NCBI GenBank assembly: GCA_965216755.1
Contig: CBDCGL010000011.1
Location: 2,304,001-2,368,000, forward strand
From: Alphaproteobacteria bacterium
GTDB taxonomy: Bacteria; Pseudomonadota; Alphaproteobacteria; UBA7887
DNA length: 64,000 bases
Reading direction: 5' to 3'
This document shows positions 1 to 64,000 of the stretch, piece after piece. How positions within the stretch are numbered: position 1 is the first letter of the stretch; each line of letters opens with the position of its first letter. Under the pieces are notes generated by a model. The model had not been told where the DNA came from. It saw only the letters and a list, made by a program, of their open reading frames with translations, and searched no databases. The position numbers were made by a program, and so were the translations under genes.

Positions 1-120
1 CGCAACCGTTAACAATGCCACGAAGCCCTTGTCAATATTGCCGCGCAGCACCTTCGATCCCCCAAGGACAAAGGCCCCCGCCTGGTCCACGTCGGGGTCA
101 TTGTCGTTGAGCCATGTCAT
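1..120 (-). CDS. Possible 5' part of a gene running off the left edge (MTWLNDNDPDVDQAGAFVLGG...)
   Basis: ATG at 120 on the minus strand; 40 open codons to the window edge; divergent from dctQ. No family recognised. Confidence 0.3.
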   Translation of the reverse strand, partial: MTWLNDNDPDVDQAGAFVLGGSKVLRGNIDKGFVALLTVA

Positions 121-140
121 TTCATGTTGTTTTTGTGGCG

Positions 141-159
141 CGGCATTGAAACAATGCCG
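141..159. promoter_or_regulatory. Perfect 8-3-8 palindrome, candidate operator
   Basis: CGGCATTG-aaa-CAATGCCG about 100 bp upstream of dctQ. Confidence 0.3.
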
Positions 160-256
160 GCCCTTCGTGCGCATTCACGAGAGCACGCTGCCGGGCTTTC
201 AGAACAAGAACTAACGGAGCGCCCATGGTGCAGCTCGGCACACTCAAGGGGGGACA

Positions 257-937
257 ATGGAGTTACTGATTGCCGTCAGCCGCGGGCTGGATGCGTTCGT
301 AACACGCGTCGGCAAATGGGCAGCTTGGCTTCTTTTGCCGATGATGGCCGTGATCATCATTGACGTCATCACTCGCAAATTTGGCCTGCTGACCGTATTG
401 CGCGACGGCCTAACCACCAGCGGCGCGGACGGTTCGGCCAAATTCGTCGAAACCTATCTCACGTCTACCAAGTTCCAGGAGCTCGAATGGCACTTACACG
501 CGGCGCTGTTCTTGCTGTGTCTGGCATTCGGATACACAAAGAACTCGCACGTGCGAATTGAGATCGTGCGCGAGCGTTTCGATCGTCAGACCAAGGCGTG
601 GTTGGAGGTGATCGGCTGCGTGTTTTTTGTCGTCCCCTACGCCTCGTTGGTCCTCTATTTCGGCATGGACTTCGCCGAAAGGTCCTTTTCCATGAATGAG
701 GTTTCCTCGGCGCTGACCGGCCTCAGCCACCGTTGGATCATCAAGTCGTTTGTCCCCATCGGAATGGTCCTGCTGCTGATGGGCACGGTCGCGGTCTTGT
801 TGCGCAATTTGGTGTTTTTGTTCGGCCCCAAGAACCTGCAGGACGAAGCCTACAATATGGCAATGGAACTGCATCGCCCCGAAGACGAGCTGCGTATGGC
901 CAAAGAGGCGTTAGCCAACAGCAAGAAGGCGGAGTAG
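257..937 (+). CDS. dctQ: TRAP transporter small permease
   Basis: 4 TM segments, ELEWHL and HVRIE motifs, RBS GGGGGA, directly upstream of dctM. Confidence 0.92.
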   Translation: MELLIAVSRGLDAFVTRVGKWAAWLLLPMMAVIIIDVITRKFGLLTVLRDGLTTSGADGSAKFVETYLTSTKFQELEWHLHAALFLLCLAFGYTKNSHVRIEIVRERFDRQTKAWLEVIGCVFFVVPYASLVLYFGMDFAERSFSMNEVSSALTGLSHRWIIKSFVPIGMVLLLMGTVAVLLRNLVFLFGPKNLQDEAYNMAMELHRPEDELRMAKEALANSKKAE

Positions 938-941
938 CACC

Positions 942-2309
942 ATGGATTTCGTTGATCTTCTACCCGTCTTCATGTTCGCGACACTGGCAGTACTGCTTTT
1001 CAGCGGCTATCCGGTGGCTTGGATTCTGGGTGGCGCGGGCATCGGATTCGGTTTTATCGGCCTGTATTTCGATGTCTTCTCGTTCATTGAGTTCTTCAAC
1101 ATCATATCGCGCATATGGGGTAGCGCGGCGGAAAGCCTAATCCTTGTCGCAGTGCCCATGTTCATTTTTATGGGCACAATGTTGGAACGGTCGGGCGTCG
1201 CCAATGACCTGCTCCACTGCCTGCAGGTCTTGCTGCGTCGCGTGCCGGGCGGCTTGGCGTTGTCTGTGACGATCATGGGCACGATCATGGCCGCGACGAC
1301 CGGCATTATCGGTGCATCCGTCGTTATGATGACGCTGCTGGCACTGCCGATCATGATCGATCGCGACTACTATGTGCCGCTCGCCACCGGAACCATCGCC
1401 GCGTCCGGTACCCTCGGTATTTTGATACCGCCAAGCATCATGCTGGTGATTATGGCCGACCTCTTGTCGATCTCGGTCGGCACGTTGTTCCTGGCCGCGA
1501 TCTTGCCAGGGCTGGTGCTGTCCGGTTTGTACTTGGTCTACATATTCTTGCGCACGCGCATCAATCCGCAATTGGCACCGCCTCTGCCAGGAAATATCGG
1601 GCCCGAGAGCCGCGCGGCACTTTTCACCATGGTGATGCGCAGTTTCGTGCCGCCGATTATGTTGATCGTTTTCGTGCTGGGTTCAATTTTCGCCGGGTGG
1701 GCAACACCGACCGAGGCTGCCGGGGTTGGCGCTTTGGGGGCTGTGCTGCTGGCGATATTCAATCGGAAATTGAATTTCCCAGTGTTGAAGGATGTGTTGG
1801 AACGCTCGGCGCTGACCGTCGCCATGATTTTCGGCATTTTCATCGGCGCGACCTGTTTCTCATACGTCTATCGGTCGCTCGGCGGCGATGACCTTGTCCA
1901 TGAATTCGTCACCCATATCGGCTTGGGCTCTTGGGGTCTGCTGTTCTTGATGATGGGCATGGTGTTCGCGCTCGGCTTTTTCTTCGATTGGATCGAAATC
2001 ACGCTGATCGTTCTTCCGCTTTTCGCACCGATCATGCGGACGATGGATTTCGGTAATCATATCCCCTTTGCCGTCGATATCGTGCCGTGGATCGCCATCC
2101 TGCTGGCTGTTAACCTGCAGACATCTTTTTTGACGCCCCCATTCGGTTTTGCGTTGTTCTATATGAAAGGTGTCGCACCACCGATGGTCAAGATGCAGCA
2201 GATTTATCGGGGCATCATTCCATTTGTGGCACTGCAGCTGCTTGGCCTGGCCGCGGTAATCATTTTCCCCGCCCTGGCGCTGTGGTTGCCGCACGTGATG
2301 CTGGATTGA
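942..2309 (+). CDS. dctM: TRAP transporter large permease
   Basis: Highly hydrophobic; GTLGILIPPS, TPTEAA and SFLTPPFG motifs. Confidence 0.95.
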   Translation: MDFVDLLPVFMFATLAVLLFSGYPVAWILGGAGIGFGFIGLYFDVFSFIEFFNIISRIWGSAAESLILVAVPMFIFMGTMLERSGVANDLLHCLQVLLRRVPGGLALSVTIMGTIMAATTGIIGASVVMMTLLALPIMIDRDYYVPLATGTIAASGTLGILIPPSIMLVIMADLLSISVGTLFLAAILPGLVLSGLYLVYIFLRTRINPQLAPPLPGNIGPESRAALFTMVMRSFVPPIMLIVFVLGSIFAGWATPTEAAGVGALGAVLLAIFNRKLNFPVLKDVLERSALTVAMIFGIFIGATCFSYVYRSLGGDDLVHEFVTHIGLGSWGLLFLMMGMVFALGFFFDWIEITLIVLPLFAPIMRTMDFGNHIPFAVDIVPWIAILLAVNLQTSFLTPPFGFALFYMKGVAPPMVKMQQIYRGIIPFVALQLLGLAAVIIFPALALWLPHVMLD

Positions 2310-2353
2310 ACGCCAGGCGATGGACCCAGCATTACGACCATGTGGGGCGCGGC

Positions 2354-3139
2354 CTAGGTTGTTTCGGACCGTTGTTCGAGAGCTTGTTGAACCAAGCGCG
2401 CTTGGTCGTCGACTGAAATGTCCGCCACCGACGGCACCTCGAACTTGCGATCTTCGTAGACGACCGCGTCCGGATTGCCGGCCTGCCAAACTTGGGCGGC
2501 GTCATCGCGTTCCTTGAGCAGCCATTCGATTTGCGGTCGGAACAGCCGCAGCATGGCCGTAACCCAGCGATTCGCCGGCCAAGACGGCACCGCATGGTCG
2601 ATGACGAATAGATCGATCAAGCGGCAGACATCGTCAGCCTTGTACCAAGATTCGCCGGTGACCCAGCGATTGGTCGTGAATATCCGAAACGGGTAGCCCG
2701 CGTTGTCCATCGAAATGCCGATGATATGGCTGAGCGCGTCCTTTCCAATCGGCCGTTTGACCGACTCGGGCATGTCAACCGGGCACATCGTCTCCGGCAT
2801 GCCCTTGACCCGCACAAATGTATGGAAATGGCCGTGCTCCGTGCCCCGCAATCCCTGTTTGTGCGCATGATAGTAATATTGGGCATGCGTATCGCGGTCG
2901 TACACGTCACCTTTGGGATAGTGATTCCATTCGGTAAACGTGCCCTGCCCACGCAGCAATTCGCCAACCACATTGGACCCGCCCTTGGTCAGCACACGGT
3001 AGCATTCGGCTATTTCGGCCGCGGCCGCGGCCATCTCTTCGAGCCGCTCGGTCGGTAGAGCCGTGGGCGGCAACGGCCCGCTCGCTGCCTCGCGGCGAAC
3101 CAGTGATTTCTGCAATGCTTCAACATCCAAATTCACCAT
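2354..3139 (-). CDS. Conserved hypothetical protein with His-rich metal-binding motifs (DUF6969-like)
   Basis: HYPKGDVYD, QYYYHAH, EHGHFHTF and FTTNRWVTGE motifs. ATG at 3139 is preceded by GGAG; alternative GTG at 3154. Family name from memory. Confidence 0.75.
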   Translation of the reverse strand: MVNLDVEALQKSLVRREAASGPLPPTALPTERLEEMAAAAAEIAECYRVLTKGGSNVVGELLRGQGTFTEWNHYPKGDVYDRDTHAQYYYHAHKQGLRGTEHGHFHTFVRVKGMPETMCPVDMPESVKRPIGKDALSHIIGISMDNAGYPFRIFTTNRWVTGESWYKADDVCRLIDLFVIDHAVPSWPANRWVTAMLRLFRPQIEWLLKERDDAAQVWQAGNPDAVVYEDRKFEVPSVADISVDDQARLVQQALEQRSETT

Positions 3140-3165
3140 GACCGCAATCTCCACATTTCAGGCGC

Positions 3166-3330
3166 TAGAGAAGTGTCCGACAATCTTGAACCATTCTGCC
3201 AGAGCGCATTTTCGTCAAGATCAAGTCACTGTCCGGAGGGCGTATCAGAAATACGGCTAAGAACATCGCCGTCGAGATTGTCACAAAATCGCTCCGGCAG
3301 AATGGTTCAATATGGTCGGAAAGTGCTCTA
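3166..3330. mobile_element. 165-bp MITE-like palindromic element (TAGAG...CTCTA)
   Basis: Left arm TAGAGAAGTGTCCGACAATCTTGAACCATTCTGCCAGAGCG; reverse complement of right arm TAGAGCACTTTCCGACCATATTGAACCATTCTGCCGGAGCG. TA at both ends. Confidence 0.75.
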
Positions 3331-4188
3331 ATTTGTGGGCTCGCGTACCAAACGGAAGCCTATCAAGATGTGCTTGATATCGGCCGGGCGCGAATGCCGC
3401 GCCGCCGGCCGACAAACGCCGCAGCCTCGGTCGTCCCAAGAGCCTCCTTTGACAATGTAGCGGCCATTTTGGCCAGGCGTCACTGTCCACTCGAACACTT
3501 GCCCAGCCATGTCCAGGGCCCCGAACGGGCTTACGCCGCGCGGGAATCGGCCGACGGGCGTGGTCGCGAACGGACCCAAATCATGGCTGTTCAGCCGCAT
3601 CGGGTCGAATTCGTTGCCCCAGGGAAACCACCGACCATCGGCGCCACGTGCGGCTTTTTCCCATTCCAACTCGGTCGGCAGACGCCAGGTCTGAGCCGTC
3701 CGCTCACTCAGCCACCCGGCATAGGCGTGCGCATCGGCGATAGTCACCAACACCACGGGATGGTCATCGCGCCCTGGTGGCGGGCCGCCTTGCCAGCGAT
3801 ATGGTGCTGTCCGTTCATAGGGGTGGATCAGCCGATAAGACGCCCATGTCTCAGGGTCAACATCCGGCTCTTGCCGCCAGTGCCCAAGAACCGCAGCCTC
3901 ATATTGTGCGTTGGTGATCGGCGTTCTGGTAATCCAAAAACCACCTGTTTCATGGATTTCGCGTGGTCGCTCGCGATCGTACCAACCGCGTTCGCGGGTG
4001 CGACTGTGGCCGTATGCCGCCTCGTCCAATTGGTAGGCCGCCTCGCGCTCCGCCGAATCGGAACCGGCGAAAAACGGCCCCGCCGGTACCCAGACGACAT
4101 CGGGAATAACGACATCGTCCGCAACAACGCAGGCGCCCGTGAACGTGGCCCCCAACACCAAAACAGCTCCAGCGATCAAATCGCGCAT
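3328..4188 (-). CDS. Formylglycine-generating enzyme (SUMF1/FGE-sulfatase) family protein, probably exported
   Basis: HPVVLV, RLPTELEWEKAARG, DMAGQVFEW, KGGSW..CGVCRPAAR and IGFRLV motifs. Hydrophobic N-terminus with a possible lipobox FTGA-C from ATG 4188. Confidence 0.9.
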   Translation of the reverse strand: MRDLIAGAVLVLGATFTGACVVADDVVIPDVVWVPAGPFFAGSDSAEREAAYQLDEAAYGHSRTRERGWYDRERPREIHETGGFWITRTPITNAQYEAAVLGHWRQEPDVDPETWASYRLIHPYERTAPYRWQGGPPPGRDDHPVVLVTIADAHAYAGWLSERTAQTWRLPTELEWEKAARGADGRWFPWGNEFDPMRLNSHDLGPFATTPVGRFPRGVSPFGALDMAGQVFEWTVTPGQNGRYIVKGGSWDDRGCGVCRPAARHSRPADIKHILIGFRLVREPTN

Positions 4189-4354
4189 TCGCAAATGTCC
4201 GGAATTGCCTTCCTCACCCGCATTAGATAGCCATTTTGTCATGGGCCATGTGTATAGCTGACGCAATTGTGATAACGATAAATGTTGTTCGTTGTTCGCG
4301 TAACACGTTCAATAAGAAACTGAAAACGACCTATAGACCGAGTGGAGGAAAAGC

Positions 4355-4612
4355 ATGAAACCGATCCTGAAGAGCACCCGCACCCGTCTTCTTTCCAGCA
4401 CCGTCGTGATTGCTGCCGCATTGGCAATGGCGCAGCCGGCCGCTGCCCAATGCAACGCCTGCAATCCGTGCGGTGCCGAAGCCGCGTGTAGTGCCTGCAA
4501 TCCTTGCAATCCCTGCGCCGCAGCCGCGTGCAATCCTTGCAATCCCTGCGCCGCAGCCGCGTGCAATCCTTGCAATCCCTGCAGTGCATGCAATCCTTGC
4601 AGCGCTGAATAA
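4355..4612 (+). CDS. Secreted cysteine-rich repeat peptide (CNPC repeats)
   Basis: GGAGG RBS; 31-aa signal peptide ending AQPAAA; 54-aa mature part with 15 Cys in CxxC spacing; followed by an intrinsic terminator. Confidence 0.85.
4496..4582 (+). repeat. Perfect 33-bp tandem repeat (about 2.6 copies) encoding [11 protein letters not shown]
   Basis: TGCAATCCTTGCAATCCCTGCGCCGCAGCCGCG at 4496 and 4529; partial copy at 4562. Confidence 0.95.
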
Positions 4613-4635
4613 GGATCTGTGATAGGTTCAAGAAC

Positions 4636-4665
4636 TGCCTTGGCCAAGGCCAAGGCATTTTTTTT
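4636..4665 (+). terminator. Rho-independent terminator of the Cys-rich peptide gene
   Basis: TGCCTTGGCC-aa-GGCCAAGGCA hairpin followed by T8. Confidence 0.9.
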
Positions 4666-4728
4666 GTCAGCATTGTTTGGACCCGCCGACAGGCAAACGA
4701 TCATCGTTGGGATTAGGCACCACCAACC

Positions 4729-5229
4729 ATGACCTTGACCGACACCGTACCGCCAAGGCGTTCAGCAATACCCAGTGGTACACTAAGATATTTCTTGGCG
4801 ATAGTTTGGCTATTCGCCTGGACCGTCGGCGTTGCACGTGCCGATGGCGAGGTCGGCTCCGAAATCAGCGCCCCCGATGCGCTTGCCTTGGTGGAAAGAA
4901 ACGATCTTACGATCATCGACGTCCGCCGGCCTTCGGAGTGGCGCGACACGGGCCTGCCAGTCGGCGCCGTCGGCATCAGCATCCACAATATGATCTACCT
5001 GGAACGCAGTGCTTTCATCGACGATGTCCGCGACGCGGTCGGCGGCCAGACCAACCGACCCATTGCTGTGATTTGTGCGGCCGGGGTGCGTTCGGCGCGT
5101 GCCCAAGAGCTGTTGAGAGAAGCCGGATTTACTGCCGTCGTCGACATCAACGAAGGCATGCTCGGCAATGGTCATGCCCCGGGTTGGATGGCCCGGGCCC
5201 TGCCGACGGTCCCTTGCCCGAATTGCTAA
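4729..5229 (+). CDS. Rhodanese-like domain protein with signal peptide
   Basis: IIDVRRPSEW; active-site loop ICAAGVRS; hydrophobic N-terminus ending ARA; C-terminal CPNC. Confidence 0.88.
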   Translation: MTLTDTVPPRRSAIPSGTLRYFLAIVWLFAWTVGVARADGEVGSEISAPDALALVERNDLTIIDVRRPSEWRDTGLPVGAVGISIHNMIYLERSAFIDDVRDAVGGQTNRPIAVICAAGVRSARAQELLREAGFTAVVDINEGMLGNGHAPGWMARALPTVPCPNC

Positions 5230-5320
5230 CGCGTGGCGCAGATCAACCCTGAGTCGGTACTTCCCATTCGGCCCGGGACAGGATCATGGGTCAATACATA
5301 ACCGTTTCGGTGCCAAAAGG

Positions 5321-5334
5321 TTGATCGCCATCGC
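5321..5334 (+). promoter_or_regulatory. Possible FNR/FixK-type box upstream of cytochrome c2
   Basis: TTGAT-cgcc-ATCGC matches TTGAT-N4-ATCAA at 8 of 10 positions, 100 bp before the ATG. Confidence 0.3.
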
Positions 5335-5433
5335 GCGGATCACTAGATTACGGGGCGTCATCGCCCATCCACCCCGCGGCCGCGAGGCGGGCGCACGGCT
5401 CAAAGAAGAATGGTACCGGAGAGGACTAAACTC

Positions 5434-5820
5434 ATGAAATACCGCGACCTGCTTGTCGCTGCCGGTTTTGGCGTGATCGCCGCAGCGGTTTCGATGCCGG
5501 CCTTGGCGCAAGGTGATGCCGAAGCCGGTAAGAAAGTCTTCAATAAATGCAAGGCCTGCCACACCCTTGAGGCAGACGGCAAGAACAAAGTTGGCCCCAA
5601 TCTGCATGGCATTTTTGGTCGCACGGCGGGGGCCGCCGAAGGCTTTAAATACTCTGCTGCAATGCAGGAATCGGGTATTGAGTGGAACGACGAAACAATC
5701 GCTGGGTATTTGGCAAATCCGAAGGAATACTTGCCGAAGAACAAGATGGCCTTCCCAGGCTTGAAAAAAGAAGACGATCTCGCAAACGTGATTGCGTATT
5801 TGAAAGAGAACACCCAGTAA
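5434..5820 (+). CDS. Class I cytochrome c (c2/c550 type)
   Basis: Signal peptide, CKACH haem motif, GPNLHG, axial Met in KNKMAF, RBS GAGGA. Confidence 0.95.
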
Positions 5821-5847
5821 AGCCAGGGGCAAGATCTCCGTTTTTTG

Positions 5848-5875
5848 GAAGGCCGGAACGCCCGTTCCGGCCTTC
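5848..5875 (+). terminator. GC-rich hairpin after cytochrome c, probable terminator
   Basis: GAAGGCCGGAACG-cc-CGTTCCGGCCTTC; weak U-tract. Confidence 0.6.
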
Positions 5876-5964
5876 GTCGTTTGGGCCGTCCGCCTGGGTC
5901 GCACGTTGACCATTCCTGAACTGGCGTGGCAAGTTGGCATTCGTCATATCGGGGAGAGGGACCC

Positions 5965-6561
5965 ATGGAACTCACCGGACGCTATCAAATTCCGGTGCCG
6001 CGTGCGCAGGTCTGGCAAGCCCTCAATGATCCAGACACTTTGCGCGCATGCCTGCCCGGCGTTGAAAGCTTGGAGAAGGTGTCGGAAACCGAATTCGCCG
6101 CGACGGTTGCCGCCAAGGTTGGCCCTGTTAAGGCGAGGTTTTCGGGTCGTGTCACGCTGCACGATCTGGATCCACCAAACAGCTACACGATCAAGGGCGA
6201 AGGCCAAGGTGGAGTCGCCGGTTTCGCGAAAGGCAGCGCCGATGTCGCGCTGGCAGATGCAACCGACGCCGACGGTGGCGGCACGGTACTGAGCTATGTC
6301 GCCGATGCCCAAGTCGGTGGCAAGTTGGCGCAGATCGGCTCGCGCTTGGTCGCTGGAACCGCCAAGAAGATGGCCGATGAATTCTTCGGCGCCCTTGTCG
6401 ACCATATCGCCCCGGCCGCCAGCGCTGCGGATGCCGCGACAGGACAGGTCGGCGCACTCTCCACGCCGCCAAGCGCCGCGCGCTGGACCGCGCCCCCCTG
6501 GCTCTGGGTAAGTGGTCTGATCTTGCTCGTGGCCGCGATCTTGGCGCTGATCGCCGCTTGA
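5965..6561 (+). CDS. coxG: CoxG (SRPBCC) protein with C-terminal membrane anchor
   Basis: VWQALNDP...CLPG, VGGKLAQIGSRL, C-terminal TM helix. Confidence 0.92.
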   Translation: MELTGRYQIPVPRAQVWQALNDPDTLRACLPGVESLEKVSETEFAATVAAKVGPVKARFSGRVTLHDLDPPNSYTIKGEGQGGVAGFAKGSADVALADATDADGGGTVLSYVADAQVGGKLAQIGSRLVAGTAKKMADEFFGALVDHIAPAASAADAATGQVGALSTPPSAARWTAPPWLWVSGLILLVAAILALIAA

Positions 6562-6644
6562 CCTGATGCCTTTGCGGCCACAGACTTATCAACAAATACG
6601 CCGTGCTCGCGCGTCCGAGCTATTTACATAGGGAGGCAATAATT

Positions 6645-7115
6645 ATGGCCATCACCGTATCGATGACGGTGAACGGCAAGGCCGTGTCGGCAGACGTCGA
6701 AAGCCGAACCTTGCTGGTTCACTATTTGCGCGATCATTTGGGCCTGACGGGAACGCATGTCGGCTGCGATACCAGTCAATGTGGTGCGTGCGTCGTGCAT
6801 GTGGACGGCAAAGCTGTCAAATCCTGCACCATGCTCGCGATCCAGGCCCAAGGCGCCGGCGTTGTTACAATCGAAGGTTTGGCGGATGGCGACCAATTGC
6901 ATCCCATGCAAGCTGCGTTTCGCGAGCATCACGCGCTGCAATGCGGGTTTTGTACGCCAGGGATGGTGATGAGCGCCGTTGACCTGGTGACACGCCACCC
7001 AAATCCGAGCGAAGAGACAGTGCGTGAAGGCCTTGAAGGCAATCTGTGCCGCTGCACCGGCTATCACAATATCGTCAAGGCGATCCAGACCGGCGCCAAG
7101 GCTATGGGAGGTTGA
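6645..7115 (+). CDS. coxS: Mo-hydroxylase / CO dehydrogenase-like small (2Fe-2S) subunit
   Basis: [18 protein letters not shown] and NLCRCTGY motifs. Confidence 0.95.
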
Positions 7116-7119
7116 GGCG

Positions 7120-9480
7120 ATGACCGAGCATGGAGTCGGCGCGCGGGTCGCGCGCAAAGAAGATCGGCGGTTCTTGCGTGGCGCGGGCCGCTATGTGGAC
7201 GACATTAATCGGCCGGGCCAAGCCCATGCCTGGATTGTCCGCTCGCCACACGCGCACGCCACACTGAACGGAATCGACACCGCCGCCGCCAAAGTGGCGC
7301 CCGGGGTGATGGCTGTCTTCACCGGCGACGACCTGGCGGCTGCGGGCGTTGGTGGCCTGCCTTGCGGATGGCAAATCCACAGCAAAGACGGCGCCCCAAT
7401 GGCCGAGCCGGCGCACCCGGTGTTGGCCCAAGGCAAGGTCCGCCATGTCGGCGATCCGGTCGCGGTGGTGATCGCGGAAACGCGCTCGCAAGCCCGCGAC
7501 GCAGCCGAGCAGGTCGCGGTCGACTATGGTCCACTGCCGGGCGCGGTCAACACCGCCACGGCGTTCGCCGATGGCCAACCGCAGGTGCACGACGAAGCCG
7601 CCAACAACACTTGCTACGACTGGGAATTCGGCGACAAAGCGGCCACCGATGCCGCCTTCGCCAATGCCCACAAGGTCGCCAAACTCGACTTGATCAATCA
7701 ACGTTTGGTGCCCAACGCCATCGAACCGCGGGCTGCAATTGGCGAATACGACAGCGCCGACGATCGCTATACCCTCTATACCACCAGCCAAAACCCACAC
7801 GTGATCCGGCTTCTCATGTGTACGGCGGTGCTGGGCCTGCCGGAAACCAAAGTACGCGTCGTATCGCCGGACGTCGGCGGCGGGTTTGGTTCGAAGATCT
7901 ATCACTATGCCGAAGAAGCGATCGTCACCTGGGCAACGCGCCAAATCGGCCGGCCGGTGAAATGGACCGCGGATCGCACCGAGTCATTTATTAGCGATGC
8001 ACAAGGCCGCGACCACGTGACCCATGCGGAAATGGCCCTCGACGCCGAGGGAAAGTTTCTCGGCATGCGGGTCTCCACGGTGGCCAATCTCGGCGCCTAT
8101 TTGTCGACCTTCTCGTCGGCGATCCCGACCTATTTCCACGCGCCGCTGTTGGCCGGAGTCTATACCACGCCGGCGATCTATATCGAAGTTCGCGGTGTGT
8201 TCACGCACACGGTCCCGGTGGACGCGTATCGTGGCGCTGGCCGGCCGGAGGCCTGCTATCTGATCGAACGCATGGCCGATGTGGCCGCGCGGGAAATGGG
8301 CCTCAGCCCAGCCGAAATCCGTCGCCGCAATATGATCCAAGAGTCCCAACAGCCCTACGCCACGCCGATCGCCATGGTCTATGACGGCGGCGACTACGGG
8401 AAGAACATGGCCGATGCGCTGAAGGCCGCCGATGCGGACGGTTTGGCGGCCCGCAAAACGGCATCCGAAGCAGCCGGCAAGCTGCGAGGGCTCGGCCTGG
8501 CCTGTTATATCGAAGCCTGTGGCGCGGCCCCTTCGGCCGTCGCCGGCCAATTGGGCGCGCGCGCCGGCCTATATGAGATGGCGACCGTGCGGGTCAACCC
8601 CAGCGGCTCGATATCGGTGATCACCGGCACCCACAGCCATGGTCAAGGCCACGAAACCACTTTTGCCCAACTCGTCGCCGATCGCCTGTCGGTTCCCTTG
8701 GAGCAGATCGAAGTCGTCCATGGCGATACCGACAAAATCCCGTTCGGCATGGGCACATATGGGTCGCGCTCGCTGCCGGTGGGCGGCACCGCCCTGGTCA
8801 ATTCGATCGACAAAGTGATCGAAAAGGGCAAGAAGATCGCGGCGCATATTTTGGAAGCGGCGGCCGAAGATATCGAGTTTTCCCAGGGTAGTTTTGCCGT
8901 CAAGGGCACCGATCGCGCGCTAGCATTTGCCGAGGTCGCAGGCGCCGCCTACGTGCCACACAACTATCCGCTTGAAACGCTTGAACCGGGCTTGGAGGAG
9001 ACATCCTATTTCGATCCGCCGAATTTCACCTTCCCAAGTGGATGCTATGTGTGCGAGGTCGAAATCGACAAGGCAACGGGCGCGGTCTCGATCGACCGAT
9101 TTACGGCCGTCGATGATTTCGGCGTTGTCATCAACCCGACCATTGTCGAAGGCCAAGTGCATGGCGGCTTGGTGCAGGGCATCGGGCAAGCCTTGTACGA
9201 ACATTGCGTCTACGACGATAGCGGACAGTTGATCAGCGGTAGCTACATGGACTACTGCATGCCGAAGGCCGATGGCGTGCCAAGTTTCGCGGTCAGCACC
9301 AATGTCTCGCCCAGCCCAACCAATCCGTTGGGTGTGCGCGGTTGCGGCGAGGCTGGCGCGATCGGCGCGCCACCCGCCGTGATCAACGCCATTGTCGACG
9401 CGCTCAGCGCGTATGGCGTCAGCCATATCGATATGCCAGCGACCCCGGAAAAAATCTGGCGCTTGATTCAAGCGGCTTAA
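7120..9480 (+). CDS. coxL: Mo-hydroxylase large subunit, form II CoxL-like
   Basis: [16 protein letters not shown] (form II signature), HGQGHET and GEAG motifs. Confidence 0.92.
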
Positions 9481-9496
9481 GATCGGAGGCAGAACA

Positions 9497-10291
9497 ATGT
9501 ATCCCTTTACCTACCATCGCCCAGATTCGTCGGCCGCCGCGCAAAGCCTGTTTCGGGGCGCCGATGATCCGAAGTTTCTTGCCGGCGGCATGACTTTGAT
9601 CCCGACCATGAAACAACGGCTTGCGGCGCCGAGCGATCTGATCGATCTGGCCGGCATCGGCGACCTCGCCGGAATCACGGCCGATGGCGACACCGTCGTG
9701 ATCGGCGCCATGACCACGCATGCCGCCGTTGCCGCCAATGCCACCGTCAACGAGAAGATCCCCGCCCTGGCCGCGCTGGCCGGGGATATTGGCGATCCGC
9801 ATGTGCGCAATTGCGGCACCATCGGCGGGTCGATTGCCAACAATGACCCAGCGGCCGACTATCCCGCGGCCGTACTCGGCCTTAGCGCCACTGTGGTCAC
9901 CGATCAGCGTGAAATCGCCGCCGATGATTTCTTTACGGGCATGTTCGAAACCGCTTTGGGCGACAATGAACTGATCACCGCTGTACGGTTTCCCAAGCCG
10001 CAGGCCGCCTGTTACGTCAAGTTCCCAAATCCAGCATCGCGTTACGCGATTGCTGGCGTCATGGTCGCGCGCACCGACAGCGGTGTGCGCGTCGCGGTGA
10101 CCGGTGCCGCGCCTTGTGTGCATCGCGCGACAGCGTTGGAAGACGCACTCAGCGGGTCGTTTTCCGCCGACGCTGTCGAAGGTATCACGATACCAGCCGA
10201 CGACCTGAACAGCGATATTCACGCAAGCGCGGAATATCGCGCGCATCTGGTTGGCGTGATGGCGCGCCGTGCCGTCGCAGGATGCGGTTGA
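9497..10291 (+). CDS. coxM: Mo-hydroxylase FAD-binding medium subunit
   Basis: AGGMTL, GTIGGSIANNDPAAD and KFPNPASRYA motifs. Confidence 0.93.
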   Translation: MYPFTYHRPDSSAAAQSLFRGADDPKFLAGGMTLIPTMKQRLAAPSDLIDLAGIGDLAGITADGDTVVIGAMTTHAAVAANATVNEKIPALAALAGDIGDPHVRNCGTIGGSIANNDPAADYPAAVLGLSATVVTDQREIAADDFFTGMFETALGDNELITAVRFPKPQAACYVKFPNPASRYAIAGVMVARTDSGVRVAVTGAAPCVHRATALEDALSGSFSADAVEGITIPADDLNSDIHASAEYRAHLVGVMARRAVAGCG

Positions 10292-10315
10292 CCGGGCTGA
10301 GTCGGTTACCAAGGC

Positions 10316-10348
10316 GAAAGGGTGGCGTCACGCCGCCCTTTCTTTTTT
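10316..10348 (+). terminator. Rho-independent terminator between structural and maturation genes
   Basis: GAAAGGGTGGCG-tca-CGCCGCCCTTTC followed by T6. Confidence 0.8.
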
Positions 10349-10399
10349 CGGCAACGTCGTACGCTTTGTGAAAAAACCGTTTGCCGCTAAGTTCCGTTC

Positions 10400-11338
10400 A
10401 TGACTCGTTTGCCCGATTCCATTGATGCCACGGTCGATCTACTCGCCCGCGGTGATTATGTCGCCGATCGCAGTTTGGCGACGACCATTTATTTGGCTCT
10501 GACCATGGGCCGGCCGTTGTTCCTCGAAGGCGAAGCCGGGGTTGGCAAAACAGAGATTGCCAAGGTTTTGAGCACCGCTTTGAACCGTCGGCTGGTGCGC
10601 CTGCAATGCTACGAAGGCTTGGACGTGGCAAGCGCGGTATACGAATGGAACTACGCCACCCAAATGATCGAAATACAGGCCGCCAAAGCCGAAGGAATCG
10701 AGGATCGCGAACGGCTTGTTGACGATGTGTTTTCCGAAAGGTTCCTGATCAAGCGGCCAATCCTGCGCGCGCTGGAGCACGACGCGAGCGGCGCCCCACC
10801 GGTCTTGCTGATTGACGAATTGGACCGCACCGACGAGCCGTTCGAGGCATATCTGTTGGAGGTCTTATCCGACTTTCAGGTCACGATCCCGGAAATCGGC
10901 ACGATCGCGGCACCGAAGCCGCCGGTGGTGATTATCACGTCGAACCGCACGCGCGAGATTCATGACGCGCTGAAGCGGCGCTGTCTCTATTACTGGATCG
11001 ACTATCCCGACGCCGCGCGCGAACAAAAGATCCTTTCGATCAAGGTGCCCGGCGCGGCCGAAAGACTTTCGGCCGAAGTTGTCGCATTTGTGCAGGCGTT
11101 GCGCGGGCAGGATTTGTTCAAGGCCCCGGGCATTGCCGAAACGATCGATTGGGCGAGCGCCCTTATGCAGCTCGACAAGATCACGCTGGACAACGAATCC
11201 GTCGACAGCACCCTCGGCGTACTCCTGAAATATCAAGACGACATTGCGCGGATCCAGGGCTCGGAGGCGGCCGGCATTTTGGCCGAGATCAAGTCAGACC
11301 TCGAAGCGCAGGCGGTCGTCGGCGCCGACCATGGATGA
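10400..11338 (+). CDS. coxD: MoxR-family AAA+ ATPase (CoxD-like)
   Basis: Walker A GEAGVGKT, RLQCYEG, Walker B LLIDE, HDALKRRC. Confidence 0.93.
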   Translation: MTRLPDSIDATVDLLARGDYVADRSLATTIYLALTMGRPLFLEGEAGVGKTEIAKVLSTALNRRLVRLQCYEGLDVASAVYEWNYATQMIEIQAAKAEGIEDRERLVDDVFSERFLIKRPILRALEHDASGAPPVLLIDELDRTDEPFEAYLLEVLSDFQVTIPEIGTIAAPKPPVVIITSNRTREIHDALKRRCLYYWIDYPDAAREQKILSIKVPGAAERLSAEVVAFVQALRGQDLFKAPGIAETIDWASALMQLDKITLDNESVDSTLGVLLKYQDDIARIQGSEAAGILAEIKSDLEAQAVVGADHG

Positions 11339-12542
11339 AACACCGCCCGCCGGCATGCTGGCGGCGAATATCATGCATTTCGGGCGCGTGCTGCGCGCCG
11401 CGGGGTTGCCCATCGGCAGCGGCCATATCATCCAGGCCTTGCGCGCCGTTGAAATTGCCGGCGTGCGACGCCGGGATGATGTCTATGCCGCCCTCCGCGC
11501 CGTCTTGATCCATCGCCGCGATCAGCGCGAGCTGTTCGATCAGGCATTTACCGCGTTCTGGCGCAACCCGCGCATACTCGAACGACTCATCGGCATGCTG
11601 CTGCAAGAGATGGGGGTCCCCGGTGCCGAACCCAGCGGAACAGAGGTCGGCCGGCGGCTCGCTGACGCGCTCGCCCAGGGTCGTGGCGGCACGGAACAAC
11701 AAGAGGAGGTCATCGAACTTGATGCCGCGCTGACCGCTTCGGATCGCGATGTCCTGCAAAAGCGCGATTTCGAGACCATGACAGCGGCGGAGGTCGCCGC
11801 CGCCAAAGGCGCGATCGATCGACTGGCCTTGCCCTTGGCGACAGTGCCAACCCGACGAATGGCCCCCGCAGCGGCCGGCGCCCGCGTCGATATGCGGGCA
11901 ACCCTGCGCGCGACCCTGCGCGCCGGCGGCGATGTCATTCCCTTGCGCCACCGCAAGCGTCGCGTGCGGCCGCCGCCGCTGGTCGTGCTGTGCGATATCT
12001 CCGGATCGATGGGCCGATATTCGCGTATGCTGCTGCACTTCGCACACGCCCTGACCAACGATCGCGACCGGGTCCATAGCTTTGTGTTTGGGACGCGGCT
12101 GACGAACATCACCCGCCAACTGCGCAATAAGGATGTCGATGTTGCGCTCGACGCGGTGGTCGATGCCGTCGACGACTGGTCGGGCGGTACCCGCATCGGC
12201 GCTTGTTTGCGCGCCTTCAACCAAGATTGGTCGCGGCGTGTGTTGGGCCAGGGCGCTGTGGTACTATTGATTTCGGATGGCCTGGATCGCGAAGCGGGCG
12301 ACGGGCTGGCCGCGGAAATGGATCGCTTGCATCGATCTGCGCGCCGTTTGATTTGGCTCAACCCGTTATTGCGCTATGAAGGGTTCGCGCCGAAATCCCT
12401 CGGAATCCGGGCCATGTTGCCGCATGTTGACGAATTTCGGCCGATCCACAATCTGGATAGCATCGCCGCGCTCGCTGAGGCCCTGAGCGGGACCGGCGAC
12501 AAGGGCAATGTGCTGCACGAAATGAGGCACCATGATGGATAA
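11331..12542 (+). CDS. coxE: VWA-domain CoxE-like protein
   Basis: MIDAS DISGSM, WSGGTRIG, SDG and WLNPL motifs; overlaps the end of coxD. Confidence 0.92.
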   Translation: MDETPPAGMLAANIMHFGRVLRAAGLPIGSGHIIQALRAVEIAGVRRRDDVYAALRAVLIHRRDQRELFDQAFTAFWRNPRILERLIGMLLQEMGVPGAEPSGTEVGRRLADALAQGRGGTEQQEEVIELDAALTASDRDVLQKRDFETMTAAEVAAAKGAIDRLALPLATVPTRRMAPAAAGARVDMRATLRATLRAGGDVIPLRHRKRRVRPPPLVVLCDISGSMGRYSRMLLHFAHALTNDRDRVHSFVFGTRLTNITRQLRNKDVDVALDAVVDAVDDWSGGTRIGACLRAFNQDWSRRVLGQGAVVLLISDGLDREAGDGLAAEMDRLHRSARRLIWLNPLLRYEGFAPKSLGIRAMLPHVDEFRPIHNLDSIAALAEALSGTGDKGNVLHEMRHHDG

Positions 12543-12855
12543 GAGCGAAGACATTCTGGGCACTGCCGCCGCGTGGCGCGAAGAAGGCCGTGACGTGGCC
12601 CTCGCCACCGTCGTTTCCACTTGGGGTTCGAGCCCACGCCCGGCCGGTAGCCAACTGGTGGTCGATGATCAGGGCGGAATGGTCGGCTCGGTCTCTGGCG
12701 GCTGCATCGAAGGCGCGGTGGTTTTGGAAGCACAGGCGGCTATCGAGGATGGCGAACCACGCTTGTTGACTTTCGGCGTCAGCAACGAGCAAGCCTGGGA
12801 AGTCGGTCTTGCCTGCGGCGGCACGGTCCAAGTATTTGTCGAAAAGGTTGGCTGA
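12532..12855 (+). CDS. XdhC/CoxF family protein, N-terminal half
   Basis: WGSSPRPAG, GSVSGGCIE and GLACGG motifs. Confidence 0.9.
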   Translation: MMDKSEDILGTAAAWREEGRDVALATVVSTWGSSPRPAGSQLVVDDQGGMVGSVSGGCIEGAVVLEAQAAIEDGEPRLLTFGVSNEQAWEVGLACGGTVQVFVEKVG

Positions 12856-12858
12856 GCC

Positions 12859-13578
12859 GTGAAACAAGAAACGCTAGACGCCTTGAACGCGGCGCGTGCC
12901 GCCCTGCAGCCAATCGCGCTCGCCACGCGACTCGAAGACGGCGCCCAATGGTTGATCGTGCCCGACCAAGCCACGACCGACGCGCCAACGGAGATTGTAG
13001 AGGCGGCGCAGGTTGCCCTGTTCGACGACCAAAGCCGGACAGTCGAAACTGACCTGGGCGCGGTGTTTCTGCAGGTACACAATCCGCCGCTGCGCATGGC
13101 AATCATCGGCGCCGTGCATATCGCCCAAGCCCTGGCACCCATGGCGACGCGTGCCGGCTTTGCTGTCACGGTTATTGATCCACGCGGCGCGTTCGCTACC
13201 GAAGACCGTTTCCCGGGCGTGATCATTTCCGATGAGTGGCCCGACGACGCCATGACGGCCTTGGCGCCCGACCGACGCACGGCCGTTGTCACTTTGACCC
13301 ACGATCCGAAGTTGGACGACCCGGCGCTCGATGTCGCACTCAAGTCCGAGGCCTTCTATGTTGGCAGCTTGGGCAGTAAGAAGACGCACGCGGCACGTCG
13401 CCAGCGCCTGCGCGACATGGGCTTCGACGACACCGTCATCGACCGCATACGTGGCCCTATCGGTTTGTCGATCGGCGCCAAATCGCCGGCGGAGATCGCG
13501 GTGTCAATTTTGGCACAGATTATCGAGGCCCGGCGCAATCCACCCAATTCGGCAACCGCGACGGACCGGGCGGCGTGA
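12859..13578 (+). CDS. XdhC family protein, Rossmann (C-terminal) half
   Basis: GAVHIA, THDPKLD, YVGSLGS and PIGLSIGAKSPAEIAVSI motifs. Confidence 0.9.
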   Translation: MKQETLDALNAARAALQPIALATRLEDGAQWLIVPDQATTDAPTEIVEAAQVALFDDQSRTVETDLGAVFLQVHNPPLRMAIIGAVHIAQALAPMATRAGFAVTVIDPRGAFATEDRFPGVIISDEWPDDAMTALAPDRRTAVVTLTHDPKLDDPALDVALKSEAFYVGSLGSKKTHAARRQRLRDMGFDDTVIDRIRGPIGLSIGAKSPAEIAVSILAQIIEARRNPPNSATATDRAA

Positions 13579-15221
13579 AATTCGGCCCGATCTCTGTTGC
13601 CGATGCCGAAGGCGCAATTCTGGCGCATAGCGTGCGTACCGATCAGCGTGTTCTCAAGAAAGGGCTGGTGCTTGATTCAGCCGCTCTTTCGGCGCTGCGC
13701 GACGCCGGCATTCAGTCGATCGTGGCGGCGCGGCTGGAAACCGATGACGTGCCTGAGGATGACGCAGCCGCCGCCATCGGCGCGGCCGCTCTGGGTGACA
13801 ATGCGACCCTGACCGCACCATTTACGGGTCGCTGCAACATCGTTGCCGCCAGCCACGGCATCGCGCAAATCGATGAGGCCCGGTTGGGCCAGATCAACCG
13901 ACTGGATGAAGCGCTCACCATCGCAACTGTGCCCCGTTTTGCCGTGGTGGCGCCGCGTCAGTTGGTGGCGACGGTCAAGATTATCCCCTTTGCCGCGCCC
14001 CGCGCGGTCGTCAGCGAGGCGGAAAAGATCGCGGCTTCCGGCGGCCCCCTCGTCCGCGTGGCGCCATTTCGCGAACTGACCGGCTGCCTTATCTTGTCGC
14101 GGCTGCCCGGCACGAAAGAATCGATTCTCGACAACACGGTCAAGACCGTGCGCGCGCGCCTGCGCGCCGTCGACGGCCGCTTGGTCGGCGAAGATCGGGT
14201 TGACCATGACATATCGGCCATCGCGGGTGCGGTCAGCCGCGCGCTGGACGGCGGCTGCGATTTGCTCTTCATCAGTGGCGCGTCCGCGATCGTCGACCGG
14301 CGCGATATTGTCCCCGCCGCCATCGAGGCCAGCGGCGGTATGATCGACCATTTCGGCATGCCCGTCGACCCCGGCAACTTGCTGCTGTTGGGTCATATGG
14401 ACAGGGCAGGCGAACGCGTGCCGGTGATCGGTTTGCCTGGATGCGCGCGCTCCCCCAAACTCAATGGCTTCGACTGGGTGTTGGAGCGCCTCGCTGCAGG
14501 GCTGACCGTAACGCGCGACGATATTATGGCCATGGGCGCGGGGGGCCTGCTGAAGGAAATTCCGTCGCGGCCACAGCCGCGGACCGGTGCCGAAATACGC
14601 CACGGGCGCGACACAGGGGGCAGCATGGCGCCACGAATTGCGGCCATCGTTCTGGCCGCCGGCCGGTCGCGGCGCATGGGACCAACCAACAAGCTGCTGG
14701 CCAAGGTTGACGGCGTCGCGATGGTTCGGCATGCGGTCGACGCGGCCTGCGCGGCCGGCGCCGCACCCATTGTCGTGGTCACCGGACATGAAGCGGATGC
14801 AGTCCGTGCGGCTCTGGCCGGAACCGATGTTGTTTATGTGCACAACCCCGATTACACCGACGGTTTGAGTGGTAGTTTGCGCCATGGTGTCGGTGCACTG
14901 AACGAGCATTGCGACGGAGCGGTGGTTTGTCTCGGTGACATGCCGCGCATCGGTGCCGACCATATCCGGCGACTGATCGCCGCGTTCGATCCGATCGAAG
15001 GGCGCGCGATCTGCGTGCCCGTGCACCGGGGTAAGCGCGGCAATCCGGTGCTGTGGGCGGCCCGCTTCTTGACCGAAATGACCGCTGTCGCCGGCGATGT
15101 CGGCGCCAAGCATTTGATCGGTGAACATGCGGAATTGGTGTGTGAAGTACCGTTCGACGATGACGCGGTGCTGCTGGATGTCGATACACCTGACGTGTTG
15201 GCGGCGGTACGCAAGTCTTAG
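13575..15221 (+). CDS. Molybdopterin-binding domain / Mo cofactor cytidylyltransferase (MocA-like) fusion
   Basis: GMPVDPGNL and GLPGCARS in the N-part; LAAGRSRRMG..NKLL, LGDMP, GNPV and DVDTP in the C-part. Confidence 0.9.
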   Translation: MKFGPISVADAEGAILAHSVRTDQRVLKKGLVLDSAALSALRDAGIQSIVAARLETDDVPEDDAAAAIGAAALGDNATLTAPFTGRCNIVAASHGIAQIDEARLGQINRLDEALTIATVPRFAVVAPRQLVATVKIIPFAAPRAVVSEAEKIAASGGPLVRVAPFRELTGCLILSRLPGTKESILDNTVKTVRARLRAVDGRLVGEDRVDHDISAIAGAVSRALDGGCDLLFISGASAIVDRRDIVPAAIEASGGMIDHFGMPVDPGNLLLLGHMDRAGERVPVIGLPGCARSPKLNGFDWVLERLAAGLTVTRDDIMAMGAGGLLKEIPSRPQPRTGAEIRHGRDTGGSMAPRIAAIVLAAGRSRRMGPTNKLLAKVDGVAMVRHAVDAACAAGAAPIVVVTGHEADAVRAALAGTDVVYVHNPDYTDGLSGSLRHGVGALNEHCDGAVVCLGDMPRIGADHIRRLIAAFDPIEGRAICVPVHRGKRGNPVLWAARFLTEMTAVAGDVGAKHLIGEHAELVCEVPFDDDAVLLDVDTPDVLAAVRKS

Positions 15222-15242
15222 CGGGTCTCGGACAAAGGCGGT

Positions 15243-15668
15243 ATGAACGACGGTCTCTATCAAAAATCTATCATGGATTTGGCGCGCGACACGACGACCG
15301 CCGGCAACCTTGATGAGGCCGATGCAACGGCAACTGTTCACAATCCGCTGTGCGGCGATCGCGTCACCATCGCGCTGCGCATACAGGACGGCACAGTGGC
15401 GGCGGTGCGGCACCGGGTCAAAGGCTGTGCTCTGTGCCAAGCGGCGGCAGCGACGGTCGGCCGCCACGCCCCGGGTGCGACCGTCGAGAATCTGCGCGAT
15501 GTGAGCGCGGCGACGGAAGCGATGCTCAAACACGGCAGCGCGCCAAACAGCGTATGGCCCGACATCGAGGCCTTCCAGCCGGTCGCCGCCCATAGGTCCC
15601 GTCACGAATGCGTCATGTTGCCGTTCCGCGCCCTGCTCAAAGCTGTTGACAGCCTAACCGTCTCGTAG
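15243..15668 (+). CDS. SufU/IscU-like (NifU_N) protein
   Basis: NPLCGD, GCALCQA and RHEC motifs. Confidence 0.85.
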   Translation: MNDGLYQKSIMDLARDTTTAGNLDEADATATVHNPLCGDRVTIALRIQDGTVAAVRHRVKGCALCQAAAATVGRHAPGATVENLRDVSAATEAMLKHGSAPNSVWPDIEAFQPVAAHRSRHECVMLPFRALLKAVDSLTVS

Positions 15669-15730
15669 GGCGCGCCTCGCCTGTGCGATAGTGTTCGACG
15701 TTGCGACGCTTACGGTAGGGAGTCCGCGCC

Positions 15731-16726
15731 ATGTCAGACGCTCAATTGCCGTGGCGGCCGGGAGATCCGGTCGCCGAACCGACCCAAGACATCGACGCCG
15801 CCAAAGCCGACATGAAACGGTTTGGCTATTGCGTGCTGGCCCATGCCTTGGATCCGGCGACGTTGGCCGAGGCCCGCGACCGCCTGGTTTCACAGGCCGA
15901 AGCCGAACGACGCGCAGGCATCGCCTTTGCCGATCAAGGCCCCAATCAGCCACCCAAGCGCGACTATGGCCTACTCGGTGCCGATGTTTTCACGGAAGCC
16001 GGCGGCGGCGTCAACCAGCGGGTCTGGATGTTGGTCAACAAGGGCCGCGTGTTCCGTGACTTGGTCACCCACCCCCTGACCACACCCATCATCGAGGCCG
16101 TCTTGGGCCCGGATTTCCTCCTGTCGACCCTTTCGGCGAACATCGCCAAGCCCGGCGGCACGTTGATGGGGCTGCATACTGATCAATGGTGGATGCCACG
16201 ACCGCTGCCCCGTCACGAACCACCGGTCCGCGCCGGCGCTATCAGACGTGGTGAGTATTATGGCCGCGACGACGGCGATCCACAGCGCGCGATCAATCCG
16301 CCTGTCTGCTGCAACGTGATGTTCTGCCTCAACGACTTCACCGAGGCCAATGGTGCCACCCGCCTGGTGCCAAACAGCCATTTGACGGGCTTGCAGCCGC
16401 CGCCCGACGTGCCGCACGTCGTGCCGTCAATTGCCGCCGAAGCGCCGGCGGGCACGGCGATCGTCTTCGAGGGCCGCACATGGCACGGCACTGGGGCCAA
16501 TCGCGCCAACGGGCCGCGCCTGGGTGTGCTCGCCACCTATTGCGCGCCGCAGTTTCGCACTCAGGAAAACTACACACTGGGCGTCGATCCGGCGGCCCTC
16601 GACGGCGCCTCCGATGCACTGCTGGCACGGCTGGGTTTCAAGATCTGGAATGCCTACGGTCGCACCGGTGATCCGAACCGGGAATTTGTCTATCCACCGG
16701 CAGCGCCCGTCGGCGAAATGGAATGA
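15731..16726 (+). CDS. Phytanoyl-CoA dioxygenase (PhyH) family Fe(II)/2-OG enzyme
   Basis: LHTD facial motif, DFTEANGATRLVPNSH, WHGTGAN...R, QEN. Confidence 0.88.
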   Translation: MSDAQLPWRPGDPVAEPTQDIDAAKADMKRFGYCVLAHALDPATLAEARDRLVSQAEAERRAGIAFADQGPNQPPKRDYGLLGADVFTEAGGGVNQRVWMLVNKGRVFRDLVTHPLTTPIIEAVLGPDFLLSTLSANIAKPGGTLMGLHTDQWWMPRPLPRHEPPVRAGAIRRGEYYGRDDGDPQRAINPPVCCNVMFCLNDFTEANGATRLVPNSHLTGLQPPPDVPHVVPSIAAEAPAGTAIVFEGRTWHGTGANRANGPRLGVLATYCAPQFRTQENYTLGVDPAALDGASDALLARLGFKIWNAYGRTGDPNREFVYPPAAPVGEME

Positions 16727-16735
16727 TTTTCGGTA

Positions 16736-16828
16736 ATTTCCGTGACAGTTTACTAAATACGCAACATATTGCGAGGTAATATCCCTGAGATACGATATTT
16801 TGTGTATTTAGTAAACTGTCACGGAAAT
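16736..16828. repeat. REPIN-like element, copy 1
   Basis: Perfect 25-bp inverted arms ATTTCCGTGACAGTTTACTAAATAC / GTATTTAGTAAACTGTCACGGAAAT around a 43-nt AT-rich spacer, between convergent genes. Confidence 0.9.
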
Positions 16829-16841
16829 AGACGGATGGGCG

Positions 16842-19694
16842 TCATGTCGTCGGCGGCCGTGCCGGTTCATGAGCCAAGTCCGGCTCGCCGCATTGGGAAA
16901 GCACCGCGGCGCGAACCTGATCGCGGAGTGAGAGCACGTCCGACCAATCATCGGACTTGGCTACAATTGCCGGCAGAATCGTCACTATGACCCGGCCGCT
17001 GCGGGCGAAGCCGCCGGTCCCGCGCAGAACCGCGCGGGTGCCGCGGATCGCCACCGGAATGACCGGCGCGCGCGCACGCGCCGCCGTCACAAAAGCGCCC
17101 ATATGAAACGGGCGCAGGCCCGGGCGCCGATCAAATGTGCCCTCGGGAAACACGACCAGCGCGTCGCCCTTGGCCAGCGTCGCACCCAATTGATCGACAT
17201 CGTTGAGGCTCGCCCGAGGGTCGATTCGTTCCACAAACACTGTGCCGAGGCGGCGCAAGAATGAGCCGGCGATCAGAGGTGTCGCCAATTCGCGCTTGGC
17301 GACAAACGCGCATCGCGGCGGCAAGACGGCACTCAATACCAAGCTATCGAGATAGCTCGCGTGGTTCGCCACGAACACGACCGGCCCATCGGTGACATGC
17401 TCGGCGCTCATGACCTCGGGGGCGAGCCCGGTCCAGCGCAGCATCAGCCGCGCCGCGCCGCGCAAGATGCAACGTCGCCGGCGGAGCCCCGGTGCCGCTA
17501 CTACGGCGCCCCAAACCGAAGGCGCCAATCCCAAATAGACAATCCTGAACCATGCCGCGAACGCGAAGGCGCCAATCGCACGGACAACGCGCTGCCACGC
17601 CGGTCGCACGCTTGCCCCGAAAAGCAACAGAAACCGGTGCCAGGGCGCCGCTGGCGGCTTATCAAGTCGCCCGCTTTCATAAAGTTGGCGGCAGGCCGCG
17701 CGACGTATCTTGCCGTTGTTCGTTTTGAGAACAGTTCCCGGCTGTGCCAAGACGATGTCGTCCGGGGGAAGTTCAGCGTGCGACGTGACCACTCGGCGGA
17801 CTTCACCGGCGAGGATTTCGCGTGCCGCCCGGTCGCGTTTTCGGGTTTCGGCCAACACGACCAACTTTTCCGTACCCGATGCCACACTGGAGACCGCGAA
17901 GACCGCGACCCGGCCTTTGCGCACGCCATCGATATTGCCGATGGCCGTTTCGATTTCGTCCGGATACAGGTTGCGCCCAGCGCGAACGATGATGTCCTTT
18001 TCGCGCCCGGTAATAAACAACTCGCCGTCGGCGATATAGCCCAAATCACCGGTATTGACCCAACCATCGTCAAACAACGCGGCGGTTTTGTCTGGTGCCC
18101 GATAATAGCCGGCAGTTGCCGACGGGCCGCAAAACTGAATCCGGCCAACCTCGCGATCGCCCGCTTCACTGCCGCCAGATCCGACCACACGCACCTGATG
18201 ACCAGCGATGGGCACCCCGCAGCTGACAATGTCCAACGCCGAGGCGTCACGCGCCGACGACGGCTGTGCGCGGCCCTTCCGCGCCAAGGCGGCGCGGTCG
18301 ATTCGATCGATCCGGGGACCCCGCTGCAACGGTGTGATCGTCACGGCAACGGCATTTTCGGCCAGGCCATACATCGGCGTCATCGCCCTTGGATCGAACC
18401 CATGGTCAGCAAACCGTCGATTAAATTTATCGATGGTCACGCCACTGACAGCCTCGGCCCCCGTGCCCGCCATACGCCAAGACGACAGATCGATGTCTGC
18501 CAGATCCGCATCGCGCAGGCGCGTCGCACACATTTCAAAGGCAAAGTTTGGTGCCGCCGAAAGCGTGCCGCCATGTTGTGTGATGGCGCGCAGCCAGCGC
18601 GACGGCCGTGCCATAAATCGCAACGGTGGTATGCATATCATTGGGCAACCATAGGTAAGACTGCCCAACCAATGACCGATCAACCCCATGTCGTGATAAA
18701 GCGGCAACCAATTCACGACCACGTCGTCGGGGGTCGCACGGATGGCATGGGCCAACCCGTGAATATTGGCGACAAGATTAGCATGGCTCAGCACAACACC
18801 TTTCGGATCGCCGGTGCTGCCGGACGTATATTGCACCAGCGCGGGCGCTTCCGGCGCCAAATCCGGCCACATTGGTCGCGCGCCGCTGCGGCGCAAATCA
18901 TCGGGAGCCACGATATGTGTCAGGCTTTCGACTTGCGCCTGAACCAATTGGCAAAACCGGCCAATCTCGGTTGGGGCGACAAGAATGGGCGCGCGCGCAT
19001 TGCGCAGAATGGCGGCTTGTCGCATGACATGATCGACCAGATGCCCGCTCGGCGCCGGCGGGTAGAGGGGCACCGGCACGGCACCCGCGATCAGAGCGCC
19101 AAAAAAGCAATAGAAAAAATCCGCGCAGGTCGGCAGCATCGTGGCCACGGCTTGCCCCGACCCAATGCCGAGTTCCCCAAGCCCGGCTGCTATCGCCTGC
19201 GCGCCATGCCACAAATCGTCGTAGGTCAACGGCGGCGTGTCGTCATCTGTGCCAGACAACTGCACATGGGCACGGTCTGGATGCGCCGTGCAGTGTGCCT
19301 CAAGAACTTGGAGCAAGGTGGTCGCCTGGCGCGGCACGCTTACGGTGCCGGTGCCGCCGCTGCGCAGCGGCGCGGCCGCCCAATCGGCCGGCGCCAGCGC
19401 CTGTCCCGCCCACGTCAAGGCCTCAGCCAGATCTGCAGGCGTTGCGGCCGCCATCACGATTTCTTCCGAGAGCCGCGTATCGAACGCGTGTTCGATCCGC
19501 GCCAGCAGTTCGGCACGACCCAAACTGTCGATGCCGAAGTCCTGATCGAGCGATGCGTCGGGCCCAAGCTCGACCAGATCGCGACGCCGCGGCTGCATTT
19601 CCGTGGCCAGTTCGCGCACCAACGCGACCACGCGCGCTTCGCGTGCCGGCGTCGTGGCGGCCCCATCCGAGCACTGAGAGGGATCCCTGGACAT
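16842..19694 (-). CDS. Trimodular ACP - fatty acyl-AMP ligase - PlsC-type acyltransferase
   Basis: GIDSL phosphopantetheine site; QYTSGSTGDPKG, WLPLYHDMGLIG, YGLAE and TGD; NHASYLD and FPEGT. Confidence 0.9.
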   Translation of the reverse strand: MSRDPSQCSDGAATTPAREARVVALVRELATEMQPRRRDLVELGPDASLDQDFGIDSLGRAELLARIEHAFDTRLSEEIVMAAATPADLAEALTWAGQALAPADWAAAPLRSGGTGTVSVPRQATTLLQVLEAHCTAHPDRAHVQLSGTDDDTPPLTYDDLWHGAQAIAAGLGELGIGSGQAVATMLPTCADFFYCFFGALIAGAVPVPLYPPAPSGHLVDHVMRQAAILRNARAPILVAPTEIGRFCQLVQAQVESLTHIVAPDDLRRSGARPMWPDLAPEAPALVQYTSGSTGDPKGVVLSHANLVANIHGLAHAIRATPDDVVVNWLPLYHDMGLIGHWLGSLTYGCPMICIPPLRFMARPSRWLRAITQHGGTLSAAPNFAFEMCATRLRDADLADIDLSSWRMAGTGAEAVSGVTIDKFNRRFADHGFDPRAMTPMYGLAENAVAVTITPLQRGPRIDRIDRAALARKGRAQPSSARDASALDIVSCGVPIAGHQVRVVGSGGSEAGDREVGRIQFCGPSATAGYYRAPDKTAALFDDGWVNTGDLGYIADGELFITGREKDIIVRAGRNLYPDEIETAIGNIDGVRKGRVAVFAVSSVASGTEKLVVLAETRKRDRAAREILAGEVRRVVTSHAELPPDDIVLAQPGTVLKTNNGKIRRAACRQLYESGRLDKPPAAPWHRFLLLFGASVRPAWQRVVRAIGAFAFAAWFRIVYLGLAPSVWGAVVAAPGLRRRRCILRGAARLMLRWTGLAPEVMSAEHVTDGPVVFVANHASYLDSLVLSAVLPPRCAFVAKRELATPLIAGSFLRRLGTVFVERIDPRASLNDVDQLGATLAKGDALVVFPEGTFDRRPGLRPFHMGAFVTAARARAPVIPVAIRGTRAVLRGTGGFARSGRVIVTILPAIVAKSDDWSDVLSLRDQVRAAVLSQCGEPDLAHEPARPPTT

Positions 19695-19881
19695 CGGTCT
19701 TGTCGCTTGGCGGCTCTAAGCCAACTCTGATCAACCGCCGGGTCGGTCCGCAGGCACAACAACCCGCCGCAATGCGGGCCAAGCCTGCCGCGCCCCCGCA
19801 GCGATCAATTTCAAACGGCTCGCTTTCATCTCGAAAGCTTGCAAACTTCCCGAAACGGCGCGCGGGATTCCGTCCGCCGCT

Positions 19882-20244
19882 CTATCCCACCACGCTAACG
19901 ACCTTAAACGTGTACGTATTGTCGTCATGTTCGGTCATGGAAATGTACTCGCCAGGATGAAACTTGTGGGCCTCAAACCGGAAGAACGGCGTGTCATCAT
20001 CTTCGCCTGGCGCATAGGAAAACGCCCATGTTCGGTGCCGCGTGTGAATCAAATGGCCGTCCTCGTCGTCTTCCCCGACCCAAAACCGCTTTACCACGCA
20101 GGCCTTTTTGTTGTCGCGCCAAGCGTCGACATCGATCTGGCCATCGCCGGTTAGTGGCGCGGTAAATTCGTAGCCGCAGTCGCTGCTGCCATTGGGCCAA
20201 CCAGGATTGCGCGCGAGCTCCAATCGAACCGTCTTCAAAGCCAT
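19882..20244 (-). CDS. Conserved hypothetical protein
   Basis: 120 aa (LELAR...GYEFTAPL..DG.ID...F.PGEY), RBS-like AGGGA, co-oriented in an operon. Confidence 0.75.
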   Translation of the reverse strand: MALKTVRLELARNPGWPNGSSDCGYEFTAPLTGDGQIDVDAWRDNKKACVVKRFWVGEDDEDGHLIHTRHRTWAFSYAPGEDDDTPFFRFEAHKFHPGEYISMTEHDDNTYTFKVVSVVG

Positions 20245-20265
20245 GGCGAATTCCCTTTGCGCAGG

Positions 20266-20535
20266 TCAGTGCTGATGATGATCCGGATGGGTGGCAACAA
20301 AATGCCTCAAGACGGCAACCAGCTGCGAGGCATGACGCAGGTCGCCACGCTTGAGCGCGTTGTCGATGTCGTCGCGGATCATCGCGCGTATGCGCGGGAC
20401 ACCATCCTCGGATTCAATCAGATATTCGCCAAGTTCTGCAGCGATAATCTCCGGCAGGTGCTCATGTTCCGCAATGGCGTCGATTTCCGCTTCGGTCAGA
20501 TCGCACAGGGCGATGCAGTCCTCGAGTGTCAGCAT
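20266..20535 (-). CDS. Conserved hypothetical protein (MLTLEDCIALC...AIAEHEH)
   Basis: 89 aa, GGAG RBS, operon context. Confidence 0.75.
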   Translation of the reverse strand: MLTLEDCIALCDLTEAEIDAIAEHEHLPEIIAAELGEYLIESEDGVPRIRAMIRDDIDNALKRGDLRHASQLVAVLRHFVATHPDHHQH

Positions 20536-20575
20536 GTAAGCTCCAGTATCGTACCTTCCCGTTGCCGGCCAATTT

Positions 20576-21424
20576 TCAGTGTGCCATCAAAACAGGGCGC
20601 GAACCCTTGGTCAAAACGCCGCGCGTCACGCCACCAAGCACCAGTTCACGCAACCGGCTGTGCCCATAAGCCCCCATTACCAGCAATGTCGCGCCGGCCT
20701 GTTCCGCTTCATCCGCCAAACAATCGGCGATGGCACGGCCTGCGGACGATACGGCACGCCGTGATATCCGCAATCCGTGGCGTTCCAAATAACTCGCCAA
20801 TCCCGACGAGCTCGGTAGGTCGGAGTCGTCTTCGTCGATAGCGACCACCAAAACGCCGTCTGCGCGCGACAATAAAGGCAAAGCGCCCGCAACGGCGCGG
20901 GCCGCCTCCGCGGATCCATTCCACGCCACCATCGCCTGACCCTCAAGCGTTTCGAGCGGATCGGGACCGACCAACATCACCGGTCGCCCGGTCTGGAAGA
21001 GCGCCGTTTCGGCCGACAGAAACGCATCCGCGCCGCCGTCTTCGCCGGCCCGGCCAACAACAATGATGTCGGCAAGCCGCCCACGCGCGGCGATGATATC
21101 CGCCGTGTCGCCAATTTCCTCCGTCCAAGTCGCCTTGGCAGAGGACTCGATCGGCGTCCCCGCCGCGTCGCAAGCCTCGGTATATGCTTGGCGGGCTTTC
21201 GCCGTTCGAGCGTCGGCATCGGCGCGACCCGCCGCCATGATGCTTTCGATCATTGCCGGCGACATGCCGTCAACCGCCAGTCTCAACGTGTCGCGCGGGT
21301 CCGGCCGCACAATAAGCCCGTCGACGGCGGCATCGAAGGCGCGGCCGATCTTCAGCGCGGCGTCTGCAGTCACGCGATCGCCGTCCTCGCCGTTCAACAA
21401 CACCAAAATCGAGGCAACACCCAT
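20576..21424 (-). CDS. Universal stress protein (tandem USP domains)
   Basis: DIIVVG, VAWNGSAEAARA and LVMGAYGHSRLRELVLGGVT motifs. Confidence 0.93.
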   Translation of the reverse strand: MGVASILVLLNGEDGDRVTADAALKIGRAFDAAVDGLIVRPDPRDTLRLAVDGMSPAMIESIMAAGRADADARTAKARQAYTEACDAAGTPIESSAKATWTEEIGDTADIIAARGRLADIIVVGRAGEDGGADAFLSAETALFQTGRPVMLVGPDPLETLEGQAMVAWNGSAEAARAVAGALPLLSRADGVLVVAIDEDDSDLPSSSGLASYLERHGLRISRRAVSSAGRAIADCLADEAEQAGATLLVMGAYGHSRLRELVLGGVTRGVLTKGSRPVLMAH

Positions 21425-21542
21425 CAGCGATCCCTCTGTGCCCGAGACTGCGCCGTGTGTTCGGCACAGACCAACGTCCTTATGACAACCATATCAAACA
21501 CTTTAACATGAACCGCAGAAGCGCCGGCACAAATCACATGGA

Positions 21543-23099
21543 TCAAAGTTCGCCCGCGCGGGCCGCCGACAAGTTCAAATGATTGGTGGCGGCACTAATC
21601 ACATCGTCGGGCGGCCGACCGGCATCGAGCCGCCACCAATCGATTTGCCCAGTTTCATAGGCGTTTTGCTGTCTAACCACCGCAACGGTGGCATCCGAGG
21701 GATCATGCTTGCGCCGCGCAACCCGCGCCGCAAGCAGCGCGGGCGGAGCATCCAGCCAAAATCCATCAAATCGTATGCCCAGGCGCGAGGCGGTTTCTTC
21801 AACCTGACAGCGTTCGGCCGGATCAGCGAAAACCGCATCGACAATGACCGCGCGACCTCCGACAAGGGCTCGGCGCGCAAGGGTTAACATGTGCGCATAC
21901 ACTTCGGCGTTCACCGCCGATCGATAAGCCTCAGGCGGCAAGCGTGTCTCCGGTTGAACGCCGAGCAAATGCTTGCGCACCAAGTCACTGCGGACGACTA
22001 CCGCGCCCGGAAAAGCGCCGATCTTGTCGGCAAGCCCGTGCGCCAAAGTTGATTTGCCGCTGCCGGACAGGCCGCCAATTGCGACCATCCGCGGCAGCGT
22101 GGGACGAAGATATCGCAGAGCCAATTCACCATAGGCCCGGGCCTCGTCACGCTTGTCACCATGCGAATCCGGGCCATCTTCGCCGGCTTCGATCGCTGCC
22201 ACCATGGCGCGGACCCCGGCGCGCAAGGACAAAAAAAAGGGCAACAGCGGCAGGCCGCCGAAATCCTCGGTTTGCGCCACATAGCGATTGAACAGCACCG
22301 ATGCCAACGCGGCGCAGTCCCGATGGCCCAAGTCCATCAACACGAACGCCAAGTCATACAATACATCGATACAGGCTATGGCCTCATTGAACTCAATGCC
22401 GTCAAAAGGCGTCGGACGGCCATCGATCAAGCACACATTGCGCAGGTGCAAGTCGCCGTGGCACCAGCGCACCATGCCACCGGCCCGACGTGCCTCGAGC
22501 AAGGCGCCCAGATCACCCAAGCACCGTTTCCAACCGTCACACAGTTGGGAGACCTGATCGGCATCCAAAACATCCGGCACGGCGTCGCGCAAAGTCGCGA
22601 CCGTGCTTTCGACAACATTGGCAACGCCTTTCATGCCGCCATGGTCGCGGCGCGGCATCGCGGCCCTGTGGAAGGCGACGATCGCATCGGCGAGATCGCG
22701 GACAATTTGGGGCGACAATTCGCCACGCGTGGCCATGCGATCCAACAACATGTCCTGATCGAACCGACGCATCATCACGAGCCAGTCGACCGATGGTCCG
22801 GCCCCAGCCAGGCGCAAGGTTCCGTCGTCGCCGCGGGTGACCGGCGTGACGCCTTGATAGAGATCCGGCGCCGTGCGTCGGTTCAACCGCACTTCCTCTT
22901 CGCACGCCGTTTTGCGGCGGCTCACGGTCGAGAAATCTAGGAATGGGAATTTGACCGCCCTCTTCAGCTTATAGGCGGTCTCGCCAACCAAAAACACCAC
23001 GGCGGCATGGGTCTGGATCACCTCAACCGGTTCGGCGCCGCCATGGCTGGCCGGATCGGTCAAGAACGCGATCGTCTGGCTCTGATCTTCGACAATCAT
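21543..23099 (-). CDS. Aminoglycoside-phosphotransferase-like kinase / AAA_33 fusion (Rv2004c-like)
   Basis: AYKLKRAVKFPFLDFS, CHGDLHLRN, FDGIEF, then P-loop GLSGSGKST. Confidence 0.9.
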   Translation of the reverse strand: MIVEDQSQTIAFLTDPASHGGAEPVEVIQTHAAVVFLVGETAYKLKRAVKFPFLDFSTVSRRKTACEEEVRLNRRTAPDLYQGVTPVTRGDDGTLRLAGAGPSVDWLVMMRRFDQDMLLDRMATRGELSPQIVRDLADAIVAFHRAAMPRRDHGGMKGVANVVESTVATLRDAVPDVLDADQVSQLCDGWKRCLGDLGALLEARRAGGMVRWCHGDLHLRNVCLIDGRPTPFDGIEFNEAIACIDVLYDLAFVLMDLGHRDCAALASVLFNRYVAQTEDFGGLPLLPFFLSLRAGVRAMVAAIEAGEDGPDSHGDKRDEARAYGELALRYLRPTLPRMVAIGGLSGSGKSTLAHGLADKIGAFPGAVVVRSDLVRKHLLGVQPETRLPPEAYRSAVNAEVYAHMLTLARRALVGGRAVIVDAVFADPAERCQVEETASRLGIRFDGFWLDAPPALLAARVARRKHDPSDATVAVVRQQNAYETGQIDWWRLDAGRPPDDVISAATNHLNLSAARAGEL

Positions 23100-23165
23100 C
23101 GTGCATCGCTGATGAGGCGAACGCGCGCGAAGTCCCGCAATCGCCGGTTACCGGATACCGCGCCG

Positions 23166-24122
23166 CTAACAGCCAAATTGGGCCACGGGTTCCTCGACCC
23201 CCTCCGGGTCCTGGTGAATGATGATCTCGGCGCCCGGAAACGCGGACCGGACGTCGGCTTCGACTTGGTCCGAAATGATATGCGCATCAATCAGGGACAG
23301 TTCGCCGTCCAACTCCAAATGGAATTGGATGAACGGGTGCATACCCGAACGCCGGGTGCGCAAATCGTGCACCCCCTTGACTTCCGGATGGGCGCCGGCG
23401 ATCGCCAGGATTTGCGTACGCTCGGAATCGGGAAACTCGCGATCCATTAACACATCGTAGGATTCGCGAACAATCTGCCAGGCGCCATAAAGAATGTAGA
23501 ACGCCACCGTGACGGCCACGATCGGATCGAGCAAGGGCTGATCGAACCGGATGACCAATATCAGCCCGACGATGATGCCGGCATTGACGGCCAAATCGGC
23601 GCGATAGTGAAGTGAATCGGCGTTGATGGCGGTGGAGCCTGTGCGCCGCACGACAAACTTTTGGTATTGCACCAAGGCCAAGGTGACAACAATCGAAACG
23701 ACCATGACACCAATGCCGATCTCGCCATAGGCAACCGGGCGTGGCGTTACAAACCGCGATATCGCCTCGAACAAGAGAAACACCGCCGATCCGGAAACGA
23801 ACGCGGCTTGGCCGAGACCGGCCAGCGCCTCCGCCTTGCCGTGCCCGAAGCGATGTTCGCGGTCCGCCGGCATCAAAGCATGGCGTACGGCAATCAGATT
23901 GACCAACGACGCCGCGGCGTCGAGACCTGAATCGACCAGCGACGATAGAACCGCAATCGAATCGGTCGCCAGCCACGCCCACAACTTCAAAATGATCAAG
24001 GACCCGGCCACGCCCGCCGAGGCATAGGTTGCCGTACGCATCAGGCGCGCGGCGCGCTCGTGGCTGACGACGCGCCCGCCCGACAGGCCGCGCCCCGGCT
24101 GTTCAGAGGAGTTGGCCGTCAT
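23166..24122 (-). CDS. fieF: Cation diffusion facilitator (FieF/YiiP type)
   Basis: DSGLD, HRFGHGKAE, ADSLHYRAD, HDLRTR and IIHQDP motifs; GGAGGA RBS before ATG 24122. Confidence 0.9.
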   Translation of the reverse strand: MTANSSEQPGRGLSGGRVVSHERAARLMRTATYASAGVAGSLIILKLWAWLATDSIAVLSSLVDSGLDAAASLVNLIAVRHALMPADREHRFGHGKAEALAGLGQAAFVSGSAVFLLFEAISRFVTPRPVAYGEIGIGVMVVSIVVTLALVQYQKFVVRRTGSTAINADSLHYRADLAVNAGIIVGLILVIRFDQPLLDPIVAVTVAFYILYGAWQIVRESYDVLMDREFPDSERTQILAIAGAHPEVKGVHDLRTRRSGMHPFIQFHLELDGELSLIDAHIISDQVEADVRSAFPGAEIIIHQDPEGVEEPVAQFGC

Positions 24123-24150
24123 ATCCTCCCCGTCAATCCGGCGACGGCGG

Positions 24151-24753
24151 TCATGGATACAACATTTGCGTCCGCCAATTCGGCGCGTCGGTTTGGCTGT
24201 CGCGCTCAAAGACCAAGCGGTGGTGCATACGAAACGCACCATTTTGCCAGAACTCGATCCGCCGCGGACTGATCCGGAATCCCGACCAGAAATCGGGCCG
24301 CGGCACGCGCCCGATGGCGAATTTCGCCGCCGTCTTCGCGACCTGTTTCTCGAACTCAAAACGCCCCTGCATTGGACGCGACTGGCTGCTCGCCCAAGCG
24401 CCAATTTGGCTCTGGCGCGGCCGCGTCGCGAAATACGCGTCGGCCTCTTCGTCGGTCACCGGCGCAACCTGCCCTTGTACGCGGATTTGGCGCCGGATCG
24501 ACTTCCAGTGAAAACACATCGCAGCTTGCGGATTGGCCAGGATTTCCGTGCCTTTGCGGCTTTCAACATTGGTGAAGAACACGAACCCGGCGTGGTCGGC
24601 GGCCTTGAGCAGGACCATCCGGGCCGACGGCATGCCATCGGGCGCGACAGTCGCCAGACAGACCGCGCTCGGGTCGTTCGGCTCATTCGCCTCGGCTTCG
24701 GCAAGCCATTGATGAAAAAGCTCTATCGGATCTTCATGCGCCGGAATAGACAT
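24151..24753 (-). CDS. pdxH: Pyridoxamine 5'-phosphate oxidase
   Basis: [22 protein letters not shown] and IEFWQ...RMHHR motifs. Confidence 0.96.
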
Positions 24754-24896
24754 GGTGGCGAAATCACGGCCCCTTTCTCACCGTTAACCAGCTCCTATAT
24801 AATACCGATTAAAAGATGGTACGTGCGATCTTCCCCAAAATATGTCGGGTGGTTCGCTGCGGTAAATCTGGTTCCGAATACGGCGAGGACCCACAT

Positions 24897-25370
24897 ATGA
24901 AGATCATTCGTCTGACAATGGCGGCGGCGCTGATTCTCGGCCTTGGCGCGTGCACCCAAGATCGCGGCAACAAGGAAATCGGCGGTACCCTGGTTGGCGC
25001 AGCTGCGGGCGGCCTTCTTGGCTCACAAATCGGCAGTGGCTCCGGCCAACTTGCCGCCACCGCCGCAGGCGTGTTCATTGGCGGCTTGATCGGTAGCGAA
25101 GTTGGACGCTCCCTTGACAAAGCCGACCAAGCCTATGCGGCGCAGACCTATCAAACGACCATGGAAACCAACAAAACCGGCCAGACATCGACCTGGGTCA
25201 ACCCAGATTCCGGCCATTCGGGGCAATATACGCCGACCAAGACCTATCAAACGGACACTGGTAACTATTGTCGCGAGTTTCAGCAGACCATCACGGTCGG
25301 TGGTAAGACAGAAACCGCGTATGGGACCGCGTGCCGCCAGCCGGATGGATCTTGGAAGATCGTCCAATAA
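24897..25370 (+). CDS. RT0821/Lpp0805-type 17-kDa surface lipoprotein (glycine zipper)
   Basis: Lipobox LGA-C, Gly zipper, WVNPDSG, CREFQQ...ACRQPDGSW. Confidence 0.92.
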   Translation: MKIIRLTMAAALILGLGACTQDRGNKEIGGTLVGAAAGGLLGSQIGSGSGQLAATAAGVFIGGLIGSEVGRSLDKADQAYAAQTYQTTMETNKTGQTSTWVNPDSGHSGQYTPTKTYQTDTGNYCREFQQTITVGGKTETAYGTACRQPDGSWKIVQ

Positions 25371-25667
25371 CCTGCGTCTAGGGCTCTTGGCGGCGGTCGG
25401 GCACCGGGTGTCAAGGGCCACGACCCAGGATGCCGGCGTCGTACCCGAACCACAAGCATGAGTAAGCCCGCGTCGTTGTCCGCGGTCTGCGGGCGAACGT
25501 GCTATGGTGCGCGCGGAGCAGCGGGTGTTAAGACGGCCTTGTAGAACGGGCGCCGGGTGGCGCGCCCTCAGACCACACTGGTCGCGAGACGGCTTGCCTC
25601 TGGCTTCCACCCGCGCGATGTCGCGCGCCCAACGATCACGACCGCAAAGGCTTTCTGTCACAAGACC

Positions 25668-26591
25668 ATGACCGACCCGTACAAAATTCTCGGTGTGCCC
25701 AAGAACGCCACCCAGGACGACATCAAGAAAGCCTATCGCAAGCTGGCCAAGGAGCTGCATCCCGACCTGCATCCTGGTGACGGCAAGATCGAGGAACGAT
25801 TCAAGCGCGTCTCGGCAGCTTACGCCCTGCTGTCCGATCCAGAAAACCGGGCGCGCTACGATCGCGGCGAAATCGATGGCAGCGGCCAAGCCCGGGCCGA
25901 ACAACAGTTCTACCGAACCTATGCCGGCGGTGCGGCCGGCGGCGGCGGCGCGCCCGGCGGAATGGAGGATTTCTTCTCAGACTTGTTTGGCGATCTGGGC
26001 GGTTTCGGCGGTGGCTCTTCCCACGGTCGGGCGCGCGAGCGCGGCCATGGTCGCACCAATGTCCATATGCGCGGGCAAGACATCACCTACAACATTACGA
26101 TTGATTTCTTGGACGCGGCCACGGGCGCAAAAAAACGAATCACCATGCCGGACGGGCGTTCACTCGATGTGACGGTGCCAGAAGGCATCGCGGACGGTCA
26201 GAGCATTCGCCTGAAACGGCAAGGCGGCAAAGGCATCGGCGAAGGTCAGGCCGGCGACGCATTGATCCACATATCCGTGGCCCCGCATGACCAGTTCGTG
26301 CGCAAAGGCGCGGACATTCATAGCGAGCTGCCGATTTCCCTGCCCGAAGCGGTGCTCGGCGCCAAAGTAGACGTTCCGACCGTACACGGCATGGTCACCA
26401 TGTCGGTACCAAAAGGCTCATCAAGCGGTGATGCGTTACGGCTGAAAGGCAAAGGTGTTCGCGACAGCAAGACCAAGCGGCGTGGCGATCAATATGTGAA
26501 ACTTCGGGTCGTGCTGCCCAAACCGCCCGATGCTGAGCTCAGTGCGTTTGTGGAACGTTGGGCCAAAACCAAGTCATACGATGTGCGCTAG
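25668..26591 (+). CDS. DnaJ class B / CbpA-like chaperone
   Basis: J-domain with HPD, G/F-rich linker, C-terminal domains, no Zn finger. Confidence 0.93.
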   Translation: MTDPYKILGVPKNATQDDIKKAYRKLAKELHPDLHPGDGKIEERFKRVSAAYALLSDPENRARYDRGEIDGSGQARAEQQFYRTYAGGAAGGGGAPGGMEDFFSDLFGDLGGFGGGSSHGRARERGHGRTNVHMRGQDITYNITIDFLDAATGAKKRITMPDGRSLDVTVPEGIADGQSIRLKRQGGKGIGEGQAGDALIHISVAPHDQFVRKGADIHSELPISLPEAVLGAKVDVPTVHGMVTMSVPKGSSSGDALRLKGKGVRDSKTKRRGDQYVKLRVVLPKPPDAELSAFVERWAKTKSYDVR

Positions 26592-26718
26592 TTCGCGGAT
26601 CCGCGCCATCGTCGTCCCTGGTTGGCTTTCGCGGCCGTCGGGCTTGGTGTAGGATGCCGCCCCACGCACATCTGGAGACAACGGCCCCTTCAACGCAAAA
26701 TTGAGGCGAGAATCGCGC

Positions 26719-27555
26719 ATGGTAGCACCGACGCCGTCGCATGCGACCCAACCAACACAGTTGATGGCCGGCAAGACCGGCCTGATCATGGGGGTGGCGA
26801 ATGATCGCTCGCTGGCCTGGGGTATTGCACGCGCCACGGCCGAGCACGGGGCAGACCTGGCGTTTACCTATCAAGGCGAAGCATTAGCAAAGCGTGTCAA
26901 GCCACTTGCCGAATCACTGGGCTCATCCATTATCGCACCGTGCGACGTCACCGATGATGCCAGCCTCGATGCCTTGTTCGACACCCTTGGCCGGCGCTGG
27001 GAACAGCTTGACTTTGTCGTCCATGCCATCGCCTTTTCCGACAAAGAGGAGCTCAAGGGCGACTACATCAACACCAGCGCGGAGAACTTTGCGCGCACAC
27101 TTCATATATCGTGCTATTCGTTCACCGCTATTTGTCGGCGTGCAGCCGCATTGATGAAGCCCGGCGGCAGTCTGCTGACCCTGACCTATGCCGGCGCCGA
27201 GCGGGTCATGCCGCACTATAACGTGATGGGCGTGGCCAAGGCCGCCCTGGAGGCCAGTGTGCGCTATTTGGCGGTCGACTTGGGTCGACAAGGCATTCGC
27301 GTAAATGCCATTTCCGCGGGGCCGATCAAGACCTTGGCGGCCAGCGGCATCGGCGATTTTCGCTATATCTTGAAATGGAACGAATATAATGCCCCGCTCA
27401 AACGAAATGTCACGATTGACGATGTTGGCGGTGCCGCGACCTATCTGCTGAGCGATTTGGCCAGCGGTGTCACGGGCGAAGTTCATCATGTCGATTCCGG
27501 CTATCACGTGGTCGGCATGAAAGCGGTCGACGCCCCAGATATTTCAGTCGTCTAA
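26719..27555 (+). CDS. fabI: Enoyl-ACP reductase
   Basis: [21 protein letters not shown] and AGPIKTLAA motifs; start could be 26764. Confidence 0.96.
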
Positions 27556-27565
27556 CAGCTATTCG

Positions 27566-28651
27566 ATGCCCGGCAACAGTTTTGGCCACACATTTCGCTA
27601 TACCACTTGGGGGGAGAGCCATGGGCCGGCGATCGGCTGCGTGGTTGACGGGGTGCCAGCACGGATTGCGCTCAGCGAAGCAGACATTCAACCATGGCTA
27701 GACCGCCGACGCCCGGGCCAGTCGCGTCACACCACGCAACGCCGCGAGCCGGATCAAGTGAGCATACTCTCTGGCGTGTTCGAGGGCCAAACCAGCGGCA
27801 CGCCGATTGCCCTGATGATCGAAAACACCGATCAGCGCAGCAAGGATTATGGCGAGATCAAGGACCGTTTTCGGCCCGGCCACGCTGACTACACCTATCT
27901 GCAAAAATACGGTGTCCGTGACTACCGTGGCGGCGGCCGATCAAGCGCCCGCGAGACCGCCATGCGGGTCGCCGCCGGCGCCATCGCGCGCAAGATTTTG
28001 GGAGACGACATCAACATTCGAGGCGCGCTGATTCAGGTTGGCGCGACCAAGATCGACCGCGCGCGCTGGGATTGGAACGCCGTGCCGCAAAATCCGTTCT
28101 GGTGTCCAGACGCCGCAATGGTCGATGTGTGGACGAAAGAATTGGATGCCATTCGCAAGCAAGGCAATTCTGTCGGCGCGGTGATCGAAGTCGTCGCCGG
28201 GGGCGTCCCGGCGGGCCTTGGCGAACCTGTCTACGACAAACTCGACGCCGATTTGGCCAAGGCGATGATGTCGATCAACGCCGTCAAGGCAGTCGAGATC
28301 GGCGCCGGAATCGAGACTGCGGCGATGACCGGTGATGAGGCGGCGGATGAAATGCGCATCGGGGCTGATGGCGCACCGGTATTTCTCAGTAACCACGCCG
28401 GCGGTATTTTAGGTGGCATTTCTTCGGGCCAAGACATCGTTGTGCGCTTCGCCGTCAAGCCGACCAGTTCGCTATTGATTCCCAAACGTTCTATCAATGT
28501 CGCCGGCGAAGAAATAGAGATCGCCACGCGCGGCCGGCACGATCCGTGTGTCGGCATTCGCGCTGTGCCTGTTGGTGAAGCGATGATGGCGTGCGTTTTG
28601 GCCGACCATTTGCTGCGCCATCGGGCGACCCAGAATTGGCAAACGTCATAA
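27566..28651 (+). CDS. aroC: Chorismate synthase
   Basis: [25 protein letters not shown] and GRHDPC motifs. Confidence 0.97.
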
Positions 28652-28667
28652 TAATTTTAACGATGGA

Positions 28668-29363
28668 TTGAGGGAGGATGCCGTGCCACGCGCAAGCAGC
28701 AAGACCAAATCGAAGTCGGCGGCGGCGAAGCGGCAGACAGCCGCAACCAAGCGTCGCAAGACGGCGGCGGCACGACAAAGCCAGGGCATGCCCAATGTGA
28801 ACAAGCTCTGGGCGCTCAAATTGCGTCCGAACCTAAATGCTCTGGATTCGGACATGAAGAAGTTTTTCGACATTTGCGTCGAGAAACTGGGGCTGCTGCC
28901 GAATGTGCTGAGAGCCTATGCGGCACACCCGACCAAGCTACGCAATTTCGCGAACTTGTATAACGAATTGATGCTGGGCGACTCAGGTTTAGACAAGATG
29001 GAACGGGAGATGATCGCGGTCGCCGTCTCCAGCGTCAACAAATGTGTCTATTGCCTGGTCGCGCACGGCGCCACCTTGCGCCAGTTGTCGGGCGATCCGA
29101 TATTGGCTGAAATGATCGCGCACAATTATCGGGTTGCCGCGCTGAGCCCACGTCATCGCGCCATGCTTGATTTCGCCGTCAAGCTCACTGAACGGCCCCA
29201 CGAAATGGGCGAAACCGACCGGCAAAGCTTGCGCGATGCCGGCTTCAGCGAGCGGGATATTTTCGACATTGCCGACGTCGCGGCGTTCTTCAACATGTCC
29301 AACCGCATGGCAAGCGCGGTGGAAATGCTGCCCAACGCCGAATATCACGGCATGGCGCGTTAG
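28668..29363 (+). CDS. AhpD/CMD-like peroxidase-related enzyme with basic N-terminal extension
   Basis: EREMIAVAVS..NKCVYCLVAH and FNMSNR motifs; start uncertain. Confidence 0.88.
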   Translation: MREDAVPRASSKTKSKSAAAKRQTAATKRRKTAAARQSQGMPNVNKLWALKLRPNLNALDSDMKKFFDICVEKLGLLPNVLRAYAAHPTKLRNFANLYNELMLGDSGLDKMEREMIAVAVSSVNKCVYCLVAHGATLRQLSGDPILAEMIAHNYRVAALSPRHRAMLDFAVKLTERPHEMGETDRQSLRDAGFSERDIFDIADVAAFFNMSNRMASAVEMLPNAEYHGMAR

Positions 29364-29513
29364 CGAATGACTTACACACGTAGGTTCGAGCGTTGGAGAA
29401 TGTGGTATCGAGCGTAGCCAATTCAATAGTGGTTGAAGACACGCAGGCTTGGCGCCAAACGTTGGAACGGTCGCACACTACAAATAGACTGACTTCGACG
29501 CCGCGATAGAGCG

Positions 29514-30336
29514 ATGCTGGTCGTTTGGATCCTTATCCATTCAACAGCAATCGTCGTGTTGACGGCGTTGAGCCAGATTGGTGGCGTGGCCTACGTGGCG
29601 ACAATGTTGCTCGCATGTGGCGCGAACAGTTTACGGCGTCGGCTCTATTGGCTTAGACCAGGCTTCTTTCTTGGATCATATGCCGCATTGGCATGGCTAT
29701 CTTCGGTCGCAGCGCCCACTCTTGGACGCGTCGCGCTGCCATGCTTTGCATCCGATAAAGAACCACTGGCAATGCAGTCACCGCTCTATTGCGCTCTGAA
29801 CCGCAACTATGTCGTACCCCAACTGAGAACTGTTGCACTGGGTCTGGCTGCCGATGTCGACCGTCAATTCCCCGGCACCGTGACATTGGCTCGACGGCAG
29901 CTTTCCGTTTGCGGATGGGTTCCCTCTGTTGCCACATCTTTCGCATAGCGACGGCCGGAAACTGGATTTCGCGTTTTACTACCAAACGGCAGACGGTACC
30001 TACGTGCCGGCCAAAACGCGTTCGCCGCTCGGCTATTGGGCATTTGAAACACCCACCAACGATCGGCAGCTCTGTTCTAGCAATCGTTCAGAATTGACCT
30101 TGCGATGGGAGTTGGTTTGGTTCAGACCATTGCTGAACGACTTGGTTCTCGACCAGGAGCGGACTCGGGCGGCGCTTGAATGGCTTTTTACTTCGGGGCG
30201 ACGTGCGGGCGTGTCAAAGGTTTTTCTCGAACCACACATGGCCGAATCGCTAGGCGTACAAAGCGACATCCTGCGTTTTCAAGGGTGCCGCGCCGCCCGG
30301 CACGACAATCACATACATATTCAAATCGGACCATGA
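29514..30336 (+). pseudogene. Frameshifted membrane-anchored protein with MepA/LAS-type metallopeptidase-like motifs
   Basis: Frame change near 29889 joins FPGTVTL to LDGSFPFADGFPLLPHLSHSDGRKLD; C-terminus ends in HDNHIHIQ. Confidence 0.75.
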
Positions 30337-30377
30337 CGTGCCGTACGGCACGATCATTCGCCAGACTAGTTTATTGC

Positions 30378-31352
30378 CTAGGCAACCATACCTTCGAGGC
30401 GATCGCGGATCAGCTGTTCGGCCTCGGCCATGATGCGATCGATCAATTCCTTGCAGGTCGGGATATCGTTGATCAGCCCAGCGACCATACCGCACGACCA
30501 AGCGCCGGCATCCATTTTGCCATCGAGCATGATCGTCGGATAGACCCCGGCGACCTCGTCGAGAATATCGTCGATCTTGATGCTCTTGCCGAGCTTTTCT
30601 TCTTTTTCCAACAGCCGTTCGACGGCCGCATTGTTGAGCACGCGCTCGGTATTGCGCAGCGGTCGCATGACCAAGCGCGTGTCCAGCTCGCTCGCCGCGA
30701 CAATCGCCTGTTTGACGTTGTCGTGGATGGGCGCCTCTTTGGTGGCCATGAAGCGCGTGCCCATGTTCATGCCGTCAGCGCCCATGGCCAGCGACGCCAC
30801 CAGGCTGCGCGCGTCCGCCATGCCGCCCGAGGCGACAAACGGGATCTTCAATTCCTCGGCCGCGCGCGGCAGCAAGATCATGTTGGGAATATCGTCCTCG
30901 CCCGGATGGCCACCGCATTCGAAACCATCCACCGACACCGCGTCGCAGCCAATCGACTCGGCTTTCAGCGAATGCCGCACCGACGTGCATTTGTGGATGA
31001 TTTTGACGCCCGCTTCCTGCAAACGCGGCAAATGCGCCTGCGGATTGCGGCCCGCGGTTTCGACGATTTTCACCCCACCATCGATGATCGCGCTGATATA
31101 GCCTGGATAATCCGGCGCAGTGACGGTCGGCAGAAACGTCAAATTGACCCCGAACGGCCTGTCGGTCATCTCCCGACAGCGCGCGATCTCGTCGGCCAGA
31201 TCTTGCGGTGTTTTTTGGGTCAGGCCGGTGATGATGCCGAGCCCGCCAGCATTCGATACCGCCGCCGCCAGCTCGGCGAAGCCGACATAGTGCATGCCGC
31301 CCTGAATGATCGGGTGCTCGATACCGAACAGCTCGGTAATGCGCGTTTTCAT
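30378..31352 (-). CDS. Nitronate monooxygenase / FabK-like flavin oxidoreductase
   Basis: PIIQGGM, FGVNL, DGFECGGHPG, ASGG and MGTRF motifs. Confidence 0.92.
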   Translation of the reverse strand: MKTRITELFGIEHPIIQGGMHYVGFAELAAAVSNAGGLGIITGLTQKTPQDLADEIARCREMTDRPFGVNLTFLPTVTAPDYPGYISAIIDGGVKIVETAGRNPQAHLPRLQEAGVKIIHKCTSVRHSLKAESIGCDAVSVDGFECGGHPGEDDIPNMILLPRAAEELKIPFVASGGMADARSLVASLAMGADGMNMGTRFMATKEAPIHDNVKQAIVAASELDTRLVMRPLRNTERVLNNAAVERLLEKEEKLGKSIKIDDILDEVAGVYPTIMLDGKMDAGAWSCGMVAGLINDIPTCKELIDRIMAEAEQLIRDRLEGMVA

Positions 31353-31414
31353 TGCTGCTATCCCTTGAACTCTTGATGTCAGCAGCATGCGGGTTTGCCG
31401 GCTCAGTTCAAGCC

Positions 31415-32401
31415 TCAATCCGACACGGTCAATATGCTCGAACCGGTGGTTTTGCGGCCTTCCAGGTCGGCGTGGGCGCGTCCCGCCTCGGCCAAGGGAT
31501 AGCGCTGGTTGATCTCGATCTTGAGCGCGCCGTCGGCGATCAGCCCGAACAGGGTTTTGGCATTGCGCGCGCGTTCGACCGGATCCTTGGTGAACGTGAT
31601 CAGACCGCCGACGGCGACCGACGCGGAACGGCTGCGCAATCTGTTAATATCGACCGGCCCGATCGGCCCGGATGCCACGCCGAAGCTGACAAGACGGCCC
31701 CGATCGGCCAGGCAATCGATGCCCTTGTCGAGCGTGTCCTTGCCGATGGCGTCATAGACCACGTCAACGCCACGACCATCGGTCAGCGTCTTGACGCGTT
31801 CGGCGAAGTCTTCGCGGGTATACAAAACCGGATGGTCGCAACCGTGCGCGGCCGCCATCTCCGCCTTGGCCTCGTTGCCGACCGTGCCGATCACCGTGGC
31901 GCCGATATGTTTTGCCCATTGGCATAGGATCATGCCGACGCCGCCGGCCGCGGCGTGAATCAGCGCTGTTTGCCCGGCCTTCAGAGGCCAGGATTCGTGC
32001 AGCAGATAGTGGGCGGTCAGACCTTGCAACGTGCAGGCGGCCGCCGTGTCGTTGGACACCGGGTCAGGCACACGGTTGAGACGATCGGCGGCGATCACCA
32101 TCATCTCGCTATAGGCGCCCAAGGTCATACAGTGCGAGATCCGATCGCCCACCGCGAGGTCTGCCACACCCGCGCCGATGGCGTCGACCACCCCGGCGGC
32201 TTCCATGCCCAGTGTCAATGGCAGGGGCGGCAAGGGATAGGCGCCCTTGCGCTGATTGACGTCAATGAAATTGAGACCGGCGGCCGTGTGCCGCAATCGC
32301 ACCTCACCTGGCCCGGGATCGGCGACTTCTGCCGCCTCCCACTTCATCACTTCGGGCCCACCGGTCTCATGAATGCGTATGGCGTATGCGGTCGCTGGCA
32401 T
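31415..32401 (-). CDS. NADPH:quinone oxidoreductase (zeta-crystallin type)
   Basis: GLNFID, HAAAGGVG, GVDVVYD and RKTTGS motifs. Confidence 0.92.
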   Translation of the reverse strand: MPATAYAIRIHETGGPEVMKWEAAEVADPGPGEVRLRHTAAGLNFIDVNQRKGAYPLPPLPLTLGMEAAGVVDAIGAGVADLAVGDRISHCMTLGAYSEMMVIAADRLNRVPDPVSNDTAAACTLQGLTAHYLLHESWPLKAGQTALIHAAAGGVGMILCQWAKHIGATVIGTVGNEAKAEMAAAHGCDHPVLYTREDFAERVKTLTDGRGVDVVYDAIGKDTLDKGIDCLADRGRLVSFGVASGPIGPVDINRLRSRSASVAVGGLITFTKDPVERARNAKTLFGLIADGALKIEINQRYPLAEAGRAHADLEGRKTTGSSILTVSD

Positions 32402-32665
32402 GCCTGCTGTCCCTTTGTGCTGACGCATTGTTTGCAGCGCCGGAGCCTAGAAAGATTGGGCTTGCGGAGCAAGCTACCGCCGCGCGCGGCTGGCTTTCGA
32501 TTTTGCAATGGCAAGCAAGCCGCCGTGTTGGCCCATTGTGCCTTGGAACCGAAGCAACCGGCGGTCGATTCTGTGGCAATGCAAAAGTGTTTAGCACGAC
32601 AATGAATTTGAATCGGGCGGGCCAGACAAAGTGGCGTGCAACGCGCCCAAGCATTATAAAACCCC

Positions 32666-33100
32666 ATGAACAGCTCACATGAAAACGAACGTACGCTCAC
32701 GATCGCGCTGTTGATCTTGCGCGTCACGCTCGGCGTATTCTTGCTGGTTTGGGCGCTGGAGAAGTTTGTGCTGCCCGACCGCACGGTGGGAATCTACGCC
32801 AAGTTCTATGGCATCACCATCGACACCGGGCTGTCACCGTTTATCGGTGTCGCCGAAACACTGCTCGCGCTCGCCTTGTTGTGCGGCTTGTGGCGGCGCT
32901 GGAGCTATGGTTTGGCGACCCTGATCCATGCCTATTCCGTGGTCTCCACCTGGCGCGAGATCATCGACCCCTGGGGGTTGATCTTTGGCGAGGTCAAGCA
33001 TTTGTTCCTGGCTGCGGTGCCCGTGTTGGGCGGCTTCATCGCGCTCTATCTGCTGCGCCACCATGACATCTGGACCATCGATGGCTGGCGCAAGCGCTAG
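32666..33100 (+). CDS. DoxX-like membrane protein
   Basis: LILRVTLGVFLLVWALEK; 3-4 TM segments. Confidence 0.75.
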   Translation: MNSSHENERTLTIALLILRVTLGVFLLVWALEKFVLPDRTVGIYAKFYGITIDTGLSPFIGVAETLLALALLCGLWRRWSYGLATLIHAYSVVSTWREIIDPWGLIFGEVKHLFLAAVPVLGGFIALYLLRHHDIWTIDGWRKR

Positions 33101-33106
33101 CACTTC

Positions 33107-33188
33107 GGTGACAGTTTACTAAATACACCATATCTAGATAAACGAAATGAAGCCACACTGTATATGGTATATTTAGTAAACTGTCACC
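33107..33188. repeat. REPIN-like element, copy 2
   Basis: 27-bp inverted arms with one mismatch (GGTGACAGTTTACTAAATACACCATAT); 42 nt between the 19-bp cores; between convergent genes. Confidence 0.9.
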
Positions 33189-33192
33189 AAAA

Positions 33193-34317
33193 TCAGCGGG
33201 CCGAGAACTCGTCGCGAATGGCGGCGCCGTGCTCGTCGTGGCGCGGCACCGGGCCGTAACGTTCGGTGGCGCCGGCGATGATGCTGGCCGGCGCCAACAG
33301 CTCCACCGGGCCGTTTTCCGTTTGTACGCGAATGAAACGGTTCTGCGGATGCGCGATCAAATCGTCCAAATCCGATAGCCGGCCATAGGCGATACCCGCC
33401 ACCGCCAGCAGTTCGATGTTCGCCTCTCGATCGCGCTGGGCGAAAAAGTCCGCGATCCTGCCATCGACCTGGTCACGCCGCGCCACCCGGTCATTATTGG
33501 TCGCGAAGCCATCGCGGGTCGCCAGCGACGGATCGCCCAGCACATCGGCGCAAAGCCGCCCCCATTCGCGTTCGTTTTGGATGGATATCAACAGCTGCTT
33601 ACCGTCCGCGCAGGTGAACGCACCATAGGGGGCGATCGACGGATGCTTGAGACCGTGGCGGCCCGGCGTCACCCTGCCATAGCGATGCTGTAGATAGGGC
33701 ACATTCATCCAATCGGCCATGGCGTGAAACAGCGACACGTCGATAACCCGCCCCTGGCCCGTGCGTTCGCGCACGTAAAGCCCCTGCAAAATGGCTTGAT
33801 GGGCGGTCATGCCAGCGGCGATGTCGCAAACCGAGACACCGACCCGCGCCGGCCCTTCCGGCGTGCCGTTCACGGCACACAGGCCGCTTTCCGCCTGGAT
33901 TAACAGATCATAGGCCTTTTGATTGCGCCATGGCCCACTGGTGCCATAGCCGGAAATCGAACAGATGACCAGGCGCGGCTGGCGGGCGCGCAGATCTTGG
34001 GGCGCAAAGCCGATCCGATCGATCGCCCCTGGCATGAGGTTCTGGATGAACACGTCGGCCTTGGCGAGCAAGGCGCCGAGCAGGTCGCGATCGGCGTCGG
34101 CCTTCAAATCCAGGCAAATCGACTCTTTGCCGCGATTGAGCCACACGAAATATGCACTGCCGCCGTTGACCAGGCTGTCATACCGACGGGCGAAATCGCC
34201 CTCGGTCCGTTCCACCTTGATGACGCGCGCGCCGGCATCGGCCAAGCGGCTGGACGCATATGGCGCCGCCACCGCCTGTTCAACAGTCACAACCAACAAA
34301 CCTTCGAGATCGTTCAT
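33193..34317 (-). CDS. Family III CoA-transferase (CaiB/BaiF)
   Basis: EQAVAAP, LADAGARVIKVE, NRGKES and SGYG..GP...KAYD motifs. Confidence 0.93.
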   Translation of the reverse strand: MNDLEGLLVVTVEQAVAAPYASSRLADAGARVIKVERTEGDFARRYDSLVNGGSAYFVWLNRGKESICLDLKADADRDLLGALLAKADVFIQNLMPGAIDRIGFAPQDLRARQPRLVICSISGYGTSGPWRNQKAYDLLIQAESGLCAVNGTPEGPARVGVSVCDIAAGMTAHQAILQGLYVRERTGQGRVIDVSLFHAMADWMNVPYLQHRYGRVTPGRHGLKHPSIAPYGAFTCADGKQLLISIQNEREWGRLCADVLGDPSLATRDGFATNNDRVARRDQVDGRIADFFAQRDREANIELLAVAGIAYGRLSDLDDLIAHPQNRFIRVQTENGPVELLAPASIIAGATERYGPVPRHDEHGAAIRDEFSAR

Positions 34318-34586
34318 GGCGTTCCCTCTCGCGACATCCGCTGCCTTGACCGGCAACAACGTTCGCCCATAACTTGCCGCGTTGTCTCGCCAATGTCATC
34401 GGAAGCAAGCCGTGCGGGCGCTGGGGCGCCGATGGCTGGATAGGCGCGGCCCGAAGCCCGATGCCGGCCAAATGTGGCCGGGCTGCGGATGGCCCGGTCG
34501 CGCCCATCGACGCGTTCGGGCAAATCTGAACCTTGGACGCGCGCGCCAACGCAACTCGGCGTAACACATGGTTTTGGGAGGATTTC

Positions 34587-35887
34587 ATGAAACGAGTTTT
34601 GGCCGTGGCAATGGCCGTGACCAGCTTGGTGTTGTTCGCGTCCCAGCCGACGCCCGCGGCGGAGACGCCGGCGGAACTCAAGATCGGCATTACCGCGTTT
34701 TTGTCCGGCCCGGCCTCGGTGTTCGGCGAGCCCGCCAAAGCCGCCGCCGATATGATAGTTGCCGCGATGAACGAAGCGGGCGGCATCGGTGGCGTGCCGA
34801 TACGGACCTATTTTGTCGACGAAGGCGCCGGCGGCGAGGCGGTGCTGTCCGAGTATCGGCGGCTGGTGCAAGACGTCGAAGTCGATGCCATGTTTGCTTC
34901 GATCTCGTCGGGCAATTGCAACAAGGTCGCTCCGCTTGCCGAAGATCTGAAAGTGCTCAACATCATGTGGGACTGCGGCACCCAGCGGATCTTTGAAGAA
35001 AACAGCTACCGTTATGTGTTTCGCACCCAAGCCAATGCGACACCGGAAATGCTGTCGACGGTTCTTTATCTTCTCAAGACCAAGCCCGACTTCAGAACCA
35101 TCGCGGTGCTCAATCAAGACTATGCCTAGGGGCGCGATAGCTGGGCGATTTTTTCGACCGCCCTCAAGGCACTGAAGCCGATATTGAGGTGGTCGCCGAG
35201 TTTTTTCCCAAGTTCGGCGCGCCCGACTATTCCACGGAAATCTCGCGCCTGCAGGCGATGCGGCCGGACGTGATCTTATCGACCTCGTGGGGCGGCGACT
35301 TGGACACATTTGTCCGCCAGGCCTCGCAACGCGGTCTGACCCGCACCTCAACCTTGGTGTTGCCATTGGCTGAAAGCTCGCTCGAGCGCATGGGCGCCGC
35401 GCTGCCACCGGGGCATATCGTCGGCGCCCGCGGCGATCACTATTTTCTGCATCCGGAGAAAAAGGATGATCCGGCTTTCGCCACTTTTGTCGAAATGTTT
35501 CGGTCGAAGACCGGCGCCTATCCAATCTATCCGGTCTTCCATATGAGCCAGGCCTTGAACGCGCTCAAGGCGGCGTTCGAAAAGGCGATCGCCGACAACA
35601 ACGGCGATTGGCCCGACCGCGAACAAGTCGTCGATGCCATGGCCGGGCTGTCTTTTGCCGGGCTGGGCCGCCCTGTACACGTCCGCGAAGACGGCCAGGG
35701 CGTCGAGGATCAGTTGCTCGGCACAACGGTCATGGCTGACGGCTACGACTTCGCCGTGCTCGACAATATGATGATTTTCGACGGTGCCCAGATCACCACG
35801 CCCGTCGGCGCGGTTTCGATCGATTGGTTGTCGAACCTGCGGCCGGACATGATCGAAAGCTTCCAAGCGGATCACTTTTCGCGCTAA
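34587..35887 (+). pseudogene. LIV-type ABC substrate-binding protein, disrupted by an in-frame TAG and a 1-bp deletion
   Basis: NQDYA*GRDSW with TAG at 35127-35129; frame shift near 35180 (KP / IEVVAEFFPKFG continues in another frame). Confidence 0.85.
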
Positions 35888-35953
35888 CCAATTGACCGTG
35901 CGGCCGATTGCGGCCGCGCCCACATTGCAAAGGCTCGACGCGGCAAAACCAAT

Positions 35954-36859
35954 ATGAATAGCCAACTTCTGGCGCTCGCGATTTTCGACGGCATCGCTTA
36001 TGCGGCGCTCGTTTTCGTGGTTGCGGTCGGCCTGACACTCATTTTCGGCGTGTTGCGGATTCTGAACGTCGCGCACGGCTCGTTTTATGCCATCGGCGCC
36101 TACGTCGTGGCGTCGGCGGGCGGCTCCATCTTCGCCGCGGGTTTCTCGCCGTGGCTTGCCTTCCCGCTATTTTTTGTCGCCGCCGCGCTGATCGGTATTG
36201 TTCTGGGTGGTCTGATTGAACGACTGCTGTTGCGCCGGATCTACGCCAAGGAAGAGGCGTTGCAGCTGCTGGTGACGTTCGCGGTATTTATGATCTTGGA
36301 AGACGTGCAGCGACTGGTGTGGGGCGTGCAACCCTATTTCGAGGCGACCGCCCTGCAACAGCTCGGCAATCTTGAGGTGTTCGGGGTCTTTTACACGAAG
36401 TATCAGCTGTTGTTGTTGCCAGCATTCGCCATCGTTGTCCTGGTCAGCCTACGTCTGTTTTTGCGCCGAACATTGTCTGGCAAACTGATTTTGGCGGTCA
36501 CCGAAGACCGTGAAGCCGCGATCGCGATCGGCATCGATGCCGACAAGGTCTATCTGCTGACCTTCATCCTTGGCGCGGCCCTGGCCGCGCTCGGCGGGGC
36601 CTTGGCGTCGGCGACCACCTCGGTCGTGCCCGGCATGGGCGCGGACATGATCGTTTTATCATTCGCGGTTGTCGCGACCGCCGGCCTCGGCCAGATCGAA
36701 GGCGCGGCGGTGGCCGCTCTGCTGATCGGTCTCGGCCGCAGCCTCGCCGTCTATATGATGCCAGAGCTGGAAGTCCTGGTGCCGTATCTGATCATGCTGA
36801 TCGTTCTATTGGTCCGTCCACAGGGCCTGTTCGGCGTGGCCTCGCACCGGAAGATCTAG
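35954..36859 (+). CDS. Branched-chain amino acid-type ABC permease (LivH-like)
   Basis: GLTLIFGVLRILNVAHG and LLVRPQGLFG motifs. Confidence 0.92.
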   Translation: MNSQLLALAIFDGIAYAALVFVVAVGLTLIFGVLRILNVAHGSFYAIGAYVVASAGGSIFAAGFSPWLAFPLFFVAAALIGIVLGGLIERLLLRRIYAKEEALQLLVTFAVFMILEDVQRLVWGVQPYFEATALQQLGNLEVFGVFYTKYQLLLLPAFAIVVLVSLRLFLRRTLSGKLILAVTEDREAAIAIGIDADKVYLLTFILGAALAALGGALASATTSVVPGMGADMIVLSFAVVATAGLGQIEGAAVAALLIGLGRSLAVYMMPELEVLVPYLIMLIVLLVRPQGLFGVASHRKI

Positions 36860-36863
36860 CGCC

Positions 36864-37838
36864 GTGCCGAAACCTTCGCTACGCATCGTCGTGCCGCTGA
36901 TCCTGCTGTCTTTGGTTGCCGGTCTGCCGATCGCCGCGCCATGGCTGCAAGTTGTTTTTACATTGGCCTTGGCTAAAGGGATTGCCGTGCTCGGCATTAT
37001 CGTCCTGCTGCGCGCCGGCCAGGTGTCGTTCGGCCATGCCCTCTATTTCGCCGTGGCGGCGTATGTCGCCGCGTTTCTGGGCCAAACGTTCTCGGGCGGC
37101 GAACTCATCTCAATGATCGGTCTTGGTGTTGCGGTGGCGTTGCTGGTCGGCGTGGCCGTCGGGCTGTTTGTGGTCCGCTATCGCGGCATTTTTTTCGGCA
37201 TGCTGAATCTTGCCTTTTCGATGATCTTCTTCTCGATCTTGGAGAAATTCTACCATGTCACTGGTGGCTCGGACGGCCTTCAGGTCGCCCGGCCGTCGGT
37301 GCTGGGCGCCAGCGTCGGGCGTGACGGGTTCGAGGCGCTGCTATTTTATGGTACACTGATCATTTGTGTACTGGTGGCATGGGGCGTTCATCGGTTTTTG
37401 GGTTCGCCGATCGGCCACATGATGGCCACCGTCAAGACCAACGAAACGCGGCTTGAGTATCTTGGTGTTTCGGCGCGCCGCACGCTGTTGGTTGGTTATG
37501 TCCTGTCGGCGGGTCTGTGCGGCCTTGGCGGCGTACTCATGGCGGTGGCGCAAGGTATCGTGACACCCGAATATGCGTGGTGGATCCGCTCTGGCGAATT
37601 GGTGTTTATCGCCATCCTCGGCGGCGCGGGGTCGGTGACGGGCGCGTTTGTCGGTGCCTTGGTTTATGAGTTGGTGCGCACGTTCGCCGCCGCCTTCGCG
37701 GCCGATGTCTGGCAAATGATCCTGGGTTTGTTTTTGCTCGGTATCATTCTCTATGCCTCGCGCGGCCTGGTCGGCTTCTACGACGACATCTTGACGCGTC
37801 TATCGAAGGCGCCTGTTGGTGCGGAGCCCGCCGAATGA
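36864..37838 (+). CDS. Branched-chain amino acid-type ABC permease (LivM-like)
   Basis: GQVSFGHA, TGGSDG and ILGGAG motifs. Confidence 0.92.
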   Translation: MPKPSLRIVVPLILLSLVAGLPIAAPWLQVVFTLALAKGIAVLGIIVLLRAGQVSFGHALYFAVAAYVAAFLGQTFSGGELISMIGLGVAVALLVGVAVGLFVVRYRGIFFGMLNLAFSMIFFSILEKFYHVTGGSDGLQVARPSVLGASVGRDGFEALLFYGTLIICVLVAWGVHRFLGSPIGHMMATVKTNETRLEYLGVSARRTLLVGYVLSAGLCGLGGVLMAVAQGIVTPEYAWWIRSGELVFIAILGGAGSVTGAFVGALVYELVRTFAAAFAADVWQMILGLFLLGIILYASRGLVGFYDDILTRLSKAPVGAEPAE

Positions 37839-38587
37839 CCGGCGCCGCGCTTTTGGAAGCCACGGGGTTGGAAATCCGGTTCGGCGGCGTGGTGGCGGCG
37901 GATGGGGTCGAATTGCAGATCCATGACGGTCGCAATATGGCCATCATCGGGCCGAACGGCGCCGGCAAAACGACGTTTCTCAATATCTGCACCGGTTATC
38001 TGAAGCCGCAAGCTGGGCGCGTGTATTTCGGCGGCCGCGATATCACGGCGTTGTCACCGCGCCAAATCACACGCGCCGGCGTCGCGCGCGCCTTTCAGAT
38101 CCCGCAATTGTTCGCCGAACACACGGCGTTTGAAAATCTGCTGATCGCCGCCGCGGCCCGCGACAAACGTTGGGCGCCATTTGTGAAACTGAGCGATATC
38201 CCCGAGCGGGGCGAAATGGTGCATCTGCTGGACGTGGTCAATTGTGCGGACGCGGCGGCGCGACCCGTCAACACCTTGCCCGAGGGCCAACGCAAATTGA
38301 TCGATATCGCCGTGGCGCTGGCGCTGAAACCAAAACTTCTGCTTTTGGATGAACCGACATCCGGCGTGGCATCGGCCGAGAAATTCGGCGTCATGGACAT
38401 TCTGACGGCCGCCCTTGCCGAAGCCAAGGTGACATGCGTGTTCGTAGAGCACGATATGGGGATCGTTGAAAAATATGCCGACGAAGTCGCTGTATGGTCG
38501 AACGGCACGATCCCACTACGCGGCGCGCCGGCCGAGATACTGGAGCATCCCGACGTCATCAAAGACGTGATTGGCGAGGAAATCTGA
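37835..38587 (+). CDS. ABC ATP-binding protein (LivG-like)
   Basis: GPNGAGKT, LLLDEP and VEHD motifs. Confidence 0.93.
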   Translation: MTGAALLEATGLEIRFGGVVAADGVELQIHDGRNMAIIGPNGAGKTTFLNICTGYLKPQAGRVYFGGRDITALSPRQITRAGVARAFQIPQLFAEHTAFENLLIAAAARDKRWAPFVKLSDIPERGEMVHLLDVVNCADAAARPVNTLPEGQRKLIDIAVALALKPKLLLLDEPTSGVASAEKFGVMDILTAALAEAKVTCVFVEHDMGIVEKYADEVAVWSNGTIPLRGAPAEILEHPDVIKDVIGEEI

Positions 38588-39276
38588 TGCTGGGCTTTGC
38601 CGACGTCGATGTATCCATCGCCAAAGTGCACATCTTGCGCGATGTCAGTTTCACCATTGCCCCGGCCGAAACCGTGGCGCTGATCGGCCGCAATGGCGCC
38701 GGCAAAACGACGACGCTGCGCTCGGTCATGGGATTCACGGCGGTAACCGGCAGAATCACAATTGCCGGCAAAGACATTGCGGCGTTCGCGCCAGCCAAAC
38801 GCCCCGGTCTGGGCATCGGCTACGCCCCGGAAGACCGCCGGTTATTTTCCGCGTTCTCGGTCGAGGAAAACATCACCATGCCGGGCCAAGTGGCCGGGTA
38901 CTCGCGGCCACATTTGCGCGACCGACTCGACCGCGTGTACCACATCTTGCCCGAATTGAAGCAGCTGGCGCCGCGGCCGGCCGGGGCGGTATCCGGCGGC
39001 CAAAGCAAAATGGTCGCGCTTGGCCGCGCTTTGATGATTGGCACGCGTCTGATCATGCTCGACGAGCCATTCCAGGGCCTCGCCCCGGCGCTTGCCCGAC
39101 GCTACGCGGACGCGCTGGCGAGCTTGCGTGACGAGGATCGCCAGGTGACCTTATTGGTCTCCGAATCGAACCCGCGTTTGTTGCGCAAGCTCGCCGACCG
39201 ATTGCTGGTGATCGAGCGCGGCGAAGTGCGCGAGAGCACACTCGAATCAACGACCGCTTCGACAGATACCGGATAG
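38587..39276 (+). CDS. ABC ATP-binding protein (LivF-like)
   Basis: GRNGAGKT, VSGGQ and MLDEP motifs; TGATG coupling to the previous gene. Confidence 0.92.
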   Translation: MLGFADVDVSIAKVHILRDVSFTIAPAETVALIGRNGAGKTTTLRSVMGFTAVTGRITIAGKDIAAFAPAKRPGLGIGYAPEDRRLFSAFSVEENITMPGQVAGYSRPHLRDRLDRVYHILPELKQLAPRPAGAVSGGQSKMVALGRALMIGTRLIMLDEPFQGLAPALARRYADALASLRDEDRQVTLLVSESNPRLLRKLADRLLVIERGEVRESTLESTTASTDTG

Positions 39277-39282
39277 ACGAGC

Positions 39283-40029
39283 CTACGTGTCGCGCCGCGC
39301 GACGATCAGGAACTCCACATTTCCTTCCGGGCCGGTGATCGGGCTTTGCGTGATGCCCACGACCGACCAGCCCGGCTGCGCGTCAACCCATTCGCGAATT
39401 TCCCCACAAACGCGCTCATGAACCGCGGGATCGCGGACCACGCCGCGCTTGCCGACCTCGCCCCGTCCCGCCTCGAATTGCGGCTTGATCAAAGCGCACA
39501 AGATCGCGCCGCCCCGGGTCAGGGCCAGTGCCGCCGGCAAAACCTTGGTCAGGCTGATGAAGCTTGCATCACACGTCACCAGTGCGATGTCTTCGGGTAC
39601 CTGCGCGCGCGTCAAATAGCGGGCATTGGTGGCCTCCAACACAACCACGGCAGGATCGTTGCGCAGCCGCCAGTCCAACTGGCCACGGCCGACGTCGACG
39701 GCATAGACCCGCGCCGCGCCGCGATGACGCAGGACATCGGTAAACCCCCCGGTTGACGCGCCAATATCCAGGCATATCAATCCCGTCGGATCTATGTCGA
39801 AGGTCGTCAACGCGTGGGCGAGTTTCAGACCGCCACGCGAGACCCAGGCATGGTCAGGGCGCTGCACGTCCAGCGCCGCGTCAAGCGCCGCCAATTGGCC
39901 GGGTTTGTCGATCCGGCGCTCACCGGCGAAGACCTTACCGGCCATTATCAATGCCTGGGCCTGGGCACGGCTTTCCGCCAGGCCACGTTCAACCAACAAA
40001 ACGTCGATGCGTGCTTTGCCTTTAGCCAC
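39283..40029 (-). CDS. tlyA: TlyA rRNA 2'-O-methyltransferase / haemolysin
   Basis: S4 domain, VSRGGLKL, DIGASTGGFTD, KPQFE and GNVEF motifs. Confidence 0.95.
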   Translation of the reverse strand: MAKGKARIDVLLVERGLAESRAQAQALIMAGKVFAGERRIDKPGQLAALDAALDVQRPDHAWVSRGGLKLAHALTTFDIDPTGLICLDIGASTGGFTDVLRHRGAARVYAVDVGRGQLDWRLRNDPAVVVLEATNARYLTRAQVPEDIALVTCDASFISLTKVLPAALALTRGGAILCALIKPQFEAGRGEVGKRGVVRDPAVHERVCGEIREWVDAQPGWSVVGITQSPITGPEGNVEFLIVARRDT

Positions 40030-40034
40030 AACCT

Positions 40035-40922
40035 TTAGTGATTGCGCGTGACGACGAAATCGGCGACCGCGCGCAAACCATCTGCGGCATCACCAAATAC
40101 AGCCAGGTCGCCGATCGCCTCATCGACCAATCGGCGTGCCTTGGACCGCGCCTGTCCCACGCCAAGCAACGACACAAAGGTCGCCTTGCCGGCGGCCGCG
40201 TCCTTGCCCACCCCCTTGCCGACCGCGGTCGCCTCGCCTTCGACATCGAGCAAATCGTCGGCGATTTGGAACGCCAGTCCCAAGCGTCGCGCATAGGACA
40301 ACAGAGCCGCCATCGCGGTGTCCGACGCGCCTCCTAAAACAGCCCCGGCCTGCGCAGAAAACGCGATCAAGGCACCGGTTTTTAGTGCCTGCAACTCAGT
40401 GATTTGGTCCAGGCTTAGAGTCTGGTTCTCAGCCGCCAGGTCGATCACCTGGCCGCCGACCATGCCGGCCATGCCGGCCGCCGACGCCAAGCCGGAAACC
40501 AAAGTACACCGCACCGTCGGATCAGGATGGGTCTCGGACTCCGCCAGCACTTCGAAGGCCCGCGTCAACAAAGCGTCGCCGACCAAGATCGCTGTCGCTT
40601 CGTCGTAGGCGATGTGGGTGGTCGGCCGGCCGCGCCGCATATCATCGTCATCCATCGCCGGCAGATCATCATGGACCAGCGAGTAGCAATGAATCATTTC
40701 CACCGCCGCCGCCGTGCGCACCGCGTGGTCCGGCGCGACATTGAACAGCCGCGCGCTTTCCATGACCAGGAATGGGCGCAACCGCTTGCCACCGCCGAGA
40801 AGCACATAGCGCATGGCGTCGTGCAGACGAGCGAGCGCGCCGTCACGCCCAGGCACCAACGCGGCCAGTGTTGCGTCCACGTCTGACGCGGCACGGGCCA
40901 TAGCATCGGCGAAGTCGGTCAA
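40035..40922 (-). CDS. ispA: Farnesyl diphosphate synthase (polyprenyl synthetase)
   Basis: GGKRLRP, HDDLPAMDDDDMRRG and FQIADDLLD motifs; TTG start overlapping the xseB stop. Confidence 0.94.
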   Translation of the reverse strand: MTDFADAMARAASDVDATLAALVPGRDGALARLHDAMRYVLLGGGKRLRPFLVMESARLFNVAPDHAVRTAAAVEMIHCYSLVHDDLPAMDDDDMRRGRPTTHIAYDEATAILVGDALLTRAFEVLAESETHPDPTVRCTLVSGLASAAGMAGMVGGQVIDLAAENQTLSLDQITELQALKTGALIAFSAQAGAVLGGASDTAMAALLSYARRLGLAFQIADDLLDVEGEATAVGKGVGKDAAAGKATFVSLLGVGQARSKARRLVDEAIGDLAVFGDAADGLRAVADFVVTRNH

Positions 40923-41188
40923 AACGGGATCTCGTCCTTGTCGGCGTCGGTCGTCTCCGCCGTCGGCGCGCCATCGGCGCCGAGCTTGATCTTGCTGACT
41001 TTCTCTTGGGCTTGGGCGAGCTTGCTCTCACAATGTTGCTTCAGTGCGGCACCGCGCTCATAGGCCGCGATCGCATCATCCAGGCTGACCTTGCCATCTT
41101 CCAGTTGGCGCACGATCGATTCGAGCTCTTCCAGCGCGGCTTCAAAGCTCATTTTGGATATGTCCGTCGACGAATGCCGTTTGGCCAT
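40919..41188 (-). CDS. xseB: Exodeoxyribonuclease VII small subunit
   Basis: SFEAALEELESIVRQLEDG..SLDDAIAAYERG motif. Confidence 0.95.
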   Translation of the reverse strand: MAKRHSSTDISKMSFEAALEELESIVRQLEDGKVSLDDAIAAYERGAALKQHCESKLAQAQEKVSKIKLGADGAPTAETTDADKDEIPF

Positions 41189-41265
41189 GGTGACTATGCC
41201 CTCCCCGATCCGGATCTTACGAAGACCGCTCCAACCGGACAAGCACGGCCAGCCAAAAGCCCGCG

Positions 41266-41281
41266 GTTAAGGAACTGGTAA
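41266..41281. promoter_or_regulatory. Candidate CtrA-binding site
   Basis: Minus strand reads TTAC-N7-TTAAC, one mismatch to TTAA-N7-TTAAC; lies in the divergent xseB / EAL-like intergenic region. Confidence 0.4.
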
Positions 41282-41335
41282 AGCTCAACGGCCTATAAGC
41301 AGGTTTGATCGCCTTCTCGGCCCTAGAGAACAGCC

Positions 41336-42571
41336 ATGCAGCACGACCCTGGAGCGCTGAACCAGGAGCATTTCCTGGTCGAAACAGCCCGGCGGCTCAA
41401 AAATGGAGCGGCCGAACGCTGCGCTGTGTTTATCCATTTGTCCAAACTGCACCCCAGCCGCCGCCAACCGTGCCACTTGCGCATCGCCAGCGAAACGGTC
41501 AAGCCGCTCGCAGATAGACATCAAGGCCAGATCTTTGCGCTTGGTAATTTCGATCTGGTTCTGATTTTGCGCAACGCCCCACGGCAAGCGATCGACGAAA
41601 CGCTGACCAAATTGCGGCTTCTGTTTAGCCAAGATCCATTGGCTGACGGCATGCCAGGCGGTGAACCCGGGCAATTGGCGACAAGCTACGACCTCGCGCA
41701 TGACTATGGCGGTTTCGTGGCTACCGCCGAGCGCGCCTTCAAGAACGCGCAAAAAAGGGTTCACGAAGCCACGGGAACATCAGATCCGGCACAGGGTCCG
41801 ACGCCGCTCTCACTCAAAGCCCTTCCGCGCCTGGTCGACGCCATCGGCGGTGCCGATATCAGCGCCATGGTGCGCAGGCAATCGGTCTGCGTCGCCGTTG
41901 ACGCCAATATGCCGTCACCAGTCTTCCAGGAGGCACGGGTGCACATCCCGGAAATTGGGCGACAATTGATGCCGGGCGTGGATCTCGAAGCCGACCCTTG
42001 GCTCGGCCATTTGGTACGGCGCGCCGCAAACAACCGTCTGTTTGCATGGCTGATGCGGTTTGAGTTGTCGCCGGAGATGGATCCGATAAGCGTCGATTGC
42101 TCAACAGACTTGTTGCTCTCGGATGTATTCAGCAGCTTCGATACCTCGATCCCGGCCGCGACAAAAAAGAGAATATTGTTTGAACTCAGTAATTTAGATG
42201 CATTTGCGGACCTCGGCTCAATGATTTTCGCGCGCGAGATGCTGCACGCGCGCGGCTACCGCACTGTCTTGGATGGCCTGACACACAACACATTGCCCTA
42301 TATCGACCGCCATCGTTTGCCGTTTGATTTCCTCAAACTGCGATGGGGCCCGGATTTTGAGAACGATTTGCGCCAATCCGACTTTGATCTCCTCTCAGAG
42401 ACCATTGAAGCCGCCGGCACGTCGCGCGTTATCCTCTACGAATGCGAATCGGCCCGCAGCCTCGATTGCGGCCGCGAACTCGGCATCACCTTGTTCCAAG
42501 GTCCGTATATTGAATCCTTGCGGCGGCGGGCGCCGAAGGCCGCATCTCACAGCGTCGCGCATCCGGCATGA
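41336..42571 (+). CDS. Degenerate EAL-domain protein
   Basis: EAL-barrel remnants ILFELS, GYRTVLDG, DFLKL and GITLFQGPY; canonical EAL and DDFGTG motifs absent. Confidence 0.7.
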   Translation: MQHDPGALNQEHFLVETARRLKNGAAERCAVFIHLSKLHPSRRQPCHLRIASETVKPLADRHQGQIFALGNFDLVLILRNAPRQAIDETLTKLRLLFSQDPLADGMPGGEPGQLATSYDLAHDYGGFVATAERAFKNAQKRVHEATGTSDPAQGPTPLSLKALPRLVDAIGGADISAMVRRQSVCVAVDANMPSPVFQEARVHIPEIGRQLMPGVDLEADPWLGHLVRRAANNRLFAWLMRFELSPEMDPISVDCSTDLLLSDVFSSFDTSIPAATKKRILFELSNLDAFADLGSMIFAREMLHARGYRTVLDGLTHNTLPYIDRHRLPFDFLKLRWGPDFENDLRQSDFDLLSETIEAAGTSRVILYECESARSLDCGRELGITLFQGPYIESLRRRAPKAASHSVAHPA

Positions 42572-44022
42572 AAGACCACCGGATCACCGGCACGGTCACC
42601 GCCCGTATGGCGCCGCCCGTCGAGCGGGAAGATGTTCCCGAAATGCTCGATTGCCACGTCAAATGGCTCACCAACAAACGTGGCGGGGTCCGGGCTCGGT
42701 TCGGACCGACAAAGCTACACGGCATCGATTTGGCCGGCGCCGACCTGCGCAATGCAGACCTTGACCAAGCTGATCTCAGCCACGCCGATTTGACTGGCAC
42801 CGATTTGTCCTTCGCCAGTTTGGTCGGCACCAACTTGACCGGCGCGTCGCTGCGCCATGCGGTTTTGGCCAGTGCCAACCTGAACGGCGTCGACCTGGCC
42901 GACGCCGACCTCACCCGCGCCGACTTGACCGATGCAAATCTTCGCGATGGCGTCTTGGCTGGCGCCAATTTGTCGGACACCATTTCGCTTCTATCCACGG
43001 ATCTCAGCCGATCGAATTTGCGCGGCGCCACGCTTGTTGACGCCAAGCTGACCCATGCCGATTTCACCCACGCCGATTTGAGTCAATGCGATCTGACCCG
43101 CGCCAATTTGACCGGTGCCAGCCTCGACCATTGCAAGCTCGTCGACGCACGCCTGACGGCGGCGGATCTGAGCGGCGCCAGCTTGCGCGCCGCGAACCTG
43201 AACGGCGCCAGCCTTCGGAGCACAAAGCTCACCGGTACAAATCTGGACGGCGCGGAACTCGCGGGTGCGGATATCAGCGAACCGAAACCGGTGTCAAAAC
43301 GTGAACTTGCCAAAATCGTCGAGGCCCATGGCCGCTGGCTGGCCCAGCAAGGTGGCGCCCGCGCCGTGCTCGCCGGCCGTGACCTGAGCGGCCAGGAACT
43401 GACGGGCATCAATCTCAGCGGCGCGGACCTGTCTGACGCCAAGCTTGACGACGCGGATCTGCGCGGCGCGTTTCTGATCCTCAGCGACCTGCGCGGCGCC
43501 AATTTGAGCCGAACAAATCTGGAAAATGCCCATATCGGCGGCGCGCGTCTGAGCCACAGCTCGCTGCAGGCAGCCAAATTGGATGGCGCCGACCTCGGCC
43601 CGGTGGAACTGGTGGGCGAATTCGCCGATGCAGGCGCCGGCAAGCGCGCGGCCAATCTGAAGGAATGCGATCTCAGCGGCGTCAGCGCACTAGGGACGAA
43701 CTTTGCTGGCGCCAATCTGTCTTATGCGAAACTGACCCGCGCAGATTTGAACAACGCCAACTTGGGGCGAACAAACTTGGTCGGCACCAATCTGGATCAA
43801 GCCAAATTAGACGGCGCCGACCTCACGGCGGCCATAATGATCGGTGCCAATTTCGCCACCGCAAGCTTGGTCGGCGCGGTCCTTGATCGCGCCAATCTCA
43901 CCGGCGCCGACCTTGGCACCGCCAATTTTGAAGGCGCCAAAATCGCCAAAATCGTGCCTAGCGCAGCGGGCGACGATATCACCAAGAAAAACGCCCCACA
44001 GCGCGGCCGCTCGTCAGTCTAG
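42568..44022 (+). CDS. Pentapeptide repeat protein
   Basis: Long A(D/N)Lxx repeat arrays in two modules; ATGA overlap with the upstream gene. Confidence 0.92.
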   Translation: MKDHRITGTVTARMAPPVEREDVPEMLDCHVKWLTNKRGGVRARFGPTKLHGIDLAGADLRNADLDQADLSHADLTGTDLSFASLVGTNLTGASLRHAVLASANLNGVDLADADLTRADLTDANLRDGVLAGANLSDTISLLSTDLSRSNLRGATLVDAKLTHADFTHADLSQCDLTRANLTGASLDHCKLVDARLTAADLSGASLRAANLNGASLRSTKLTGTNLDGAELAGADISEPKPVSKRELAKIVEAHGRWLAQQGGARAVLAGRDLSGQELTGINLSGADLSDAKLDDADLRGAFLILSDLRGANLSRTNLENAHIGGARLSHSSLQAAKLDGADLGPVELVGEFADAGAGKRAANLKECDLSGVSALGTNFAGANLSYAKLTRADLNNANLGRTNLVGTNLDQAKLDGADLTAAIMIGANFATASLVGAVLDRANLTGADLGTANFEGAKIAKIVPSAAGDDITKKNAPQRGRSSV

Positions 44023-44843
44023 GCGGCCACCCATCCGTCCGGGCTCTGGCACACAAACAAATCTTCCTCTTTTGTGCTGCCATCGGGCAGTTTGACGATT
44101 TGCCGTATTGTCCGACACTTCTTGGTGCTGGAGACCGGTGCTTGGATCACCTCGCCTTCGGGTTTCGCAGACGCTGTTTTAGTGTCTATATCATCGACCG
44201 AAACCGGTTCTAGCAAGCTCGTGTGGACATATCCCGTGACAACGCCGCCTTGGCTGATCAGATACCACGGTTGGTCCGTCACTTTCCCGGCAACCTGCAC
44301 CTGCTGGCCCCGGCTGAGCTGCCCAACGGTCTTGTAATCGGTCGCGGGGCCACTCCGCACATTGACCGTGGCGCCTGTCGCGCGATAGGGCGCGCCGATC
44401 AGTTCGATCGGCGGAATCAACGCCACATTCTGCTTGGCCACTGGCATTTGCACGGTTTCTTGGCGTGTCGAATTGTCGACCACTTCGGCGCGCCCGGATA
44501 CGTCGGCATCGGGATTGCGCCAAGTCTGGGTTTGCCCGGTGACCGCCGCGGTTTGCGCCGCCTCGGCCGCGCGCTTCTGATCTTGCGCATCCAGATAACC
44601 ACCGATCTGATAGCCGACCCAGGCGCCTACAGCGGCGCCGGCGACCCCGGCGATCAACCGGACCGTGTTCGATTCACCGATCTGCGCGCCAAGCAGACCA
44701 CCGGCGACGCCGCCGACCACGGCACCCACGGTCGCCTTGTCAACCTCACCCAAACCGCCACCTTGTTGACAAGCTTGCAGAGCCAGCACCAAGGCCAGTG
44801 CCGTGCCAATGCGCCAATGACGCCGATCCCACTGCTGCAACAT
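44019..44843 (-). CDS. Lipoprotein with glycine zipper and bacterial SH3 domain
   Basis: Lipobox LQA-C, Gly zipper, WRNPD, VNVRSGP...GYV, CQSPDGW; GGGAGGA RBS. Confidence 0.88.
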   Translation of the reverse strand: MLQQWDRRHWRIGTALALVLALQACQQGGGLGEVDKATVGAVVGGVAGGLLGAQIGESNTVRLIAGVAGAAVGAWVGYQIGGYLDAQDQKRAAEAAQTAAVTGQTQTWRNPDADVSGRAEVVDNSTRQETVQMPVAKQNVALIPPIELIGAPYRATGATVNVRSGPATDYKTVGQLSRGQQVQVAGKVTDQPWYLISQGGVVTGYVHTSLLEPVSVDDIDTKTASAKPEGEVIQAPVSSTKKCRTIRQIVKLPDGSTKEEDLFVCQSPDGWVAA

Positions 44844-44873
44844 CAAGGTTCCTCCCAAATCGATGACGCCGGG

Positions 44874-45800
44874 CTATGCGGCCATAAGCGCCGCCACGTG
44901 CGCGGTTACCGAATGTGCGAGCGCCACCAGGTCATAGCCGCCCTCCAGCGTCGAAACGACGCGGCCGCCGCACACGGCCTCACTGATAGCGACGATCTCG
45001 CCGGTCAGCCAGCCAAAATCGTCTTCATGGAGCATCAATTGGGCCAAGGGGTCGGCGCGATGGCCATCAAAACCGGCTGAAATCAGGATCAACTCGGGCT
45101 CGAAATCCCGTAGGCGCGGTAAGCCGGCCTCGCGCCACACGGCGCGGAACGTCGCGCCGCCCGACATTGGCGACAACGGCATATTGACGATATTGCCAAG
45201 GCCGGTTTCTTCCGCCGCACCCGTGCCAGGATACAGCGGCATCTGATGGCTGCTGGCGAGCAACACGTTGGATTCCTCGGCGAAAATCGCCTGTGTGCCA
45301 TTGCCATGGTGAACATCGAAATCGACAATTGCGACACGGTTGACGCCGTGCGCGGCGCGGGCGTGAGCTGCGCCAATCGCGACGTTGTTGAACAGACAAA
45401 AGCCCATGGCGCGCGCCGGCTCAGCGTGATGGCCCGGCGGTCGGACGGCGCAAAACGCGCGCCGGTGCGTGCCCGTGATGGCACCGTCCACGGCCGCACA
45501 CAGAGCGCCCGCCGCCCGCAATGCTGCCTCGCCTGATCCGGCTGACACAATCGTATCGGAATCCAAGTTAAATCGACCGCTCTCGGGAATGTGATCAAGC
45601 AATCGCGTCCCATAGCCGGCGGCATGGACGCGATCAATCTGCTCCAACGTCGCGGGCGGGGCGTTTAGCCGATCCAAGCCTTCGAATCGGGCGTCTTGAA
45701 GGGCCTGACGCACGGCGTGCAGCCGCCGAGGGCTTTCCGGGTGGTGTTCACCCGGGTCGTGGCGCTCACAAGCAGGATGGCTGTACACCGCGGTCACCAT
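44874..45800 (-). CDS. Histone deacetylase-like Zn amidohydrolase
   Basis: HPESPRR, RPPGHHA, GFCLFNN, DFDVHHGNGT, SAGFD and LEGGY motifs. Confidence 0.95.
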   Translation of the reverse strand: MVTAVYSHPACERHDPGEHHPESPRRLHAVRQALQDARFEGLDRLNAPPATLEQIDRVHAAGYGTRLLDHIPESGRFNLDSDTIVSAGSGEAALRAAGALCAAVDGAITGTHRRAFCAVRPPGHHAEPARAMGFCLFNNVAIGAAHARAAHGVNRVAIVDFDVHHGNGTQAIFAEESNVLLASSHQMPLYPGTGAAEETGLGNIVNMPLSPMSGGATFRAVWREAGLPRLRDFEPELILISAGFDGHRADPLAQLMLHEDDFGWLTGEIVAISEAVCGGRVVSTLEGGYDLVALAHSVTAHVAALMAA

Positions 45801-45932
45801 TAACGTCGCCCCCTCTCGTCTCGGCCCCAACCATGCTATACGCGCGGCCAGCGGTTGCAAGCAAAGCGCTTGCGGCATCTGTGACTTATTCAATAACTTG
45901 CGCAATCAAAAAATAGATGAGGAGCGCCTCAC

Positions 45933-47102
45933 GTGGGCCGTCATATTGTTTCGCTGGCTGGGCAGATAGTCGCGGTGGTGGTTATCGGCATCGCGCTTTA
46001 CTATGGCTGGCAAAATCGCGCAGAACTGCCGCTGGTTGGTGGCTGGTTCGGCGATGCACAGACGGCCGCAGCAGACGGCCCGGCGCGCCCGCCGACGCCC
46101 GTTGACGTGGCGCTCGCCAAGGCGGGCTCGGTGATCGTGACCGTGGAGGCGGTCGGCACGGCCCGCGCCAACGAAGCTGTGACCGTTTCGTCTGAGGTCA
46201 TGGGCATCATTGCCGAGGTGCGCTTTGAAGAAGGCCAAGATGTCGAAGCCGGCGATGTCTTGATTGATTTTGAATCGAGCGTCGAGCGCGCCGAAGTCGA
46301 AGTCCGTCAGGCGGAAGTCGCGGTGCGAAGTGCTGAATTGCAGAACGCCCAGCAATTGTTCGACCGCGCGCGCCAACTGATCGAGACCCAAAATGTACCG
46401 ATGGCGCGCGTTGACGAGCTGGAGGCGGGATTGCAGGCCGCGAAGGCCGCCTTGCGTTCGTCGGAAGCGTCGCTAAAGGCGGCACGTGCGCGCCTGATCA
46501 AGCAACGGGTTGTGGCACCATTCGGCGGCCGTCTTGGCATTCGCCATGTCAGTCAGGGCGCCTTGATCGAACCGGGCGATCCAATCGTTACATTGGACGA
46601 CATCGCGACCGTCAAACTGGATTTCCAGATCCCCGAAAGAAATATAGCCAACATCCGCGTCGGCCAGGAAATCAGCGCGCAATCGCAGGCCTATCCCGGC
46701 AAGGTGTTCTTTGGCGTCGTAAAGTCCATCGATACCCGCGTCGACCCGGTGACCCGGGCCGTGACCGTGCGTGCCGGCATCGATAATCAAGACGACTTGC
46801 TGAAGCCGGGAATGTTCTTGTTGGTCGAGTTGGGTGTAGATACGCGACACGAGGCGGTACTGATCCCTGAAGAAGCGATTGTCGCCGATGGTACGGTCCG
46901 TTTCGTCTATGTGGTGGCCGATGGCGCCGCAATTCGAAAACCGGTGACCTTGGGCCAGCGCCAACCCGGCGAAGTCGAGGTTTTGTCTGGTGTCGCGGCC
47001 GGCGACCAAGTCATCATCGGCGGCATTCAAAAAGTGCGCGACGGTGCACCGGTGGCGGCGCGTACCGCGACCGCGGATCAAGAGGACGATTCGACAAGTT
47101 AG
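45933..47102 (+). CDS. RND efflux periplasmic adaptor (MFP)
   Basis: N-terminal TM, lipoyl halves, coiled hairpin, APFGG, LKPGM. Confidence 0.93.
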   Translation: MGRHIVSLAGQIVAVVVIGIALYYGWQNRAELPLVGGWFGDAQTAAADGPARPPTPVDVALAKAGSVIVTVEAVGTARANEAVTVSSEVMGIIAEVRFEEGQDVEAGDVLIDFESSVERAEVEVRQAEVAVRSAELQNAQQLFDRARQLIETQNVPMARVDELEAGLQAAKAALRSSEASLKAARARLIKQRVVAPFGGRLGIRHVSQGALIEPGDPIVTLDDIATVKLDFQIPERNIANIRVGQEISAQSQAYPGKVFFGVVKSIDTRVDPVTRAVTVRAGIDNQDDLLKPGMFLLVELGVDTRHEAVLIPEEAIVADGTVRFVYVVADGAAIRKPVTLGQRQPGEVEVLSGVAAGDQVIIGGIQKVRDGAPVAARTATADQEDDSTS

Positions 47103-47118
47103 TGTCTTTAGAATTCCA

Positions 47119-47199
47119 GTGACAGTTTACTAAATACACTGCACTTCGTATGGCCCTTCTCAAGAACCGCTTGATATTGCGTATTTAGTAAACTGTCAC
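47119..47199. repeat. REPIN-like element, copy 3
   Basis: Perfect 19-bp inverted arms GTGACAGTTTACTAAATAC / GTATTTAGTAAACTGTCAC with a 43-nt spacer, between the MFP and RND genes. Confidence 0.9.
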
Positions 47200-47229
47200 C
47201 AGATTGGATTTTGAGGTAAGATTGGCACC

Positions 47230-50200
47230 ATGGTGCTCTCGGACGTATCGATCAAGCGGCCCGTCTTTGCGACGGTTTTGAGTCTGATCTTGGTGATTTT
47301 TGGCCTGTTCGCGTTTCAACGGCTGGCTATTCGCGAATATCCGGACATCGATCCGCCGACCGTATCCGTCGTCACCCTGTACAAGGGGGCGTCGGCGCAG
47401 ATTATCGAAACTCAAGTAACTCAGATCCTTGAGGAAGCGGTCTCGGGCATCGAAGGCGTCAAGCAAATTACGTCGAAAAGCCGCGAAGAGCGGTCGCAAG
47501 TCGATATCGAATTTGTCCTTAATCGTGATGTTGACAGTGCCGCCAACGATGTTCGCGACAAAGTGGCGCGGGTGGTCGGCGAACTGCCGTTGGACGTGGA
47601 AACGCCAATCGTGTCCAAGGTCCAAGCCGATGCCAGCCCGATGTTGTGGATCGCGCTGACCAGCGATGAATGGAACGCCATAGAGCTCAGCGATTACGCT
47701 GATCGGTTTTTGCTCGATCGGTTTTCCATCGTGCCGGGCGTCGCCGCCGCGATCATAGGCGGCGAACGAAAACCGGCCATGCGCATATGGCTGGACCGCC
47801 GGGCGATGGCGGCGCGCGAAATCACCGTCGGCGATATTGAAGCCGCGTTGAGAGCGCAAAATGTCGAGCTGCCCTCGGGACGTATCGAATCGAACCTACG
47901 CGAATTCACGGTGCGCACTGAATCCGGCCTGGTCACGGCGGATGAATTTCGCAATGTGGTGGTCAAGGAAAAGGATGGCTTCCTGCTGCGGCTTGGCGAG
48001 GTGGCGGAGGTCGAGTACGGCACCGAGGAACTGCGCTATGAAGTGCGTGCCAACGGCGAAGCCGCCATCGGTATCGGTATCGCCAAGCAATCGAAAGCCA
48101 ACGAACTGGAGATTGCTCAGGGCATTCACGCGGAAATCGCAAAGGTACGCCCGTCCCTGCCACGCCAGGTCAAAATGGAAGTGGCCTACGACCGGTCGCG
48201 GTTCGTGTCGGCGTCAATCGACGAGGTGTTCCACGCCTTGGGCATTGCATTGTGCCTGGTGATCGCGGTCATCTTTCTGTTCTTGCGCGGCTTGCGCGCA
48301 ACATTGATACCCGCTGTCGCGATCCCGGTGTCGTTGACCGCCTCGTTCATGGTGCTCGCGGCGATGGGCTACTCGATCAATGTGCTGACCTTGCTGGCCT
48401 ATGTGCTGGCGGTCGGCCTGGTCGTCGACGATGCCATCGTTGTATTGGAAAACATCCATCGTCGGATCGAGCTTGGCGAGCCCGTGTTGCTGGCCGCGGT
48501 TCGCGGCGCGCGGCAAATCGGCTTCGCGGTGATCGCGACGACTTTGGCCCTGGTCGCGGTGTTTATCCCGATTTCTTTGATGACCGGCAATACGGGACGA
48601 CTGTTTTCCGAATTCGGCGTTTCCGTTGCCGCCGCGGTAATTTTCTCAGGGCTGGTGGCGCTCACCCTGACGCCGATGATGTGTTCCAAGCTGCTACGCC
48701 CGGCGGAGAACGAAGGCGCCTTCTACAAGGTGACGGAATATTTCTTTGTTGCGCTCAACCGTGGTTATGGCTGGCTTCTCGACCGCGCCTTGTCGCTGCC
48801 GGTGATTATGATCGCGCTCGCCGTCGGCGTGTCGCTGATCGCCAAAGTCTTCTACGACAATATCAATCAGGAGTTTGCGCCGACCGAAGATCGGGGCGTG
48901 TTCCTGGTCGTGCTGAGCGCGCCAGAAGGGGCGACGATCGACTACACCCGCGCCTATCTGATCGAAGCCGAGCAAAAGATGCAGTATTTGCTCGATAGCG
49001 AAGAAGCCACGACCATTTTTGGCGTTGTCGCCCCGGGGTTAAGCCGGCCGAGCCCGGTCAATTTCGCCATCGCCTTTGTCGTTTTGTCGCCATGGGAAGA
49101 GCGCGAGCGCAAACAACAACAGATCGTCGCCGAGTTGTTCCCGCAACTGCTTGGCATTCCAGGCGCCAACGTGTTTGCCATCAACCCGCCCAGTCTGAAC
49201 CAACCGGGCCGCAAGACGCCGGTGCAATTTGTCCTTGGCGGTCCCAGCTATGACATGCTGCGCGACTGGAGTCAGACGATTCTGGAAGGCGCCAGGGAAA
49301 ACCCGAAGCTGCTGAGCCCGGACTCCGATTTCAAGGAAACCAAACCCGAACTTAAGGTTGATATCGATCGCGACCGTGCCGCCGATCTGGGCGTTTCAGT
49401 CCAGAAAATTGGACGGGCCCTGGAAGCGATGCTCGGGTCGCGTGTTGTCGGGACCTTGAACGACCGCGGCGTACAATATGACGTAATCTTGCAGGCCATC
49501 GTGACCGATCGTGCAACGCCACGCGATCTGACCAACATTTATGAGCGTTCAGAGACCAGCGGCCGGCTGGTACCGCTGAGCAATTTGGTCAACGTGACCG
49601 AAACCGCCGGGCCAAAGGAACTCAATCGCGTCGACCGCATGCGCGCCGTCACCATTTCCGCGTCACTTGCGCCCGGACATACCTTGGGCGAAGCGCTGGC
49701 TTATTTGGACAATCTGGCAAAAACCCGCCTGCCGGCCGAAGCGCGCATCAGCTATGGCGGTCAATCGCGAGAATTTCGCGATTCCTCCAGCTCGTTGGCG
49801 CTGACATTCCTGTTGGCGGTGGTCATTATTTTCTTGGTCTTGGGCGCCCAATTTGAAAGCTTTGTGCACCCGTTCATCATTCTCTTGTCGGTGCCGTTGG
49901 CAGTGACCGGGGCGCTCGGCACCTTGCTGCTGACCGGGATCACCCTCAACATCTACAGCCAAATCGGTATGGTGATGCTGATCGGATTGGTGGCGAAGAA
50001 TGCAATTCTGATTGTCGAATTTGCAAACCAATTGCGCGAGCAAGGATTCTCGGTACGCGAAGCGGTGCACAAATCAGCGGTGGCGCGATTGCGGCCGATT
50101 TTGATGACGACGATCGCCACCGTCTTTGGCGCCGTGCCAATCGCCCTTGCGACCGGCGCCGGCGCCGAGAGCCGGTCGTCGATCGGTTGGGTGATCATCG

Positions 50201-50367
50201 GTGGCGTGACCTTTTCGACCGTGTTGTCGCTGTTCGTGGTGCCGGTGCTCTATATGCTTCTGGCGCGATTCACCAAGCCATCCAGTTTTGTCGCCGACCG
50301 CTTGCGGACCCTGGAATCCGAACACGGTACCGCGCCCGGGGAAGCCGCGCCGGCACCAGCAGAGTGA
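47230..50367 (+). CDS. RND efflux permease (AcrB/AcrD/AcrF family)
   Basis: IKRPVFA, REYPDID, GLVVDDAIVVLEN, KNAILIVEF and RLRPILMT motifs. Confidence 0.96.
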   Translation: MVLSDVSIKRPVFATVLSLILVIFGLFAFQRLAIREYPDIDPPTVSVVTLYKGASAQIIETQVTQILEEAVSGIEGVKQITSKSREERSQVDIEFVLNRDVDSAANDVRDKVARVVGELPLDVETPIVSKVQADASPMLWIALTSDEWNAIELSDYADRFLLDRFSIVPGVAAAIIGGERKPAMRIWLDRRAMAAREITVGDIEAALRAQNVELPSGRIESNLREFTVRTESGLVTADEFRNVVVKEKDGFLLRLGEVAEVEYGTEELRYEVRANGEAAIGIGIAKQSKANELEIAQGIHAEIAKVRPSLPRQVKMEVAYDRSRFVSASIDEVFHALGIALCLVIAVIFLFLRGLRATLIPAVAIPVSLTASFMVLAAMGYSINVLTLLAYVLAVGLVVDDAIVVLENIHRRIELGEPVLLAAVRGARQIGFAVIATTLALVAVFIPISLMTGNTGRLFSEFGVSVAAAVIFSGLVALTLTPMMCSKLLRPAENEGAFYKVTEYFFVALNRGYGWLLDRALSLPVIMIALAVGVSLIAKVFYDNINQEFAPTEDRGVFLVVLSAPEGATIDYTRAYLIEAEQKMQYLLDSEEATTIFGVVAPGLSRPSPVNFAIAFVVLSPWEERERKQQQIVAELFPQLLGIPGANVFAINPPSLNQPGRKTPVQFVLGGPSYDMLRDWSQTILEGARENPKLLSPDSDFKETKPELKVDIDRDRAADLGVSVQKIGRALEAMLGSRVVGTLNDRGVQYDVILQAIVTDRATPRDLTNIYERSETSGRLVPLSNLVNVTETAGPKELNRVDRMRAVTISASLAPGHTLGEALAYLDNLAKTRLPAEARISYGGQSREFRDSSSSLALTFLLAVVIIFLVLGAQFESFVHPFIILLSVPLAVTGALGTLLLTGITLNIYSQIGMVMLIGLVAKNAILIVEFANQLREQGFSVREAVHKSAVARLRPILMTTIATVFGAVPIALATGAGAESRSSIGWVIIGGVTFSTVLSLFVVPVLYMLLARFTKPSSFVADRLRTLESEHGTAPGEAAPAPAE

Positions 50368-50395
50368 CGCGCAAGTCGAACGCGATGAGTGACCG

Positions 50396-51442
50396 GTGAT
50401 CGACGATCGCATCGAGGACAAATGGATCGATGCTTTCGCCGCGGTGTTTGCCGCGTGCAAGGTCGATACCGGAACCACGGTCGCCATCTTATCCGAAACC
50501 CAATCGCGTCCGCTCAATGTGCGTTTGGCGGAACTCGCCTTGCTACGACTGGGCGCCCGCGCCTTTCATGTCGTCGTACCGACGCCCAGGCAATCGGCCC
50601 CGGTGCCCGTGCGATCGACCGGCGCGTCAGCTGCGGTGCAAGGTTTGGCGCCCGTCGTCGGCGCGCTGGGACAAAGTGAACTGGTCGTCGACCTGACCGT
50701 GGAAGGCATGCTGCATGCGCGCGAGCTACCCGAGATATTGAAAGCGGGCGCCCGACTGTTGATGATCAGTAACGAGCACCCGGAGGCGCTGGAACGGTTG
50801 GCGCCGGACCCGGCCTTGGCGGCCAAGGTCAAACACGGCATCGGCCTGCTGAAGGCCGCCAAGACCATGAAGGTCTTGTCCGCGGCAGGCACTGATCTGT
50901 CGATCGATGTTGGCGCCGCACGGGTCGGCGGCGTTTGGGGCACGTGCGAAAAGCCGGGCCAGGTCGCCCATTGGCCGGGTGGCTTGTGTTTGTGTTTCCC
51001 GCCGACCGGGGCGGTCAACGGCAAACTGGTGCTCGATGTCGGCGATGTGAATTTGACCTTCAAGCGCTATCTTGAAAGCCCCATTCGATTGACAATCGAA
51101 TCCGACTATGTGACCGCAATCGACGGCGATGGTTTGGATGCGGCCCTGATGCGCAGCTACTTCGAGGCCTGGAACGATCGCGACGCCTACGCGGTCAGCC
51201 ATGTCGGCTGGGGCATGAACCCGGCGGCGCGCTGGGACGCCATGACCATGTACGACCGGCGCGATATCAACGGCACCGAATTGCGGGCATTTGCCGGCAA
51301 TTTCCTCTATTCCACCGGCGCCAACGAGGTTGCCGGCCGCTACACGCTCGGCCACTTCGATCTGCCCATGCGCCAGTGCACAGTGACCCTCGACGGTGAC
51401 ACCGTCGTCGATCGCGGCCGTCTCGCCGAATCGCTGCGCTAG
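50396..51442 (+). CDS. Peptidase M29-fold protein, NicX-like (2,5-dihydroxypyridine dioxygenase-like)
   Basis: HWPGG, SHVGWGMN, ELRAFAGNFLYSTGAN and GHFDLPMR motifs (His...His-x-Asp triad as in NicX). Confidence 0.75.
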   Translation: MIDDRIEDKWIDAFAAVFAACKVDTGTTVAILSETQSRPLNVRLAELALLRLGARAFHVVVPTPRQSAPVPVRSTGASAAVQGLAPVVGALGQSELVVDLTVEGMLHARELPEILKAGARLLMISNEHPEALERLAPDPALAAKVKHGIGLLKAAKTMKVLSAAGTDLSIDVGAARVGGVWGTCEKPGQVAHWPGGLCLCFPPTGAVNGKLVLDVGDVNLTFKRYLESPIRLTIESDYVTAIDGDGLDAALMRSYFEAWNDRDAYAVSHVGWGMNPAARWDAMTMYDRRDINGTELRAFAGNFLYSTGANEVAGRYTLGHFDLPMRQCTVTLDGDTVVDRGRLAESLR

Positions 51443-51448
51443 CAACCG

Positions 51449-52237
51449 GTGACCGCGCTCGGCGACATCTTGGTGCCCGCCCACCGCATGATAGGCGACG
51501 GCCCTGATACGATACTGTTCCTGCACGGATTGGGCGGTGATCGGACCAGTTGGGACCGGCAGCATGGTGCGTTCGGCACACGCTATCGCACGGTGTCCTG
51601 GGACATGCCTGGTTACGGCGAGTCGGCGGCGTTACCCGACTTGACCTTCGACACCCTGGCCGATGCGGTGTTGCGGTTGATGGACGCCATCGGCGCCGCA
51701 CAGGTCCACCTTGTCGGCCACTCCATGGGCGGCATGATCGCGCAGCGCGTGGCCGCACGCGCGGCCGAGCGGCTGCTGTCGTTGACCCTGTTTGCCACGA
51801 CCGCACGTTTCGGCGGCGACGAATCTTGGCAAGAGCGGTTTCTGGCGCAACGTTTGAGGCCGCTTGATGAGGGCCGGACGCCAGCGGACTTGGCCCCCCT
51901 GGTCGTACAGGACTTGATCGGTGACGCCGCCGATGCGGACGGCGTCGCGGCGGCGATCGCCAGCATGAGCCGGATCAGCGCGCCGGCCTATCGCGCCGCA
52001 CTTCAGTGTCTGGTGACGTTTGACGGCCGTCAGACGCTAGCCAACATTGACGCGCCGACTTTCGTACTGGCCGCGGAGAATGATCGCACAGCACCGGTCA
52101 AGGCCATGCGCCGCTTGGCGAACGCGATTGTAGATAGTCGTTTTGTGGTCCTCCTGGGCGCCGGCCACTTGGCCAATTTGGAACGACCCGATGTGTTCAA
52201 TCGCATACTCGCTGACTTCCTCGCCGAAATCGGCTAA
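51449..52237 (+). CDS. Alpha/beta-fold hydrolase
   Basis: FLHGLGG, nucleophile elbow GHSMGG, GHLANLE. Confidence 0.92.
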   Translation: MTALGDILVPAHRMIGDGPDTILFLHGLGGDRTSWDRQHGAFGTRYRTVSWDMPGYGESAALPDLTFDTLADAVLRLMDAIGAAQVHLVGHSMGGMIAQRVAARAAERLLSLTLFATTARFGGDESWQERFLAQRLRPLDEGRTPADLAPLVVQDLIGDAADADGVAAAIASMSRISAPAYRAALQCLVTFDGRQTLANIDAPTFVLAAENDRTAPVKAMRRLANAIVDSRFVVLLGAGHLANLERPDVFNRILADFLAEIG

Positions 52238-52250
52238 TCAACACCGCATT

Positions 52251-53465
52251 ATGGATTTCGCACAGACGACAAAACAGCAAGAGCTGATCGCGCTGGTCCG
52301 CCGTTTGGGCCGCGAGCGGTTTGTCGAACGAGCCGCGCGCTACGACCAAGACGCGACGTTTCCCTTCGAAAATTATGATGATCTTCGCGACCATGGCTTG
52401 CTGGGCCTGTGCGTGCCGACGGAGTTTGGTGGCCTTGGCGCGGATTTCGAAACCTATTGTCTGGTGTCCGCCGAACTCGGCCGCTATTGCGGCGCCACGG
52501 CGCTGACCTACAATATGCATGCCTGTTCCATGCTGTGGTCCGGGGCCATGACCGATGATCTGGACATGTCATCGGCGCAGCGCGCCGACCATCGGTCGCG
52601 CCAAGCGCTGCATTGTAAGCGGGTGGTCGAAGACGGCGCGATCTATGCCCAACCATTTTCCGAAGGCAACGCGTCGGCGGCTGGCCGTGCGCCGTTCGGC
52701 ACTTTGGCGCGCAAGGTCGATGGCGGTTACATGCTCAATGGCAAGAAGATCTTTGCGTCACTTGCCGGCGCCGCCAGCTACTACGGGATCTTGTGCACCG
52801 AAGATGTCGACGACGCCAGCCGCAAGGACACGATCTATTTGGCCGTGTCGGCCGACGCCGCGGGATTTTCCGTGGTCGGCGATTGGGATCCGCTCGGCAT
52901 GCGCGGTACGGTCTCGCGCACGCTTCTGCTCAAGGATGTGTTCGTTCCGGACGACAATGAGCTGATGCCGCGCGGCATATATTATCAGGCCGCGAACCGA
53001 TGGCCGCACATGTTCATGACACTGGCCCCGACATATGTCGGTATCGCCCAGGCGGCCTATGACTTCACGGTCCAATATCTGCGCGGCGAAGTGCCGGGCA
53101 TGCCGCCGGTCAGGCGACGCATGTTTCCGACCAAGCAATTGACCGTCGCCGAGATGTTCGTGAAGCTGGAGCAGACGCGATCGCTGTTCCACCACGCCAT
53201 CAGCGAAGCGCGCGTCGACCCGCCCAAAGCGGCGCGGATGCGCGCCATGGCCGCTCAATTCACGATTATGGAAAACGCCAACGAACTCTGTCGGCTGGCC
53301 ATACGGACCTGCGGCGGGCAATCGATGTTGAAGTCCCTGCCCTTGGAACGGCTCTACCGCGACAGTCGTTGCGGATCTTTGATGCTACCGTTGACAGCCG
53401 AATTGTGCCTGGATCGGCTCGGGAAAGAGGCCCTGTACGAGCCGGGCGAAACCGATGACCAATGA
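52251..53465 (+). CDS. Acyl-CoA dehydrogenase family protein
   Basis: EFGGLG, LNGKKIF, WDPLGMRGT and LERLYRD motifs. Confidence 0.92.
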   Translation: MDFAQTTKQQELIALVRRLGRERFVERAARYDQDATFPFENYDDLRDHGLLGLCVPTEFGGLGADFETYCLVSAELGRYCGATALTYNMHACSMLWSGAMTDDLDMSSAQRADHRSRQALHCKRVVEDGAIYAQPFSEGNASAAGRAPFGTLARKVDGGYMLNGKKIFASLAGAASYYGILCTEDVDDASRKDTIYLAVSADAAGFSVVGDWDPLGMRGTVSRTLLLKDVFVPDDNELMPRGIYYQAANRWPHMFMTLAPTYVGIAQAAYDFTVQYLRGEVPGMPPVRRRMFPTKQLTVAEMFVKLEQTRSLFHHAISEARVDPPKAARMRAMAAQFTIMENANELCRLAIRTCGGQSMLKSLPLERLYRDSRCGSLMLPLTAELCLDRLGKEALYEPGETDDQ

Positions 53466-53509
53466 TGTCGCCGATTTTGTGACGTCGTATCGGCCCAGGG
53501 TTTCCGAAC

Positions 53510-55024
53510 ATGTCGTTGGCGCATTGGATTGACGGATGGGCGGCACATACGCCCGGTAAGGTTGCCGTGCGCTGCGCGGACGCCAAGATCACGTATGCCG
53601 CGCTAGCCGCCGATATACGCCGGCTCGCCGGTGTCCTTGACGGTCCACTCGGGCTCACGGCAGGTGACCGCGTTGCCTTTTTGGGCCTCAACAGCCCGAC
53701 ATTGCTGTCGGTCCTGTTTGCCTGCGTCCGCATCGGCGCGGTGTTCGTGCCGCTCAACTGGCGGCTGACGGCCGAGGAACTTGGCTTCATGTTGGACCAT
53801 TCGGGTGCGGCGGCGGTGTTCGCCGACCAGGCCTTTGTCCCGACACTCGAAACCCTGAAAGATCGGCTCGCGGACCGCGTCTTGATCACAACCGACGGCG
53901 TGGCCAGCTCAGCCGACAGCTTGAATTCACTGAAACGACATGCCAAGGACCTGGATCGTCCGGCCCGCTTACCGGGCGACGCACCGGCATTGATGGCCTA
54001 TACGTCCGGCACTACGGGGGTGCCCAAGGGCGCTATTCTGAGCCGCGAATCGTTCTTGTGGAATGCGGTCAATTGTACCCAAATGCACGACCTTACCGCC
54101 GACGACCATGTCTTAGCGACCATCCCCATGTTTCACGTCGGCGGTATCAACATTCAGTCACTGCCGACGTTGCACGCCGGTGCGACGCTGACCATCCATA
54201 GCCGCTTCGACCCAGGGACCACGCTCGCCACGATTGGCCGAGATCGCCCGACTTTGACCATCCTTGTGCCGACCCAAATGGCGGCGGTGACCGAGCATCC
54301 CGATTGGCCAACCACCGACCTTTCCAGCCTGCGCATGGTCACCACCGGTTCAACCATGGTGCCGGTGTCCTTGATCGAAAGGTTTCACGAACGCGGCGTG
54401 CCGGTTGTGCAGGTTTTCGGCGCCACAGAGACCGGCGGCATCGCCGTCTATCAGCGCCGCGCCGATGCGTGCCGCACATTGGGGTCAACGGGCAAGGCCG
54501 CCATACACTGTCAATTCCGGGTGGTCGACGACAGTGGCCAAGACGTGCGGACCGGCGTCTCAGGCGAAATCTGGGTGCGCGGCCCAACTGTGATGACCGG
54601 CTACTGGCAGGACCCGGCAGCGACAGCGGCCGCGCTTCGCGACGGCTGGTTTCTCACCGGCGACATCGGCCATTGCGACAGCGACGGCAATCTCTTTATC
54701 GACGATCGCAAGAAAGACATGATTATTTCCGGTGGCGAGAACATCTATCCGGCCGAATTGGAGAACATCCTCGCCGACTGCGCCGACATCGCAGAGGCCA
54801 CCGTCGTCGCCGGCGCCGATCCCCATTGGGGCGAGGTGCCGGTCGCCGTTATTGTCGCCAAACCAGACGCATCATTGACCGACGATGCCGTGCGGGCCTT
54901 GTTTGTCGATCGTCTGGCCCGCTATAAGCACCCGCGCCGCATTGTCTTTGCCGACGCGCTGCCGCGCAACGCGATGGGCAAGGTTCGCAAAGACGCCGTT
55001 CGCGATATGATCAGTCAAACTTAG
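53510..55024 (+). CDS. Acyl-CoA synthetase (AMP-forming)
   Basis: YTSGTTGVPKG, FGATE, TGDIG, RKKDMIISGGEN and LPRNAMGK motifs. Confidence 0.93.
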   Translation: MSLAHWIDGWAAHTPGKVAVRCADAKITYAALAADIRRLAGVLDGPLGLTAGDRVAFLGLNSPTLLSVLFACVRIGAVFVPLNWRLTAEELGFMLDHSGAAAVFADQAFVPTLETLKDRLADRVLITTDGVASSADSLNSLKRHAKDLDRPARLPGDAPALMAYTSGTTGVPKGAILSRESFLWNAVNCTQMHDLTADDHVLATIPMFHVGGINIQSLPTLHAGATLTIHSRFDPGTTLATIGRDRPTLTILVPTQMAAVTEHPDWPTTDLSSLRMVTTGSTMVPVSLIERFHERGVPVVQVFGATETGGIAVYQRRADACRTLGSTGKAAIHCQFRVVDDSGQDVRTGVSGEIWVRGPTVMTGYWQDPAATAAALRDGWFLTGDIGHCDSDGNLFIDDRKKDMIISGGENIYPAELENILADCADIAEATVVAGADPHWGEVPVAVIVAKPDASLTDDAVRALFVDRLARYKHPRRIVFADALPRNAMGKVRKDAVRDMISQT

Positions 55025-55061
55025 CTCATACTCACAACGCAGCGCGAAGGTTGATACGATT

Positions 55062-56084
55062 ATGAGACCCCGGACTTTGGCCGCCGCCATGGCGGTTTTC
55101 GTGTTGGCATCGATCCATGGCGCGCCCGCTCTCGGACAAGAAACGCTGCGCCTTTCGAGTTGGGTCCCGCCAAGTCACATTTTGGTTCGCGATGCGCTGA
55201 TCCCCTGGGCCGAAGAGGTTGAAGAGGCGACCGGCGGCAGTCTTAAGATCGATATCCTGAAAACGCCGGTCGGCAAACCACCCGCGCATTTCGATATCGC
55301 GCTGGATGGCCTGGCCGACATCACCTATGGCGTGCACGGCTACACGCCGGGCCGTTTCGTCCTGACCCAAGCTGTCGAACTGCCCTTCCAAAGCGATAGC
55401 GCGGAAGCGCTTTCTGTGGCTTTTTGGCGCGTTCATGAACAGATTTTCGCCACGGCCAATGAGCATCGGGGCGTGCATTTATTGGGCCTGTGGACCCACG
55501 GCCCCGGGCAAATATTCAATGCCCAGCGACCGATCACCAGCGTTACAGATTTCGAGGGCCTGAAGTTCCGGGTCGGCGGCGGCTTGGTGAGCCGCATATC
55601 CGAACTGCTTGGCACCGTGCAAGTCTCGGCGCCCGCCACCAAAGCCTATGAGTTGTTGTCCAACGGCGTCGCCGACGGGATCTTTTTTCCCAGCGAGTCG
55701 ATACCTTTCTTCAATTTGGTCGACCTGGTGCCGCATGCCACGTTGGTCCCCGGCGGCCTTTACAATTCGAGCTTCTTTTTGATCATGAACCAGGCCCGGT
55801 GGGACAGCCTGACGCCGGAGCAGCAAGAGACTGTGACGTCGCTTTCCGGTGAGGCGCTGGCGCGTCGTATCGGGCAGGCTTGGGATGCCGGCGATGTCGA
55901 TGGCCTGAGCACCATGCGCGCCGCTGGATCGCAAGTGATCGGCATGGATGACGCGTTTCTTGCCCAAGTGCGTGACCGACTAGCGCCGCTGGAAGCAGAT
56001 TGGATCGAACGAGCCGTCGGCCGCGAAGTCGACGGGACCGCCGCCCTCGCCGCGCTGCGACGTGAAATTGCCGACGCACGCTAG
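55062..56084 (+). CDS. dctP: TRAP substrate-binding protein
   Basis: Signal peptide; YTPGRF; GLKFRVGG (carboxylate-binding Arg). Confidence 0.92.
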   Translation: MRPRTLAAAMAVFVLASIHGAPALGQETLRLSSWVPPSHILVRDALIPWAEEVEEATGGSLKIDILKTPVGKPPAHFDIALDGLADITYGVHGYTPGRFVLTQAVELPFQSDSAEALSVAFWRVHEQIFATANEHRGVHLLGLWTHGPGQIFNAQRPITSVTDFEGLKFRVGGGLVSRISELLGTVQVSAPATKAYELLSNGVADGIFFPSESIPFFNLVDLVPHATLVPGGLYNSSFFLIMNQARWDSLTPEQQETVTSLSGEALARRIGQAWDAGDVDGLSTMRAAGSQVIGMDDAFLAQVRDRLAPLEADWIERAVGREVDGTAALAALRREIADAR

Positions 56085-56087
56085 GCC

Positions 56088-56615
56088 ATGTCCGATCCCA
56101 ACCGTCGTGCGGCGGATCTAAACAAGACGCTGCCGGGCACGGCGCTCGTGCGTTGGTTGGGACCAATCGCCGCTGTGTTTCTGTTTGCCATGATGATCGT
56201 TACGGTCATCGACGTCGTTGGTCGCTATCTGTTTGCGCGGCCTTTGCCCGGTGCCTTTGAGTTGACAGAAATCATGATGGCCGTGCTGATTTTTTCCGCG
56301 TTACCGCTGATCAGTGCACGCGATGGCCATATCGCCGTCGGGTTGCTGGATCATCTCACCGGTCCGCGCCTGGCGCAGCTGCGCGATGTCGTCATTGCCG
56401 TGCTCGGCGGCGTTGTGACCGCCACCATCAGCGTGCGCCTGTGGATCTTGGGCGACCGGCTGCGAAGCTATGGCGACGTGTTTGAGTTCGTCGGCCTGGC
56501 GAAATATGTCGTCGCCTATACCTTGTCTGTTTTGGCGATGGTCACGGCCTTGGTCATGGTCGCCAAACTGCGCCGCGCAATACGTGCGCTCTGGACCGCA
56601 CCGAAAGACGCGTAG
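56088..56615 (+). CDS. dctQ: TRAP small permease
   Basis: DVVGRY..PLPGAFE and HIAV motifs; 4 TM segments. Confidence 0.9.
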   Translation: MSDPNRRAADLNKTLPGTALVRWLGPIAAVFLFAMMIVTVIDVVGRYLFARPLPGAFELTEIMMAVLIFSALPLISARDGHIAVGLLDHLTGPRLAQLRDVVIAVLGGVVTATISVRLWILGDRLRSYGDVFEFVGLAKYVVAYTLSVLAMVTALVMVAKLRRAIRALWTAPKDA

Positions 56616-56618
56616 GCC

Positions 56619-57911
56619 GTGACCCTGGCGATCGTCGGCATCGGTGCATTGCTGCTCTTGATTCTGCTGCGCGTGCCGATCGCTTTCGCCATGGCGCTGG
56701 TTGGATTCATTGGCATTGCCGGCCTGATCAACAACTCGGCCGCATTGGCCATGGTCGGTCAAGTCACTTTCGATACGGGCCTGTCCTACGAACTGTCGGT
56801 GGTCCCCCTGTTCGTGCTAATGGGCAATTTCGTCGCCCGCGCCGGATTGTCCGACGAATTGTACGAGGCTTCGCACGCCTGGCTTGGCCACCATCGTGGC
56901 GGCCTGGCGATGGCGACCATCGTCGCGTGTGGCGGTTTCAGCGCGATTTGTGGGTCAAGTTTGGCGACCGCGGCAACGATGGCCCGGGTCGCCATGCCGC
57001 CGATGCGCCGCTACGGCTACGCCGATTCGCTGGCAGCCGGCGCGATCGCGGCCGGCGGCACGCTGGGCATTTTGATACCGCCAAGTGTGGTGTTGGTGCT
57101 CTACGGCGTCATGACCGGACAAGATATCGGTCTGCTGTTCGCCGCAGGTCTGATTCCGGGACTGATCGGCATCATTTGCTATGTCGGCGCCGTTGTCGTG
57201 GTCACGCGTCGACACCCTGCTGCCGGGCCGCGCGCCGACCCACAGGCGTTGGCGGCGCGCTGGCGTGCCTTGCGCGCTGTGTGGGGGGTATTGGTCCTGT
57301 TTGTCGTGGTGATGGGCGGGATCTATGGCGGTGTCTTCACACCAACCGAAGCGGCCGGCATCGGGGCCGCGGGCGGGTTCGTGTTTGCCCTGGCGAGGCG
57401 TCGCCTGAACTGGCGCAGCTTGGGTGAGATCCTGGTGCAATCTGCCGAAACCACGGCGATGTTGTTTTTCGTTCTGATCGGCGCGTTGATTTTTGCGGCG
57501 TTCGTCAACCTGGCCGGGCTGCCGAATGCGTTGGCCGACTGGACCGGTGGGCTGGCATTGCCGCCACTCGCGATCATTGCGATTATCTTATTGATTTATC
57601 TGGCACTTGGATGCGTATTGGAAAGCCTGTCCATGGTCCTGCTGACCGTGCCTGTGCTCTATCCCTTGGTGGCCGGCCTCGGCTACGATTTGGTGTGGTT
57701 TGGCATCATCGTCGTTGTCGCGACCGAAATCAGCTTGATCACGCCGCCGGTCGGCTTGAACGTTTTTGTTCTCAAGGACGCGTTGGGTGATGTCTCGACC
57801 GCCACCATTTTTCGCGGCGTCGTGCCGTTTTGGTGTGCGGATATCATACGCTTGGCGCTGATTGTCACAGTCCCTCCCATCGCGTTGTGGCTGCCGCAAT
57901 GGCTCGGCTGA
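56619..57911 (+). CDS. dctM: TRAP large permease
   Basis: GTLGILIPPS, TPTEA and ITPPVGLN motifs. Confidence 0.94.
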   Translation: MTLAIVGIGALLLLILLRVPIAFAMALVGFIGIAGLINNSAALAMVGQVTFDTGLSYELSVVPLFVLMGNFVARAGLSDELYEASHAWLGHHRGGLAMATIVACGGFSAICGSSLATAATMARVAMPPMRRYGYADSLAAGAIAAGGTLGILIPPSVVLVLYGVMTGQDIGLLFAAGLIPGLIGIICYVGAVVVVTRRHPAAGPRADPQALAARWRALRAVWGVLVLFVVVMGGIYGGVFTPTEAAGIGAAGGFVFALARRRLNWRSLGEILVQSAETTAMLFFVLIGALIFAAFVNLAGLPNALADWTGGLALPPLAIIAIILLIYLALGCVLESLSMVLLTVPVLYPLVAGLGYDLVWFGIIVVVATEISLITPPVGLNVFVLKDALGDVSTATIFRGVVPFWCADIIRLALIVTVPPIALWLPQWLG

Positions 57912-57983
57912 CGCACCCACACGGCCATCATCTGCTATAACCGCGCCAAAATCCCGCACATCGCATGGGCCAGGAGGATATGA

Positions 57984-58382
57984 ATGTCGTTTCAGAATGT
58001 GCGCAGCGGACTGATCGCCTGTTCGCTGTTCGGCCTGTGTCTGGCCACGCCCGCCGGCGCACAGAGCGATGGCGACACGGCCGCAGGTGAAAAGGCTTTT
58101 AAGACGCTCTGCGGCCTTTGCCACACGGTTGAAAGCGGCGGCCGCAACAAGGTCGGCCCGAATCTGCACGGTTTGATCGGTGCGACCGCAGGCCAATTGG
58201 AAGGTTACGCCTATTCCGCGAGCCATCGCGAATCCGGTTTCGTCTTCGACGAGGCCGGCTTGGACACGTATATCGGAAACCCAAAGGGTACCATCGACGG
58301 AACCAAAAAATCCATTGCTGGCATCGTTGATGCGCAAAAGCGCGCAAATATCATTGCCTTTTTGCGGCAAGCGACTCAGTAG
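57984..58382 (+). CDS. Cytochrome c2-like protein lacking the axial Met
   Basis: Signal peptide, [13 protein letters not shown]; GTKKSIAG where the family has GTKMxFxG; AGGAGG RBS. Confidence 0.9.
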   Translation: MSFQNVRSGLIACSLFGLCLATPAGAQSDGDTAAGEKAFKTLCGLCHTVESGGRNKVGPNLHGLIGATAGQLEGYAYSASHRESGFVFDEAGLDTYIGNPKGTIDGTKKSIAGIVDAQKRANIIAFLRQATQ

Positions 58383-58444
58383 CGGCTGAACGCCGCGACG
58401 CACAAAGTTGACCGGTGACCTTCCCATAAAAGATCGGTTGAGCA

Positions 58445-59593
58445 ATGCCCATGCATGCGGACTTCTTGGTGATTGGCGCCGGCATCGCCGGCGTTTCCGC
58501 CGCCGACACACTCGCGGCCCGCGGCCGTGTGATCGTGCTCGAACGTGAGTCGCAACCCGCCTATCACACGACTGGCCGTTCGGCGTCGTACTTCACGCTG
58601 AACTACGGCAATGACCTGATTCGCGCCCTGACCAAGGCCAGTCAGTCATTCCTGACCACGCCACCGGACGGTTTTAGCGCGCATCCGTTGATGACCCCGC
58701 TCGGCGCCCTGACCATCGCCCGCGCTGATCAACTGTCCAGTTTCGAACAAAACCTTTCTGACGCACAGAAGCTGGTGCCGGAAATCAGCCCCATTACGGT
58801 GACAGAAGCGCGCGCCATGGTCCCTGCGTTGCGGGACGACACTGTCGCCGCCGTTCATTACGAGCCGGATGCGCAATATATGGATGTGGACTTGATCCAC
58901 GGCGGCTTCCTGCGGCGCATGCGGGCGCGTGGCGGTGAGTTGGTGTGCGACGCGGAGGTAAAGGCGCTGCGGCGCGACGGTGGAACGTGGCACGTCGCAA
59001 CCGCGGCCGGTACGTACGACGCGCCGATTGTCGTCAATGCCGCCGGCGCCTGGGCGGATGAAATCGCCGTGCACGCGGGTTTGGCGCCGCTTGGCTTGGT
59101 GCCAAAGCGCCGCACTGTAATTCTCTTTGCAGCGCCGTCCGGAACAACAGTCGCAAGTTGGCCCTTGGTGCTGGATGTCGATGAGGAATTCTACTTCCGA
59201 GGAGATGCCGGCAAGGTGTTGGCCAGCCCGGCCGACGCGACACCGTCGCCCCCTTGCGACAGTCAGCCAGAGGATTTGGACATTGCCGTGACGGTCGATC
59301 GCATCGAAACGGCGACCACCATGACGGTTCCCAGAATTGAACACAAATGGGCCGGATTGCGCAGCTTCTATTCCGACAATACGCCTGTCGTGGGGACGGA
59401 CCCACATACCGAAGGTTTCGTGTGGCTGGCCGGTCAAGGCGGCTATGGCATCATGACATCACCCGCCATGGCCGAGGCCGCATGCGCGTGCGCAACGGGT
59501 GATGCCTGGCCCGAGAGTTTGGCGGCCGTCGGCGTGACCATGGCCGATCTCGCCGCCGATCGTGACACGTTGCGATCGGTCACACGTGACTAG
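58445..59593 (+). CDS. FAD-dependent oxidoreductase, DAO family (D-amino-acid dehydrogenase-like)
   Basis: VIGAGIAG, YHTTGRSA, NAAGAWAD, WAGLR and GQGGYGI motifs. Confidence 0.92.
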   Translation: MPMHADFLVIGAGIAGVSAADTLAARGRVIVLERESQPAYHTTGRSASYFTLNYGNDLIRALTKASQSFLTTPPDGFSAHPLMTPLGALTIARADQLSSFEQNLSDAQKLVPEISPITVTEARAMVPALRDDTVAAVHYEPDAQYMDVDLIHGGFLRRMRARGGELVCDAEVKALRRDGGTWHVATAAGTYDAPIVVNAAGAWADEIAVHAGLAPLGLVPKRRTVILFAAPSGTTVASWPLVLDVDEEFYFRGDAGKVLASPADATPSPPCDSQPEDLDIAVTVDRIETATTMTVPRIEHKWAGLRSFYSDNTPVVGTDPHTEGFVWLAGQGGYGIMTSPAMAEAACACATGDAWPESLAAVGVTMADLAADRDTLRSVTRD

Positions 59594-60327
59594 GGGTATG
59601 CGCAGCGCTGCGCCGAAACAACGACGAATCCATCGGTATCCGCCGGTGTCATGACGAAACGAAACTCGCGGTCCCCAAGAACAACCGAATGACGCAGCGG
59701 CAAGGCGCCTTCCGCGCGGGTGACCTCGCCATCGATCACGGTGAACTCCGCGGTTACGGGCCCACCTGGATCGAAGCGCGCTTCGGCTTGACCGGCATCG
59801 CTGGTCGCCGGGAGGCCCTGTCCCGTCACCGCGATGCGATTGTCGGCGAATGTCACCACATGGTTTTCGCCGCTTGTGTAGGGGGTCTGCACAATGAATC
59901 GCCGACGAACGATCTCTTCGTCACACAACGCCTGATCGGCGGCATTTGCAATGACGAAACTAAGCCGATCGGCCGAGACTCCGTCTTTTAGGCGCGCAAT
60001 AACCGCAGCCACGACATCCTTCGCGACGCCACGCGGCACCTCTTTAGCGTAGCGTTTCTCGGCGTCGGCTCTACCTTCCTCGGCCGCCAGGCGGGCCACG
60101 ATGGCGCGATCCGCTTCCTCGCGCAAGCGCGTGTTTTCGACTCGCAACTGTGCAATTTGTTCGCGCAGGTCTTGATTGTCGGTACCTGAGCGCTGTTGGC
60201 CAAGGCTATAAGACCAATAAGAGATCGCCCCGATCAGAATCAGAAAGATGACAGTTTTGAAGAACCCGGCGCGTGCCCGGCGACGCCGTCGACCATCACG
60301 CCCGCCCAACTCCATGCCTAAGCTCAT
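59590..60327 (-). CDS. Hypothetical bitopic membrane protein with coiled coil
   Basis: Arg-rich N-terminus, one TM, heptad region, beta-rich C-domain with a Cys pair; follows the MotB-like gene. Confidence 0.75.
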   Translation of the reverse strand: MSLGMELGGRDGRRRRRARAGFFKTVIFLILIGAISYWSYSLGQQRSGTDNQDLREQIAQLRVENTRLREEADRAIVARLAAEEGRADAEKRYAKEVPRGVAKDVVAAVIARLKDGVSADRLSFVIANAADQALCDEEIVRRRFIVQTPYTSGENHVVTFADNRIAVTGQGLPATSDAGQAEARFDPGGPVTAEFTVIDGEVTRAEGALPLRHSVVLGDREFRFVMTPADTDGFVVVSAQRCAYP

Positions 60328-60358
60328 TAGAGCAGTATCCGATAATATCGCGCCACTG

Positions 60359-61510
60359 CTACCGCTCGGTTAACTTGAACTCGATTCGTCTATTGCGCCG
60401 AAATGCATCATCGCTGTCGGCGCGATCAATCGGTTGAAATTCACCGAATCCGGCGGCCGCCAACTTTTCGGGGGGCAAACCTTGGCGTATCAAGAACTTG
60501 GCGACAGCGACAGCGCGCGCGGTTGACAGCTCCCAGTTCGACGGAAATAGCGTCGTCCGGATAGGGCGCCGATCGGTATGGCCATCGATGCGCAGCACCC
60601 ACTCGATATCGTCGGGAATGTCGTCGGCGATCTCCAACAGCAGATCCGCGAGTTTGCTCATTTGCTGCTGACCGGCCAAGCCCAGCTCAGCCGAGCCGGA
60701 ATCAAACAGCACGCCCGACTGCAAAACAAAGCGATCGCCGCGAATGCTCACCTCGCTACGGTTGGCCAACACCTCGCGCAGACGCCCAAAAAACTCGGAT
60801 CTGTATCGCGACAATTCCTCGACCTTGTTGGCCAGCGCAACGTTGAGCCGTTGCCCCAAATTGGCGATTTGAATTTGCTGCTCTTCGATCTTGGAATCAC
60901 GGGCATCCAACGCATCCTGCACAGCTGCCAGCTGAATTCGCAGCGATGCGATTTGCTGGTTCAAGAGGGCAACCTGGCGCCGTGCCGCGGATGAAATTTC
61001 GCGCTCGCGGTCCAATTGCTCGCGCACCGACACCGCCTTGTCGCGTGCTTCGCCGGAGACGGCCCGTTCGGCTTCAAGCATGGCCATGGCGGCAGCCAAT
61101 TGAAGCCGCAATTCCTCTTGATCTTCCTCCAAGGACGACACATCCAGGCCGGCAGCTTCCAAACTGCGCTGTAGACCATCGGTTTCACCCAGCGCGATCG
61201 CCAGTTGACTGGCCAGACTATCGCGCTCAGCGGTTGAGGCTTGGAGTTGCGCGGCCAACTGATTGATGTCTCCACGCATCTGTATGTTGGCACGTTTTTC
61301 GAGCGCCAGCAGATCGGCCAATTCCGCGACTTGCCGATTGAGCCGTTCCAACGCTTCGTCGCGACCGGACAACGCGCGACTCAAGAAGAACTCCGAGATC
61401 ACGAAGACGACCAGCAAAAAAATCAGCACCAGTAGCAATGTCGACAGGGCATCGACAAATCCCGGCCAGATATCGGCACTGCGACCGAGCCGACGACTTC
61501 TTGCCATCAT
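60359..61510 (-). CDS. MotB-like peptidoglycan-binding protein with long coiled coil
   Basis: IWPGFVD + TM, about 200-aa coiled coil, OmpA-like domain (GHTD, NWELSTARA, NRRIE). Confidence 0.9.
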   Translation of the reverse strand: MMARSRRLGRSADIWPGFVDALSTLLLVLIFLLVVFVISEFFLSRALSGRDEALERLNRQVAELADLLALEKRANIQMRGDINQLAAQLQASTAERDSLASQLAIALGETDGLQRSLEAAGLDVSSLEEDQEELRLQLAAAMAMLEAERAVSGEARDKAVSVREQLDREREISSAARRQVALLNQQIASLRIQLAAVQDALDARDSKIEEQQIQIANLGQRLNVALANKVEELSRYRSEFFGRLREVLANRSEVSIRGDRFVLQSGVLFDSGSAELGLAGQQQMSKLADLLLEIADDIPDDIEWVLRIDGHTDRRPIRTTLFPSNWELSTARAVAVAKFLIRQGLPPEKLAAAGFGEFQPIDRADSDDAFRRNRRIEFKLTER

Positions 61511-61544
61511 GGCGCTGACAGCAGCTTTGGTGTCAAACGTTGGT

Positions 61545-62744
61545 TCATGAACCGAGACCGGCGGCGCCACCATGGCTGTCGGCCGAGCCCGGTGGCAGGC
61601 CCGGATCACGATAACCCGCCGCCACCGCAATCGTCCTCGCCAAAAGCTTGATTTCGCTACGCAACTCGGAAATCACTTGGTTGCGACCGTTCACGGATTC
61701 TTCCAACAAGCGCATCATGTAAACGTCCAAATTACGGATATGACTGCGCGTTGCTTCGTCGATTGCCGTCCCTTCGCGATCACCGGCGTCGGCCAAGCGC
61801 GCCAAGACCGGTTTCATATCAGCTTGACCCTCGACGAGCTTGACCATCAGGTTCTGTTCGGCACGCATCTGATCGGTCAATGTCGCCAGGCGTTCGGTCA
61901 GCTGGACGATATTCGAACTTGCCAGGCGCCGCTCGTCTTCGCCCCGCGACATGGTTCGTTGCAGGCTTTCCAAGCTCTCGGCCGTTTGCTCCAATAGAGC
62001 TTGCACATAGACCGGGACCGACTGGTCGCCCTCGACAACACCGCCGCCGCCGCCGGTCAATCGTGTCAGGCCCGACAACCACTCTTCCAGGTCGTTGTAA
62101 AAGTTATTCTGCGCCTGACCCGCCTGCAAATCCAGAAAGCCTAGCACCAATGAGCCAGCCAATCCAAACAGCGACGAGGAAAACGCCGTTCCCATCCCGC
62201 CTAGCGGATCTTCCAAGCCAGCCTTTAGCGCGGCAAACGTCTGCACCATATCGCCATCGCCGATCGACAAGCCGGCGATGACATTGCCGACCGAACCAAC
62301 CGTGTCGAGCAGTCCCCAAAAGGTGCCCAACAGACCCAAGAAAATCAGCAAGCCAATCAAATAACGCGAAATTTCGCGCGTCTCCTCGAGCCGTGACCCT
62401 ATCCCATCGAGCAACGAACGCATGGCCAAGGCCGACAGCATGACTTTGCCCTTGCGATCCGCCAACATGCGCGCCATCGGCGACAGCAGGCGCGGCACAC
62501 CTTGCGTGGTAATCCCCGGTTGATTGGTGCGAAACGTCTCGATCCAACGCACTTCCGGGCTGAGGCCGATCACTTGCCGGAAGCAATAGACAATGCCCAA
62601 TACCAGGACGCCCAGAATGAGGCCGTTGAGCGGCGGGTTGGCTTGAAAGGCCTTGATCAACTGATCGAGCAGCACGACGGAGACACCGCACGCCAACACC
62701 AGAAAGATGATCATACGGGTCAGATATCGGCGCGGCTGGGTCAT
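61545..62744 (-). CDS. MotA/TolQ/ExbB-like membrane protein with C-terminal helical tail
   Basis: LGLLGTFWGL and GMGTAFSSSLFG motifs; about 190-aa C-terminal extension. Confidence 0.88.
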   Translation of the reverse strand: MTQPRRYLTRMIIFLVLACGVSVVLLDQLIKAFQANPPLNGLILGVLVLGIVYCFRQVIGLSPEVRWIETFRTNQPGITTQGVPRLLSPMARMLADRKGKVMLSALAMRSLLDGIGSRLEETREISRYLIGLLIFLGLLGTFWGLLDTVGSVGNVIAGLSIGDGDMVQTFAALKAGLEDPLGGMGTAFSSSLFGLAGSLVLGFLDLQAGQAQNNFYNDLEEWLSGLTRLTGGGGGVVEGDQSVPVYVQALLEQTAESLESLQRTMSRGEDERRLASSNIVQLTERLATLTDQMRAEQNLMVKLVEGQADMKPVLARLADAGDREGTAIDEATRSHIRNLDVYMMRLLEESVNGRNQVISELRSEIKLLARTIAVAAGYRDPGLPPGSADSHGGAAGLGS

Positions 62745-62804
62745 TGTGGTTCCGTTTAAGTGGGGCAGCTGTGCGTCGCGCCGCCCCGGCGGTTGAACCG
62801 ACGA

Positions 62805-63992
62805 CTATCGAAGGGTCACGATGTCGACACGATCAGGTGGACCACTTTCAAATTTTGCGCCCAAAGCGCGGACGTCGATGCGTGTCGACTGCACACCGGC
62901 GTCAATCAGATAGGAACGCACGGCCAAGGCGCGCGACAACGATAGCCGCCGCGCCGCGCTAGCCGACGACCCGTCAGCACTGGCGAAAGCTTTAAGCTGT
63001 AAACGCGCCGCCCCATCACCGCCCATTGAATCCGCCAAGTCGCTCAGTTGGCCCTCTGACTCGCCGGGTAGCGATGCGTCGCCTGCCGGAAATACGATCA
63101 CCAGCTCGTCGCCAATCATGGTCGGTTCCGCGTCCGGCTCTGGCGGCGTTGGTGGCGTGGCGATTGCTGCCGAAACAATTGTCTGTTCCGGTTCGTCTTC
63201 AGCCGAAGTCAAGCCGGCTGCCGCGGTCGCCGACATATCGGTCGCCGTCGCGGCAGCTGATCGTTCGGCCGGCGCAGGCTCAGGCTTACGCTCAGGCGTC
63301 TCGGGTGCCACCACCGCGGCGATATGGTCGGTCGCGACAGCGGGATCCGGTGGCGGCGCAGATGGCAAAGCCCTCTCGCCCTGTGCGGCCGTGGCGGCCG
63401 GTACGACGGTTTGCTCTGTTTGTGTGGTGGGTGGTGCCGGCGGTGCCGGCATCAGCGGCCGTTCGGGGGTATCCAGCCCGGCCAGGGCCTCCACGGCTGG
63501 ACCCGCGCCAACCGGTGGTGCTGCGGCGGCTCCCGGATCCGGCTGTCCGCCCGCAGCAGCCGCTATCTCCGCGGCCGCGCGATCCACCTGCCGATCCAGG
63601 TCGGACGGTCCACGCGATAGCGGGATTTCTCGCCGTTCCACGTTTGGTACCGGGCGCCCACGATCCGCTTGTGCTTCGAACGCCGGCACCGAAACATCCG
63701 CGCTGGGCACCGGCTGCCCAACCGCCACATCGGCCCGGGACGGTGCCGGCACCAGCAACCGCGAGCGCAAACGCCCGCTTGTCTGATCATAAAAGGGCAG
63801 CAAATGGTCGGCAGACGGCAACGCCGTACCCACCGAGGGCTCCTGCGACAGCACCGGCGATGCGGTCGTGCCGGCCGTTTCACTGCTAATCACAACCGGG
63901 CCCTGCGCGCGGGCATCGCGCCACGCGCCCGTTGCCACGATGATAGCCACGCCAGCACATCCACATGCTGCCGCAATGCTTTTAGCCGTCAA
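62805..63992 (-). CDS. OmpA-family domain protein with Pro/Ala-rich linker; start may lie beyond the window
   Basis: C-terminal RRLSLSRALAVRSYL...RIDVRALG...DRVD; the frame stays open to the right edge. Confidence 0.82.
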   Translation of the reverse strand: MTAKSIAAACGCAGVAIIVATGAWRDARAQGPVVISSETAGTTASPVLSQEPSVGTALPSADHLLPFYDQTSGRLRSRLLVPAPSRADVAVGQPVPSADVSVPAFEAQADRGRPVPNVERREIPLSRGPSDLDRQVDRAAAEIAAAAGGQPDPGAAAAPPVGAGPAVEALAGLDTPERPLMPAPPAPPTTQTEQTVVPAATAAQGERALPSAPPPDPAVATDHIAAVVAPETPERKPEPAPAERSAAATATDMSATAAAGLTSAEDEPEQTIVSAAIATPPTPPEPDAEPTMIGDELVIVFPAGDASLPGESEGQLSDLADSMGGDGAARLQLKAFASADGSSASAARRLSLSRALAVRSYLIDAGVQSTRIDVRALGAKFESGPPDRVDIVTLR

Positions 63993-64000
63993 AAACCGAG

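Follow-up and report, generated by a model that had tools for sequence, protein, structure and literature searches.

Bufferins and oxazolins are MNIO-modified, copper-binding periplasmic RiPPs, according to the accessible parts of two reports (PMC12452194, bioRxiv 10.1101/2024.03.18.585515). The available text of the first also mentions rare proteins in which Buf1, Cytochrom_C and FGE-sulfatase domains are fused (PMC12452194), an instance, independent of the present one, in which a Cys-peptide domain is linked to both a cytochrome c and an FGE domain. In FGE itself two active-site cysteines hold copper and the substrate cysteine is bound, within the motif [C/S]-x-P-x-R, as described in the accessible portion of a preprint (bioRxiv 10.1101/2021.05.21.445229).

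The window analysed here is a stretch of 64,000 nucleotides from an alphaproteobacterium (contig CBDCGL010000011.1, positions 2,304,001 to 2,368,000). Its open reading frames and profile matches place all five genes of the locus at the positions given by the original prediction, and every feature that had been described, including the ribosome-binding site and terminator of the peptide gene, is present. The locus represents a widespread gene module, found in many marine bacteria, whose core is an exported array with a cysteine at every third position and a cytoplasmic DUF6969 protein. No paper on this module was found in the literature, and its gene context points to an undescribed thiol-based cell-envelope system.

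The Cys-array peptide and its relatives

The peptide gene (4355..4612, plus strand) codes for 85 amino acids. Its ATG lies 5 nt downstream of a GGAGGA ribosome-binding site (4344-4349), and the gene is followed by an intrinsic-terminator-like hairpin with nine pairs, six of them G-C, and a T8 tract (4636..4665, plus strand), in a scan that in total gave 5 such sites where shuffled sequences led one to expect 3.9. The signal peptide, judged by eye from the signal-like amino terminus, extends from residue 1 to about residue 31. The 15 cysteines occupy residues 33-82, with a spacing of three residues in 11 of the 14 intervals, and build eight overlapping CNPC and eight NPC units as well as runs of three to five cysteines at i, i+3, i+6. 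The small gene with strong ribosome-binding site, own terminator, signal peptide and 15-Cys repeat core was thus correctly described at the outset. A 33-bp tandem repeat inside the gene (4496..4582, plus strand) is perfect (TRF, 2.6 copies, 100% matches, score 174) and codes for units of 11 amino acids, a sign that the repeat number changed recently.

The peptide has no match in Pfam or NCBIfam, SoxY and SoxZ included. It is more than a chance reading frame because it has 485 protein matches in the database at E<=0.01, all 24 relatives that were read share the architecture of a signal peptide followed by NPC repeats, and the reversed pattern, used as a control, turned up in none of 301 genomes. 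The arrays are low-complexity and exported, hold 7-60 cysteines and occur either as free peptides of 70-150 amino acids or as cytochrome tails. Over 4,580 Cys contexts, a spacing of three is found in 63%, N-P precedes the cysteine in 65% and x-P follows it in 56%. No Arg stands at +4 in the arrays. The conserved trait is the period-3 Cys array, made of NPC or CGAC units. The C-x-P of FGE substrates was considered as the conserved unit and rejected in favour of N-P-C or plain every-third Cys.

Arrays form the amino terminal tails of P460-type and SoxA/TsdA-type c-cytochromes of 200-500 amino acids; the domains to which they are fused are P460 (PF16694), SoxA/TsdA cytochrome c and DM13. The genome studied has five P460-family matches and encodes, outside the window, an array-tailed P460 paralogue with a CADCH motif. 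Its PF16694 score is 27.4 bits for a cut-off of 27 (30.9 bits in the genome search), and phmmer found no match between this protein and solved P460s. The two other array genes of this genome lie elsewhere, away from the partner genes described below. Because arrays are built-in tails of cytochromes, this is not a classical RiPP. The suggestion of a RiPP-like system in the usual sense does not hold: arrays serve as cytochrome domains, and neither a protease nor an exporter is found among the conserved neighbours. A generic RiPP is ruled out on these same grounds.

Partner genes and their linkage to the arrays

Codirectional with each other and divergent from the peptide gene lie two partner genes. 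The product of the distal one (2354..3154, minus strand, 266 aa) had been called DUF6969-like; the family is right and the qualifier is not needed, as the protein is a full PF22308 member (1.2e-83; 280 bits for a cut-off of 27, profile positions 2-201 of 201). It carries the motifs YYYHAH and EHGHFH, whose histidines are mostly invariant in an alignment of 34 relatives. The invariant residues, which include H78, H96, H98, E106, H109, H111 and H143, constitute a His/Asp/Glu cluster. For its AF2 model (pLDDT 87, pTM 0.85) Foldseek gave no PDB fold match at E<=1e-3, and the best VIA Z score was 3.7. No signal peptide is found on the DUF6969 protein, which is consequently kept apart from the peptide once the latter has been exported to the periplasm.

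The FGE-family gene (3328..4266, minus strand; PF03781 1.2e-43, 150.1 bits for a gathering score of 23.3) has an ORF that opens at TTG 4266, but its true start is likely ATG 4188 (MRDLIAGAVLVLGATFTGAC...), which yields a signal peptide. The intergenic region shared with the peptide gene was read from the sequence as 4189..4354 and contains no match to the sigma-70 consensus. The protein belongs to a subclade marked by the invariant motif GGSWDD.GCG[VI]CR.AARH, in which a C-G-[VI]-C pair sits in the loop after GGSW. In an alignment of 22 sequences C285 never varies and at least 90% have C282; neither PorK nor pFGE has a Cys where these two align. The pair is at most a candidate counterpart of the catalytic pair of FGE, and its CxxC spacing differs from that of C336/C341. 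Foldseek matches the model to FGE, EgtB, OvsA and PvdO (E 1e-12 to 1e-18, TM 0.55-0.65); ToxD and CalU17 are also fold matches in this TM range (0.55-0.65) and they, not FGE, are the closest solved relatives by sequence. FGE, EgtB and OvsA all bind thiol or selenol substrates. A sulfatase-type FGE substrate is ruled out: no sulfatase is found among the window ORFs or the conserved neighbour clusters, and the arrays lack Arg at +4.

Downstream of the peptide gene lies an exported rhodanese (4729..5229, plus strand; PF00581, 42.2 bits for a cut-off of 22.2) with a signal-like amino terminus. Its catalytic loop C-A-A-G-V-R-S fits CxxGxR[ST] and is kept in relatives, and it terminates in P-C-P-N-C; of eight relatives encoded at cluster loci, seven end in P-C-x-x-C. 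Its sequence supports a dedicated exported rhodanese subfamily with carboxyl terminal P-C-x-x-C that recurs beside DUF6969: it is present in 24 of 301 genomes of the class, 18 of them DUF6969-positive, and in 9 it lies within 2 kb of the DUF6969 gene. The next gene codes for a cytochrome c with signal peptide (5410..5820, plus strand; PF00034, 50.5 bits for a cut-off of 21.3; CKACH). The exported rhodanese with its catalytic Cys and CPNC end stood as predicted, while the name cytochrome c2 did not; class I cytochrome c is the safer label because the score for the CycA equivalog NF043008 (113.7 bits) falls below the cut-off of 240. This protein is likely a redox partner of P460-type array proteins and could equally serve the cox-like genes found downstream at 5926-13575.

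Conservation was assessed in 107 array loci, searched by phmmer with the window proteins against the locus ORFs, which gave DUF6969 in 40, FGE in 25, P460 in 52, cytochrome c in 12 and rhodanese in 5. After removal of four duplicates and four loci with no called array ORF, the remaining 99 have DUF6969 in 34, FGE in 21, P460 in 48, class I cytochrome c within 5 kb in 10, YeeE in 12 and rhodanese in 5. A YeeE/YedE-type sulfur transporter (PF04143, 4.9e-62) and DUF302 are recurrent array neighbours. In a subset of 34 non-duplicate loci of other genomes that are flanked by 5 kb or more in each direction, DUF6969 is found in 19, FGE in 10, all with DUF6969, and P460 in 21. Of 37 DUF6969 loci, 13 have a class I cytochrome c no more than 4 kb away. 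The rhodanese and the cytochrome c are recurrent accessories, not part of the module core.

The 301 genomes of the class include 67 with DUF6969, one of them unpublished (G240), 37 with the NPCNPC pattern and 26 with the FGE subclade, counts that overstate independence because the sampled genomes are related. DUF6969 is present in all 27 genomes with at least two NPCNPC matches, against 67/301 overall; seven genomes with a single match and no DUF6969 revealed no array on inspection. Among the 26 FGE-subclade genomes 25 are DUF6969-positive, and the two genes are adjacent in 21. The FGE-fold protein joins about two thirds of array-bearing genomes, usually codirectional with DUF6969, and was not found in 11/30 such genomes that are 92-100% complete, which rules it out as a tailoring enzyme that every array needs. 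Conversely, 37 DUF6969-positive genomes lack the NPCNPC pattern and DUF6969 also adjoins Cys-less, haem-less P460-like proteins. In view of these FGE-less array genomes and array-less DUF6969 genomes, neither partner can be tied to arrays alone.

The expected co-occurrence of the DUF6969 and FGE-like genes with CNPC peptides was borne out by the neighbourhood check (19/34 and 10/34 loci; DUF6969 in 27/27 array genomes). These observations support a linkage of peptide, FGE and DUF6969 that is conserved and not due to chance, with DUF6969 as the partner gene most tightly linked to arrays. As had been anticipated, the conserved module gives DUF6969 its first functional context.

Possible functions of the arrays

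Our best guess, put forward tentatively, is that the arrays act in the periplasm as thiol, sulfane-sulfur or redox carriers. In such a thiol carrier or buffer the CxxC units would cycle between dithiol, disulfide, persulfide or polysulfide states. The rhodanese might put sulfane sulfur, possibly selenium, onto the arrays. Haem domains would take up electrons, which then pass to the cytochrome c; here such a domain would be supplied by the array-P460 protein, which is encoded separately in this genome. The FGE-like protein may combine a thiol-binding FGE scaffold with its own Cys pair to oxidise or exchange with array cysteines, the pair serving as a Cu(I) centre or as a redox-active disulfide. 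DUF6969 would be a metal-binding cytoplasmic protein that might act on the precursor before Sec export or on what the system delivers to the cytoplasm. The fusions to SoxA/TsdA and P460 domains, YeeE/YedE, DUF302 and the exported rhodanese subfamily are consistent with such a carrier, as are the scaffold shared with thiol- and selenol-binding enzymes, the predominant three-residue spacing and the CGAC arrays in FGE-positive loci. Against it stand the lack of sox, dsr, sqr and psr genes among the 30 largest conserved neighbour clusters of the 99 loci and the different compartments of DUF6969 and mature peptide. The sulfur theme rests on accessories, since rhodanese (5/99) and YeeE (12/99) are minority neighbours. 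P460 enzymes are known for reactions of hydroxylamine and NO and not for those of sulfur.

The main rival, which we consider possible but clearly less probable, is a periplasmic metallothionein-like buffer whose CxxCxxC arrays bind Cu(I), Zn, Cd, Hg or As, with the FGE-like copper protein loading or unloading them and DUF6969 acting as a cytoplasmic metal-binding partner or sensor. Cys runs at i, i+3, i+6 resemble metal-thiolate motifs, DUF6969 has its invariant His cluster and one relative of the peptide carries the source name 'YHS domain-containing protein'. A third, degenerate paralogue in the same genome also favours metals, as it adjoins a CusCBA/CzcCBA-like pump operon whose RND gene belongs to the CusA/CzcA family (622 bits, below the cut-off of 701); yet this is a single locus, in convergent orientation. 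Among the 30 largest neighbour clusters of the 99 loci there is no metal exporter, metallochaperone or metal regulator, the recurrent neighbours being haem proteins, rhodanese and YeeE instead. Dsb systems would oxidise exported CxxC units unless these are protected. The accessible literature does describe FGE as a copper enzyme (bioRxiv 10.1101/2021.05.21.445229) and reads the bufferin-FGE-cytochrome c fusions as copper-related (PMC12452194).

A tailored peptide, the reading of the original prediction, is rather unlikely. In it the FGE-like enzyme would convert array cysteines covalently, giving formylglycine or a different oxidised residue and thereby a modified product, either by itself or once DUF6969 has acted in the cytoplasm. 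The FGE fold, the subclade-specific invariant Cys pair missing from PorK and pFGE, the x-P that follows more than half of the array cysteines as in [C/S]-x-P-x-R, and the tight FGE-DUF6969 adjacency (21/25) argue for it, and bufferin precursors with Sec signals can be modified before export, according to the available part of PMC12452194. However, the FGE is absent from 11 of the 30 array genomes, FGE-positive loci include CGAC and NPCAAK arrays devoid of C-x-P, Arg is missing at +4 and the conservation of N-P before the cysteine equals or exceeds that of x-P behind it; the cytochrome-borne arrays and the lack of a conserved protease or exporter nearby weigh against it too.

More doubtful still is a nitrogen-oxide or hydroxylamine adjunct, in which a P460-type haem would be catalytic, the arrays would capture NO or hydroxylamine products or shield the haem, and the free peptide would be a detached tail. 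P460 domains accompany arrays in 48/99 loci, DUF6969 is found beside P460-like genes and cytochrome c even where arrays are missing, and there are the five P460-family matches in this genome. But nir, nor and hao genes are not among the conserved neighbours, the P460 score is marginal and solved P460s show no sequence match, SoxA/TsdA and DM13 domains carry arrays as well, and a haem motif is missing altogether from some of the P460-like proteins linked to DUF6969. That there is no system, only a free-standing low-complexity secreted protein with coincidental neighbours, is scarcely credible: the other two array genes and a second DUF6969 copy of this genome, the latter also devoid of these partners, do lie apart, and DUF6969 and FGE are both missing from the 5 kb around 15/34 well-flanked arrays, but the co-occurrence counts (DUF6969 within 5 kb in 19/34, in 27/27 array genomes against 67/301 overall, and adjacent to FGE in 21/25) already contradict it.

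Comparison with described systems

The carrier proposed here resembles SoxYZ with SoxAX/TsdA, a system of periplasmic thiosulfate oxidation, in using periplasmic Cys thiols as covalent carriers on a flexible segment, together with c-cytochrome partners and a rhodanese-type accessory; some arrays are even fused to SoxA/TsdA-type domains. In SoxY a single carrier Cys belongs to a folded protein, whereas the arrays are disordered and hold many. Identity with the SoxYZ sulfur carrier is ruled out, as there is no SoxY/SoxZ domain and there are no neighbouring sox genes.

The window peptide, with its Sec-type signal (by eye) and conserved cysteines, has the make-up of bufferin and oxazolin precursors, which are small, Cys-containing and equipped with Sec signals, belong to conserved clusters and, in oxazolins, have repeated Cys motifs, as far as the accessible texts describe them. 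Unlike bufferins, it lacks the Buf1/Buf2 or EGKCG signature, related arrays occur as cytochrome tails and the partners are DUF6969 and an FGE-like protein. The absence of an MNIO enzyme, already pointed out in the original prediction, was confirmed among the 8 ORFs of 257-6561, which Pfam assigns to other families or to none, and neither MNIO/DUF692 nor DUF2063 is found among the scanned neighbour-cluster representatives; a bufferin/oxazolin cluster is thereby ruled out.

The likeness to FGE with its sulfatases lies in the exported FGE-fold protein, in its conserved Cys pair after GGSW as a candidate counterpart of the FGE pair, and in the x-P behind many array cysteines; here no sulfatase lies nearby, the +4 Arg is missing, the pair is a CxxC and the CGAC and NPCAAK arrays have no C-x-P. 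Bacterial metallothioneins and copper storage proteins such as SmtA/BmtA, MymT and Csp have a similarly high Cys content and CxxC spacing, but the arrays are exported, repetitive and low-complexity, match no Pfam family, have dedicated partners and are fused to haem domains. Cytochrome P460 and cytochrome c'-beta (PF16694) are the probable family of the domains with CxxCH in the array-tailed paralogue and in 48/99 loci; the window peptide differs in having no haem domain and the paralogue in its marginal score, and to our knowledge no described P460 has a Cys-array tail.

A conserved module in the window and across the class

An exported array of Cys repeats (NPC or CGAC units) and a protein of the DUF6969 family (PF22308) form a conserved module, often completed by an FGE-like protein (PF03781) and accompanied by accessories. 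In the window the DUF6969 gene (2354-3154, minus strand) codes for a protein that matches PF22308 over the full length (280 bits), a firmer assignment than the "DUF6969-like" label it first received, and lies beside the FGE-family gene (3328-4266, minus strand; 150 bits), whose translation probably begins at the ATG at 4188, so that the product has a signal peptide. Divergent from them, an 85-amino acid ORF (4355-4612, plus strand) combines a signal-like amino terminus with 15 Cys between residues 33 and 82, spaced by three in 11 of 14 intervals and making up eight overlapping CNPC motifs. Its ATG has GGAGGA 5 nt upstream, a 9-bp hairpin followed by T8 is found 3' of the gene (4636-4665), and a perfect 33-bp tandem repeat of 2.6 copies within it (4496-4582) suggests a recent change of repeat number. 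Genes for a rhodanese (4729-5229, plus strand; loop CAAGVRS and carboxyl-terminal CPNC) and for a class I cytochrome c (5410-5820, plus strand) follow. All these features (peptide, RBS, terminator, DUF, FGE-like, rhodanese and cytochrome genes) were found where the original prediction had placed them. Its naming of the last product as cytochrome c2 holds as far as a class I cytochrome c with a CKACH site, whose score falls under the CycA equivalog cut-off. A search for sequencing runs that contain this DNA listed four DNA runs, all of a single study, and no RNA run.

The locus is preceded by DctQ (257-937, plus strand) and DctM (942-2309, plus strand) genes. A coxG-S-L-M-like set followed by AAA-ATPase, CoxE-type VWA and XdhC genes (5926-13575) comes directly after the cytochrome c gene, and the cytochrome could also serve this adjoining cox-type molybdenum hydroxylase. 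The window codes in addition for a second TRAP system (DctP, DctQ, DctM) followed by a small cytochrome c and an FAD-dependent oxidoreductase (55062-59590), and for two ordinary-looking proteins: one of 950 amino acids with carrier, AMP-binding and acyltransferase domains (16845-19694, minus strand) and one of 484 amino acids made almost entirely of pentapeptide repeats (42568-44019, plus strand).

In a sample of 301 genomes from the class to which the window belongs, 67 have DUF6969 (66 of 300 when the unpublished genome G240 is left aside), 37 the NPCNPC pattern (none for the reversed-pattern control) and 26 the FGE subclade (profile of its alignment A2, E<=1e-40); these and the following co-occurrence counts are descriptive, since the sample includes relatives that do not count as independent. 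DUF6969 is coded in all 27 genomes that have at least two pattern matches and in 3 of the 10 with a single match; the matching sequences of the other seven were inspected and none holds an array. DUF6969 accompanies the FGE subclade in 25 of 26 genomes, the two genes lying by their coordinates about 2 kb or less apart in 21 of the 25. The pattern occurs in 19 of these 26 genomes; of the remaining seven, four have arrays built of a different unit (loci L185-L188), two are too fragmented to judge the array and in one (G042) the FGE scores lower and neither partner lies close to it. The FGE subclade is missing from 11 of 30 array genomes, which are 92-100% complete. An array ORF was found within 13 of 29 DUF6969 loci taken with 1.5-kb flanks.

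Association was also seen from the side of the arrays. When one genome of each species was scanned for CNPCNPCAA, at least 107 stretches were found, 80 of which come with flanks of up to 10 kb. Those listed belong mostly to marine Alphaproteobacteria (Rhodospirillales, Kiloniellales, Sneathiellales, Hyphomicrobiales) and some to Gammaproteobacteria (Granulosicoccaceae, Vreelandella). Named isolates supply loci L045 (Aestuariispira insulae CECT 8488), L069 (Denitrobaculum tricleocarpae R148), L037 and L063 (Pelagibius sp.) and L043 (Vreelandella utahensis). Searching the 107 listed loci with the window proteins (phmmer) identified DUF6969 at 40, FGE at 25, the P460 domain at 52, cytochrome c at 12 and rhodanese at 5. 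Removal of four contig duplicates and four loci without a called array ORF left 99 among the matches listed, 34 of which have at least 5 kb on both sides (well-flanked). Within 5 kb of the array in this listed set, DUF6969 is coded at 34 of 99 loci (19 of the 34 well-flanked) and FGE at 21 (10 well-flanked, all with DUF6969), so that both families co-occur with arrays as the original prediction had anticipated. The corresponding counts are 48 and 21 for P460, 10 and 6 for cytochrome c, 5 and 2 for rhodanese, 12 and 7 for YeeE/YedE, and 7 and 4 for DUF302. Neither DUF6969 nor FGE is found at 15 of the 34 well-flanked listed loci; such arrays may be second copies, as in the window's genome. The third commonest neighbour (15 of 99 listed loci, 6 of 34 well-flanked) is a secreted protein of about 168 amino acids with three conserved Cys (L026 1932-2438; also L020, L021, L035 and L037), which gave no sequence match in Pfam, NCBIfam or PDB and was not found in the window's genome with the query used.

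Architectures of the Cys arrays

A database search with the window peptide yielded 485 relatives at E<=0.01 from 1372 candidates, mostly from marine metagenomes, and all 24 inspected combine a signal peptide with NPC repeats, commonly as one 10-residue stretch. Over the 4,580 Cys contexts of 238 distinct family sequences, successive Cys are three residues apart in 63% and six apart in 15%, N-P precedes Cys in 65% and x-P follows it in 56%, percentages that mirror the choice of the set because its sequences were picked by similarity to NPC repeats. At three FGE-positive loci the P460 proteins coded beside FGE and DUF6969 carry (C-G-A-C)n tails, not NPC, with 26-44 Cys (L185 7848-9146, L187 4666-5748, L188 7196-8479). 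The conserved trait is thus Cys at every third residue. These tails share with many others a mid-tail C-[VY]-[VI]-P-R-[LI] motif. Other fusion partners of NPC arrays are SoxA/TsdA-type cytochromes c (Vreelandella, Nitrospinota, Granulosicoccaceae) and DM13 (Acidimicrobiia) (L043 8954-10090, L061 2549-3151, L018 1-938, L028 164-910). Among the proteins coded at L154 1215-2165, L154 5592-6728 and L155 5283-6356, the haem domain of one P460 protein is interrupted by a second NPC array. Two P460-like proteins of the same group adjoin DUF6969 and cytochrome c and have no Cys, hence no haem c site.

The window's genome has two more array genes. One (contig 11, 507305-508474, minus strand; L011 7305-8474) codes for an exported protein of 389 amino acids in which a signal peptide is followed by some 200 residues of CNPC/CGAC repeats and, at the carboxyl terminus, by a P460-type domain with CADCH (27.4 bits against PF16694, cut-off 27). 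The gene is flanked by glmS-side genes, without DUF6969 or FGE in its vicinity, and the P460 tail domain had no relevant phmmer match in PDB. Coded away from the window's module, this protein is likely to be its haem partner. The third paralogue (contig 11, about 4779663-4779950, minus strand; L200 6663-6950), a peptide of 81-95 amino acids with DAENPCAA repeats and 7 Cys, has the same amino terminus as the window peptide. Its gene is convergent with an OMF-MFP-RND operon (CusCBA/CzcCBA-like) whose pump is best assigned to the CusA/CzcA family (622 bits, below cut-off).

DUF6969 and the exported partners

DUF6969 context was studied in 14-kb regions around 37 loci, 33 chosen without FGE beside DUF6969 (absent or elsewhere) and 4 FGE-positive. 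Within 4 kb, cytochrome c family genes are found at 13 of the 37 loci and P460-like genes at 12. A recurring block has DctM and then rhodanese and cytochrome c genes, followed by DUF6969 and FGE on the complementary strand and then by a P460 gene (L185, L188, L089); the gene order of the window is a rearranged form of it. TRAP DctM is coded within a few kb of DUF6969 at seven or more loci, sometimes with a TAXI-type receptor (window 257-2309, L034, L089, L150, L174, L185, L188), a recurrence that may reflect shared synteny rather than shared function.

Alignment of 34 DUF6969 sequences revealed variable amino termini without signal peptide and invariant H78, H96, H98, E106, H109, H111 and H143, together with several Asp, Asn, Arg and Trp. 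AlphaFold returned a confident model (pLDDT 87, pTM 0.85). Foldseek found no PDB structure similar to it at E<=1e-3, the best Z in a wide VIA-align comparison was 3.7, the family profile gave a chance match alone in PDB (E 0.11), and ESM Atlas had no usable match. No longer fused forms were detected at E<=1e-10. A second DUF6969 of the window's genome (contig 11, 142409-143008, plus strand; L002, L012), 55% identical to that of the window, adjoins an amidohydrolase-like gene, with array, FGE, cytochrome and rhodanese genes absent within 6 kb. The idea that DUF6969 reads an RLLSST-type signal motif was dropped, DUF6969 being equally adjacent to MLKKT-type signal peptides.

The 22 aligned FGE-like proteins have hydrophobic amino termini and an invariant GGSWDD.GCG[VI]CR.AARH motif. 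The Cys pair of FGE sits in the same loop, after GGSY, and would be a candidate counterpart of the pair in this subclade. The fold matches ToxD, CalU17, EgtB, OvsA and FGEs, and in HMMER alignments neither PorK nor pFGE has Cys at these positions of the pair. According to a preprint, FGE holds Cu through two active-site Cys and acts on [C/S]-x-P-x-R (bioRxiv 10.1101/2021.05.21.445229). When the core of the peptide (residues 31-85) was modelled in complex with residues 45-312 of the FGE-like protein (alignment A2), the uncontrolled score was 0.00.

The eight relatives of the window rhodanese from cluster loci all have a signal peptide. Seven feature the ICAxGxRS loop, the eighth (L078) breaking off at the locus end; the carboxyl terminus is P-C-x-x-C in seven and PCEC in one. 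Such rhodaneses (E<=1e-15) occur in 24 of the 301 class genomes, 18 of them DUF6969-positive, and lie 2 kb or less from DUF6969 in nine.

Function of the arrays and relation to known systems

The module is real and conserved, and the best-supported reading of its function is a periplasmic Cys-array carrier or buffer with dedicated partners. Because arrays are fused to P460, SoxA/TsdA and DM13 redox domains, and because a dedicated rhodanese, YeeE/YedE transporters and DUF302 are found among the neighbours, we infer that the arrays act in the periplasm as thiol carriers or buffers connected to electron transfer through haem and to the traffic of sulfur. Against this, sulfur genes are a minority of neighbours, sox, dsr and sqr are not conserved in the neighbour clusters of the listed array loci, and P460 chemistry is nitrogen-based.

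Binding of metal by the arrays in the periplasm keeps real weight as an alternative. Such a metal buffer is consistent with the CxxCxxC motifs of the arrays, the membership of the FGE-like protein in a Cu enzyme family, the third paralogue next to an RND metal pump and the Buf1/Cytochrom_C/FGE-sulfatase fusion proteins reported in PMC12452194. A more elaborate proposal, rather improbable as a whole, is that DUF6969, as a cytoplasmic His-cluster metalloenzyme, and the exported FGE-like CxxC protein make a poly-thiol cofactor arm. DUF6969 would have a new fold and act in the cytoplasm on Sec-signal Cys-array precursors, as MNIO (DUF692) enzymes do on bufferins, and the FGE-like protein would finish or recycle the arrays in the periplasm. 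The product would be a hitherto undescribed, post-translationally elaborated arm, free or on P460- or SoxA-type cytochromes, carrying sulfur, selenium or electrons. The RiPP-like tailoring of the original prediction lost ground with the FGE-less array genomes, the arrays without C-x-P and the arrays that are protein domains; N-P-C and CGAC units, and again the FGE-less genomes, likewise weaken the repeats as C-x-P-x-R substrates of FGE. Fe-S binding by CxxCxxC was rejected by inference, a preloaded cluster being at odds with Sec export of an unfolded peptide.

For DUF6969, present in about one-fifth of the sampled class genomes, the module is the first testable context. Period-3 Cys arrays are abundant and form part of periplasmic haem proteins of several kinds, but have neither a name nor a Pfam model. 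If sulfur, selenium, metals or electrons travel on them, the arrays would represent a new type of periplasmic carrier, and P460-type cytochromes of bacteria that do not nitrify would have to be read differently. The known range of the FGE family would grow by an exported subclade of FGE fold that has a Cys pair of its own.

In the literature outside subscription journals, no paper was found on DUF6969, on cytochrome P460 with cysteine-rich parts or on FGE together with periplasmic cysteine-rich proteins and copper. Titles and abstracts there gave none relevant to Asn-Pro-Cys repeats and none on an FGE-tailored RiPP peptide, and searches that included NirV and formylglycine returned no FGE paired with Cys peptides. 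The module is undescribed in the literature searched, and membership tests did not place it among true FGE-sulfatase systems, bufferins/oxazolins, SoxYZ carriers or metallothioneins.
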